From: Scyliorhinus canicula
Taxonomy: Eukaryota
Assembly: GCF_902713615.1 (NCBI RefSeq)
Contig: NC_052150.1
Location: forward strand, 11,866,000 to 11,929,999
Length of the DNA stretch: 64,000 bases
Direction: 5' to 3'
Shown: piece by piece, positions 1 to 64,000 of the stretch
How the letters are laid out: every line of letters begins with the position of its first letter
Position numbering within the stretch: position 1 is the first letter of the stretch
Notes under the pieces: generated by a model
Told to the model about the DNA's origin: nothing
Databases searched by the model: none
Seen by the model: only the letters and a program-made list of their open reading frames with translations
Position numbers and translations under genes: made by a program

Positions 1-384
1 TTAATATACATATAGAACACCTCAGAATTGCCTGTTTTGTCTGCCGGTGTTTCTCATGCCTCCTCTTCACTCTCCTAATTTCTTTCTTTTGTTAAAGTGC
101 CCTCTGCATTTTTTACACTTCACTGAGGCTTCCACGGTTTGAACCCCCAGTACCATAAGCCTCCCTTTTCTTCCCTCATCTAATCCTGTACATTCCTTGA
201 CATCCAAAGTTCTCTAGACGTGTTGGTCCCACCCTTCACCTTTACAGGAATACGTTGGCCCTGTACTCCCTCTATTTCCTTTTGGCACATTCCGGGTGTT
301 GCTGAGTGAACCAACATGAGTAAACTGTAAAGTTGGGTTCTGGTTGTGAGGACATCTAGTGGCTTTTCATATATATGATGTGGA

Positions 385-564
385 GATGCACCGGTATTGG
401 ACTGGGGTGGCACAGTAAGAAGTCTTACAACACCAGGTTAAAGTCCAACAGATTTGTTTTGAATCACTAGTTTTCGGAGCGCAGCTCCTTCCTCAGGTGA
501 ATGATTCATTTTTTCTTTGTAAACCTGTTGGACTTTAACCTGGTGTTGTAAGACTTCTTACTGT
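385..564. mobile_element. Penelope-like terminal-repeat remnant in inverted arrangement, with hammerhead-like core
   Basis: Perfect 40-bp inverted arms at 412-451 and 525-564; minus strand 472-497 reads CTGAGGA-AGGAGC-TGC-GCTCC-GAAA; related copy at 48085-48240. Confidence 0.7.
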
Positions 565-1534
565 TTCATATGTATGGCATCTCCTATACACGTTAAAAAA
601 TATGACTGGCATCTGCTGATACTAATGCGGAGGCACCCTTTTGTCACCTTTCTTCACAGACGTGACATTCTCTCTCACGGCCACACCATACAATGTACTC
701 TGCCACAGCCACTCAAACCTGGTGTTGGCGAGAGCCCTGATCACGACGGGGAATTTGCTATATAAAAAGGGCAAATTATAAAACAACAGAACAATGCAGT
801 TTACGTTATTCATATTGATGGTGGAACAGACGCAAGGGGTTAAATGGATGGTGGTGCATCTGCTGGACCAATTTCACATTGCTGAAACCCTTACATTCAC
901 AGTGCAAGTGAAAAAATAAAGACCATTCACATGTACAGGGCCCAACATCATCCAAACCATCCAGGCTTTTAAACACCCAGAACAAGCTCCCCAAGACTCT
1001 CTCCTCAAATCATGCAAAACAGGCCTTGCTAACACATCAAAGGGAGGGCACAATAACAAAAAGACTACAGCAAAAGGTTCAACTTCCAATCATCTGCAAT
1101 AAATATGCACCTCACATTAAAACCTCATAAGCACACAAAGATCACAACTGAAGGTGAACAAAACGTCTTCCACAAATCACCTACTTTTGTAGAAAAACCC
1201 ACGACAGTACTTGGAGCAAAAACATTTAGAAAACATTTTTTTTTTGTTTTAAAGTGGGAACTTTTGTCAAGTCGCTCCATAAAAGTTGTTTTTAATGCTG
1301 TTTAAATGCATATAGAAACTTTAGCATGAAGATAATAGCTATCACAGAAACAAACCCCTCCGATCATGCAAACAGCAGGAGATCACATGCTTTTTCTTAT
1401 AGGTTTTAAAGAACAAAGAAAAATTACAGCACAGGAACAGGCCCTTCGACCCTCCAAGCCTGTGCCGATCCGGATCCTCTATCTAAAACTGTCGCCTATT
1501 TAAAAAACAGGAGTTTTCCGCAGGTGTATCTTAC

Positions 1535-1658
1535 TTTGCTTAAAGTGATGATGCAAGGTACATTTTCCACGTTGAGACAAATGCAGTCATATGGATCATC
1601 CGAGAGCTCAATTTCCTTGGAACCTTCATCATCTTCGAGTACTCGGACCTTTGGAATT
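1535..1658 (-). CDS. EXOSC7: EXOSC7 coding exon 6
   Basis: (K)IPKVRVLEDDEGSKEIELSDDPYDCICLNVENVPCIITLSK; 124 nt; TTTTCAAG| and |GTAAG; later exons not found in the window. Confidence 0.95.
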
Positions 1659-2120
1659 CTTGAAAAGATGCAGAAAATGAAGTGAAAGTGGTCACGCTGC
1701 ATCTCCTCTTTGCATAAAACAATCTCTTTTCAGTCAACATCTCTGCACCCATGCCAGCTCACTGTAGGAGTCTGGAAACATTGCGATCTACGAGCAGCCA
1801 AACACCAGTCTATTCAATAGACTGTTTATCGAATGCTGTTAATTTATGAGATATCGATGGAATCTAATTCTAATTTAATCTTATAGATCCCTATCGATAT
1901 TAGACATTGTAAATTTATAATCAGCAAGCAGTTGATGTTAAATTACTGTGACATATCTGAATTGTTTTGTAACTTTTTTTATTTTGGCAATTAGCCCTAT
2001 GTGTTATCTATTTGTAGACTTGGTGTTTTTAAATTGAAGGGCAGTGCCAGCTTAAGGAAATTCAACATGCCACATACAGGTACCATTACCTCTCAGACAT
2101 AAAACTGGATGATAAACCAG

Positions 2121-2303
2121 GGGACATGGTAATGTAGTGGTAATGTCACTGGACTAGTAATCCAGAAGACCAGACGGTGACAGGGTTCAAATCCCACTAC
2201 TGCAGCTGGTGGAGTTTAACTTCAATGAATAAATCTGGAATTAGAGGTTAGCCTCAGTAATGGTGACCATGAGACTATCATTGATAGTTTGTCATTCGCA
2301 TTC
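2121..2303 (+). mobile_element. tRNA-derived SINE, 5' part (interrupted by L1, resumes at about 4560-4630)
   Basis: A/B-box-like TGGTAATGTAGTGG and GGTTCAAATCCC; same family as 42685-42997. Confidence 0.7.
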
Positions 2304-2319
2304 CCCAGCAATGACTTTT

Positions 2320-4559
2320 TTTTTTAAGCAAACAATTTTATTGAGGTATTTTTCGGCATTGTAAACAGTTACAGATAACAAAAATATGCAAACATCAACG
2401 TAAAACTAATACTTCAATCAAACCATACTGCACATGCCCGCTCCTCTTCCATAGACACTACCCATCTATTTATCCCTCCTACTCTACTCTAATCTCTCCC
2501 CCCCCCCCCCCCCCTCCTTTCCTTCCCCCCCCCCGCTGACGTTCACTCTCCCGCGAAGAAGTCGATGAATGGTTGCCACCTTCGGGCGAACCCCAGTACA
2601 GATACCCTCAAGGCGAACTTAATTTTTTCCATACCCAGAAAACTTGACATGTCCGAAAGCCATTGTTCGGTCTTCGGGGGTTTTGAGTCCCTCCATGCCA
2701 GCAGTATTTGCTGCCGGGCTATTAGGGAAGCAAAGACCAGAACACCGGCCTCTTTCTCCCCCTGGAAACCCCGAAAATTGCCACCCCTGGACTCATCGCC
2801 ACCCTTGTTTTTAGCACCCCGGACATGATCCCCGCAAATCCCTCCCAGTACCCCCTAAGCTTAGGACATGCCCAAAACATGTGAACGTGGTTCGCTGGTC
2901 CTCCCGCACATCTAGCGCACTTGTCCTCTACCCCAAAGAATTTGCTCATCCCAGCTACCGTCATGTGGGCCCGTTGAACGACCTTAAATTGAATCAGGCC
3001 GAGCCTGGCACATGTTGCGGTTGAGTTTACCCTACTCAGGGCTTCTGCCCACAGCCCGTCCTCCATCTCCCCGCCAAGCTCCGCCTCCCATTTGAGTTTC
3101 AGTTCCTCCGTCTGGGACTCTTCCCCCTTCATGAGCACCTTGTAAATATCCGAGACTCTACCCTCTCCTCCTTCTCCCCTAGAGACTATTCTGTCCTGGA
3201 TCCCTATTGGCGGGAGGCGTGGGTAGGATGGCACCTGTCTGCGGACAAAGTCCCGCATCTGTAAGTACCTAAAGTCATTTCCCCATACAAGCCCAAATTT
3301 CTCCTCCAAGCCCCTCAAACTCGCAAAGCTCCCCTCCAGGAACATATCGCCCACCCTCATCTCCGCCCGCCGCCATGTTGGAAACCCTCCATCCATGTTC
3401 CCGGGGGTAAATCGATGGTTATCACATATTGGAGCCCAGACAGGCGCACCCACCTCCCCTACATGCCTCCTCCACTGGCCCCATATCCGCAGGGCCGCCC
3501 CCACCACCGGGCTGGTGGAGTACCTGGCCAGCGACAGCGGTAGGGGAGCCGTGACCAGGGCTGCCAAACTCGTGCCCCTGCACGAAGCCGCCTCCACCCG
3601 CTCCCAAATAAACCCCGTACCCACCATCCACTTCCTTATCCTGGCTATGTTAGCTGCCCAGTAATAGTTTTTTTTTAATAAACAATTTTATTGAGGTAGT
3701 TTTTGGCTTTATAAACAGTTACAGACATCATCAGAAAGAAAGCAAAAAAGGCAAAAATGTGCAAACATCCACGTACTTTCAATACTTCCATCATAACATA
3801 TTGCACAAGCCCGTCCCCCTCCCACCGGTACTACCCACCATATTTTCCCTCCTACTCTACTCTACCCCCCCCCCGCCCTTCCTACTGACGCTCACTCTCC
3901 CGCAAATAAGTCAATGAATGGTTGCCACCTCCGGGCGAACCCCTGCACAGATCCCCTCAAGGCGAACTTAATTTTTTCCATCCCCAGGAAACTCGACATG
4001 TCCGCAAGCCACCACTCAGTCTTCGGGGGCTTTGAGTCCCTCCACGCCAATAATATTCGTTGCCGGGCTATCAGGGAAGCAAAGGCCAAACATCGGCCTC
4101 TTTCTCCCCCTGGACTGCCCAGTAATAGTTGATCAGACTCAGCAATGCCAGCCCTCCCTCGCTGCAGCTCCTCTCAAGCATCGCCTTCTTCACCCGCGGG
4201 GATTTTCCCGCCCAGACAAAGCTCATGATGATTTTGCCAGTCCTTTTGAAGAAGGACCATGGGATAAAGATCGGGAGGAACTGTAAGATGAACAGGAATC
4301 TAGGGAGCATTGTCATTTTTCCAGTCTGCACCATCTCCCCGCCAGCGACAGCGGGAGTGCATCTTCATCTCCGAAACTCCCTCTTCATTTGTTCCACCAC
4401 TCTAGTCAAATTTAACTTGTGCAACCTGCCCCAGTCTCGTGCCACCTCTATCTCCAAGTACCGGAAACCTTCCTCAACCAGCCTAAATGGCAGCTCCTTC
4501 AGTCTATTCTCCTGGCCCCTTGCCTGCACCACAAACATCGCACTCTTGGCCATATTTAA
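2320..4559 (-). mobile_element. 5'-truncated L1-clade LINE (ORF2 C-terminal part and 3'UTR)
   Basis: KMTMLPRFLF, GGLAL..L..YYWA, CARC..ANHVHMFWAC; poly(A) tail; 16-bp TSD CCCAGCAATGACTTTT at 2304-2319 and 4560-4575. Confidence 0.92.
3670..4114 (-). mobile_element. Short L1 3' end nested inside the L1 above
   Basis: ORF2 end AFASLIARQRILLAW...RRWQPFIDLF, AATAAA and poly(A); 16-bp TSD CTGCCCAGTAATAGTT at 3654-3669 and 4115-4130. Confidence 0.92.
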
Positions 4560-4809
4560 CCCAGCAATGACTTTTAAGTGCCCTCGGAAATGACCTAGTG
4601 ACCGGAGATGGACACCAGTGATCCCATGGAAGAATTTTTAAAAACTCAGCATGGGTTAAGGATTGGTATAGTACCCTTAATAAAAAGGTCTTCCCTTGAT
4701 AAAGGGAAGTGCTGGTAAAGGGCGGCACAGTGGCACAGTTTTAGCACTGCTGCCTCACAGCACCAGGGACCCGGGTTCAATTCCAGCCTTGGTCTGTGTG
4801 GGGGTTGCA

Positions 4810-5350
4810 TGCTGTATAGTTGAATTTAAAATACAGATGGTTAAAATCGAATACCAGTGTCTTGTGCTCAAACAAAGGAGACTACAATGTGATGAGGGAG
4901 GAGTTGGTGAAGGTAGACTGGGAGCAAAGACTTTGTGGTGGGACAATTGAGGAAAAGGGGAGGACTTTCAAAGCAAGTTTTCACAGTGCTCAGTAAAAGT
5001 ATATACCAGTGAAAAGAAGGACTGTAGGAAAGGGGATAATTGGCCATGGATATCTAAGGAAATAAAGGAGGGTATCAAATTGAAAGAAAATGCATCCAAA
5101 GTGGCAAGGGTTAGTGGGAGACTAGAGGATTGGGAAATCTTTAAACGTCATCAGAAAGCCACGAAAAACATAAAGAAAGGTTATGAATTAGCTCAGAATA
5201 TAAAAACAGATAGCAAAAGTTTCTACAAGTATATAAAATGAAAGGGTGGCTAAGATAAACATTGGTGCTTTAGAGTATGAAAATGGGGTATTTAATAATG
5301 GAAAATGAGGAAATGGCTGAGGCATTGAACAGGTATTTTGTGTCGGTCTT
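4810..5350 (+). mobile_element. CR1 LINE ORF2 internal fragment (degenerate)
   Basis: Similar to the inter-domain part of the CR1 at 49.6-50.15 kb (VDWE, PW, K.FY.Y, EMAE.LN.YF); multiple stops. Confidence 0.75.
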
Positions 5351-5357
5351 AGTGTGT

Positions 5358-5581
5358 CAGGTTTAGCTCAGTTGGCTGGACAGCTGGTTCGTGATCCAAA
5401 GCAAGGCCAGCAGCGTGGTTTCAATTCCCATACCAGCTAAGGTTATTCATGAAGGCCCCGCCTTCCCAATCTTGCCCCTCGCCCGAGATGTGATGATCCT
5501 CAGGTTAAATCACCACCAGTCAGCTCTCCCCCTCAAAGGGGAAAGCAGCCGATGATCATCTGGGACTATGGCGACTTTACT
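5358..5581 (+). mobile_element. tRNA-derived SINE
   Basis: Head GGTTTAGCTCAGTTGG...TTCAATTCC shared with 61067-61236, different body. Confidence 0.65.
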
Positions 5582-5686
5582 GTGTTTAATATCTGGGATT
5601 GCAAAGTGCAGAATGTTACTTCAGCTTATAAGGATGTCAAATGGCTTTTGGCAACATCTCTAAGACACCTGAAACCAATTTCTTAC

Positions 5687-5757
5687 TTAGTATTATGAAG
5701 TGCTGCTTTAACTGCAATGGAGATTGCATCGAATAGATTCCCACCACACTCCAACAA
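5687..5757 (-). CDS. EXOSC7: EXOSC7 coding exon 5
   Basis: LLECGGNLFDAISIAVKAALHNT(K); 71 nt; TTTTTCAG| and |GTAAG; phase 0/2. Confidence 0.96.
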
Positions 5758-5861
5758 CTGAAAAACAGACAACACAAAGTTAACAGTTGTATGTTACAAT
5801 CTATTCAGTTTAAAATGCGGATCTGGGGGAGCCATGCAAGTTATCAAGTTGTAGAGATGAA

Positions 5862-6089
5862 GGGCGACACGGTGGCGCAGTGGTAGCACTGCCACCTCAA
5901 GTTGCCGAGGTCCCGGGTTTGATCCCGGCTCTGGGTCACTGTCCATGTGGAGTTTGCACATTCTCCCCGTGTCTGCGCGAGTCTCACCCCCACAACCCAA
6001 AGATGTGCAGGCTAGGTGGATTGACCACTCTAAATTGCCCCTAAATTGGAAAACATTAATTGGGTACTCTGAATTTATATTTAAAAAAA
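5862..6089 (+). mobile_element. V-SINE, short poly(A) form
   Basis: tRNA head with A/B boxes, V-domain core GTGGAGTTTGCACATTCTCCCCGTGTCTGCG, A-rich tail. Confidence 0.85.
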
Positions 6090-6611
6090 TGAGGCACAAG
6101 GTGGAAAATAAATCTTTCTTAAGATGTTGGTATATTCTCCGTTATGGGGAAACCCATGAACAGCATGCAAAACGTTAATGTACTACACAAACGACCCAAA
6201 GAGCAGGGCAGAGTAAAGGTGACGAAAACTGCACACATCACAACTGTAGCTGTCAATGAGTAAAGTTGGATGACCAGGAATGCTCACTTAAAACTACTTG
6301 TACAACTGAACTTGTTATTTATAACAGTCAAGGCAAACCAATGAAAATTATTCGCATACAAACTATTGTCCACTTTGTCAATGCTCTGTAACCCATTACT
6401 GAAATAAAGACTGCCGTTTCAAATAAATTTATTGAAGCACTTTAAAATGGACAATCAAACAAAAAGATACAGGTAGCAATTGTAAAGTTTGTGACAAAAT
6501 GGCTGATCTCCAAATTATTTTGCTATAAAAGGAGGAACTATGCTCCTGAACCATTTTAATAAAAATTGCGAGACTTGCGTAGTTTTGGATCCAGGACAGC
6601 ACGTCCATTTG

Positions 6612-9600
6612 CCACCACTGGGTCGTAGTGCACACACTCACCACCCCTGGGTCCAGGTTCACACACTCACCACCCCTGGGTCCAGGTTCACACACTCACC
6701 ACCACTGGGTCCTGGTGCACACACTCACCACCACTGGGTCCAGGTTCACACACTCACCGCCACTGGGTCCTAGTGCACACACACACCACCACTGGGTCCA
6801 GGTTCACACACTCACCACCACTGGGTCCTGGTGCACACACTCACCACCACTGGGTCCAGGTTCACACACTCACCACCCCTGGGTCCAGGTTCACACACAC
6901 ACTGCCACTGGGTCCAGGTTCACACACTCACCGCCACTGGGTCCAGGTTCACACACTCACCGCCACTGGGTCCTAGTGCACACACTCACCACCACTGGGT
7001 CCAGGTTCACACACTCACCGCCACTGGGTCCAGGTTCACACACTCACTGCCACTGGGTCCTAGTGCACACACTCACCACCACTGGGTCCAGGTTCACACA
7101 CTCACCATCACTGGGTCCAGGTTCACACACTCCCCGCCACTGGGTCCAGGTTCACACACTCACTGCCCCTGGGTCCAGGTTCACACACTCACTGCCACTG
7201 GGTCCAGGTTCACACACTCACTGCCACTGGCTCCAGGTTCACACACTCACTGCCACTGGGTCCAGGTTCACACACTCACTGCCCCTGGGTCCAGGTTCAC
7301 ACACTCACTGCCACTGGGTCCAGGTTCACACACTCACTGCCACTGGCTCCAGGTTCACACACACACCACCCCTGGGTCCAGGTTCACACACTCACCGCCA
7401 CTGGATCCAGGTTCACACACTCACTATCACTGGGTCCAGGTGCACACACTCACCACCCCTGGGTCCTGGTGCACACACTCACTGCCACTAGGTCCAGGTT
7501 CACACACTCACTGCCACTGGGTCCAGGTTCACACTCTCACTGCCCCTGGGTCCAGGTTCACACACTCACCGCCACTGGGTCCTGGTGCACACACTCACTG
7601 CCACTGGGTCCTGGTGCACACGCTCACTGCCACTGGGTCCAGGTTCACACGCTCACTGCCACTGGGTCCTGGTTCACACACTCACCGCCACTGGGTCCAG
7701 GTTCACACACTCACCGCCACTGGGTCCTGGTGCACACACTCACTGCCACTGGGTCCTGGTGCACACACTCACTGCCACTAGGTCCTGGTGCACACGCTCA
7801 CTGCCACTGGGTCCAGGTTCACACACTCACCGCCACTGGGTCCAGGTTCACACACTCACCACCCCTGGGTCCAGGTTCACACACTCACCACCCCTGGGTC
7901 CAGGTTCACACACTCACCACCCCTGGGTCCTGGTGCACACACTCACTGCCACTGGGTCCTGGTGCACACGCTCACTGCCACTGGGTCCAGGTTCACACAC
8001 TCACCACCCCTGGGTCCAGGTTCACACACTCACCACCCCTGGGTCCAGGTTCACACACTCACTGCCACTGGGTCCAGGTTCACACACTCACTGCCCCTGG
8101 GTCCTGGTGCACTCTCACTTCCCCTGGGTCCTGGTGCACACGCTCACCACCCCTGGGTCCAGGTTCACACACTCACCACCCCTGGGTCCAGGTTCACACA
8201 CTCACCGCCCCTGGGTCCTGGTGCACACGCTCACTGCCACTGGGTCCAGGTTCACACACTCACCACCCCTGGGTCCTGGTGCACACGCTCACTGCCACTG
8301 GGTCCAGGTTCACACACTCACCACCCCTGGGTCCAGGTTCACACACTCACCGCCACTGGGTCCAGGTTCACACACTCACTGCCACTGGGTCCAGGTTCAC
8401 ACACTCATCGCCACTGGGTCCTGGTGCACACTCACTGCCACTGGGTCCTGGTGCACACACTCACTGCCACTGGGTCCAGGTTCACACTCACTGCCACTGG
8501 GTCCTGGTGCACACACTCACTGCCACTGGGTCCTGGTGCACACACTCATCGCCACTGGGTCCAGGTTCACACACTCACTGCCACTGGGTCCTGGTTCACA
8601 CACTCACTGCCACTGGGTCCAGGTTCACACTCACTGCCACTGGGTCCAGGTTCACACACTCACTGCCACTGGGTCCTGGTGCACACACTCACTGCCACTG
8701 GGTCCTGGTGCACACACTCATCGCCACTGGGTCCAGGTTCACACACTCACTGCCACTGGGTCCTGGTGCACACACTCCCCGCCACTGGGTCCAGGTTCAC
8801 ACACTCACTGCCACTGGGTCCAGGTTCACACACTCACTGCCACTGGGTCCAGGTTCACACACTCACTGCCGCTGGGTCCTGGTTCACACACACACTGCCA
8901 CTGGGTCCAGGCTCTCACACTCACTGCCACTGGGTCCAGGCTCTCACACTCACTGCCACTGGGTCCAGGCTCTCACACTCACTGCCACTGGGTCCAGGTT
9001 CACACACTCACTGCCCCTGGGTCCTGGTGCACACACTCACTGCCACTGGGTCCAGGCTCTCACACTCACTGCCACTGGGTCCTGGTTCACACACTCACTG
9101 CCCCTGGGTCCAGGTTCACACACTCACCGCCACTGGGTCCAGGTTCACACACTCACTGCCACTGGGTCCTAGTGCACACACTCACTGCCCCTGGGTCCTG
9201 GTGCACACACTCACTGCCACTGGGTCCTGGTGCACACACTCACCGCCACTGGGTCCAGGTGCACACACTCACCGCCACTGGGTCCAGGCTCTCACACTCA
9301 CCGCCACTGGGTCCACACACTCACCGCCACTGGGTCCTGGTGCACACACTCACCGCCACTGGGTCCACACACTCACCGCCACTGGGTCCAGGTTCACACT
9401 CTCACTGCCCCTGGGTCCAGGTTCACACACTCACCGCCACTGGGTCCTGGTGCACACACTCACTGCCACTGGGTCCAGGTTCACACACTCACTGCCACTG
9501 GGTCCTGGTTCACACACTCACTGCCACTGGGTCCTGGTGCACACACTCACTGCCACTGGGTCCTGGTTCACACACTCACTGCCCCTGGGTCCAGGTTCAC

Positions 9601-12600
9601 ACACTCACCGCCACTGGGTCCTGGTGCACACACTCACTGCCACTGGGTCCAGGTTCACACACTCACTGCCACTGGGTCCTGGTTCACACACTCACTGCCA
9701 CTGGGTCCTGGTGCACACACTCACTGCCACTGGGTCCTGGTTCACACACTCACTGCCACTGGGTCCTGGTTCACACACTCACTGCCACTGGGTCCAGGTT
9801 CACACACTCACTGCCACTGGGTCCAGGTTCACACACACACCGCCACTGGGTCCTGGTGCACACACTCCCCGCCACTGGGTCCAGGTTCACACACTCACTG
9901 CCACTGGGTCCAGGTTCACACACACACCGCCACTGGGTCCAGGTTCACACACTCACTGCCACTGGGTCCTAGTGCACACACTCACTGCCCCTGGGTCCTG
10001 GTGCACACACTCACTGCCACTGGGTCCTGGTGCACACACTCACCGCCACTGGGTCCAGGTGCACACACTCACCGCCACTGGGTCCAGGCTCTCACACTCA
10101 CCGCCACTGGGTCCACACACTCACCGCCACTGGGTCCTGGTGCACACACTCACCGCCACTGGGTCCACACACTCACCGCCACTGGGTCCAGGTTCACACT
10201 CTCACTGCCCCTGGGTCCAGGTTCACACACTCACCGCCACTGGGTCCTGGTGCACACACTCACTGCCACTGGGTCCAGGTTCACACACTCACTGCCACTG
10301 GGTCCTGGTTCACACGCTCACTGCCACTGGGTCCTGGTGCACACACTCCCCGCCACTGGGTCCAGGTTCACACACTCACTGCCACTGGGTCCAGGTTCAC
10401 ACACACACCGCCACTGGGTCCAGGTTCACACACTCACTGCCACTGGGTCCTGGTTCACACACTCACTGCCACTGGGTCCAGGTTCACACACTCACTGCCA
10501 CTGGGTCCTGGTTCACACACTCACTGCCACTGGGTCCTGGTGCACACACTCACTGCCACTGGGTCCAGGTTCACACACTCACTGCCACTGGGTCCTGGTG
10601 CACACACTCACTGCCACTGGGTCCAGGTTCACACACTCACTGCCACTGGGTCCTGGTGCACACTCACTGCCACTGGGTCCTGGTTCACACACTCACTGCC
10701 ACTGGGTCCTGGTGCACACACTCACTGCCACTGGGTCCTGGTGCACACACTCACTGCCACTGGGTCCTGGTGCACACACTCACTGCCACTAGGTCCTGGT
10801 GCACACGCTCACTGCCACTGGGTCCAGGTTCACACACTCACCGCCACTGGGTCCAGGTTCACACACTCACCACCCCTGGGTCCAGGTTCACACACTCACC
10901 ACCCCTGGGTCCAGGTTCACACACTCACCACCCCTGGGTCCTGGTGCACACACTCACTGCCACTGGGTCCTGGTGCACACGCTCACTGCCACTGGGTCCA
11001 GGTTCACACACTCACCACCCCTGGGTCCAGGTTCACACACTCACCACCCCTGGGTCCAGGTTCACACACTCACTGCCACTGGGTCCAGGTTCACACACTC
11101 ACTGCCCCTGGGTCCTGGTGCACTCTCACTTCCCCTGGGTCCTGGTGCACACGCTCACCACCCCTGGGTCCAGGTTCACACACTCACCACCCCTGGGTCC
11201 AGGTTCACACACTCACCGCCCCTGGGTCCTGGTGCACACGCTCACTGCCACTGGGTCCAGGTTCACACACTCACCACCCCTGGGTCCTGGTGCACACGCT
11301 CACTGCCACTGGGTCCAGGTTCACACACTCACCACCCCTGGGTCCAGGTTCACACACTCACCGCCACTGGGTCCAGGTTCACACACTCACTGCCACTGGG
11401 TCCAGGTTCACACACTCATCGCCACTGGGTCCTGGTGCACACTCACTGCCACTGGGTCCTGGTGCACACACTCACTGCCACTGGGTCCAGGTTCACACTC
11501 ACTGCCACTGGGTCCTGGTGCACACACTCACTGCCACTGGGTCCTGGTGCACACACTCATCGCCACTGGGTCCAGGTTCACACACTCACTGCCACTGGGT
11601 CCTGGTTCACACACTCACTGCCACTGGGTCCAGGTTCACACTCACTGCCACTGGGTCCAGGTTCACACACTCACTGCCACTGGGTCCTGGTGCACACACT
11701 CACTGCCACTGGGTCCTGGTGCACACACTCATCGCCACTGGGTCCAGGTTCACACACTCACTGCCACTGGGTCCTGGTGCACACACTCCCCGCCACTGGG
11801 TCCAGGTTCACACACTCACTGCCACTGGGTCCAGGTTCACACACTCACTGCCACTGGGTCCAGGTTCACACACTCACTGCCGCTGGGTCCTGGTTCACAC
11901 ACACACTGCCACTGGGTCCAGGCTCTCACACTCACTGCCACTGGGTCCAGGCTCTCACACTCACTGCCACTGGGTCCAGGCTCTCACACTCACTGCCACT
12001 GGGTCCAGGTTCACACACTCACTGCCCCTGGGTCCTGGTGCACACACTCACTGCCACTGGGTCCAGGCTCTCACACTCACTGCCACTGGGTCCTGGTTCA
12101 CACACTCACTGCCCCTGGGTCCAGGTTCACACACTCACCGCCACTGGGTCCAGGTTCACACACTCACTGCCACTGGGTCCTAGTGCACACACTCACTGCC
12201 CCTGGGTCCTGGTGCACACACTCACTGCCACTGGGTCCTGGTGCACACACTCACCGCCACTGGGTCCAGGTGCACACACTCACCGCCACTGGGTCCAGGC
12301 TCTCACACTCACCGCCACTGGGTCCACACACTCACCGCCACTGGGTCCTGGTGCACACACTCACCGCCACTGGGTCCACACACTCACCGCCACTGGGTCC
12401 AGGTTCACACTCTCACTGCCCCTGGGTCCAGGTTCACACACTCACCGCCACTGGGTCCTGGTGCACACACTCACTGCCACTGGGTCCAGGTTCACACACT
12501 CACTGCCACTGGGTCCTGGTTCACACACTCACTGCCACTGGGTCCTGGTGCACACACTCACTGCCACTGGGTCCTGGTTCACACACTCACTGCCCCTGGG

Positions 12601-15600
12601 TCCAGGTTCACACACTCATGGCCACTGGGTCCTGGTGCACACACTCACTGCCACTGGGTCCAGGTTCACACACTCACTGCCACTGGGTCCTGGTTCACAC
12701 ACTCACTGCCACTGGGTCCTGGTGCACACACTCACTGCCACTGGGTCCTGGTTCACACACTCACTGCCACTGGGTCCTGGTTCACACACTCACTGCCACT
12801 GGGTCCAGGTTCACACACTCACTGCCACTGGGTCCAGGTTCACACACACACCGCCACTGGGTCCTGGTGCACACACTCCCCGCCACTGGGTCCAGGTTCA
12901 CACACTCACTGCCACTGGGTCCAGGTTCACACACACACCGCCACTGGGTCCAGGTTCACACACTCACTGCCACTGGGTCCTAGTGCACACACTCACTGCC
13001 CCTGGGTCCTGGTGCACACACTCACTGCCACTGGGTCCTGGTGCACACACTCACCGCCACTGGGTCCAGGTGCACACACTCACCGCCACTGGGTCCAGGC
13101 TCTCACACTCACCGCCACTGGGTCCACACACTCACCGCCACTGGGTCCTGGTGCACACACTCACCGCCACTGGGTCCACACACTCACCGCCACTGGGTCC
13201 AGGTTCACACTCTCACTGCCCCTGGGTCCAGGTTCACACACTCACCGCCACTGGGTCCTGGTGCACACACTCACTGCCACTGGGTCCAGGTTCACACACT
13301 CACTGCCACTGGGTCCTGGTTCACACGCTCACTGCCACTGGGTCCTGGTGCACACACTCCCCGCCACTGGGTCCAGGTTCACACACTCACTGCCACTGGG
13401 TCCAGGTTCACACACACACCGCCACTGGGTCCAGGTTCACACACTCACTGCCACTGGGTCCTGGTTCACACACTCACTGCCACTGGGTCCAGGTTCACAC
13501 ACTCACTGCCACTGGGTCCTGGTTCACACACTCACTGCCACTGGGTCCTGGTGCACACACTCACTGCCACTGGGTCCAGGTTCACACACTCACTGCCACT
13601 GGGTCCTGGTGCACACACTCACTGCCACTGGGTCCAGGTTCACACACTCACTGCCACTGGGTCCTGGTGCACACTCACTGCCACTGGGTCCTGGTTCACA
13701 CACTCACTGCCACTGGGTCCTGGTGCACACACTCACTGCCACTGGGTCCAGGTTCACACACTCACTGCCACTGGGTCCTGGTGCACACTCACTGCCACTG
13801 GGTCCTGGTTCACACACTCACTGCCACTGGGTCCTGGTTCACACACTCACTGCCACTGGGTCCAGGTTCACACACTCACTGCCACTGGGTCCAGGTTCAC
13901 ACACACACCGCCACTGGGTCCAGGTTCACACACTCACCGCCACTGGGTCCAGGTTCACACACTCACTGCCACTGGGTCCAGGTTCACACACTCACTGCCA
14001 CTGGGTCCTGGTGCACACACTCACTGCCACTGGGTCCAGGTTCACACACTCACCGCCACTGGGTCCAGGTTCACACACTCACTGCCACTGGGTCCTGGTG
14101 CACACACTCACTGCCACTGGGTCCTGGTTCACACACTCACTGCCACTGGGTCCTGGTGCACACACTCACCGCCACTGGGTCCAGGTTCACACGCTCACTG
14201 CCACTGGGTCCTGGTTCACACACTCACTGTCACTGGGTCCAGGTTCACACACTCACCGCCACTGGGTCCAGGTTCACACACTCTCTGCCACTGGCTCCAG
14301 GTTCACACACTCACTGCCACTGGATCCAGGTTCACACACTCACCGCCACTGGATCCAGGTGCACACACTCACCGCCACTGGGTCCAGGTTCACACACTCA
14401 CCGCCACTGGGTCCAGGTTCACACACTCACCGTCACTGGGTCCAGGTGCACACACTCACCACCCCTGGGTCCTGGTGCACACACTCACTGCCACTGGGTC
14501 CAGGTTCACACACTCACTGCCACTGGGTCCTGGTGCACACGCTCACTGCCACTGGGTCCTGGTGCACACGCTCACTGCCACTGGGTCCAGGTTCACACAC
14601 TCACTGCCACTGGGTCCTGGTTCACACACTCACCGCCACTGGGTCCAGGTTCACACACTCACCACCCCTGGGTCCTGGTGCACACGCTCACTGCCACTGG
14701 GTCCTGGTGCACACGCTCACTGCCACTGGGTCCTGGTTCACACTCACCGCCACTGGGTCCAGGTTCACACACTCACTGCCACTGGGTCCAGGTTCACACA
14801 CTCACCACCCCTGGGTCCAGGTTCACACACTCACCACCCCTGGGTCCAGGTTCACACACTCACCACCACTGGGTCCAGGTTCACACTCACTGCCACTGGG
14901 TCCTGGTGCACACACTCACTGCCACTGGGTCCTGGTGCACACACTCATCGCCACTGGGTCCAGGTTCACACACTCACTGCCACTGGGTCCAGGTTCACAC
15001 ACTCACTGCCACTGGGTCCAGGTTCACACTCACTGCCACTGGGTCCAGGTTCACACTCACTGCCACTGGGTCCTGGTGCACACACTCACTGCCACTGGGT
15101 CCTGGTGCACACGCTCACCACCACTGGGTCCAGGTTCACACACTCACTGCCACTGGGTCCTGGTGCACACACTCACTGCCACTGGGTCCAGGTTCACACA
15201 CTCACTGCCACTGGGTCCTGGTGCACACGCTCACTGCCACTGGGTCCTGGTGCACACACTCACTGCCACTGGGTCCTGGTGCACACACTCACCACCACTG
15301 GGTCCTGGTGCACACACTCACTGCCACTGGGTCCAGGTTCACACACTCACTGCCACTGGGTCCTGGTGCACACGCTCACCACCACTGGGTCCTGGTGCAC
15401 ACACTCACTGCCACTGGGTCCTGGTGCACACACTCATCGCCACTGGGTCCAGGTTCACACACTCACTGCCACTGGGTCCTGGTGCACACGCTCACCACCA
15501 CTGGGTCCAGGTTCACACACTCACTGCCGCTGGGTCCTGGTTCACACACTCACTGCCACTGGGTCCAGGCTCTCACACTCACTGCCACTGGGTCCAGGCT

Positions 15601-17758
15601 CTCACACTCACTGCCACTGGGTCCAGGCTCTCACACTCACTGCCACTGGGTCCAGGCTCTCACACTCACTGCCACTGGGTCCAGGTTCACACACTCACTG
15701 CCCCTGGGTCCTGGTGCACACACTCACTGCCCCTGGGTCCAGGTTCACACACTCACTGCCCCTGGGTCCTGGTGCACACACTCACTGCCACTGGGTCCTG
15801 GTGCACACACTCACCGCCACTGGGTCCAGGTGCACACACTCACCGCCACTGGGTCCAGGCTCTCACACTCACTGCCACTGGGTCCAGGCTCTCACACTCA
15901 CCGCCACTGGGTCCACACACTCACCGCCACTGGGTCCTGGTGCACACACTCACCGCCACTGGGTCCACACACTCACCGCCACTGGGTCCAGGTTCACACT
16001 CTCACTGCCCCTGGGTCCAGGTTCACACACTCACCGCCACTGGGTCCTGGTTCACACACTCACTGCCACTGGGTCCAGGTTCACACACTCACTGCCACTG
16101 GGTCCTGGTTCACACACTCACTGCCACTGGGTCCTGGTTCACACGCTCACTGCCACTGGGTCCTGGTGCACACACTCATCGCCACTGGGTCCTGGTTCAC
16201 ACACTCACTGCCACTGGGTCCAGGTTCACACACTCACCACCCCTGGGTCCTGGTGCACACACTCACCACCCCTGGGTCCAGGTTCACACGCTCACTGCCA
16301 CTGGGTCCAGGTTCACACACTCACTGCCACTGGGTCCTGGTGCACACTCACTGCCACTGGGTCCTGGTTCACACACTCACTGCCACTGGGTCCAGGTTCA
16401 CACACTCACTGCCGCTGGGTCCTGGTGCACACACTCACCGCCACTGGGTCCAGGTGCACACACTCACCGCCACTGGGTCCAGGCTCTCACACTCACTGCC
16501 ACTGGGTCCTGGTGCACACACTCACTGCCCCTGGGTCCAGGCTCTCACACTCACCGCCACTGGGTCCACACACTCACCGCCACTGGGTCCTGGTGCACAC
16601 ACTCACCGCCACTGGGTCCACACACTCACCGCCACTGGGTCCTGGTGCACACACTCACTGCCACTGGGTCCTGGTTCACACACTCACTGCCACTGGGTCC
16701 AGGTTCACACACTCACTGCCACTGGGTCCAGGTTCACACACTCACCGCCACTGGGTCCTGGTTCACACACTCACTGCCACTGGGTCCTGGTGCACACACT
16801 CACTGCCACTGGGTCCAGGTTCACACACTCACTGCCACTGGGTCCAGGTTCACACACTCACTGCCACTGGGTCCTGGTTCACACACTCACTGCCACTGGG
16901 TCCAGGTTCACACACTCACTGCCACTGGGTCCAGGTTCACACACTCACTGCCACTGGGTCCTGGTGCACACTCACTGCCACTGGGTCCTGGTGCACACTC
17001 ACTGCCACTGGGTCCAGGTTCACACACTCACTGCCACTGGGTCCAGGTTCACACACTCACTGCCACTGGGTCCAGGTTCACACACTCACTGCCACTGGGT
17101 CCTGGTGCACACACTCACTGCCACTGGGTCCAGGTTCACACACTCACTGCCACTGGGTCCAGGTTCACACACTCACTGCCACTGGGTCCTGGTGCACACT
17201 CACTGCCACTGGGTCCTGGTTCACACACTCACTGCCACTGGGTCCTGGTGCACACACTCACTGCCACTGGGTCCAGGTGCACACACTCACTGCCACTGGG
17301 TCCAGGTTCACACACACACTGCCACTGGGTCCAGGTTCACACACACACCGCCACTGGGTCCAGGTTCACACACTCACTGCCACTGGGTCCTGGTGCACAC
17401 ACTCACTGCCACTGGGTCCAGGTTCACACACTCACTGCCACTGGGTCCAGGTTCACACACTCACTGCCACTGGGTCCAGGTTCACACACTCACTGCCACT
17501 GGGTCCAGGTTCACACTCTCACTGCCACTGGGTCCAGGCTCTCTCACTCACCGCCAGTGGGTCCAGGGTCACACACTCACTGCCACTGGGTCCAGGTTCA
17601 CACTCACTGCCACTGGGTCCAGGTTCACACACTCACTGCCACTGGGTCCAGGTTCACACTCACTGCCACTGGGTCCAGGCTCTCTCACTCACCGCCAGTG
17701 GGTCCAGGGTCACACACTCACTGCCACTGGGTCCAGGTGCACACACTCACTGCCCCTG
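6612..17758. repeat. 29-bp minisatellite array, about 11.1 kb (roughly 385 units), in EXOSC7 intron 4
   Basis: Consensus CACTGGGTCCAGGTTCACACACTCACTGC with variants CCTGGTGC, ACCGCC, ACCACC, GGCTCTC and shorter deletion units; degenerate units at both edges. Confidence 0.99.
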
Positions 17759-17834
17759 CGATCGGTTTCAGGCCAGTGCTAGTGCAGTTTTCGCCGTTTT
17801 ATCCAGAGATAAACATTTCACCTCAACCTTCACC

Positions 17835-18131
17835 TTTTTTTCATGGGATGTGAGTATCGCTGGGCTGGCCAGAATTTGTTCCTCGTCATCAATTGCACTT
17901 GAGAAGGTGGGGTTATGTACACTTCTGGAGATTGCAACAATTTTATTCCATGAAGCAGGCTAGTTCTGGGAGAATCTAATCATGAACCAATCCAGTCCAT
18001 GTGTTATAAATAAACCCATGGTATTGTTAGGGGTGGATTTCCAGGATTGTGACCCGACCACAGTTAAGGAACAGCGATATATTTCCAAGTTAGGATGGTG
18101 TGTGGATAGGAAGGGAGCGTACAGGTGGTTA
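17835..18131 (-). mobile_element. LINE (CR1/L2 group) 3' fragment, left half of the ERV target
   Basis: Same repeat occurs uninterrupted at about 34300-34550 and 61940-62170; sequence resumes after the 3' LTR. Confidence 0.7.
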
Positions 18132-18694
18132 TGAGGATGTGAAGCAAGGGTTAATAGCCAGAAAGTGCCAGGTGGAACATCACGAATTAAAAGAATATGT
18201 TATTGAAGCCATTGAAGGATGTTCAAGGTAAGGGAGTGTGACTATAAGCCAAACAGCCTTGAGAAACAAGGCGAATGGCCGGATGATGAGATATGAAATA
18301 TGGGGGCCGCTTGCAATTATAGCTAACATTTACTAATTAAGCTAAAACTGCTACATTATCATGTGCCAATAGATAACCTCAATATCTATCTCAATGTCTG
18401 TAAAATTATGTATTAAAAATATGACAATAACAAATTAATCATGTACTAAACATTTGGTAAAAACAAGCTGTAATCTGTACTGGAGGCAAGCTCAAGTGAA
18501 TGTAAGAGACAACCTCTTAAAAAAACATATAAAAGAAGGGTGCTTTGAGCAAGACTTTGGCACTCTCAGAGAGGTGTTTCTTTGGAACACCTAGAGAGCA
18601 GCCCCGATCGCAATAAAGAATATTTTGAAGTACGGACGTGTTCGAGATTGTTTCTTCCGGACTGAGAGACATGTGAATTAGACACGCATTCACA
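18132..18694 (+). repeat. ERV 5' LTR (563 bp)
   Basis: TGAGGATG...ATTCACA; TATAAAA at 18528-18534; AATAAA at 18612-18617; about 8 substitutions and no indels seen versus the 3' LTR. Confidence 0.97.
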
Positions 18695-18696
18695 TT

Positions 18697-18715
18697 TGGT
18701 GGCAGCGGTGGGATT
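18697..18715 (+). promoter_or_regulatory. Primer-binding site, tRNA-Leu
   Basis: TGGTGGCAGCGGTGGGATT, 2 nt after the LTR, complementary to the 3' end (…AATCCCACCGCTGCCACCA) of vertebrate tRNA-Leu(AAG/TAG). Confidence 0.9.
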
Positions 18716-19286
18716 TCAAAGAGTCTCCGCTGAGACTCACGGCGTAAGCGACTGGTCGAGTTCGGGAGCGAAGGAGGAATTGGGCCACCACTGTGAGTAA
18801 ATTTTTTTTTGCCACTTTGGTATTCCCCTCCGCTGTACCGTCCGCGACTCGGCCCCGCTGCCAGTGCTCAGGGACGCTCCTACGAAATCCAGGTCAGTCC
18901 GGCGAACCCGTTTAAGGGAGGGAGTGTGGCCCCTACAGTTATAGCCACGGGCACAGTCAAGGACTAGTGTCTTAAGGGAGGGTGTGTAGCCCCCACAGTT
19001 ATAGCTACAACAGAGGTTTCGGCATTATTATGATCCTTGCTTTTGTTTAAAAGTGCCCCCGCAATAAGAGGCTTTAGAAGGGTGCGTGATCAACCCCAAG
19101 TTAAAACTATAACAAGGACGTTATAACCTTGTAGTTAGATAGGCTTGCAGGCACGGATGAGCCTGCCTGAATTGGGCAACGGAGCAGGATAACTCCGTTT
19201 AAATTCAAGATTGAATAAAGTGGTCCAGGACCATTTCACCAAATTAACAATAATCGCAGGGATCATTAACTGCCAATAGTGTAGAG

Positions 19287-19440
19287 ATAGGTAATACGTT
19301 AGATACAACCTCCGATAGTGGAAGCGCGCTTCAAACCTTGTGTGAGCAATATCCGGAATATTCCAAGCAACTGAGACAATTGTCAGGAGAATTGCATAAA
19401 AATTTAGGAGAAGAAAAATGGCCACTGGTGGAAAACTAAT
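19287..19440 (+). pseudogene. gag: Putative decayed gag N-terminus (matrix-like)
   Basis: GAG-ATA-GGT-AAT reads (M>I)GNTLDTTSDSGSALQTLCEQYPEYSKQLRQLSGELHKNLGEEKWPL then breaks; MG-like start and WP motif resemble class I ERV matrix; position fits gag. Confidence 0.45.
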
Positions 19441-21599
19441 GCATTAAAATTGGGTATAAAATTGACAGAGAAAGAAATAGTTAAAACAGCCAAGGTCTTA
19501 AAAAAAGGAAGGCACATATGGGAAAAGAACCAAGTCATTAGGCTATCCGCCTTGAATCTGTATAGCAATCCATGTGAGTTTAAGCTTAAGTGAGATAAGG
19601 TGCTGTCAGGGACTGCAGAGTTCCCAAATCTTATCTCCCAGAATTCTGACATAGTAAACTGCTTTGTTACTGATATTCAGGCCTTTGTGTGAATATTTTC
19701 ACCCCTAACATTTAGTGTAAGTCTGGAAGGATTTGCTGAGCTGGACGCCGCTCGAGCCGGTGGACAAGGCGAGTAGTCAAACCTTTGACCGCCTAAAATT
19801 AGAATCACTTGGCAAGGCGGACAGACGGCGAGGTAACATCCAATAAATCTAGTATCAAGGCCAAATGAGTAAAAAAGTCAGTTTAAAACATTTTTTGGTT
19901 TTTGAAGAGCAAAATACTCTGGTAAAAAAAACAATGATCAAAGATGGGTGTGATTTCTGTGGAACAGAGAAAAATGGTGAGATACACAGAAGTAAAGATA
20001 AGACAAATAAAGTTAGAAGCACAAATGATAAATTCAACCTTCACACCATTTGGAAGACAGGCTGGTTAAAAGGAATTGAGCTCTAACTCCTTTAAACAAA
20101 GCAATCAAGTGGGTAAAGATAGTGTAAAGACCTCACAAAACTGCCAACAATTACGGCTAACAACTGTCCCGGAATGTCTCAAGGAGAGAAAAACAAAATC
20201 AAATTAAGTGAAGTCCAAAAGATCAGAAAGGGGCTAAAACACTCAATTAGTTTTGTTGAGGAATATCTGAGGATGACTAACCCCCCCCTCCCAAAACGAA
20301 AAAATGGGGAGGAAAATCAATACAAGGTTACGGTTAGAAACTTAAGAATGGATACATGGCGAGAATAACTTCAGATCGTTTCAAGCCGTCCAGATAAATT
20401 CAGCAGTAATTCAACTCATTTGAAATAAAAGAAAAATAAACATCCAGTAATGTCTCTTTCCAAAAACCGGTTAAATAACGAACATTGAAAATTGAAAGAA
20501 AGGATGGGTAATGTCTAAGGTCACATAGCAGACGGAGATGGCATCATGCCAAGTTCTCCACCACTTTCGATTCTGTACAAAAATTTAACCATTTCAGCAA
20601 GCAGGTCATCTGCACAAAGAAATATACATCTCTAAGAATAGCTAATGCCTCTATAATTAATCAGTGGAAATTGTCTTAAATGGAATGACACAGATAAAGT
20701 TTTCGAAGGAGAATGAAAAATTTTGTTCAGTATTTTAATTGAGCTCCATTTTAGAGAAAGAGTGAGAGGGTTAGAGAGAGAGAGAGAGAGAGCCAGTGAC
20801 AGAGAGAGAGACTGATAGAGACAGCGCAAGTTGAGAGCGCGAAAGGGAGTGAGTCAGGGAGAGACAGAGACGGGGAGCGGTAGAGAAGGAGCGACAAGAG
20901 TTCCAGAGACAGACAGAGTTACGTAGAGAGATAGACAGAGCGAGAGAGAGAGAGAGAGGGAGTTTTAGGCATCTATAGAGAGAGTTTTAGGCATCTAAAC
21001 TTTGTTCTGAACTATTCACTGTCTCTGTATTCAGACTTTGACTTCAGATCTTTACTTTTAAAAGTTTTGTTACGAGCTGTGATTACTTGAAAGCTTCAAA
21101 TTGTCTAGGCATTGCCTTTAAAGATTATAGTTTGAGTACAGTTAACAATTTTTTCTTTTCAAAGGCTATCATATTGACATTTCCAGGGTAATTTTGATAC
21201 ACAGGGAATTTTAATCAGGGTGCGAGATTACGTGTGTAGGAATAGGAAAGTATTGGTTTTGTGGTGTTCAGCGGAGGTAGGGATGGTTGAAGTGCATGTG
21301 ACAGGTGTGATCAAGCCGTGTTTCATTGGTTCAGGGTTGGAACTTCCCTGACACAGATAATCTTCAGTAGGGTGAAACGGAACTGTCTCACAATGCAGAT
21401 GTTTTAATTATGAGATTGCAGAATTACTTATAAACAACAGATGGGTAAATGAAATATGTCCATGAGTTTCAATAACATATTGTGTTCCTTGAAAAACTTG
21501 ATAACGGGAATTTGGCAGCACTCCAACTTTTACTCCCAGCCATTTGAGTGAAAAATTAAAAACAAGTTTAGAGATGCGAATGGCATCATTCCAATTTAT

Positions 21600-22005
21600 C
21601 CACCCACTATACGCCCCTTTTTGTCTCTGCAAGACAATTAACCCTTTCAACAAGCTTTTGTGTGTAATCCAGAAGATGTCTTGACACTCCCATGCGGGTT
21701 TGCCTGTGAGCTCTGGCCTTTTAAATTCTGATAAAGTAATGAACAGTCCACACAGCTGAAGATGCATTTTAATTGGAACTTACAAATCTTAAGTTTTGAA
21801 TTTTCACCCTCTTAACGACCCAGACCTAACCTTTCACAGATGGAAGTGCTTCCATCGGTGAAAGGGGGGAGCAGTTATCAGGATATGCTATAATCAACCA
21901 GGGTGGGGAGACAGTAGAATTAGCAGCATTTGAGACTCCGTTTTCAGCACAGCAAGCAGAATTGTTCGCACTAATACACGCATGCGGACTAGGAGCAGGC
22001 ACAAA
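21600..22005 (+). pseudogene. pol: Decayed pol connection region and frameshifted RNase H N-terminus
   Basis: CL*ALA at 21701-21718; PLNDPDLT then a frameshift at about 21834 into FTDGS...GYAII...SAQQAELFALIHAC; second frameshift at about 22000 into KVNIYTDSRY. Confidence 0.8.
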
Positions 22006-23478
22006 GTAAATATTTATACAGACTCCAGATATACTTTTGGAGTTGTACATGATTTTGAACAATTATGGAAGAACAGAGGATTCTTAACGTCTGCTGGCAC
22101 CCCAATTTCCCATCAGCAGCTAGTAACCCAGTTACTCCAAGCTCTTATGCTCCCAGAAAAGGTAGCAGTGATAAAGTGTACTGCCCATACAAAAGGAAGA
22201 ACTCCAGTAGATGAAGGAAATAGGCAGGCCGACCACCAAGCAAAAGAAGTCTCAAAGTCAAAAGCCATGGTAGTGCCTAAAATGATGAGCCAGACTAAAA
22301 GCTCAAAAGACAAGTCTCCCTCTAAAAAAAAACCTATGCCGACCATTACTGATGTAATCCAGCTACAGGAGGACGCTCCTGCTAGCGATATAAAGTTATG
22401 GGAAGAATTGGGATGTATATATGATAAAGAAAGTAAGCTGTGGGTCACCCCAGCAGGGCAGACATGTATGCCCGATGCTTTGGCAGCCTGGGTGGCCGCA
22501 TGTGTACACTTTGCAACTCACTGTGGTGCTCGCGCTACAGGTGATATATTGTTAAAAACCTGGTGGCATGCCAGACTGCAGGAGATAGCCCAACGAATTA
22601 GCAATCGCTGCTTGATATGTCAGCAGTATAACCCTGGGAAGGCTGTCCCCTGCGAGCAGGGGAAAACACCATTGCCCGAGGGTCCCTTTGAGACCCTGCA
22701 ACTGGACTACATTGAGTTGGAAAGATGCCAGTGTTATAAGCATGTATTAGTGATTGTTGACGTGTTTAGTAAATGGATAGAGGCCTATCCTACTGTAGAT
22801 AATAAGGCTTCAACTGTAGTAGAAGTTCTTATGCGTGAAATTGTACCAAGATTTGGACTTCCATATCGTTTAAGCTCTGATAATGGACCTCACTTTGTGG
22901 GACAGATCAATAAAGAATTCTGCACTCAACTAGGAATTAAACAGCAGTTACACTGCGCCTACAGACCCCAGGCAGCTGGGATAGTGGAAAGAGCTAACCA
23001 GACTTTGAAAACCAAACTTGCTAAGCTGCAAGCAGAGACTGGAGCCACCTGGCTCAAACTTTTACCTGTTGCACTTTTCCAGATCAGAACTACCCCTGCG
23101 GGAAAGACTCGATTGAGTCCCGCTGAAATCTTGTACGGAAGACCCCTTCGCACCCCCTGGGACTGTCATACATCCCAAGACATTCAGTTCCACCACATGA
23201 CTACAGAAAAGGCTAATTATATAATAGCCTTGACTGAAGTCTTAAAGAGTCTCCACTTGCGAGTACGTGCCACGCAAGAGGAAGTGCCACCCTTAGCTAG
23301 CTCCGATATTGTACAACCGGGAGACCATGTGATGATCCGCAATTGGATACGGAAGGGGTTGGAACCACGTTGGGAGAGACCATTTCAAGTTCTCCTAACT
23401 ACCCCCACAGCAGTCAAAATTGAAGGGCGTAATGCATGGATTCACATGCACCATTGTAAACTTATAAAATTTGCGTGA
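21982..23478 (+). CDS. pol: Retroviral pol 3' ORF: RNase H C-half plus complete integrase (498 aa)
   Basis: NIYTDSRY and GNRQAD (RNase H); HFATH...CLIC zinc finger; LQLD, SDNG and E exactly 35 residues later (DD35E); C-terminal PRWERPF motif; no internal stop. Confidence 0.9.
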   Translation: MRTRSRHKVNIYTDSRYTFGVVHDFEQLWKNRGFLTSAGTPISHQQLVTQLLQALMLPEKVAVIKCTAHTKGRTPVDEGNRQADHQAKEVSKSKAMVVPKMMSQTKSSKDKSPSKKKPMPTITDVIQLQEDAPASDIKLWEELGCIYDKESKLWVTPAGQTCMPDALAAWVAACVHFATHCGARATGDILLKTWWHARLQEIAQRISNRCLICQQYNPGKAVPCEQGKTPLPEGPFETLQLDYIELERCQCYKHVLVIVDVFSKWIEAYPTVDNKASTVVEVLMREIVPRFGLPYRLSSDNGPHFVGQINKEFCTQLGIKQQLHCAYRPQAAGIVERANQTLKTKLAKLQAETGATWLKLLPVALFQIRTTPAGKTRLSPAEILYGRPLRTPWDCHTSQDIQFHHMTTEKANYIIALTEVLKSLHLRVRATQEEVPPLASSDIVQPGDHVMIRNWIRKGLEPRWERPFQVLLTTPTAVKIEGRNAWIHMHHCKLIKFA

Positions 23479-23533
23479 TCACTAACTCTCATTTAAAGTT
23501 CTAGGTACATGTGGCTGATCGTTCGACTACAGG

Positions 23534-25183
23534 ATGAGACTGCCTTTTGTCCTCACGATCCTCGCTAGCACACTACTGTGTGCAACCGCTCGAGACCGGC
23601 GATGCAGACCCAGCTCAAGGATTCTGTGCCTTTATCGTAAGGACATGACTGCCAACAAAACCACAGATGAGACCTTGCAGACGACGACCACAGTAGAAAA
23701 CAGCACCACCATCATTCATCAAGATGAGCAGAAGCCTCGATTCCTGGCTACCCGCGGATCCCTGACCTGCGTTCGCTACGCTTGCCGGTGGGACTACCGA
23801 TGTACAAGGAAAAGCAGGCCACGAGTTCCTGCAGATAAGACTATCCATACTAACCCACCTACCAGGAGGAAGCGGGCAACACACCATGTGACTGCAAATT
23901 CATTCCTGTTTATGTCTTATACTTATGCAAAGAAATTGAATGTCTCCTCTTGTTGGGTATGTACGCATGTTCCCAGCCATGCCCATGGGGGTATTCCTTT
24001 GGTCCCTCTTTCCTATTTGATCGAGGAGGTTGCAGAATGGGCTTTGCGACGTAATCATACCGATTCTGATAATGATACACAAGATATGATAGATTGGCAG
24101 TCGGCTGGGTTCAATATGAACAGGTTTCAAGGATGGTGGTGGCCGAAGTTTAATGCAACCCGTCAGCCGCCCTACCTGATCCTCCCCAAGTATGCTAAAT
24201 TTCCAAAAGGCAGTATATGTTTTAAAAAGGATCATGCCAATGGGACCTACCCAGTAGGTACTAGCCAATGTAACCAGACCTTGATTTGGCAACCACCCAT
24301 AACTAATCTTACACAAAAGGGCTTGTTCACCTTTAATTGGTCAGCAATAAAGAACCAGACTAGTGGCGGCCCCTGGAGGGGGGAACCGACTAGAATCATG
24401 ATGACGGATGCCAAGGGGAACTTGACCTCGTACAATGATACCTATTTTGTATGCGGACATAAAGCATATCCCTGGTTGCCGGAAAATTGGTCGGGTTCTT
24501 GCTATATGGGCTTTGTAGTCCCTGGTATCGCCCATTATACAGACCTATCCAACCATCCCCATGCCCGATCCACTAGGTCCATTGTGCCTTGGGAGGTAAT
24601 AGCTACGGTCCTTTGGCCGCAGTTCGGCAGTATTAGATCTCTCCAAAAAGTCACCCAGCTCCGGGATATATTGGAGCAGGTGGCCAATGATACCGCGGAA
24701 GGACTCAGTGAGCTCAGCGCAGAGTTAGTAGCTGTTCGGACGGTTGCCTTACAGAACCGTATGGCTCTAGACTACCTCCTCGCCAGCAAGGGAGGTACAT
24801 GTGCTGTGGTGGGTTCTGAGTGCTGTACTTATATCCCTGATAGCTCGGAGAACATTACGCACCTAGTGGGCCACATTAGAGATGGGGTAAAGAGACTCCG
24901 CCAGTCCTCCTCAGACGACTGGGGATGGCTGTGGTCTAGCTCCTGGACCACCTATCTGTTTCATGGATTTATTATCTTTATCGCTTTTTGCATTTTGCTG
25001 TGTATTATTATAACCTGTGTTAAATGCTTTTGTAATCGTTTAGGCGCTTCTGTGATGCCACAGATGCTGCAGCGGCTTTCCCAATTAGACCCGCAGGACT
25101 TAGTACGTGCCGACAATGTGTATGAGGATGTAGAGCCAAATTTCCCGGAGGCATTCCTCAGACTCTCAAGGATAAGTTTCTGA
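23534..25183 (+). CDS. env: Retroviral envelope glycoprotein, gamma-type, intact (549 aa)
   Basis: Signal peptide, RRKR (111-114), CWVC, RSTR (345-348), fusion peptide, immunosuppressive domain LQNRMALDYLLASKGGTC, CX6CC, TM helix, YEDV tail motif; upstream ACTAAC branch point and AG acceptors at 23504 and 23532. Confidence 0.96.
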   Translation: MRLPFVLTILASTLLCATARDRRCRPSSRILCLYRKDMTANKTTDETLQTTTTVENSTTIIHQDEQKPRFLATRGSLTCVRYACRWDYRCTRKSRPRVPADKTIHTNPPTRRKRATHHVTANSFLFMSYTYAKKLNVSSCWVCTHVPSHAHGGIPLVPLSYLIEEVAEWALRRNHTDSDNDTQDMIDWQSAGFNMNRFQGWWWPKFNATRQPPYLILPKYAKFPKGSICFKKDHANGTYPVGTSQCNQTLIWQPPITNLTQKGLFTFNWSAIKNQTSGGPWRGEPTRIMMTDAKGNLTSYNDTYFVCGHKAYPWLPENWSGSCYMGFVVPGIAHYTDLSNHPHARSTRSIVPWEVIATVLWPQFGSIRSLQKVTQLRDILEQVANDTAEGLSELSAELVAVRTVALQNRMALDYLLASKGGTCAVVGSECCTYIPDSSENITHLVGHIRDGVKRLRQSSSDDWGWLWSSSWTTYLFHGFIIFIAFCILLCIIITCVKCFCNRLGASVMPQMLQRLSQLDPQDLVRADNVYEDVEPNFPEAFLRLSRISF

Positions 25184-25207
25184 GGGCTGTGTGATCATGG
25201 AATGATC

Positions 25208-25218
25208 AAAGGGGGGAG
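25208..25218 (+). promoter_or_regulatory. Polypurine tract
   Basis: AAAGGGGGGAG directly before the 3' LTR. Confidence 0.9.
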
Positions 25219-25781
25219 TGAGGATGTGAAGCAAGGGTTAATAGCCAGAAAGAGCCAGGTGGAACATCACGAATTAAAAGAATATGTTATTGAAGCCATT
25301 GAAGGATGTTCAAGGTAAGGGAGTGTGACTATAAGCCAAACAGCCTTGAGAAACAAGGCGAATGGCCGGATGATGAGATATGAAATATGGGGGCCGCTTG
25401 CAATTATAGCTAACATTTACTAATTAAGCTAAAACTGCTACATTATCATGTGCCAATAGATAATCTCAATATCTATCTCAATGTCTGTAAAATTATGTAT
25501 TAAAAATATGACAATAACAAATTAATCATGTACTAAACATTTGGTAAAAACAAGCTGTAATCTGTACTGGAGGCAAGCTCAAGTGAATGCAAGAGACAAC
25601 CCCTTAAAAAAACATATAAAAGAAGGGTGCTTTGAGCAAGACTTTGGCACTCTCAGAGAGGTGTTTCTTTGGAATACCTAGAGAGCAGCCCCGATCGCAA
25701 TAAAGAATATTCTGAAGTACGGACGTGTTCGAGATCGTTTCTTCAGGACTGAGAGACATGTGAATTAGACACGCATTCACA
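25219..25781 (+). repeat. ERV 3' LTR (563 bp)
   Basis: Direct repeat of 18132-18694; preceded by the PPT and followed by GTTA. Confidence 0.97.
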
Positions 25782-26215
25782 GTTATATTCCCCATGCACC
25801 TGCTGCATCTGTCCTTCTAGATGGTGGAGGTCGAGGGTTTGGTAACTGCTGTCAGAGGAACTTTGGCACGTTGTTGTAGTGCATCTTTAAATGGCACGCA
25901 CCATGTCAATGTGTGTCAGTGGTGCAGGGGGTGAATGTTTAATGTGGTGAATGGGGGTGCCAAACAAGCGGGCTGCTTTGTCTTGGATGGTGTCGTGCTT
26001 CTTGACTATTGTTACGGAGCTGCACTCTCCAGGCAAGTGGAGAGCGTTCCATCACACTCCTGACTTGTGCCGCGCAGATAGTGGACAGGATTTGAGGAGT
26101 CAGGAGGTGAAATGCTTGCTATAGAATTCTCAGCTTCTGACCTGCTCTCGTAGGCACAATATTTGAATAGGTGGTCCAGTTACGATGTCAGTGGTAACCC
26201 CAGTACGTTGATGAA
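25782..26215 (-). mobile_element. LINE fragment, right half of the ERV target
   Basis: Continues 17835-18131 across the GTTA TSD; similar to about 62330-62720. Confidence 0.7.
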
Positions 26216-27111
26216 GGACTGCCCCAGTATAATCCACATATTTTAAAGATTCCAAAATTTGCTAGCTGTGTCTTATCCTTTCATGTCATTACTTCACATA
26301 ATTAATTCTAGTGGCTGGGTGTGACAGCTTGATGGTTATAACATTGGTATATACTGGCTGGGTTGTGTATATATACATGCAGTATCAAATCTCTGGCTGG
26401 GTGCCCCTGGTTCTTTGAAACAAAGTAATATTTTTTCTGCGGAAAACATTAGCTTGGATTACAGGGAATATCTTTGAATAGAATCAGTTACCATGGGAAC
26501 ACAGGGTTACCCAGGGAGTCAGGGCTGTGAGCGAATCACTCTCATTCTCCTTCAGCTTTCTTGCTGAATCTGCTGTGTTTTACTAAGTCGGGCAACGTGC
26601 TGCATTCGCGTTTCTGGCTGTTTTGAGGCAGGACTATTCTAAGAATCCTTACAGTGCAGAAGGAAGCCATTCGGCACATCGAGTCTGCACTGATCGCCTG
26701 AAAGAGCACCCTACTTAGGGCCCACTCCCCTGCCCCAACCCCGTAACCCAACATACTGATCATGGCCAATCCACCTCACCTGCATATCTTTGGTAGCTTG
26801 ATCAAGAGGTCAGATTAACTTGAGAGGGTTGTGGAACTGGAGGAGGTGAGCGAGGGCCAGGGTCATGGATGAATTTGAAAGCAAGCTTGATTCAAGTGTG
26901 TGCACATTTAGGAGTTGTGCTATCACTTGGCCGCTGTAGTGTCCACTTCCGGAGATTGCAGCAATCTTATTACATGAAGCAGGACACAGGCTAGTTCTGG
27001 AAGAGTCTAATCCCGATGCCATTGCACTCAGTGTTAGAGGCGCCATTTAGTTAAAGGGGATCAGGGGATATGGGGAGAAGCAGGAGAATGGGGATAAGAA
27101 AAATATCAGCC

Positions 27112-27425
27112 ACAGATATCATTTACAGTGCAGGAGGCCGCCATTCTGGCCATCAAGTCTGCACTGACTCTTGGAAAGAACACTCTACTTAAACCCACTC
27201 CTCCACCCTATCCCTGGAACCCAGTAACCCCACCTAACCTTTTTGGACAATAAGGACAATTTAGCATGGCCAATCCACCTAACTTGCGCATCTTTGGACT
27301 GTGGGAGGAAGCTCACGCACACACGGGAGAATGTGAAAACTCCACACAGTCACCAAGCTGAGAATTGAAGCTGTGACCCTGGAGCTGTGAAGCAATGGTG
27401 CTAACCACTGTGGTATGTGCCGCCC
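27112..27425 (-). mobile_element. V-SINE with CR1-like tail
   Basis: V-domain on the minus strand; tail resembling GGGCCGAATGGCCTCCTTCTGCACTGT. Confidence 0.75.
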
Positions 27426-27667
27426 ATGATTGAATGGCGGAGCAGACCCGATGGTCCGAGTAGCCTAATTTTGCTCCTAGGTCTTAAAACAGACCATATC
27501 TAATCTTTAAAAGAGACAAGGCTAATATCAAAAATGTTCGATTCAATTATGCAGTGTTCATTTTTTCTGCAGTCTTTAAGTGTCTTTGCTGGACATCACC
27601 AAACCATTCCTATTTGATTTTCCTGTATTGTATGAGCATATATTTTTTCTTTATGAAAAAAACCTAC

Positions 27668-27833
27668 CAGTACATCGACATAGAGGATCCAGCAGTGTTC
27701 CCTGGGAGTAATACACAGTGTCTTCAACTGCAAACTACTGCTATTATCAAACACTCGATACAGGGTGTTGGCGATTTCGGTGCCGAGGTCTTCACCTCCA
27801 CGACCTTCAAACTCGGGGGTTGCATTGGCAGAA
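27668..27833 (-). CDS. EXOSC7: EXOSC7 coding exon 4
   Basis: (C)SANATPEFEGRGGEDLGTEIANTLYRVFDNSSSLQLKTLCITPREHCWILYVDVL; 166 nt; TTAG| and |GTAGG; phase 2/0 fits exon 3. Confidence 0.96.
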
Positions 27834-29111
27834 CTAACAAGCAAAAACACATTTACAATAACCTATCAACGTTATGTGCACAGGATACAAAAATATTGCA
27901 ATATGTTTTGAAAGTCAAGTTCTTAATTTAAGAAATGAAGTGAGAGAATGTCAGCTGATCCCACTTCTCATTTTAGTTTCACTTGGCAGTGAAACAAACA
28001 CAGATTGGGAGGTGCTCCACGAATACCCTCCAGTGGTTTTTTCACGGAATTACAATTTGCATGTGTGTGGGCTCAATGCACTGCGTACTGCAAGCACCAT
28101 TTAATTCTTCCAAATTCCTTTAAGCCATTATCCAACAACTTGCACTTATACAGTGCCTTTGACATAATAAAAAGATACTTCATGGGAACACGTGAGGCTG
28201 ATTCACATAAGAACATGCTAGGGCCGAAGACCAAAAGCTTGGTTAAAGAGGTGGAGCAGCATCTTAAAAGGAGAGAGAGAGAGGTGGAGAGGTTTTGAGA
28301 GGAAATTCCAGAGCTAAGGACCTTGGCAACTGAAGGCCCAGCTGCTAATGGTGATGCAATGAGAATCCAGGATGCCCAGGAGGCCAGATTTGGGGCAGTG
28401 AGGTTAACTCGGAGAATTGTGGAGCTGGAGGGGATGAGGTAGGCCCCCTCATCATGGCCCTTTGCCACCCCCTAGTGAGCAGAGAGATGATCGAGGAACG
28501 GAATTTGGTACGAGTTAGGACATTGGCAGCAGGGTTGCCCTTAGGTTTCCAGTTGACAGAAGATGGGAGGCCAGTCAAGAGCATTTTTGGATAGAAATGA
28601 TTGCACGTGGACGAGGGTTTTTTTCTCCCTCGCCTGATTCTCACATCTTTTCAGACAGCTTTTTACTGAATCACAGAATGGTTACAATGCGGTGGAGGCC
28701 ATTCAGCCCATCTGCACCAATCCTCCAAGAGTAATTCACTTAGTGCCATTCTCTCGCCTTCTCCGTGTAACCCTGTACAGTCTTCCTTTTCAAACATCAA
28801 CTAATTCCCCTTTTGAATGCTTTGATCAAACCCATCTCCACCACACACACAGAGAGTGCTTTCCAGACTTTAACCACTCACTACGTGAAAAGATTTCCCC
28901 TCAAGTCGCTTTTGCTTCTCTTACCAATTACTTTAAATTGATGTCCGCTCTTTCTAAATCCTTTCATGAACGGGAATAGTTTCCCTCCACCTGCTCTGCC
29001 CCGACCCCGGATGACTTTGAATACAAATTAAGTGGATTATTATTATGGTCTTGAGCACGAGCACCAACCCTGCTTTATCCCTTTCAATTTGTTATTCGAT
29101 GTCTATCTTAC

Positions 29112-29206
29112 CAGTCCACAAAGAATTCCAAAAATCCTTCACTGGGTCTCTCCAGTTTGGGTGTTCCCATTTCAGCTTTAACTCCCACGAGAATATCAGT
29201 GTGACC
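29112..29206 (-). CDS. EXOSC7: EXOSC7 coding exon 3
   Basis: GHTDILVGVKAEMGTPKLERPSEGFLEFFVD(C); 95 nt; ACAG| acceptor, |GTAAG donor; phase 0/2. Confidence 0.96.
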
Positions 29207-29247
29207 CTGTGAAAATACACACACATACACACAAACAGGTTAGTTAC

Positions 29248-29533
29248 AATAATAATAATCTTTATTGTCACAAGTAGGCTTACATTAACACTGCGATGAA
29301 GTTACTGTGAAAATCCCCTAGGGTACACATAGGGAGAATTCAGAATGTTCAATTCACCTAACAAGCACTTCTTTCAGGACTTGTGGGAGAAAACCGGAGC
29401 ACCCGGAGGAAATCAACGCAGACACGGGGAGAGCATGCAGACTCCACACAGACAGTGACCCAAGCCAGGAATCGAACTTGGGACCCTGGAGCTGTGAAGA
29501 AACAGTGCTACCCACTGTGCTACCGTGCCGCCC
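29248..29533 (-). mobile_element. V-SINE with (ATT)n-type tail
   Basis: V-domain plus TTTTCACAGTAACTTCAT...GTGACAATAAAGATTATTATT tail. Confidence 0.8.
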
Positions 29534-30697
29534 ACAGTACTACCCCAATAAATCAACTCTCATGGTATATTAATGTTCACCATTAGCCCTTTTTAATAAT
29601 TAGCCAGTGTGTTTAACACGCTTATTGCTTAATCTGATCCAAACCAGTCAATTTTGTTGTTCAATTTGAGTGCTGGCATCATCAACATCATCAGTAGACT
29701 GAAGGAGCATCAGACCTAATACCCTAAGTGAAGTAGAAGTATCTCCTGTAATGCTCCTTTGGCATCTCTTGCAATGACTCCTCTGATGGTCACGCTCAGT
29801 TAAGGACCTCACTGTTTAGCTACCATCAGACATAGATGAGTCTAGACCTGTTCAAAGTTAACAATGGCAATTCCGAAAGCCGACTAGTCAGCTTCTTCTA
29901 AAAATAAACTCCACCCTGGCCCTGGAATTCATCAGCCTTCTCCGACTACTTGTACAAGCTGACCAGGACATGTGTAAACACGGTGTCCTCTTTTACCCCC
30001 AATTAACTTCAAGCTGTCAAAACAAGTGGGTTATTTCCACCACCATAATATCGCGTGCCTCCAGCTCATCTCAATCCATGAATGAACTCTTGTGCCTCGG
30101 ATTCAGAACGCCACAGGTTTGTTTCAAGAATCCCTGACAGCAAGACACTTGGGCACTTTACACTCACTTTAATCTGAAAGCACGCATTCATTTTCGAATA
30201 CGCCAAAACACACTCGATGGGGGTGGGACCTACTTCATGCTTTCTGCCTCACCCCATAGCCAGCTCCTGCCTTATCGCACTCTTTATTTGACTTAAATTC
30301 ATACAGGGACCATGCAAAAGGCATTAAATTGGTTTCATTTAACAATCTGCCGGCCTTTCCAGGTTTCCCCAGCTAACCATTTACCAATAACGTTCACGTT
30401 TACACGTGGATCGTTCCTATTGCCGTGTATGAAAATGTTTTTTTTGTCCAATGAATCAAGCTTTGAAATGCAGACAAGTAACAAACGCAAACCTTAAGTG
30501 AATTCTTGGGGCGAGTTCAGCATGGTGTGTCTGACACTGGCACGATGGGCTGAAAGGCCTCATTCTGTTTCTCACTCTGGCCCAGAAAACTGCACTCAAA
30601 AGTGATAAATTGCGTCCAAGCTTAGAGCAATGCTGATCGTGTAGACGCAGAATGTGGGCTGAATGCTGGTCACAGACTAAATGTACATTTGGCACAA

Positions 30698-30888
30698 ATG
30701 AAATGAAATGAAAATGAAAATCGCTTATTGTCACAGGTAGGCTTCAATGAAGTTACTGTGAAAAGCCCCTAGTCGCCACATTCCGGCGCCTGTCCGGGGA
30801 GGCTGGTACGGGAATCGAACCATGCTGCTGGTCTGCTTGGTCTGCTTTAAAAGCCTGCGATTTAGCTGAGTGAGCTAAACCAGCCCCT
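30698..30888 (-). mobile_element. Short tRNA-derived SINE ending in (TTTCA)n
   Basis: GGGGCTGGTTTAGCTCA head joined to the GTGGCGACTAGGGGCTTTTCACAG tail; related pieces at 33515-33643, 37833-38020 and 61067-61236. Confidence 0.75.
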
Positions 30889-32096
30889 CAGGGAACTTCT
30901 TGGAATTTAATTTTTTTTAAGAACTGATTTTCACAAGCATCTGTATGATACCGAATAAACACACCGGTAACTATTTACATAATATTGACAGGTCTTTAAT
31001 TTCCAAACTTGCTCACTAGCAGAGCTCCAGTTTTATCAATATGGTGAAGCAAAAACTCAAATAATTCTCATGTAAGGCTGTTTGCTTCACCGTAACACAA
31101 ACTAAATCTGCACTGTGTATAAACAGTAGCAGACACTGTATACACTTTAATTCAAATATTCAAAGCAGATTTTTATAACTGCATATTTCTGAAAATAGAT
31201 TAATGCCTTGGTACGAGTCCAATCTCTTTTTTTTTTAAAATTGCACAGACCTTGGGAGCTGGTGGTGCTTTTTCCTGCGGCAGCCCACGTGTCTCGGTCT
31301 TTACTTCATTCTTGCTCATGAGAAGTAACAATTACGTTTACATTGCTGATTTTACAATATTCATTTTTGTGAAACAAACCTGTATTTAATACACAGCAAG
31401 ACCAAGGATGTGCAAGGCAGAATTCTTGCAAATTAAGTGAAGTGCCCTGGAATGCAATCGGAAGCGGAACGTTTATTCAAAGCAGAACAGGGCTAGTTCT
31501 CTCTTCGCTATCGTGACTGAATGATGGAACGGTTTGAATCGGCTGCTTTCAATGCGGTTGGTCAAGGAACAATTGGCTACTTTGATCATAATTTTCACTA
31601 GCGCCCAACGAAAGACAACAGTTGTTATGGAGCGTGAATATGCGGTTTGCTCATGGAGGACCAACAGCAGCTCCAAGTAACAGATTGGTCTGTGTCACGA
31701 CAGAATTTGTACCCAGGCACTCTTCCAGCTGCTTTGACATGGTTCCTGAGAAGATGGTCCGGCGTGCTGATTTCAGTGTTGGAGGGAATTTGCACCATTG
31801 GCTGTTATATAGGGTATCACTTAAAAGGCTAGATGTGCCACAATACCACTATTTTGGTATGACGGGAAAGGTTTATAATGGGATGATCCATTTAATGGAC
31901 CGTTGAGAAGTGGAGAAAGCAAGGTGCCCGCTGCCATGGGTCATACTTGGCAGGTTGATGTGATGTGCCCTATGGTCTGGGGCTTGTGGTGTACTTTCGG
32001 TGAAAGATTTGCTCCCTTGGAGGTGCGAAAATGGGGACGTCTTCACCTTGAAAATTCGGCCATCGCCTCTTCCTCTTTGGCTTAATTCCTACACAC

Positions 32097-32390
32097 AGTA
32101 GCACAGTGGTTAGCACTGTTGCTTCACAGCGGCAGAGTCCCAGGTTCGATTCCCGGCTTGGGTCACTGTCTGCGCGGAGTCTGCACGTTCTCCCCGTGTC
32201 TGCATGGGTTTCCTCCGGGTCCCCCAGTTCCGTCCCACAAGTCCCGAAAGACATGTCGTTAGGTGATTTGGACATTCTGAATTCCCCCTGCGTACCCGAA
32301 CAGGCGCCGGAGTGTGGCGACCAGGGACTTTTCACAGTAACCTCATTGCAGTGTTAATGTGAACCAACTCGTGACACTAATAAAGATTAA
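32097..32390 (+). mobile_element. V-SINE with (ATT)n-type tail
   Basis: tRNA head, V-domain, CTTTTCACAGTAAC tail. Confidence 0.8.
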
Positions 32391-35074
32391 TTGTCTGAAT
32401 AAAAGATTTGATGAATAGTCCAAGTGTATATTCAGCAAAGTCCAACTTGCATGAGATGCCAATTATGATATTTTCATTGGCTCGACATCTTGGAAAAGGG
32501 ACTTAACTCACACAGGAACAGGAGTTGGCCATTCAGCCTCATGAACCTATCCCACCAGTCAATGAAATCATGGCTAATCTGTGACCTAACTCCACATACC
32601 CATCATTGCCCAGTTTCTCTTCACTGCAATGACGTTCGCTGGTTGGGCAAAGAGGGTTGCTGTTACACTTTGACAGCTGATCCTCTACCTCTGCAAACTT
32701 GCGCATTGAAACAGACCACAGATGGTGATTCCAAACAGTGGGCAAACTGGTGAAATCCACACTTACAGCTCATCGCTAATTCACAGCTTTGTTGGAAATG
32801 CTTCTCCGGCTCGGATTTCACCTGCCACAGCCTCTGAGCAAGCCAACAGTCAGATTCTCGTTTTTCACTAGCAAGAGGTTTTTTTTTCTTTAACCATGTG
32901 CTGTAATCATCAAGCCAGGCAATAGCTTCCGCCGTGGCTAAATGGGGTCCTCTGCTGAATTTTGACAGGGGGCAATGATGTGAGTTGTTTGATTGGGGCA
33001 GCACAGCTGCAGACTGGGTCTCCGGCAAGGCTCCACTTGTGCCAATTTGCTGCACAATGTCCTTGGCCAGTGTGGAAATGGTGGTGGAGCCCCCGCCCAG
33101 TGTTGGCGTGGCAGGTTGAAGCCAGGTGGGCGCGGACTGTGGGATTTGTTATGACTATTAAGAGTCAAGTGACTATATAACTTGAGTGAGCCCATCCATT
33201 AGGACTCAGGCATAACTTTCAGAATACTAGCTCAGGGTGAGCATAGATAATGCTGTTAATTCCAAAAGTCAAGGTGCCAATCCTGCCTGGATCACCTTCT
33301 GCAGTTGGCACAGAATTCATTGAAGTTGTCTTTAGAGTTTGTGTGCATACACAATTGCATCACTGAATGTGTCGGCAAGCAGCCTTTAAATACACTACCC
33401 CAAAGTGAATATAAAATCTATTGGGAAGCAGACAGTTTTAATTCGCAATATCATCTATTTGCAACAAGAAAAACTTTAAAACTGTTCCGTGTAAAAGGGA
33501 CTTGATACGCATTCACTTCGCTCCCGTACCAGCCTCCCCGGACAGGCGCCGGAATGTGGGGACTAGGGGCTTTTCACAGTAACTTCATTGAAGCCTACTC
33601 GTGACAATAAGCGATTTAATTTTCATTTTTTCATTTTCATTTCATAAAGGAAGATGAAAGCTAAGGAATCATACAATGCCTCATAGGGTTAGTATGGCCC
33701 TTTATTTTCTACCCCCTGCTTCTCGGTCTGTGCCCTCTTTCAGTCCTGCCCGCAGACTGTGGGATTCTAGGTGATGGCAACTGTCTCAAATATTTCCACC
33801 CATACGGGATAATTATGGCTAAATGGTAAATGCGAACCATATTTGCATACACATCAGCTTTTTCTTCCTCTTTCCCTCCACACAGGTACGTTCCTGCTTT
33901 GCACCAGTGGATCACTCACGATGAATAAGCCAGTCGACAGAATGGGTGCCTCAGTGCAGTAAAGACCCATTGGCCCAGAAATGTACAGGGGGAAAGAGCC
34001 GTGCAACCAGGACGTAGTCACTGACAGAGGAAGAGGGAAAACATCACATGGTGGAATCCCGATGAATATTTTTACCCCATCAAAAAGCAAATGTATCACT
34101 CATTTTTACCCCCTCATAATGTAAAAGGTTTTGATGTATAAATATAAATCATTTTCTGTGACAAATTTCTATTAAAATTATTATATTTACAAGTTTATTT
34201 TAGTACTTTTGTACCAGTGAACCTAAAGCTAATTAATAATCATTCAGCGAGCAGACTTATGTACTATATTCTGACGGCACATTTTTGTTTGAAAATTCAT
34301 GCTTTGGATCTGGGTCTCACTGGGTCGACCATGATTTGCTGCCCATCTCTCTGCCCTTGAGAAGGTGGTGGTGAACTACCTTGTTGAACCGATGCAGCCT
34401 ACATGGTGTTAGTGCACTCACACAGTGCTGTTCCAGAATTTTGAATCAGCGACAGTGAAGAAACAGCAATACATTTCCAAGTCAAGATATTGAGTGGTTT
34501 GGAGAGGAACTTCCAGGTGGTGGTGTTCCCATGTGTCTGCTGCCCTGGTACATGGACGTCCACACGACTGGTCCACTATACACAGTAGAAAGGGTACATA
34601 TTTGAAAGAAACAAGATTTCTTACTGCCTCTACTAATTGTTAGCAGTTACGTTGTTCAGTGCACCGCTCTCACTTTAATAAGGTGCAAACAGCGGATCAA
34701 AAAGCTTTGCAGAGTCCTTTAAATTGGTAAATAAATAGTAAGTAACTCGCTGTAATGCTCAAAACAGCCAGTGCACTTAATATGTTACAGGCAGGAGGAC
34801 CTTTGCAATTGACTCCTGTGACAATGGCAAATGGTCAGCATCATTTCCCCAATATAAGTGATCGCCTGTACTGATCATGAACAATGTAAGTGGTTGGGAC
34901 TGTATTTAAATAACTAAATCACCCTATAAACATTCTAGAGTAAATTCTGTTTAAAAGGCAGAGTTACAGTGGACTGTAACTTGACATTTTTGCAAAGTTC
35001 AAATAAAGTATTGAGATAAACCTTCCAAAAGATTACTTCAATTCAGAATGAAGGCAGCACCAAGCAGTCCTTAC

Positions 35075-35176
35075 AATTTTCACTCTGGCAGATCCACTGG
35101 TGTTCGACACCACATCTGTTTCTATTTCAATATGTCTGTAATCTTCACACCCACGGCCATCAATTCGCAGATCATC
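35075..35176 (-). CDS. EXOSC7: EXOSC7 coding exon 2
   Basis: DDLRIDGRGCEDYRHIEIETDVVSNTSGSARVKI (RNase PH family RxDGR and GSA motifs); 102 nt; TTAG| acceptor, |GTAAG donor; phase 0/0. Confidence 0.96.
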
Positions 35177-35514
35177 CTAAAGAATGGAAATTGGAAAAAG
35201 TCACTCAACATTGATTACCAAGTGAAAAAAAACAAATGCATATTATAGAAACAGAACTATATTTCTGTAGACACATGCCAAAATTCGAATTGACAGACAG
35301 GCATATATATCCCAAGCTGCTTGGCTTTATACTTTACAAACTCACCAATAAATTGATACTTTAAAATTACTTGTCAAAAATGCTGGAGTTCAAACAGCCA
35401 ATGAATAGATTACTAGACAGTACTCACACCTGGACAAAAATGCTCGAAACTGCAGCTTAACACATTATTGGCGAAGAGGAAGGTTAAAACGCATCAGCCG
35501 CAACAACACAACGG

Positions 35515-35850
35515 CTTAATGGTGCAGTGGGTAGCAGTTCTGCGTTCGGGTCCCACCACAGCATAGTAGCACAGTGGCTTCACAGCGCCAGGGTCCCAGG
35601 TTTGATTCCTGGCTTGGGCCACTGTCTGTGTGGAGTCTGCATGTTCTCCCCGTGGCTGTGTAGGTTTCCTCCGGGTGCTCTGGTTTCCTCCCACAAGTCC
35701 CGAAAGATGTGCTGTTAGGTAATTTGGACATTCTGAATTCTCCCTATGTGGACCCGAAAAGGCGCCAGAGTGTGGCGACTAGGGGCTTTTCACAGTAACT
35801 TCATTGCAGTATTAATATAAGCCTACCTGTGACAATAAAGATTATTATTA
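35515..35850 (+). mobile_element. V-SINE with (ATT)n-type tail
   Basis: Same structure as 32097-32390. Confidence 0.8.
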
Positions 35851-36559
35851 GGTGTTATCATAACCTGGCCAAACAGGTTGAGTATCAACCTGCAAATCAT
35901 TTCAGCACATGCCAATAGCAAGCGGTAAGAGCAGGAGGGATTCCTGGTCAGCCATGTGATGGGCAGAATGGTAGAGCCTCTACCATCACTCTCCATAGCT
36001 CCAGTCTACAACGGGTGTAAAAGAGTATGTTGCAACAGCAACTTGGACTCCCAGTGAATTGAAACACAGCACGACCGCTAATAAGTCTGGGCTTTTGCAA
36101 TTCATTTGAACATCATATTCCTTTATCCTTTTTTTCATTGTACTGGGACAGCTATCATTGGTGAAGATAGAAAAGGGATTTGTAAATGGAATCTATATTC
36201 CCTTAAGCGCTTCATTCTTTTCTCAATTATTAATTGAAATGGGCTCGTGTGTAGCCCTTGAGATTGGCTCAAGTAGTCACAGCAGGATAGAAATTGCTGC
36301 AATTCTCAATATTCAGAAGAAACATTAAGAATAAGATGTGCTCCTAATTCAGCCTCAATTTTTTAATTCATTCTTGGAAAGTAAGTGTCGCTGGTGGGTC
36401 CAGCATTTACTGCTCATCTCTAGTTGCACTCGAGAAGAGGACAGGGAGCCACCTCCTTGAGCTGCTGCAGTTTTGTGTGGCATCCATGATGCATTGTTCA
36501 GTAATGGTTTTAAACAACCGAATGGTTTGCTGGGCCACTTCAGAGAGTCAACCACATGG

Positions 36560-36852
36560 AACATACATACAGTGCAGAAGGAGGCCATTCGGCCTCCTTA
36601 TCACCAACCCACTTAAGCCCTCATTTCTACCCTATCCCCGTAACCCAATAACCCTTCCTAACCTTTTTGGACACCAAGGGCAATTTAGCATGGCCAATCC
36701 ATCTAACCTTGACGTCTTTGGACTGTGGGAGGGAACCGGAGCACCCGGAGGAAACCCACGCAGACACGGGGAGAACGTGCAGACTCCACACAGTGACCCA
36801 GCGGGGAATCGAACCTGGGACCCTGGCGCTGTGAAGCCACAGTGCTAACCAC
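36560..36852 (-). mobile_element. V-SINE with CR1-like tail
   Basis: V-domain and GGCCGAATGGCCTCCTTCTGCACTGT tail on the minus strand. Confidence 0.8.
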
Positions 36853-38280
36853 TTGCCCTAAACATAGTTGCGGGTCTGGAGTTACATATAGGCCAGGCAA
36901 GGGAGGCAAATTTCCTTCCTGCCGCCCAGCTGTACTAGGCCACCAATGTTTTATTTTCACCATAGCTAGTACATATATACATCCCAATTTAAACAGGAGT
37001 GCATTTTTTCCTAAAATGCAAATTACATTTGAAATTAATCAATGACTATTTTTTGTAGTTTTGTTTATCCCTGGATGTCTGGGACAGTTTGAAAGCCCCA
37101 GTGCTCTCGTGCTCTCTTCACTATTCTGCTAGCGCTTTCCACGGACAGTCCTGTTAAAACGCTAAACCATGTGTCCTGGTCGTCTGTAAATCCACATCTA
37201 TCTAAAGAGACAAACAATGAGCACAGGTTGAATATTTTCTGCCTTGGCCTCATGCAGTAATATCTAGCCAGCAAGTCGGAAAAGGAACAGCAGCTGAAGT
37301 TGTGATGGAGGTGGAGAGATCTCAGGTCACGGCTCTGGATGCTAGGAGTCAAACCCATGACAACGATGGGGTAATGTAACCAACCAGCATCAAACAATCT
37401 ATTTTAGGTTGCTTGCTGGGACACACAGAAATCAGGTTTTTAGAACAAATGCTGAGTTGTGCTACTGTAAAATGAGGGCTTTGGATTCACCTACTCAAGA
37501 TGGATAAGCTAGCATACAAGTCGAACAAACATCTACCACCATATTAACAGCAAATATAAGAATAGTCCATTATTAGAGAGCAGCACCTGTCTCACAGGAG
37601 GCAGGCTACTTACTGACTACACCTCTCACAAAATAGATGTCTGGGACAGTTGGCAGAGGACCCAAGATGGAGAGAAGCCAGAAGTTTCAAATACACTCTG
37701 ATGATACTTTTGAAGGCAGTGAGCGAGGTGGCAAGGATAGTTGTGTAGGTATAGATACTACCCGAGTGGGAGAGGGAGGGCATGGATAAAGGACAAGCTA
37801 ACCAAGTCAATAACAACGTCCGTTCATATTAATAATAAATAAAAATAAATAATGTTTATTGTCACAAGTAGGCTTACATTAACACTGCAATGAAGTGACT
37901 GTGAAAATCCACTAGTCGCCACATTCCAGCGCCTGTTCTCAGCTGGTACAGGAATTGAACTCGCCCTGCTGGCCTTGTCCTGCATCACAAATGAGCTGTC
38001 TAGCCCACTGAGCTAAGCCCCTATAACATGGAAAAACCTCCCAAGACATCCCACAGGCACATTATAAAACAGAGAGTGTGACACCGAGCCATTAAACTGT
38101 TTATGAGGTCAAATAACCGAAAACTTGGTCAAATAGGTAGGTTTTAAGGCGCGTTTGAAAGGACAAAAGCGAGGAGGAGCGACAGAGAGGTGTAGGGAGG
38201 AAATTCAAGAGCTCAGAACCTTGGTAACGCAAGGCAGAGCCACCAATGGCAGATGGATTAAAGAAGACTATCAGAAGAGA

Positions 38281-40893
38281 TGGATGCAGCTAGTTAAGGG
38301 GATCGGGTAGATGCAGTCAGGGAAGGCACCGGGGCCGGATGGGTTCCCGGTGGAATTTTATAAAAAGTTTGTGGACCTAGTGGGCCCCTTGCTGGTGCGG
38401 ACACTCAACGAAGCGTGGGAAGGGGGGACTTTGCCCCCGACGATGTCACGGGCGCTGATCTCGTTAATTTTAAAGAGGGACAAGGACCCCCAGCAGTGTG
38501 GTTCATACAGGCCCATATCTCTCCTCAACGTGGATGCTAAGGTGCTGGCAAAAATCCTGGCCACCAGGATAGAGGACTGTGTGCCAGGGGTTGTGCACGA
38601 GGACCAGACAGGTTTTGTGAAGGGAAGGCAGCTGAACACGAATGTGCGGAGATTGTTGAATGTCATCATGATGCCGGCGATTGAGGGGGAGGCAGAGATA
38701 GTGGTGGCGCTGGATGCAGAGAAGGCCTTCGATAGAGTGGAGTGGGGGTACTTATGGGAGGTGTTGGGGAGGTTTGGATTTGGTGAAGGGTTCTTTAGAT
38801 GGGTAAGGCTGCTATATGAGGCCCCGATGGCGTGCGTGGCCACGAATAGGAAGAGGTCGGAGTACTTCCGGCTTTACCGAGGGACCAGGCAGGGTTGCCC
38901 CCTGTGCCCCTTGTTGTTTGCACTGGCAATCGAGCCGCTGGCGATGGCGTTGAGGGATTCAGAGGTGGAGAGGCTTGGTGCGAGGTGGAGAGGAACATAG
39001 GGTGTCGCTGTATGCCGATGACCTGTTACTGTATGTGGCGGACCCAGTGGGAGGGATGCCGGGGGTGATGGAGTTGCTAGCTGAGTTTGGGACCTTTTCA
39101 GGTTATAAATTAAATTTAGGCAAGAGTGAGGTGTTTGTGGTGCACCCTGGAGACCAGGAAGAAGGAATTGGTAGGCTCCCGCTTAGGCGGGCAGGGGAGA
39201 GCTTTAGGTACCTGGGGGTGCAGGTGGCCAGGGACTGGGGGACTCTTCACAAGCATAATTTCACCAGACTTGTAGATCAGATGGAGGAGGAATTCAAGAA
39301 GTGGGACATGCTGCCATTATCGTTGGCGGGGAGGGTACAGTCCGTCAAAATGACGGTGCTTCCGAGGTTCTTGTTCCTCTTTCAGTGCCTGCCTATCTTT
39401 ATCCCCAGGGCCTTCTTTAGGAGAGTGACTAGCAGTATTCGGAGCTTTGTGTGGGCGCATGGGACTCCGAGAGTGAGGAGGGTGTTCCTGGAGCGAGGGA
39501 GGGATAGAGGCGGGCTGGCGCTGCCCAACCTCCAGGGGTACTATTGGGCGGCCAATGTGTCAATGGTGCGTAAATGGGTGAGGGAGGGGCGGCGTGGAAA
39601 AGAATGGAGATGGCGTCATGTAGAGGTACGAGCCTGGGTGCCATGCTAACGGCGCCGTTGCCGCTCTCCCCTAAGAGGTTTACCACGAGCCCGGTGGTGG
39701 CGGCGACCCTAAGAATCTGGGGACAGTGGAGGCGGCATGGGGGGGGAAACAGGGGGCTCGATGGAGGCTCCACTGGGTGGCAACCATCGGTTCATCCCGG
39801 GGAACAAGGATGGGGGATTTAGGGGGTGGCAAAGGGCGGGCATCAGCAAATTGAGGGACCTGTTTATTGGCGGGAGGTTTGCGGGCCTTGGGGAACTGGA
39901 AGATAAATTTAGCCTTCCCCAAGGGAACATGTTCAGATACTTGCAGGTAAAGGAGTTTGCTAGGCGACAGGTAGAGGGATTCCCTTTGCTGCCCTCGCAG
40001 GGGACAATGGACAGAGTGCTTTCGGGGGTGTGGGTCGGAGAGGGGAAGGTGTCTGACATCTATAAGGTAATGCAGGAGGTGGAGGAGTCGTCAGTGGAGG
40101 AGCTGAAGGCTAAATGGGAGGAGGAACTCGGGGAGCAGATGGAGGACGGGACTTGGGCGGATGCCTTGTACAGAGTCAACTCTTCCTCCTCATGTGCGAG
40201 GCTTAGTCTCATCCAATTTAAGGTGCTGCACCGGGCCCACATGTCCAGGACTGGGATGAGTAGGTTCTTTGGGTGTGAGGATAGGTGCGCCAGATGTTCG
40301 GGGAGTCCAGCGAACCACGCCCATATGTTCTGGGCATGCCCAGCACTGGAAGAATTCTGGAAGGGGGTGGCGGGGACGGTGTCGAGGGTGGTCGGATCCA
40401 GGGTCAAACCAGGGTGGGGACTCGCGGTTTGTGGAGTTGCGGTAGAGCCGGGAGTGCAGGAGGCGAAAGAGGCCGGTGTCCTGGCCTTTGCGTCCCTAGT
40501 AGCCCGTCGAAGGATTCTGCTACAGTGGAAGGATGCAAGGCCCCCAAATGTGGAGACCTGGATCAGTGACATGGCGGGATTTATAAAACAGGAACGGGTC
40601 AAATTTGCCCTGAGAGGATCAATACAAGGGTTCTATAAACGATGGCAGCCTTTTCTGGACTTCCTGGCGCAAAGATAGGTATCTTGGTCAATAGCAGCAG
40701 CAACCCGGGAAGGGGGGGGGGGGTGTTCCTTATTGTAGTTTCTATTCTGTAACTTTATATTGTGTTAATTTGCTTTGTTGTTAAAATGCTGTGTTGTGCA
40801 TGGGGGTGGGGCGAATGTTTATGATGGTTAATATTATTGTTATTTTTGGTATTTTACTATGGTGCGTTATTGTTGTGTAAATTCAAAATTTTT
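38281..40893 (+). mobile_element. 5'-truncated L1-clade LINE: RT domain to 3'UTR, three frameshifts
   Basis: KAPGPDG, YRPISLLN, LDAEKAFD, GTRQGCP, LYADD, CCHC-like CARC...HMFWAC; frame changes at about 38960, 39580 and 39740; same family as 2320-4559; 3' end fused to half a V-SINE. Confidence 0.95.
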
Positions 40894-41399
40894 CACCCCC
40901 ACAACCCGATGATGCGCAGGGTAGGTGGATTGGCTACGCTAAAAATTGCCCCTTAATTGGGGGGGGGGGGGGAAAGGAAACAGGAAAATCAGCTTGAAGG
41001 ATACGGTGCAGCAGCAGCCATTACAGGGACCTGGCTACAAGCTGTGCCTGATTGGCAGCTACATTACCCAGTCAATAGGATCTATTGGAAACATTTAATG
41101 TCAGAGGGAAAAAAAAGCCATGTTTAATACTTCATCTTCAGTTCAGCGCTTCCATACTGTCCAGAAACGTCACCCTATATTATATGCTTAAATCTTAAAT
41201 GGGGGGCTTTAACTCACTGCAATATGTATCTATATAGGACCTTTAATAGAGGAAAATATTTCAAATCAATCCACAGATTCAATATCCAACACAATAGCGA
41301 ACAATCCATTTAGGTGGGGGGTGGGGGGGTGGGGGGGGGGGGGTTTGCTAGCAGTATCTTTGTTGACAGATGTGAAGGTTAATCCTCGAGAGACAGGTT

Positions 41400-41700
41400 C
41401 TGTCACAAGTGCAACACCATGAAGCTGCTGTGTCATTGCAGGTTGTTGATTTTGGTGCTGGTTGCTGAGCTGCTATAGCCAGTGATCATCGTGGTGGTAA
41501 CCGGCAATCCACAGGAGGTGACGCCAGCTCCCTCTATCCTCAGCAAGTGACCACTCCAGGTGCGATAGCCAATGTTTAGGGCCTTCATGTCACGTGTGTC
41601 AGCATCCTTGAAGCAGGGCTTTGGTTGCCCCACTGGTTGCCTGGCTCCAGCCAACTCACCATGAAGAAAGTCCTTGGGCATGCAACCGAATTCCTCCGTG
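41400..41700 (-). mobile_element. RTE-clade LINE 3' fragment
   Basis: MPKDFLHGELAGARQPVGQPKPCFKD...DMK matches the RTE ORF C-terminal motif PK.LLYGEL..G.R..GRP..R.KD. Confidence 0.65.
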
Positions 41701-42112
41701 CTGACATATCCAAGCCACCACAAAATCACGCTGGCACAGTGATTAGCAGGGTAGGTGGGGTTACAGGGATAGGGTTGGGGAGTGGGCCTACAGTACAGAC
41801 TCAATGGCCTGAATGCTATGGATATGAAATTTGGGAACTCTGCCTTTACGAAGACTGCTACATTCATGATTGCAACAATGAGCAACATTGAAGATAGATC
41901 TGTCAAAGAGACAGATTTTAAGCAGCGCCTTTAAATAGGAGCGAGGGAATGGAAGGGCTCAGGGGCCAAATTCCAGAATAAAGGTTCCAGGGCATTAAAG
42001 ACATGACCGCCAATACTGGAGTGATTAAAATCAGGAATGCGCAAGAGGACAAGTTCGAAGAATACAGAAATCTGAGGGCAAATCTACAGACGATTATAGA
42101 GATAGGGAGGGG

Positions 42113-42347
42113 CGGGCAGCACGGTGGCCTAGTGGTTAGCACAGCTGCTTCACGGCGCTGAGGTCCCAGGTTCGATCCCGGCTCTGGGTCACTGTCCGTG
42201 TGGAGTTTGCACATTCTCCCCGTGTCTGCGTGGGTTTCGCCCCCACAACCCAAAAATGTGCAGAGTAGGTGGATTGGCCACACTAAATTGCCCCCTTAAT
42301 TGGAAAAAATAATTGGATAATCTAAATTTAAAAAAAAAACAAAAAAA
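42113..42347 (+). mobile_element. Young V-SINE, poly(A) form, with TSD
   Basis: 15-bp TSD AGAGATAGGGAGGGG at 42098-42112 and 42348-42362; nearly identical to 56313-56536. Confidence 0.92.
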
Positions 42348-42454
42348 AGAGATAGGGAGGGGTGATGCCATGGAGAGATTTGAAAATGATAGTGAGAATT
42401 TTAAATTCAAAGCTTTGCTAAACCAGGAGCCATGGGGGAGGCAATTTCTAATCC

Positions 42455-42675
42455 CCTAGTCACCACATTCCGGCGCCTGTTCGGGTGCAGAGGGAGAATT
42501 CAGAATGTCCAATTCACCTAACAAGCACGTCTTTCGGGACTTGTGGGAGGAAACCGGAGAACCTGGAGGAAACCCACGCAGACACGGGGAGAACATGCAG
42601 ACTCTGCACAGACAGTGACCCAAGCCGGGAATCGAACCAGAGACCCTGACACTGTGAAGCAACAGTGCTAACCAC
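42455..42675 (-). mobile_element. V-SINE, truncated tail
   Basis: V-domain on the minus strand. Confidence 0.8.
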
Positions 42676-42684
42676 TCTGATTGT

Positions 42685-42997
42685 ACCGCGCAGTGGTTTT
42701 GTCACTAGTAATCCAGAGACCCAGGGTAATGCTCAGGGAACCTGGGGTCGAATCCCACTATGGTAGATGGTGAAATCTATATTCAACAAAAAAATCTGGA
42801 ATTAAAAGTCTAATGATGACCATGAAACTATTGTTGGCCTTGGCTGGCCTACATGTGACATGTGATTCCAGATCCACAGCAATGTGGTTGACTCTTAAAT
42901 GCCCTTGAAATGGTAGAGCAAACCACTCAGTTCAGGGGCAATTAGGGATGGGCAACAAATGCTGGCCCAGCCAGCGACGTCCACATCCTGTGAAAAA
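42685..42997 (+). mobile_element. tRNA-derived SINE with LINE-derived tail
   Basis: GGTCGAATCCC B-box; tail GGGCAATTAGGGATGGGCAA...CACATCC shared with LINE ends in this window. Confidence 0.7.
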
Positions 42998-43542
42998 AGT
43001 AAGAAAACGTCGGTCAACAAGCACAGGGATGAGGGGTAAACGGTACTTGATGATAGTTAAGATAAAAGCAGCAAAGTTTTGGATGAACTAGAGTTCTTAA
43101 AAGGGAATGAGGGTCAAGCTACGGGCAAATGAGGTGACATGAGAAGATAGTGAAAAACTGCCAAGGACCGGAGACAAACCCAGAACAAGAGACCATTACA
43201 AACGAGGTTTGTGTGTGAAAGATTGGAAGCAAAAAAAAAGAAAGCGCTAGAAGCACTCGCATTTGCAGAGAACACAAACCTAATTATTTAATTATTTTAA
43301 CACTGGCCTTCATTTACCAAAGGCTTGAACTCTGGAATTCACTCCCTAAATCCTTCCATCTCTCTGCTCCTTCAAGACATTTCACAGCTGCTTGAGCAAG
43401 CTTTTGCCCACCTGTCCTTTGCTTCAATGCCAAATTAATTTGATAACTTGCAGCTTGTGGTTCCCAGAAGTGCAACATTGACAAATTCTGAAGCTTAAAC
43501 TATTTCACACATCGCTCCATGTGTGGCAGAACAATAGTGTTT

Positions 43543-43738
43543 TTTTTTCCAATTAAGGGCTAATTTAGCGTGGCGAATCCACCTACCCTGCACATCTTTG
43601 GGTTGTGGGGGTGAGACCCACGCAGACACGGGGAGAATGTGCAAACTCCACACGGACAGTGACCCGGGCTGGGATTGAACCCGGATCCTCAGCCATGTGA
43701 GAGAGCAGTGATAACCACTACGTAACTGTGCTGCCCTC
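43543..43738 (-). mobile_element. V-SINE, poly(A) form, with TSD
   Basis: 14-bp TSD GAACAATAGTGTTT at 43529-43542 and 43739-43752. Confidence 0.88.
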
Positions 43739-44043
43739 GAACAATAGTGTTTGATACACAGACTGCTCTGTAAGAGTGCATAATGTGGCATTACGGATAA
43801 TACATGCGCACAAAAATATAAATCGCAAATCATATTCGACTGACATAATGATGATGCTTGGGGGTAACTTTGATCAGGTGGCTATGGTGTGGTTGAGGAT
43901 AATGCCAACAGGATGGTTTTAATTCCCTTTCCAGTAGACGTAGCACTGGAATCTGCCTCCTCAACATGCCCCATGCTGATGTGGAGTAGTACCCATCTGT
44001 CTATACAACCAATTGTCCCTCTAATAGACATGGATGCTGATAC

Positions 44044-45692
44044 CACGGTTTTACAAACTCAGGGTCGCAACCCACAGGTGGGTCGCTCGCGGATGTCAAG
44101 AGGGTCGTGGAGCGATCGGTTGTGGCTTTCCTGATTGTGGAAAGAAGTCCCCAATGGCTGCGACTGGTTGTTAAGATCGCCGGCTGCGTGCAGTCCCCAA
44201 TTGGTTGCGGCGTTTGAGGGGGTGGGTGGCGTGAGGTGGGCTGCGTGCTGGTCACCACGTATTTGCAGGGGGTGGGGACAGGAGCTGACGGGCGTCCACC
44301 TGGATGAGCGATGCTAACGGTGGTGGCCATAGCTGGAGCTCTGCTCCAGTGCGGCGCAACGTCCGCTTGCACTTTCACAACGTGAAGTACTGGTCGGAAA
44401 GTGGTCAGCAGTCTATAACTAGCGTGGATGCAGCCACTGGACAGTGGGAGGGAAGCCAAGGTTGTCAGCCAGGAATACCGATCAAACGAGGTCAGTCAAA
44501 CGGCCATGTCAACACTGGAAGAAGCCTACACAGTCATCACTTCGTGACACCACTCTCTGGAAAACAGGAAGTCAGTGCTTTTGGTGAGAATGGAGATGAC
44601 TTGGATGGTGCAATGCAGTGGAACCAATAAGAAATAGTGACATTGTATGTGTTTGACAAGTTACTTTTCTCATCTAAAGTCATAGTTGTAAAGTAAAAAC
44701 AAGATTGTACTTTTTTCTATACTTGTTTAAATTTCTAAAGAAATGGATATATATTTAAAACAAAGTTTCTGTGTTAATGCAAGGTTGATGACGTTCACCT
44801 GAAATTGTTTAATTTTCAGTTGTAAAGTCATAAATTTGGAAAAATCAGGTATTGGAAATAAAGTTTCAAAGTTAAAAAGAAAATGCTGGCTGCGACTGGC
44901 CATTAAACACGAATGATGGAGTCTTTCCTCTAGAGGCAGCAGCAGAGAGACGGTCACGCGCCCGGCACTTACACGGACGTCATGCGCCCTATGCATCCGT
45001 GCTTTGTACGTGAAATCATGGAGGAGAGGTTCTTTCATTTTGTCACTGCCAGCAAGTAAGCAATGGGACTGTATGAAGAAATGAAGAGAGATTATTTTGT
45101 AATGAGGAAGAGTGGCCCAGAAACACAAACAGGCCAGAATCTCAAAACTGAATCTGCTGAAGAGAGCTGCAAAGGAGAGTCCACGACAAGGCAGTGCTGG
45201 TGTGAGCTGCATAGAGCCAGAGGGCCTCTGGTGAACAAGTCATTAAGAAAATGAAATCAGGGACAAAGCAGTATAAAGACGATTCCTTGAGATGTGTCTT
45301 TATTAATTGTGCCAATGCAAATCAGGATGCAAAACCTCTGAGTTATTTGCAGAGAAGTACTGGCAAATGAAAGTTTAAAACCCTCAAATCTTCATGGCGG
45401 GTTTGAGGGTAAACCTCTTGATTTTTTTCCAAAAGACTCAGCGAGAACTGAAATCATCAGCGGAAGTCCTCAGCAGAAATGTGGCATTGAATGACGAAGC
45501 AAGTGAGTTCGTGGGGACCAAGTAGGTTCACCTGTCGCATTAAAGGTAAGCAATAATGGTGTGTCACAGAGGTCGGCCGGCCTGGGTGGCTAATGTCAGC
45601 CAGCATAGGTCACGAACATCGGTCGGCATGGGTCCCGAAATTCCACCAGTTGGTAAAGGTGGGTCCCGGGAAACAATATTTCTAAAACACTG
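44044..45692 (+). mobile_element. hAT (Charlie/Buster-like) DNA transposon, internally deleted
   Basis: Imperfect terminal inverted repeats CACGGTTTTACAAA / TTTCTAAAACACTG; degenerate 8-bp TSD GCTGATAC / GCCTATAC; BED-finger remnant VICREVLANESLKPS at about 45340-45390. Confidence 0.75.
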
Positions 45693-46027
45693 GCCTATAC
45701 AGTCCTCCATGGACCAGGCTAATTTCTTACCTACCAGTCAACCTACCAATAATATTTTATATATAATGCGCTAGATAACTAGAATAATAGAAACAAAATA
45801 CTGCAGATGGTGGCATCTGAAATAAGAACAGAGGATGCTGAAAAAAACTCAGCAGGTCTGGCAGCATCTGTAGGGAGAGACAGCGGAATTAACATTGAGT
45901 CTGCTTGACTCTTCATCACCAATAAAGAGAGTGAGAATATGTTGGAGATTAAAATGTAGCTGAGAAAAATTGCAACAAAATGTAGAAACTTTAAGAACAA
46001 AAGACAGTTGGCCTGGTGTGAGGGAAG

Positions 46028-46270
46028 GACGGCACTATTGTAATCACTGCTGCCTCACAGCACCAGAGACCTGGGTTTGATCCCGACCATGGGTATGCGT
46101 GTGGAGTTTGCACTTTCTCCCCATGTCTTTGTGGGTTTCCTCTGGGTGCTCTGGTTTTTTCCCACAGTCCAAAGATGTGCAGCTTAGGTGGATTGTTCAT
46201 GCCAGTATTGATTCTTAGTGTCCAAAAGTGGGCTAAAAGCCTCCTTGTGCATTGTAGAGATTCTATGATT
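46028..46270 (+). mobile_element. V-SINE with CR1-like tail
   Basis: V-domain; ends in ATTCTATGATTC. Confidence 0.75.
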
Positions 46271-46384
46271 CAAAGGGAAGGGTGGTTGGAAGGGTTGCAA
46301 GCAACACATGTATTTTCTTTTAAAAACAGGATTTAAGATTAAGGAGAAAGTTCACAGACAATGTTTTTTTTAGAATACCCAATT

Positions 46385-46578
46385 ATTTTTGTCTAATTAT
46401 GGGACAATTTAGCGTGGCCAATCCACCTAACCTGCACATCGTTGGGTTGTGGGGGTGAGACCCACGCAGACACGGGGAGAATGTGCAACCTCCACACGGA
46501 CAGTGACCTAGGGCCAGGATCGAACCCGGGTCCTCAGCGCCGTGAGGCAGCAGGGCTAACCAAATGCACCACCTTGCT
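46385..46578 (-). mobile_element. V-SINE, poly(A) form
   Basis: V-domain on the minus strand, T-rich left end. Confidence 0.8.
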
Positions 46579-46820
46579 GTCCACTCACAGGCTAACATTA
46601 ATGAATCAACATGGGAGTCGAGGGCTACAGCGTGCCTAACTGGAGGATGAGATTGCCGTTCCTCCAGTTAGCACCTGGCTTCACTGGAGCATTGCAGAAG
46701 CCCGAGGACAGACAAGGTGCGGAGTTAAAATGGACAGGAGACAGGAAGGCTGGCGCCGTGCCTGCGGACTGAGCGAAGGTGTTCCTCAAAGTGGTCACCA
46801 TGTGCTACCATGCTACCGAT

Positions 46821-47152
46821 GCGGCACGGTACCACAGTGCTTAGGACAGTTGCTTCATAGCTCCAGGGTCCCAGGTTTGATTCTCAGCTATGGTCATTCT
46901 CCGTGTGAAGTCTGCACGTTCTCGTCGTGTGTGCGCGGGTTTCCTCCGGGTGCTCCGGTTTCCTCCCACAGTCCAAAGATGTGTAGGTAAGGTGGATTGG
47001 CCATGATAAATTACCCTTAGTGTCCAAAAAGGTTAGGCTGGGTTACGGGGATAGGGTGGAGGTGTGGGCTTAAGTAGGGTGCTGTTTCGAAGGGCTGGTA
47101 CAGACGCAATGGGTCGAATAGCTTCCTCCTGGACCGTAAATTCTACGATTCT
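46821..47152 (+). mobile_element. V-SINE with CR1-like tail
   Basis: V-domain; ends in GTAAATTCTACGATTCT. Confidence 0.8.
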
Positions 47153-47179
47153 CACCCAGGTAGAGGAGGGCGAGTTGGG

Positions 47180-48010
47180 AGGAGCAAACGCGACTGGCCA
47201 AATTGAAGGAGGCGCCGGTCAAAGGAGTGTTGGGGGCCTCGGAGGGGCTGCACCGCCTGCGGTGGCCAGGGAAGGTGCTGCGGGCCGAGCAGTTCGATTG
47301 CAGGCGACTCCTACCTGCACCCCGTGCATCACGTACACCTTCTCCGCCTCGCTTAGCAGCACGGTGGCCATCTTCCAAATACGTCATCACCGCGCGACCC
47401 TCTCCGTGACGTCACCGTCAACCCGCCCGCATGCGCAGGCCCCTCCCGCACGCCCTCCACTGACGTCATGCACCGGCCAACCGTCATTCCTCCCGGCACA
47501 GAAATATTTTAAATCACCGCCGCGCTGGTGGGATCGCCACACAGCTCAAATCAGTCGGCGAATGTGCCGAACATGAATTATGGCGCCGCCTGGGTGAACA
47601 GTTGTTGTTGTCGATGAGGCGGTTGGGTGACCGTTTCTGACGTTGGGGTGAACCGGATTTTACGTCACCTCCGGATTCGCCCCTCCGTTTCCGCTTCCGG
47701 TCCGCCTGCCCTTCCTCCCTCCCTCGGCGTCCAGGGTAACGGGCGGTGGTGGCAGCACTTGCTACTACTGGCTGGGTCCCCTGATTACCCAGGGACATCG
47801 TGGGTGTCTCCCCGGGTTCGCTGCCGAGCGGGGCACCCAATGGGAGGCCGGGCCTCGGCTTTCATGCGGTCTGAGGCTCTGAGCCGCCTGAGGAGCGGCG
47901 GCGGCGCCCCTGTGTCAGCCTGAGGCCTCCTGGCTTCCCCTGGCTGCTGTGTCTGTGTGGAGGAGGATAGGATAGGCGCGAAAGGAAGCAAAGGTTTTCC
48001 TGGTGAGTGT
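47180..48010. promoter_or_regulatory. CpG-island bidirectional promoter of EXOSC7 and ZDHHC3
   Basis: CpG-dense; CRE palindromes TGACGTCA at 47407-47414 and 47461-47468; NRF1-like CGCATGCGCA at 47428-47437; ETS/GABP-like CCGCTTCCGG at 47691-47700; candidate ZDHHC3 5'UTR donors at 47736 (GTAACG) and 48003 (GTGAGT). Confidence 0.85.
47315..47371 (-). CDS. EXOSC7: Exosome complex component RRP42, coding exon 1
   Basis: Translates MATVLLSEAEKVYVMHGVQ, matching the vertebrate EXOSC7 N-terminus; 57 nt; donor CAG|GTAGG; AAGATGG start context inside the CpG island. Confidence 0.96.
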
Positions 48011-48084
48011 CCTTGCGCCTCAATGTCTCCAAGGGGCTCATTAAAAACCCTTAAACCTATTAGACTGACCCAGTTTTCTTGTGA

Positions 48085-48240
48085 TGTGATTCCGGCGTTG
48101 GACTGGGTGGGCACAGTAAGAATCAGGAGCTTTCGGAGCTCAGCTTTTCCTCAGGTGAGTCTGAGCTACACTCCGAAAGCAAGTGATTCCAAATAAACCT
48201 GTTGGACTTTAACCTGATGTTGTAAGACTTCTTACTGTGC
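48085..48240. mobile_element. Penelope-like inverted terminal-repeat remnant
   Basis: Shares CTGTTGGACTTTAACCTG.TGTTGTAAGACTTCTTACTGT and the TTTCGGAG...CCTCAGGTGA / CTCCGAAAGC halves with 385-564. Confidence 0.65.
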
Positions 48241-48243
48241 AAC

Positions 48244-48470
48244 TTTTAAAAAATAAATTTAGAGTACCCAATTATTTTTTCCAATTACGGGGCAATTTAA
48301 CATGGCCAATTCATCTACCCTGAACATCTTTGGGTTGCGAGGGCAAAACCCACACAAACACGGGGAGAATGTGAAAACCCCACAAGGACAGTGACCCAGA
48401 TCCGGGATCGAACCTGGAACCTCAGCGCCGTGAAGCAGCAGGGCTAACCACTAGGCCACCGTGCTACCCC
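48244..48470 (-). mobile_element. V-SINE, poly(A) form
   Basis: V-domain and tRNA head on the minus strand. Confidence 0.8.
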
Positions 48471-48890
48471 AGTTTTACTAAACTTTAAACATCACTGAAT
48501 GATGCCCACCGCATCTGTTTTGCGGTTTGTTTTGTATTGTGCTGTTGGAGGTAACTTCCTGTGAATGAACCTGAACTATTGTGCATATTCTATGTGTATT
48601 TTTTCAATTCACAGAGGTGGTTCTCGTGCTTACATTTGTCCCACAGGCGGCACGGTGACTATGGTTAGCACTGCTGCCTCACGGCGCCGAGGATCCAGGT
48701 TCAATCCTGGCTCTGGGTCACTGCCCGTGTGAACTTTGCACATTTCTCCTCCCCGCCTCTGTGACTGCGTGGGTTTTGAAAAATGAAAATCGCTTATTGT
48801 CACGAGTAGGCTTCAATGAAGTTACTATGAAAAGCCCCTAGTCGCCATGTTCTGGTGCCTGTTCGGGGAGGCTGGTACAGGTTTTGCGCA

Positions 48891-51830
48891 AGAAGATGCG
48901 CAGGGGAAGAGTAGACAGGGAAGAGATGATGAACGCAAAGGGACAGGTGGTCTGAGGTGCATTTGTTTTAATGCGAGAAGTGTAGCAGGTAAGGCAGATG
49001 AACTTAGGGTTATGATCAGCACCTGGGAATATGATGTTATTGGTATTACTGAGACTTGGTTGAGGGAAGGGCAGGACTGGCAACTGAATATCCCAGGGTA
49101 TAGATGCTTCAGGAGGGATAGAGAGGGAGGTAGAAGGGGGTGGAGGAGTTGCATTACTAGTCAGAGATGATATCACAGCTGTGATTAAGGAGGGCACTAT
49201 GGAGGATTCGAGCACTGAGGCAATATGGGTGGAGCTGAGAAATAGGGTGCAGTAACATTGTTGGGACTTTACTACAGACCTCCCAAAAGCGAGCATGAAG
49301 TAGAGGTACAAATATGCAGACAGATTATAGAAAAATGTAGGAGCAATAGGGTGGTTGTGATGGGAGATTTTAACTTCCCCAAGATTGAATGGGATTCGTG
49401 TAGTGTTGGAGGCGTAGATGGAGCAGAGTTTGTAAGGAGCATCCAGGAGAGTTTTTTTTTTTTAGAACAGTATGTAAATAGTCCAACTCGGGAAGGGGCC
49501 ATACTGAACCTGGTATTGGGGAATGATCCCGGCCAGGTGGTTGATGTTTCAGTCGGTGATTACTTTGGGAATAGCGATCACAATTCCGTAAGTTTTAGAA
49601 TACTCATGGACAAGGACAAGAGTGGTCCGAAAGGGAGTGTACTAAATTGGGGAAAGGCAGAGTATAACAAAATTCGGCAGGAGCTAGGGAATGTGGATTG
49701 GGAGCAGCTGTTTAAGGGTAAATCCACATTTGAAATGTGGGAGTCTTTTAAGGAAAGGTTTATTAGAGTGCAGGACAGACATGTTCCTGTGAAAATGAGA
49801 GATAGAAATGGCAAGATTAGGGAACCATGGATGACGGGTGAAATTGTGAGACTAGCTAAAATGAAAAAGGAAGCATACATAGGATCGAGGCAACTCAAAA
49901 CTGATGAAGCTTTGGAGGAATATCGGGAAAGTAGGACGAATCTCAAACGCGCAATAAAGAGGGCTAAAAGGGGTCATGAAATATCTTTGGCTAACAGGTT
50001 TAAGGAAAATCCCAAAGCCTTTTATTCGTATGTAAGGAGCAATAGGGTAACTAGAGAAAGGATTGGCCCACTCGAAGACAAAAGAGGGAATTTATGCGTA
50101 GACTCAGAGGAAATGGGTGAGATTCTTAATGAGTACTTTGCATCGGTATTCACAAAGGAGAGGGACAAGACGGATGTTGAGGCTAGGGATGGATGTTTAA
50201 ATACTCTAGGTCAAGTTATCATACGGAAGGGGGAAGTTTTGGGTATTCTAAAAGACATTAAGGTGGACAAGTCCCCAGGACCGGAAGGGATCTATCCCAG
50301 GTTACTGAGGGAAGTGAGGGTTGAAATAGCTGGGGCCTTAACAGACATCTTTGCAGCATCCTTGAGCACGGGTGAGGTACCGGAGGACTGGAGAATTGCT
50401 AATGTTGTCCCTTTGTTTAAGAAGGGTAGCAGGGATAATCCAGGGAATTATAGACCTGTGAGCTTGATGTCAGTGGTAGGCAAACTGTTGGAGAAGATAC
50501 TGAGGGATAGGATCTATTCACATCTGGAAGAAAATAGACTTATCAGCGATAGGCAGCATGGTTTTGTGCAGGGAAGGTCATGTCTTACAAATCTAATAGA
50601 ATTCTTTGAGGAAGTGACAAAGTTAATTGATGAGGGAAGGGCTGTAGATGTCATATACATGGACTTTAGTAAGGCGTTTGATAAGGTTTCCCATGGCAGG
50701 TTGATGGAAAAAGTGAAGTCGTATGGGGTTCAGGGTGTGCTAGCTAGATGGATAAAGAACTGGCTGGGCAACAGGAGACAGAGTAGTGGTGGAAGGGAGT
50801 GTCTCAAAATGGAGAAGGGTGACTAGTGGTGTTCCACAGGGATCCGTGCTCGGACCACTGCTGTTTGTGATCTACATAAATGATCTGGAGGAAGGTATAG
50901 GTGGTCTGATTAGCAAGTTTGCAGATGATACTAAGATTTGCTGGAGTTGCAGATAGCGAGGAGGACTGTCAGAGAATACAACAAAATATAGATAGATTGG
51001 AGAGTTGGGCAGAGAAATGGCAGATGGAGTTCAATCCAGGCAAATGCAAGGTGGTGCATTTTGGAAGATCAAATTCAAGAGCGGACTATATGGTCAATGG
51101 AAGGGTCTTGGGGAAAATTGATGTACAGAGAGATCTGGGAGTTCAGGTCCATTATACCCTGAAGGTGGCAACGCAGGTCGATAGAGTGGTCAAGAAAGCA
51201 TACAGCATGCTTGCCTTCATCGGGCGGGGTATTGAGTACAAGAGTTGGCAGGTCATGTTACAGTTGTATAGGACTTTGGTTCGGCCACATTTGGAATACT
51301 GCGTGCAGTTCTGGTCGCCACATTACCAGAAGGATGTGGATGCTTTAGAGAGGGTGCAGGGGAGGTTCACCAGGATGTTGCCCGGTATGGAGGGTGCTAG
51401 CTATGAAGAAAGGTTGAGTAGATTAGGATTGTTTTCGCTAGAAAGACGGAGATTGGGGGGGTCCTGATTGAGGTGTACAAAATTATGAGACATATGGACA
51501 GGGTGGATAGCAACAAGCTTTTTCCAAGAGTGGGGGTGTCAATTACAAGGTCACGATTTCAAGCTGAGAGGGGGAAAGTTTAAGGGAGATGTGCGTGGAA
51601 AGTTTTTTACGCAGAAGGTGGTGGGTGCCTGGAACGCTTTACCAGCGGAGGTGGTAGAGGTGGGCACGATAGCATCATTTAAGAGGCATCTAGACAGGTA
51701 TATGAACGGATGGGAACAGAGGGATGTAGACCTTGGAAAATAGGAGACAGGTTTAGATAAAGGATCTGGATCGGCGCAGGCTGGGAGGGCTGAATGGCCT
51801 GTTCCTGTGCTGTAATTTTCTTTGTTCTTT
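48891..51830 (+). mobile_element. CR1 LINE: near-complete ORF2 (APE endonuclease and RT) plus 3'UTR, frameshifted
   Basis: [78 protein letters not shown]; about 5 frameshifts; tail CCTGTGCTGTAATTTTCTTTGTTCTTT; no ORF1. Confidence 0.95.
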
Positions 51831-52486
51831 GGGTAGGTGGATTAAATTGCCCCTTAATTGGAAAAAAGTTTAAAATTGTCCCAGTCTGAATGTCGAAGTA
51901 AAGAACTTTAAAGTTGTTACAATTGGATAGAAGAAACATGATAGGAATAACATTGTACTCATTGAAGTACTGCCCCCTTTGACCAAAACAGAAATTTCTC
52001 AGCTGGTCAGACAGTGCCCGTGGAGAGAGGAGCAGTGTTTATGTTTCAAGGCGATGAACCTTCATTTGTTAACTTGTGTTTGTCTTTCCAAAGGCGCTGC
52101 CTAACCTGCTGAATAATTCCAGCACTTTGTTTTATTTTGGATTTCCAGCAGCCTCGGTGTTTTCTTTTTGTGATGATTCAAATACACTCTTGTTTCCATC
52201 AAAATGGACATGAACATGTGACATTTAAACATGAACTTAAGTGCAATTAAGATGTTTCATTAGAAGGTAGTTGAAACAAACAATCTGATAAGAAAGCAGA
52301 ATGTCCATAGTGTAGCCAATAACCTGGAAAAACAACATGGATTTCTCAAAACTGACAAGATATAACTTTTTAGTAAAACAATGGGAACGGTTGTTGCAGC
52401 TGGTGTCCCAGACTGTAACAACCATTATCAGGATTGGCTAGAGTGAATTCCTGATATCTCCTGCATATTTCCCTTTTTAAAGCATA

Positions 52487-52668
52487 AAAGCAATTTACTG
52501 CGGGTGCTGGAATCTGAAACCAAGAAGAAAATGGTGGAAAATCTCAGCAGGTTTGGCAGCATCTGTAGGGAGAGAAAAGAGCTAACATTTCGAGACAAAA
52601 GTCATTGGACTCGAAACGTTAGCACTTTTCTCTCCCTACAGATGCTGCCAGACCTGCTGAGATTTTCA
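52487..52668. mobile_element. Second Penelope-like family, inverted remnant
   Basis: About 58-bp inverted arms (52537-52594 and 52610-52667) around GTCATTGGACTCGAAACG; related pieces at about 45790-45915 and 52000-52150. Confidence 0.65.
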
Positions 52669-52795
52669 TTTTGATTCCCTTTTTGAAGTAGTGTGTTTGG
52701 AAACCGTTTGTAAAGCCTTTCCAATTGGATAATTACAATGAGATATGATTAAAGTTAAGTTCATTGTCTTTGTTTTGTATGTTGCATGTCACTAT

Positions 52796-53121
52796 GGGTG
52801 TGACAGTAGTTCGCTCTGCTACCTCAGTGCCAGGAACCTGGATTCAATTCCAGCCTTGGGTGACTGTGTGGAATTTGCACTTTCTCTCTGTGTCTGTGCG
52901 AGTTTCCACCAGGTGCTCTGGTTTCCTCCCACAGTCCAAAGATGTGCATGTTAGATGGATTGCCATGTTAAATTGCCCCTTAGTGTCCAAAAACGTTAGG
53001 TGGGGTTACAGGTTTGTGAGGATAGGCTGGAGGTCTGGGCTTAGGTAGGGTGCTCTTTCCAAGGGCCTGTGCAGACTTGATGGGCCGAATGGCCTCCTTC
53101 TGTACTGTACATTCTATGATT
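52796..53121 (+). mobile_element. V-SINE with CR1-like tail
   Basis: V-domain; ends in GGGCCGAATGGCCTCCTTCTGTACTGTACATTCTATGAT. Confidence 0.8.
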
Positions 53122-54775
53122 GGAATACAGTTGTTTTTATTCTTTCATGGGATGTATGCGCAAGGCCAGCATTTGTTGCCCGTCCCTAATTGCCGTTGAA
53201 TTTGGTGGCTTCATAGAGCAGTTAAGAATCACCCAGGATACTGTCATACAGTCATATGGGCCAGACCAGATAAAGATGGCAGATTTCCTTCCCTGGACAG
53301 CTGGCTTTCACAATGGTTTGCGGAGGCTTCTGTAAACACTTAACTGTAAATTAGTGATGTCATAATTTACCTTTTAATGTTTTCAATATTCTCCTGGGTG
53401 ATCGAACATGTATGGCAGTATCCATTTTGGCTTGCACTAACCTTACCAAACAAGTGAACATTTCAAACCACTGTTCATCCCCTGCCCAAAAAGTATGTGA
53501 GATATTTCGAGGAGCAACGTTGATGTTCAAAGTTTCAATAGTTGGGATAGAGGTTTGCATTTTATGCTTTGAAATCTGCATGCATTCAGTTAACAGCTGA
53601 TGGTTCTGGGATAAAATGTGAACTAAATTCAAATGTAGATGGAATATTTTTCCTTGGAAGGTGGCTGCAAACTAAACAAAGAACAGTGCTACTTTTAACA
53701 TGGTTATGAAAAGCATGCAGGAGAAAGCTTTTTGCATTGCACTCACAAACTAACATCTGCTATATGTTTCGATGGTCTTTGTTTGACAACTTAGTGACGT
53801 ATTGTAGATGGTGTTTAAATATAATTATTGAGCTTGGTGTTCTGCCTTGGGCAACTTATTAATCAGTTCCAGTTTTTTGAAACTTGAAAAAGCGACAACG
53901 AAAAGCAATGCTATGAAATATTGGTTATAATACCTACAGTATTGATTTGAGCATAGTTGTCACTTTTTTTTTTTGAAATCTGACAAGTCTAATGATTATT
54001 TATCATTTCATGTTCTTTGATCAAAGAGCAATGCATGGTCTGAGGAGAGTAAATGTGCAAAGGAAATTGCGTTGGAACAAAAATACACTCCACTGTTGAT
54101 CTTGAACCATATTATAGTGACGGTGGTCAGTTTGGAGAAATTCTGTGCTCTCGATTGCAATTGTACAGACAGAAAGAGGCCATCATGTCTGTATTGGCTT
54201 TGAAAGAACAATTAGTCCCACTCCTCGATCGTAGCGGCTTGCTGCACAAAAAAACCCTTCTGATCTATCTCCTAGATTTTATTTTAACCCATTACTGACC
54301 CTGCTGCCCGGGAAACACGTATTCCTTATTTAGTATCAAATCCCCCCCGAGGCCTCTGTTAAATTTCCCACAACTCTTTTCTGCTCAAGGGACAATAATC
54401 CCAGCTTCTCTAGTTTACCCACCTAACTGACTCACCTCATCCGAGGTAATTTAATTTTATTGTTGTCGTTCCTTCTTACTGGCTGAGAACTAACGCAGTT
54501 AGTGTTCATTTTGGGTAACTTGACATGTATCCTATCTGAAATTGAATTGCCTGGTGTTTCTTCTTAAATACAAAAATCCTAGAACTAAGGGTGACATTTA
54601 CTCAGCACAATTTGGCAACTGTTGATGTTTACACTAAGAGTCGAGATCATATTGGGATATTGTGTGAATTTTTGATTTTGAATTGCATGTCTTTAAAGGC
54701 TGTGGCAAAAAAAGATTCAAGGAGCTTTCTTCTCTCCTGCTTGTACAGGTTTAATTATGGACTGCACATTAGATC

Positions 54776-55075
54776 ATGTTGTCATCTAGTCGAAACAGGG
54801 ATATTGAGCGGCGAGCTGAGTACCTGCAAGCTGACCAGTGTCTGCCACCTTCCAGTGACAACTCCATGGGTAGGATATGGTTCATCAAAGATGGCTGTGG
54901 TTTGGCCTGCGCCGTCGTCACCTGGATGCTGATTTTCTACGCAGAGTTTGTGGTTATTTTTGTCATGCTCGTGCCAGCGAAAGACTTGTTGTACAGTATC
55001 ATTAATGGGATTATCTTCAACATGCTGGCTTTCCTTGCTTTGGCTTCTCACTCGAGAGCAATGCTGACAGATCCT
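54776..55075 (+). CDS. ZDHHC3: Palmitoyltransferase ZDHHC3, first coding exon (exon starts at 54749)
   Basis: 100 codons [18 protein letters not shown]...WFIKDGCG...[14 protein letters not shown]; acceptor TACAG| at 54748; donor CCT|GTAAGT; head-to-head with EXOSC7 as in human. Confidence 0.95.
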
Positions 55076-56312
55076 GTAAGTCACACATTTAATTACCTCC
55101 ATTAATGTTAAGAGAGGAATTGCATGTCCCTGACTGGTGCCAGTTTGATCCTGTACTAGTAAGAGTACATAGGAGATCGGTTGACTAAATTGTGGTGTTC
55201 AGAGCAAACCTCAGTTAGCTGCTTCCGGCTTTCCAACTAAATACCACATTATGCGGTGCTGAAATATGCAAGACTGGGATACCATGGGCACAATTCCTGG
55301 TCTGTACTGTTAGCAAATTTGCGGCCTGGTTCCTCCTTGGAGGTGAAAGAAGGAAGGAGGAAGATCCGCCCATTCCTGTGGCCAATCGTGATCTCTGCCC
55401 AAGGTCGATACTCTGAAATACTTCTTGGGTGACCTGACTCTGACTCAGTCATTCATCTGTGATGTGATCCGTTATCAAATAGGTTGTTGTGTCTCTTCCT
55501 GTGTGAATGCCCACTTGGGCAAGGAATCAGTGAACTGCCTGTAGCTCTGGAAAGGTAGAGCAGCAAGATTAGGTGCCGACAAACACACTTTACATGGTGA
55601 CGAATGATACGCACAGGATGATTCAGCCCATCGTGCCCCTCGGGTCTTTGAAAGAGCCATCAATGAGTCTCCCTCCCCCTGCACTTTCTTATTCACACAG
55701 AGTTTGTGTCTTCTGCAAATGCTCTCTTGGGAGATTTGGATCTGCTTCCACTATCTTTTCAAGCAGCATATTCCAGATCATAACACATTGCATAAAAACA
55801 AATTTTTCCCCTTGTCCCCTTTAGATCATTGACCAAGCTCTTTACCTCTGTGTCCTCTGGTTCCTGATCCTCCTGCTATTGAGAATAGTTTCCCACTATC
55901 TGAAGGATCAACACCCTTCATAATTTTGAATTCTTCTATATAACCTTCCACTTAATCTTCTCTGTGCTAAGGAGAACAATTCACAGTTATTCAGCTCTCG
56001 CAACATAACTGAAGTTTATCCCTGAAACCATTAGACTATAAGACGTAGGAGCAGAAGTAGGCCACTCAGCCCATCGAGTCCTCTCCGCCATTCAATGAGA
56101 ATGGCGCCATGTCTGATCTGATCTAATAATCCTCAACTCCACTTTCCCGCTTTATCCCCATAACTCTTCATTCCCTTGCTGATTAAAAATCTGTCGATCT
56201 CAGCCTTGAGCATACTTAACGACCCCAGTATCTGCAGCTCTCTGCGGTAAAGAATTCCACAGATTCACTCCCCTCTGCGAGAAGAAATTCCTCTTTAGGA
56301 CATAGAACATAG

Positions 56313-56536
56313 GGGCAGCACGGTGGCCTAGTGGTTAGCACAACCGCCTCACGGCGCTGAGGTCCCAGGTTCGATCCCGGCTCTGGGTCACTGTCCGTGT
56401 GGAGTTTGCACATTCTCCCCGTGTCTGCGTGGGTTTCGCCCCCACAACCCAAAAATGTGCAGAGTAGGTGGATTGGCCACGCTAAATTGTCCCTTAATTA
56501 GAAAAAATAATTCGCTAATCTAAATTTAAAAAAAAA
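56313..56536 (+). mobile_element. Young V-SINE, poly(A) form, with TSD
   Basis: 16-bp TSD AGGACATAGAACATAG at 56297-56312 and 56537-56552; inserted in the tail of the opposite-strand SINE. Confidence 0.92.
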
Positions 56537-56552
56537 AGGACATAGAACATAG

Positions 56553-56885
56553 AACAGCACAGAACAGGCCCTTCGGCCCTCGATGTTGTGCTGAGCAATG
56601 ATCACCCTACTCAAACCCACGTATCCACCCTATACCCGTAATCCAACAAACCCCCCCCCCCCTTAACCTTACTTTTTAGGACACTACGGGCAATTTAGCA
56701 TGGGCAATCCACCTAACCCGCACATCTTTGGACTGTGGGAGGAAACCGGAGCACCCGGAGGAAACCCACGCACACACGGGGAGGACGTGCAGACTCCACA
56801 CAGACAGTGACCCAGCCGGGAATCGAACCTGGGACCCTGGAGCTGTGAAGCATTTATGCTAACCACCATGCTACCGTGCTGCCCT
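56553..56885 (-). mobile_element. V-SINE with CR1-like tail
   Basis: Full tRNA head, V-domain, GGGCCGAAGGGCCTGTTCTGTGCTGTTCTATGTTCTATG tail. Confidence 0.88.
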
Positions 56886-58048
56886 GAGACTGCCTTTGTC
56901 TGTCTTAAATGGGCGACCCCTTAATCTGAGATTATGCCCTCTGGTCCTCGACTCTCCCACAAGAGGAAACATCCTCTCAGCATCTCTGTCAAACCCCTTG
57001 AGAATCCTATATGTTTCAATAACTTGCCTCTCATCCTTCCAAACTCCAGTGAGTGCAGGCCCAATCTACTCGACCTTTACTCATAAGGAAATCCCTCCAT
57101 ACCTGGCATCAGCCTCGTGAACCTTCTCTGGACTGCCTCCAATACCAGTATATCTTTCCTTTGACAGGGGAACAAAAGCTGTTCAGTGTTTCAGCTCCAT
57201 TATTCTTCCTACCAAAGTGCATAACTTCACATGTTCCTGCCTTGTATTCCATCGGCCAGGTTTTTGCCCACTCGCCTAACCTGGCTATATCCCTCCGTAG
57301 ACTCTGTGTCATCCACACCACTTGCTTTCCCGCCTATCTTTGTGTCATTTACAAACTTGGCAATACTGCATTCACTTCCCTCGTCCAAATTATTCATATA
57401 TATATATATTGCGAATAATTGTGGCCCCAGCACTGATCCCTGTGGCAATCCACTAGGTTACGGTTGGTGTCCCCAGGTGCAGGTGTTATTGTATTTATTT
57501 CCCCCTCCATCCCCACCCCCTTGAATGTTTATTTTTGGAATATTATTTGAATGATCGCTGCTTCCAAGAGGATCTTTTACTCTGTAATTGTTTATTAAAC
57601 CTGCTACACATTCCAAATCCAATATAGCCTGATAGCTGGTTGGATCCTCAATATATTGTTCTCGGTAACTGTCCCGAACACACTCTGAATTCTTCCTTGT
57701 GGCTACCTCTGCCAATTTGATTTTCCCAATCTACATGAAGATTAAAGTCACCCATGATTAAAGCACTACCTTTTTTAAATGGCTTCATTATCTCCCAATT
57801 ATTTCTCCCTCCTGCAGTATTGCTATTGTTTGGGGGCCTGTAGACTACTCTCATTGTCGTCTTTCCCTTGTTATTTCTTAACTCCACCCGTATGGATTCT
57901 ACATCCTCCGATCCAAGATAATTTTTTTGCCATTGTACTTATTCCATCACACACTAACAATGCTACCCCACCCACAACATGAGCAAGAGCAGCATAGGGT
58001 GTTGTGAATGGTGTTCTTACAAGGAACAGATCAGGATAGTCTTGAGTC

Positions 58049-58274
58049 GGCAGCATGGTGGCGCAGTGGGTTAGCCCTGCAGCCTCACGGCGCCGAGGTC
58101 CCAGGTTCGATCCTGGCTCTGGGTCACTGTCCGTATGGAGTTTCCACATTCTCCCCGGGTTTGCGTGGGTTTCGCCCCCACAACCCAAAGATGTGCAAGC
58201 TAGGTGGATTGGCCATGCTAAATTGCCCCTTAATTGGAAAAAATTAATTGGGTACTTTAAATTTAAAAAGAAAG
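58049..58274 (+). mobile_element. V-SINE, poly(A) form, with TSD
   Basis: 16-bp TSD AGGATAGTCTTGAGTC at 58033-58048 and 58275-58290. Confidence 0.92.
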
Positions 58275-61066
58275 AGGATAGTCTTGAGTCTGGAATCAGA
58301 ATGGGTTAGCATTCAGAATTCGGAACAATTGTTGCTTTCCTCCAACGTGGCCAACTGCAACACCCTCACCTCTGTCCCATCCGAGACCAGTTAACTTGGG
58401 TGATAAAGGTCGCCAATATACTCTCGCTGTGACACACCTTTCATGCTCCAACTTAACTAGGCACTGGACTTCGCTGAACTTTTATCATCTTTACGGTTGT
58501 AATACATCTTTTTAATGAATTACCAGAAACTGCACAATAAATAAAACTCACTCACAGATGGCCTCTCTCTTAGTCAAATGGAAAAATCTGCTAACTTAAA
58601 GGTACATCTTGGCTTCAGTCTACAAGAAGCATAACAGAGATACATTACTTAATTAACAAATACGTTTTGGAAAAAAATCAATAGTTCAGTTTCATTTGCT
58701 GCAATTAACAGGCACTGTAGTCTATTGAGGGGCACGAGATTTCTCAGATTAAATATAACCAATCGAGCTGCAACTTGCACTACAAATTTCTAAACAGATT
58801 ACTGAAATAATCTTGCACCTCAAGATTTCTACAAATTTAGGTTTCTGCTTTTTGAAACTCTTCTCGCCACGAATCCTGTACCCCATACCATTGATTCCAT
58901 CTCCCACTCACTTGCACCACCCATCTGCCAGCCATCGCAAAGACCTCAACCTCCCTGCCTTGGCCCATCTGCTGATAAAGCCCCCGCCCTGCCGTCGTCA
59001 ACAACAGGCTCAACTGCTCCAGCTCTCTGTCGTCCAGCACCAATTCAGCTCATCCAAAACTGCTGCCTGTATCCTAAATACCATCAAGGTCCACTCGTTC
59101 ATCATCCCTCTGTTCATTGGCCTACATTGAGGCTCCCTGTTCCCTCAACATCTGCAGTTTAAAGCTTCCATCCTTATGTTTAATTCCCTTCATGACCTTG
59201 CACGTTCCTACCTCTCAAAGGTCTTCAGCCTAAATATCCTCAAACACACTTGGCTCCTCTGGCTTCAGCCTCACCACTGTAATCAATCGATGTACCATTT
59301 GTCAAGGTTCTCTGTTTTGATTATTCTTTTCGTCTACAATGTACATACTGTGTACATTCCCTCGGCTGCAGAAAAATACTTTTCACTGTACTTCGGTACA
59401 TATGACAATAAATCAAATTATGAATGGCGTGTCACCAGTGGACCTGGCTTATATTTCTTTTGCCTCCACTTTGTCTGGTTGAATGGCTTGCTTGTGCTCA
59501 TTGCTAAAGGTGCTGCAGAAATGCATGGGCACTCGCCAATAATGGCCTCATGCCAGGGGAGGCACAGCTCCTGTGGAAACAGAACCCAACTAGATACGTG
59601 TCTTTCAAAAAGAGCAAGTGACCAACAAGAAGCAAGTGATGGTGTGTTCTTTGGTTGCTTTACTGTCTGTATTCTTTGTAAATGGCTACTCGTATATGGT
59701 GTGTGTAGCATTGGGGATTTATCGAGTGAAATGCTTTGAGTTGACCGTGTGGTTGATGGGAAAGAGCTAAGAACAAAGAGATTTTAATGGATCTCCTGGG
59801 AGCTGAGTAAAGTCTGAGGCAGCATTTTTGTGCTGTTGATTCACTTTATTTATCTGATTGTGTGCCAAAATAGCAGAAAACAATGCTTCTTGGAGATTTA
59901 AATGGTTTCAATATCTTGTGTCCTTTCTTGACGGCAACATGTATGAACTGTCTCTCTTCCCAGCCACCATCCAAAAGTCGACAACCCTTTTCCCAGGCAA
60001 CCAATACAGTTATCAAACTTCTCTTGCTGAACCAAACTGTAAGGTGACTCCATTTAAGCTGCTGTTCTCTTTCTGACCCCGTCTCATACAGCATGTATGA
60101 AAAGCTTTGATTGTAAGTTGCATGTTTAATACGAGTCATTTGCGGGTGACTTAAGATGCTGAAACGTCTGTGAACGCCACTTTGCCACTTAAGTAACTTC
60201 ACCTAAACGGCATTCTACCTCCAGTGGGTGTGATATGAAGAAATTTGTGCCCCTCGTACAGCAGTTGCTTAACTCTGAAAGTGGTTGCCTGTTATTGAAA
60301 CGTGTCACTCCACCTGTGGTTTCGTATTTGAATTGGACAAATGTAATTATAATTATAGCCGATATGACTTCTGTAATTTTAAATATGTAAGTTTCTAAGT
60401 TATAAATAACAAAATATATTATGCAATTTCATAAATATGTGCAGTTTTGGTATCAACATGGTAAATGTGTGTATCTTGGATTAACTGGAACAAAATTAGC
60501 TCAATGTGATAAATGAGGGAAGCAAGAGCTATTTAAGGCTGAAAAATGTTTGGAAAGGGATTGCAGACAAATTGGATAACCGTGAAGGTTATGGCAATTG
60601 TTTTTAGACCTAGGCCAAGCTGATTCATTAGGGATATTAGGAAGCATTCATTATCAAACTTGGTGCCATGGTCATCAGAGGATTGTATTGTATCCATGTT
60701 TATTTTAACGAGCACGTTTGCTGTTTCTGTGCCTGTGCAGTTTTCAGTAAAGTTAGTTGAGCGCCCAGCAGTTGAAGGCTGATGAGATAAAGATGGTAGC
60801 AGGGTCTGGAAGAGGCAAAGCTTAATGGGAATGTGCCTCGAGTCTGTTGTGTCTCCATCTTGCAATGCTGCTTGATTCCGGCGTATAATCCAACTGTCGC
60901 AAGAGAATCATCTTGTTTCCCTTTGACCACTCAATAGTTTATCAGGCATTTCAACAATCTGATAACCGGGTAAACGCAAGACTTTGAGTTTAAAAAAAAA
61001 AGTGGAATATTGGAACTCTGTTAAATAATAACTAATGGCTTTTGTGGAGCTACTGAATACCAGCAA

Positions 61067-61236
61067 GGGCTGGTTTAGCTCAGTGGGCTAGACAGCTGGT
61101 TTGTGATGCAGAACAAGGCCGGCAATGCGGGTTCAATTCCTGTACCAGCTTACCCAAACAGGTGCTGGAATGTGGTGACTAGGGGCTTTTCACAGTAATT
61201 TCATACTTGTGACAATAAAAGGTTATTATTATTATT
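61067..61236 (+). mobile_element. Short tRNA-derived SINE ending in (ATT)n
   Basis: GGGCTGGTTTAGCTCAGTGG head, GGTTCAATTCC B-box, GGGGCTTTTCACAG tail. Confidence 0.75.
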
Positions 61237-63534
61237 ACCACACTCCGCAGTGTTTGAATCTGTGTGTGATTGTTATTCAAACAAAGTGTAGCTGCAGTAT
61301 CTAGGCCAACGGCATATTGTTTTTGGAAGTCTGAATATAGGATACTGACAATGTGACATTTAGCTGTTCTATCCATTTTTTAACAAAGGTCACTGCATTC
61401 AGAGCAAGCAGGCAGTATGTCCTACATTTGCTTAAAACCAGATAAGGTACAAGGAAGCAATTATTTTCAAAATTGTTTTGAGCAAAAAATGAAACCTCTG
61501 CTAGTTTATTTAACTTGTCTGTGTGTTTGGCCCAATAAAAACGACATAACACCTTTTCAAATCCCCTTTTAATGCCAGACCGCAATCCCCTCAAACAGTT
61601 TTAAGACAGTTTAATTTTTTGCAAGCAATGTCTGACCTTTTCCTCCTACCCCCACCCTCTCCACTTTCTGCTCTGCCACTAATTTTCCTTTCTTCTGAAC
61701 AATGTTTTATGCAGGAATACATCCTCAGTGGTTAGCAGCTGTCAAGGTGACCATTCTTCACCTTATCCTTTGAGCTATACAGTCAGTAAGTAATACCGTG
61801 CGGCCGAACCTAATCCTCTTGTCACCTTGTGCCCACATGTGCTTCCCAATATGCATTATTGAACAGCAATTAGGTTGTCAACTTAACACCAGACCAGGAA
61901 TTGTACCTGAGACCTTCTTGAATTTTTTATTTGTTGCTCATGAGATGTGACAAGGCCAGCTGTTACTGCCCATCCCAAATTGCCCCTGAGAAGGTGGAGG
62001 TGAGCCACTTGAACTACTATAGTCCATATGATGGAGGAACATCCACAGTGCTGTTAGGGAGGGAGTTCCAGGATTTTACCCCACTGAGTGTGAAAGAACG
62101 GTGATTTATTTCCAAATCAGGGTGGTGTGCAATTTGGAAGGAAACTTCCAGGTAGTGACTGTTCACCAAATTGTTTGTGTCAGAAGTAGCCATCAGGAAT
62201 TCCAAAAGAGGAATTCACTTAGTGCCATTCTCCCACCTTCTCTCTGGGGGACTAACCACTCGCTACAAAAAAGTTTTTTTCCATATAATCTTTGCTTCTT
62301 TTGCCAATCATTTGCTCAATGTGCTAGTTCCATGTGACTGCTGCTCTTCCCACTTAGGCAATAGATGTTATGGTTGGGAGGTGCTGTCACAGCTTTTGGG
62401 GAGTTGCTGCAGTGCATGTTGCAGATGGCACAAATTGCAGCCATAGTTATACTGTGGAGCGAATGAATGTTTAAAGTGATGGATGCAGTGCCAATTAAAT
62501 GGGCTCTTTTGTTCTGGATGGTGTTATGTTTCTTGAGTATTGTTGTAACTGCATTCATCCAAGCTAAGTGGAGAGTATTCTATCACATTCTTCACTTGAG
62601 CCTTAAAGATGGTTTGAAAAGCTTTGGGGATTGAAGAATGATCTTGTCTCCTGACAGTATTTCTGTGGCTGATCCAGCTTCTGGTTAATTGTGGCCTTTA
62701 GGATATTGATGGTGGGCATTGAGGGATGGTATTACCATTGACACAGAGAGGTGCAGAAACTGGTGTTGTAGATGGATGGTGCCCAGTATTTGTGTGGCAT
62801 AAATGTTACTTGCCGTTTATCAGCAAAGGTTGGAATCTTGCCCAGGTCTTGATGCATGTAGACTCCTTCATCATTGTAGAATTCAGTACTACTGGGTGTG
62901 GTACATTTTCATTGACTGCTAGGTGGGGCCCTTAATGCACTACATCATTGACTTAGGTGAGGGAATGAAGAGTTAAAAATCCAGTCTTGTAAACGGCACT
63001 CCGTTAGGAAGGGTGGTCCATCAAGTGATGGGACAGCAAGTTACATGGACCAATTGAGTGCACAGACAAAACTACAGCCAGTGGAGTTTAATGTTAGGAA
63101 GTGTGAGGTTGTCCACTTCAAATCTGAGGAAAGTAAATTGGAATGTTTCTCCTTGTCCTGTCTTTTCATTCTGCATTCAAAGGATCAGCCTCAACTGTGG
63201 CTTCTACATCATAGGCCATGTGGAATTTGAAAAGTAATACAATTTTATGGAAACGACATGCTACTCTTTTAAAAATTAATCTTTCAGTTGAGGGAAATGA
63301 CGTCCTTGATTTGCTTTTACATGCACTGAAGTCTTGATGTCTGCTCATTTTGTAAGTGACTTTAATCTGATTTCAGCCAGCAGCGTTTTCACTCACTGGA
63401 TTTTCTTTATGGTGTGTAGCACTTGCAGTGTTACATTACTGTATGGAGAATAACTAACATTCAGAGCTGAAATACGGCAAGTTACATGTTTGCTTGTGCT
63501 AACCTGCTACGGTTTTACATTCACTATTTGGCAG

Positions 63535-63659
63535 GGTGCCGTACCAAAAGGGAATGCCACTAAAGAGTTCATTGAAAGTTTACAGTTGAAGCCGGGCCAA
63601 GTGGTGTATAAATGTCCCAAGTGCTGCAGCATCAAGCCAGAGAGAGCACATCATTGCAG
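63535..63659 (+). CDS. ZDHHC3: ZDHHC3 second coding exon (start of the DHHC cysteine-rich domain)
   Basis: [41 protein letters not shown](S); EFIE/GQVV/CCSI residues fit ZDHHC3 rather than ZDHHC7; 125 nt; GCAG| and |GTAAC. Confidence 0.96.
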
Positions 63660-63917
63660 GTAACGACCCCAGAAACAGTATGAAACTGAATCTTCTCTTA
63701 AATCCCCTTACATTTGTTGTATTTGTTACCGTTTGCTGTCTGTGGGTGGGGTGTAAATTTTGAAGGAAAATGTGAAAATGGAGAATAAAAACATTTATCA
63801 AAAAAATAAAATTCCCTTACATTTGTATTTGCAAACTTCGCAGTTACAAAAGTAAAACCTCCTGAGCAGAAATCCCTGGTTAAAATTACCAATTTTAGCA
63901 GCATAGTCTCTCTAGAT

Positions 63918-64000
63918 CAGGAGTTCTCAACCTTTTTTAACCCATGGACTCCTTTTCCTCTTAATTTTTTTTTGTGGACCCCCATAGCCATTCCACAAAA
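63918..64000 (+). mobile_element. Start of a hAT/Charlie-like DNA transposon (runs off the window)
   Basis: CAGGAGTTCTCAACC terminus preceded by CTCTAGAT, matching the NTCTAGAN target preference of Charlie-type hATs. Confidence 0.55.

Follow-up and report, generated by a model that had tools for sequence, protein, structure and literature searches.

A non-autonomous class I endogenous retrovirus of the catshark Scyliorhinus canicula joining a decayed gag-to-RT half to open integrase and envelope frames

Results

A defective provirus with intact cis signals

The provirus described here, from the window (the whole 64,000-nucleotide stretch of Scyliorhinus canicula DNA that was analysed), is best explained as a member of a family of non-autonomous class I endogenous retroviruses (ERVs), for which a recombinant origin and helper-dependent spread are both likely; we give this reading a probability of about 0.6. 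The integrase (IN) is likely a passenger and not one half of a split virus. Assignment to class I (gamma/epsilon-like) follows from the LTRs with TG..CA ends, short TSD, primer-binding site (PBS) and polypurine tract (PPT), from a gamma-type Env with CxxC, immunosuppressive domain and CX6CC, and from IN motifs together with grouping with class I pol. Retroviral genera are usually assigned by RT phylogeny, and this provirus has no detectable RT. The features are collected in Table 1.

Table 1. Features of the provirus and its borders, in window coordinates.
Feature	Position	Strand	Remark
Left TSD, 4 bp GTTA	18128..18131	+	Same bases at 25782-25785
5′ LTR, 563 nt; TATA-like box 18526, AATAAA 18612	18132..18694	+	
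PBS, 18 nt, complement ending CCA	18697..18714	+	
Leader; splice-donor-like sites 18793 and 18893, 37-nt direct repeat	18715..19286	+	
Gag matrix relic; frameshifts near 19429 and 19467	19287..19578	+	45% to P0232
Decayed or replaced interior; AG-rich tract 20759-20969	19579..21832	+	Also in other copies
Junction of decayed half and RH-IN-env block; frame break near 21830	21823..21833	+	
RNase H (RH) N-half; stop after frameshift near 22005	21833..22009	+	Pfam RNase_H 2-54; 84% to P0001
Open frame: RH C-half, linker, IN (HHCC, DDE, C-terminal domain)	22009..23478	+	
env ORF, 549 aa, gamma-type	23534..25183	+	Exact protein recorded in NCBI
PPT region, before 3′ LTR	25204..25218	+	
3′ LTR, 563 nt	25219..25781	+	LTR pair comparison
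Right TSD, GTTA	25782..25785	+	Matches left copy

The two LTRs differ by 8 mismatches in 563 nt with zero gaps, and the PBS, presumably of tRNA-Leu type, begins 2 nt past the end of the 5′ LTR. An earlier note on this DNA had reported an LTR pair with about 8 differences and a clean TSD, PBS and PPT, all of which we found again. Its description of the integration as recent holds in the sense that the provirus is relatively young; with the rate of the epaulette shark, the divergence of 0.71% per LTR would amount to about 10 million generations, if that rate is applicable to the catshark. The leader (folding z of -2.3) likely contains the packaging signal. The provirus sits inside a repeat and adjoins an 11-kb satellite. 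Joints skipping ~7,700 bases were considered as an empty allele and dropped, because both flanks are high-copy repeat and such joints are therefore no proof of one.

The 5′ half was decayed before the family spread

The only recognisable gag sequence is the matrix relic, whose 45% identity to the Scyliorhinus torazame protein P0232 extends over 82 residues and is interrupted by two frameshifts. P0232 and P0233 are probably Gag N-termini, judging from their Met-Gly start, PSAP/PPxY-like motifs and position in the element; Pfam names no domain in either, and an ESM Atlas search with the matrix trace returned only matches under 0.9. Two further proteins, P0231 and P0235, were rejected as chance matches driven by repeats. 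Neither capsid nor protease nor RT gives a signal in the interior. When 18715-21830 was scanned with a profile of 37 pol proteins, protease, RT, thumb and connection did not rise above shuffles, in agreement with the absence of protease and RT claimed earlier, and none of the 35 domain-by-region tests upstream of RH was flagged. A weak tether trace near 21645 has a score reached by 0 of 60 shuffles. An RT-like blip near 20347 was discarded, being equalled by 7 of 60 shuffles and by the reverse strand. Of the matrix and connection traces noted previously, only the matrix is retained; 18 of 60 shuffles score as high as the connection trace. The longest plus-strand stop-free stretches from the PBS to 21900 are 81, 77, 61 and 61 codons, so that the earlier statement of no ORF over ~75 aa between PBS and RH is nearly, but not strictly, correct. 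The provirus thus lacks the intact gag-pro-pol of an autonomous element.

The same decay is found in other copies. Run X1 carries the decayed 5′ half at 96-99% identity, and its contig 19409-19715 is gapless across the matrix frameshifts, which means that other copies carry the same breaks. Since both the matrix breaks and the RH break described below are common to other copies, the decay is older than the spread, and the proposal that the RNA was already defective when it was copied is borne out. Relative depth is the reason for calling X1 RNA-like: in this run the element exceeds the right flank repeat about tenfold, whereas in runs X4 and X16 it is about thirtyfold shallower than that repeat; the RNA status of X1, X7 and X8 is presumed and is absent from the run records.

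From the contigs of public runs, the decayed half and RH-IN seem to be present in tens of copies. Single-contig depths, which are no copy numbers, are 219-252 (X4) and 248-475 (X16) for the decayed half and 225 (X4) and 362 (X16) for IN, whereas contigs that match the flanks near-exactly reach 3.55 and 4.14. The contigs are too short to phase the 5′ and 3′ halves, they show no separate insertion sites, and contig depth ranks no genes and gives neither expression level nor strand. The many differences between the abundant X1 contigs and this locus show that these contigs derive from relatives. We found no related loci in viral and metagenome contigs.

A sharp junction at the start of RNase H

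Similarity to the nearest coding relative, P0001, begins at 21833 and continues at 84-92% identity from RH onward (RH N-half 84%, IN 92%); there are zero matches upstream, although P0001 includes RT. The well-conserved block therefore begins at 21833 and not at ~22000, as had been thought. Sister elements with the shared 5′ half depart at 21823 in 3 of the 4 runs examined, with long loose ends behind this position in X7, X8 and X16, and they make up most of the depth in X7 and X8. Run X1 contains a contig (21778-21855, depth 3158) that spans both sides of the junction and is unspliced at 21823. Just before RH lies a pyrimidine-rich stretch (0.68 pyrimidine) ending in AG. A segment that cannot be aligned to the coding relative, a sharp boundary, and a defect common to several copies (the matrix and RH breaks, and high depth in DNA-like runs) are what is expected of a recombinant ERV. 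Of the two alternatives in the earlier note, recombination with a breakpoint between 21.8 and 22.0 kb is the better fitting one, and the P0001 similarity start and sister departures place the boundary at 21823-21833. The event at 21823 may be either a gain of RH-IN here or its loss in the sisters; parent and derivative both fit.

The envelope frame is open

The predicted Env contains CxxC, furin-like sites, an immunosuppressive domain, CX6CC and a membrane anchor. The identical NCBI protein clusters with Scyliorhinus canicula env, and the frame is 95% identical to P0193 from this species. An acceptor-like AG lies shortly before env (23503-23504 region). A splice joint to env or RH was seen neither among the 15 joints listed of 95 nor among 5 more, absence from contigs being uninformative.

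The full length of env, its complete set of gamma-type motifs and the acceptor-like site directly before it would all suit a semi-autonomous family kept for donating Env to an env-poor helper or for blocking receptors, with RH-IN as a passenger. The same is true of the lack of env indels among the 12 indel rows listed of 84, and of an X1 contig over part of env (24809-25208) with 14 changes and zero gaps. We consider this reading possible but unlikely. The two nearest annotated env relatives (95% and 86%) are models short at the N-terminus, env-deleted copies occur in runs X4 and X16 (joint 23914-24884), and 4 of the 6 env differences listed are nonsynonymous. An open env is moreover expected from age alone; the chance of zero new stops in IN and env at LTR-level divergence is ~0.37, with 4.5% of substitutions assumed to make stops.

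RNase H is broken and integrase is likely a passenger

Pfam finds rve and MLVIN_C in IN, the latter an MLV-type C-terminal domain; HHCC and DDE are kept, and 1 of 74 conserved columns deviates. In a midpoint-rooted RH-IN tree restricted to class I rows, the provirus is sister to P0001 with support 100/99, at 95% identity over 301 columns, within the starred shark/ray clade. RH itself is split: a frameshift lies near 22005 and a stop at 22007-22009, a break that the earlier note does not mention. The note's description of 3.2 kb without stop or frameshift from ~22000 holds for the IN and env frames. The first in-frame Met of the IN frame is at 22147. Because RH is frameshifted, and with the upstream frames closed, IN in this copy appears to lack an evident translation route.

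The passenger reading of RH-IN rests on three observations. The RH frameshift is common to run X7, whose contig 21874-22498 crosses 22005 gapless. At 22324, X1 (3291 of 4462 depth) and X7 (74.8 of 74.8) have two bases fewer, which shifts the frame before IN. Finally, of the 17 RH-IN changes that are private to either the window or X7, 12 are nonsynonymous and 5 synonymous, a neutral-looking ratio near the expectation of ~0.29 synonymous under neutrality.

A second lineage behaves differently. The RH break is missing from an X8 contig (depth 37.6) and from 305 of 652 of the X16 depth. At 22324-22325 the frame is kept in about half the depth of X16 and in the main contig of X8. The X8-lineage differences in RH-IN are synonymous at 9 of 13 sites (p 0.003), with 10 of the 13 falling in two clusters, and their Fisher contrast with the private changes gives p 0.063. 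At successive sites the X8-contig alleles account for 74-79%, 47%, 17% and 100% of the X16 depth, a pattern that suggests mosaics. Among the 23 loose ends listed of 58, no long one enters RH from a different upstream sequence, and unbroken RH-IN may therefore often follow the decayed half.

It is this lineage that could speak for a bipartite-like system, in which elements with the decayed half make stand-alone RH-IN and Env for a partner carrying Gag-Pro-RT and the present locus is a broken or decaying member. Its kept frames and synonymous differences fit, as do the pyrimidine-rich stretch before RH and two shark relatives, P0122 and P0125, annotated to begin at a Met heading RH. That Met is, however, an ordinary internal residue of the P0004 RT-RH polyprotein, the main X1 contig crosses 21823 unspliced, the predominant X1 and X7 forms are broken, and the sisters departing at 21823 prevail in X7 and X8. 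IN also normally requires Gag-Pol for entry into particles. We regard this system as doubtful, somewhat more so than Env donation. The suggestion that selection keeps a lineage as a source of IN and Env for a partner accordingly finds no support in the sub-lineage of this provirus, with its shared RH frameshift, neutral-looking changes and the second frameshift of X1 and X7, while it is possible for a sister lineage free of these breaks.

A reading in which the host co-opted this env, in the manner of syncytins or Fv4, and the remainder decayed in place could draw on the annotation of the exact env as an NCBI protein; it is improbable given that the decay far exceeds the LTR divergence and is common to other copies, that the abundant X1 contigs come from relatives in a multi-copy context, and that the locus lies within a repeat beside the satellite. 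Multi-copy families assemble poorly, but an assembly chimera of two elements is very improbable with matching TSDs and LTRs and an independent X1 contig bridging the junction.

Discussion

Under the trans-mobilised recombinant reading that we prefer, a decayed gag-to-RT half would have been joined by template switching to the RH-IN-env block of a coding relative. The RNA retains its cis signals, as the kept LTRs, PBS, leader and PPT and the clean TSD show. Its transcript may be co-packaged with the Gag-Pro-Pol of a competent relative, with reverse transcription and integration in trans, and co-packaging would permit the strand switches from which both the RH-start junction and the patchily shared alleles downstream could arise. 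RH-IN in this sub-lineage would be a passenger, probably open since little time has elapsed, and a putative env product from spliced RNA may persist. Among chondrichthyan class I ERVs the nearest is the RH-IN sister P0001 (the S. canicula LOC119973770 model), which differs in having capsid-like, RT and connection sequence, all absent from the provirus. The P0001 gene model lacks protease and the IN core and may itself be defective or stitched.

Mouse VL30 is a transcribed non-autonomous LTR element mobilised in trans. Mouse ETn/MusD is similarly a highly transcribed, trans-mobilised non-autonomous LTR element with only traces of retroviral homology, but ETn has zero coding capacity and MusD has lost env (PMC6466679). 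In the koala, recombinants of KoRV and PhER (recKoRV) are described as keeping LTRs and TSDs and multiplying in the germ line (PMC6112702). As here, a coding virus recombined with an older degraded, transcribed, multi-copy retroelement; the account given there differs in that recKoRV ORFs are highly disrupted and KoRV ends flank a PhER middle (PMC6112702), whereas the catshark element is degraded in its 5′ half with IN and env frames open. The D-type of cattle ERVK[2-1-LTR] is likewise reported as a clade of defective elements that align poorly in their central segment, are complemented in trans and recombine with competent elements (PMC10924933). It is a betaretrovirus for which that source reports no intact ORF and a catalogued competent partner (PMC10924933), while none is catalogued here. 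Wheat RLG_Sabrina/WHAM and RLG_Quinta resemble the provirus as non-autonomous LTR elements retaining one ORF long-term, but these plant Ty3/Gypsy elements, which lie outside Retroviridae, are reported to preserve the opposite half, GAG(-Pro), with neither RT nor IN (PMC9744471, PMC11302176). The recKoRV and D-type pattern of no intact ORF left does not apply to our provirus. Because its env and IN frames are open, it is a variant of this kind and not a like-for-like case, unusual in its open env.

We found no description of this ERV family in the open-licence literature. The bipartite reading, if true, would amount to a division of labour for which the open-licence literature searched gave no description in Retroviridae. 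The provirus also cautions that ORF decay and LTR dating may disagree inside a single provirus. If our preferred reading of a trans-mobilised recombinant is true, the catshark, a model species, harbours a transcribed multi-copy ERV family, and the recKoRV / D-type pattern, in which elements are degraded and remobilised through recombining with an old one, reaches the cartilaginous fish, with env kept instead of lost.

Provirus anatomy and reading frames

The provirus is bounded by a pair of 563-nt TG..CA LTRs which, as the earlier note had estimated, differ at 8 positions, with 0 gaps in the LTR-LTR alignment. The 4-bp TSD, the 18-nt PBS (presumably of tRNA-Leu type) and the PPT, described there as clean, were all found. 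The integration had been called recent; it is young relative to the decay of the element, but 0.71% per LTR amounts to about 10 million generations, which gives no age in years, at the rate of 7e-10 per generation (CI 1.4-14.1e-10) reported for a species of another shark family (PMC10587355).

Plus-strand frames from the PBS to 21900 are closed, with stop-free maxima of 81 and 77 codons rather than the claimed ceiling of about 75 aa. Coding without stop or frameshift had been proposed from about 22000. This holds for integrase (IN), which keeps HHCC and DDE, and for env, but the RNase H (RH) is frameshifted near 22005. Judging from the frames, no upstream frame would be expected to bring ribosomes to RH-IN as Gag-Pol. 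In Env, a basic furin-like site additional to the SU/TM site suggests a cleaved N-terminal extension, and a direct repeat in the leader is a candidate packaging or dimer signal.

Features of the element and of its surroundings (window positions)
Feature	Position	Strand	Detail
29-bp satellite	6615-17758		388 copies, 90% matches; ends about 370 nt left of provirus
Very high-copy repeat enclosing provirus	17891-18131, 25782-26300		depth 9,500-37,000 in DNA-like runs
Provirus	18132-25781
Leader direct repeat	18912-18948, 18972-19008		37 nt, 89% alike; both copies hairpin-prone
Gag-like match	19287-19578		45% identical to P0232
AG-rich simple-repeat tract	20759-20969		within element; then T-rich sequence
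RH N-half	21833-22006		different frame from C-half; terminates in stop
RH C-half and full integrase	22009-23475		489 codons open; Pfam RNase_H, rve, MLVIN_C
env			549 aa, after IN frame; gamma-type motifs
Extra furin-like site in env	23591-23875		about 110 residues from start
Second split RT	38311-39649	+
LINE-type endonuclease-RT ORF	49246-51467	+	526 codons, plus further RT piece
tRNA-Ile	61067-61154		ARAGORN; possibly SINE-derived

An abrupt boundary at the head of RNase H

Both ends of the 5′ half are retroviral in origin, since Gag-like matches mark one end and a weak tether trace ends at 21645 (nine-protein profile of nearest relatives; 0 of 60 shuffles); the middle has decayed, been deleted or been replaced. 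A 61-codon stretch at 19254 found 5 matches among 1.84 billion representatives, three of them Gag-like N-termini and one of these from Scyliorhinus torazame. The match to P0232, an S. torazame protein that is probably a Gag N-terminus, has frameshifts near 19429 and 19467 and bears out the reported trace of matrix; the later part of P0232 has no match downstream. The reported connection domain was not recovered, as the same nine-protein profile detected neither a connection nor an RT trace in the 5′ half. With 120 pol-type proteins, tblastn gave no separate match 5′ of about 21800; a single gapped extension began at 21796. When a 37-protein profile was scored with frameshifts tolerated, RH itself reached z 44, and of the 35 domain-by-region tests 5′ of RH 0 were flagged.

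The closest pol relative is P0001, an S. canicula gene model (LOC119973770) that has RT and matches at 84% identity over the RH N-half and 92% over the IN C-half. It is sister to the window in the RH-IN tree (20 rows, midpoint root; support 100/99), inside a starred shark/ray clade. The boundary at 21833 is abrupt because P0001 matches nothing in the window upstream of that position, in line with the breakpoint predicted at 21.8-22.0 kb. The closest envs are two S. canicula models (95% and 86%), both N-terminally short; the window's env is already a database record and clusters with the 95% model. These relatives make a Scyliorhinus catshark the likely host.

Copies, probable transcription and shared defects

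Between 36 and 45% of the interior's words were found in 20 of the 24 public sequencing runs listed, and contigs were aligned to the window for 6 of these 20. In the DNA-like runs X4 and X16 all bins of the element are covered. Single-contig depths in the decayed half are 219-252 in X4 and 248-475 in X16, and those in IN are 225 and 362, compared with 3.55 and 4.14 in flank contigs that match almost exactly. Contig depth does not measure copy number, and the window itself may derive from the best DNA run. We infer a family at tens of copies. Other copies carry a 969-base env deletion (23914-24884; X4, X16) and a 70-base interior skip (21114-21185; X4, X16, X2).

In X1, which like X7 and X8 is RNA by guess, the whole element including the decayed half is in contigs at a depth of about 2,200-3,900 and 94-99% identity. 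Element depth there exceeds that of the right flank repeat tenfold, but in X4 and X16 the relation is reversed, with the repeat about thirty times deeper than the element; relatives of the locus are therefore likely transcribed end to end. One X1 contig crosses the matrix frameshifts without gaps, so the decay of the 5′ half is older than the spread of the copies, and the RNA was, as proposed, already defective when copied. A second (21778-21855) connects both sides of the junction, which is therefore no assembly artefact.

Variants at the junction and in RH-IN comprise 7 indels and, as listed, 40 of 58 substitutions and 23 of 58 loose ends. Among these loose ends, some of 124-255 bases lie behind 21823 in X7, X8 and X16: sister elements have the decayed half in common, then depart at 21823. 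Depth in X7 and X8 drops several-fold past this position. A second departure point, at 21680, is marked by long loose ends in X7 and by one short loose end in X1.

The RH break is passed without a gap by an X7 contig (21874-22498), and also by an X1 contig, but with only 19 bases beyond, too few for the bridging rule; it is absent from an X8 contig (21859-22498) and from 305/652 of X16 depth. Two bases fewer at 22324 in X1 (3291/4462 of depth) and X7 (all) break the frame between RH and IN, and at 22325 X8 and all listed X16 depth differ frame-neutrally.

We classed 34 of the 40 listed substitutions, after setting aside 4 that precede RH and 2 located at the breaks. Synonymous changes make up 3/11 of the window-private, 2/6 of the X7-private, 9/13 of the X8-lineage and 3/4 of the other changes, against a neutral expectation of 0.22-0.31. 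The X8-lineage excess has p 0.003 alone, but 10 of its 13 sites fall within two short clusters; its contrast with private changes gives p 0.063. Window-private changes look neutral. They number 11 in 640 nt among those listed, where LTR divergence predicts 4.5 (p 0.007), and therefore some date from when copying of the lineage was still under way. The probability of no new stop in IN and env, for point changes only, is 0.37 at 0.71% divergence and 0.09 at 1.7%, so the open frames require no selection after insertion.

Origin of the element

We favor, with a probability of about 0.6, a helper-packaged, template-switched recombinant non-autonomous element. An element with intact cis signals would be packaged by a competent relative, and co-packaging would allow RT template switching. 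One such switch, at the start of RH, would have fused the old half to a coding RH-IN-env block, presumably in that direction, and others would shuffle alleles downstream of the junction. Of this scheme, the cis signals, the breaks common to several copies and the boundary are observed.

That the element acts as an Env donor is possible but unlikely. Less likely still is a partner supplying IN and Env: DNA depth shows unbroken RH-IN to be common, and among the 23 of 58 loose ends listed no long one enters RH from other sequence, but the main X1 and X7 forms carry breaks and X1 is unspliced at 21823. Host co-option is improbable and a chimera still more so.

VL30 and SFFV count among the systems comparable to a helper-packaged recombinant. 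recKoRV resembles the proposed history in that recombination with an older degraded element precedes spread (PMC6112702), and cattle D-type ERVK in that its clade is defective, carries a distinct central segment, and is trans-complemented and recombining (PMC10924933). ETn/MusD is a further comparison (PMC6466679) and Fv4 an example of an env-retaining defective provirus (PMC10536682). Wheat semi-autonomous elements, in contrast to the open IN here, retain GAG and not IN (PMC9744471, PMC11302176). Part of a fish ERV review mentions, among sharks, only elephant-shark ERVs (PMC4977317). In the open-licence literature we found no description of the element family or of a gag-pro-RT-dead, IN+env-open lineage, and ERV catalogues in supplements or in Dfam/Repbase may already include the family. 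The provirus family is a real and probably undescribed variant of a known phenomenon.
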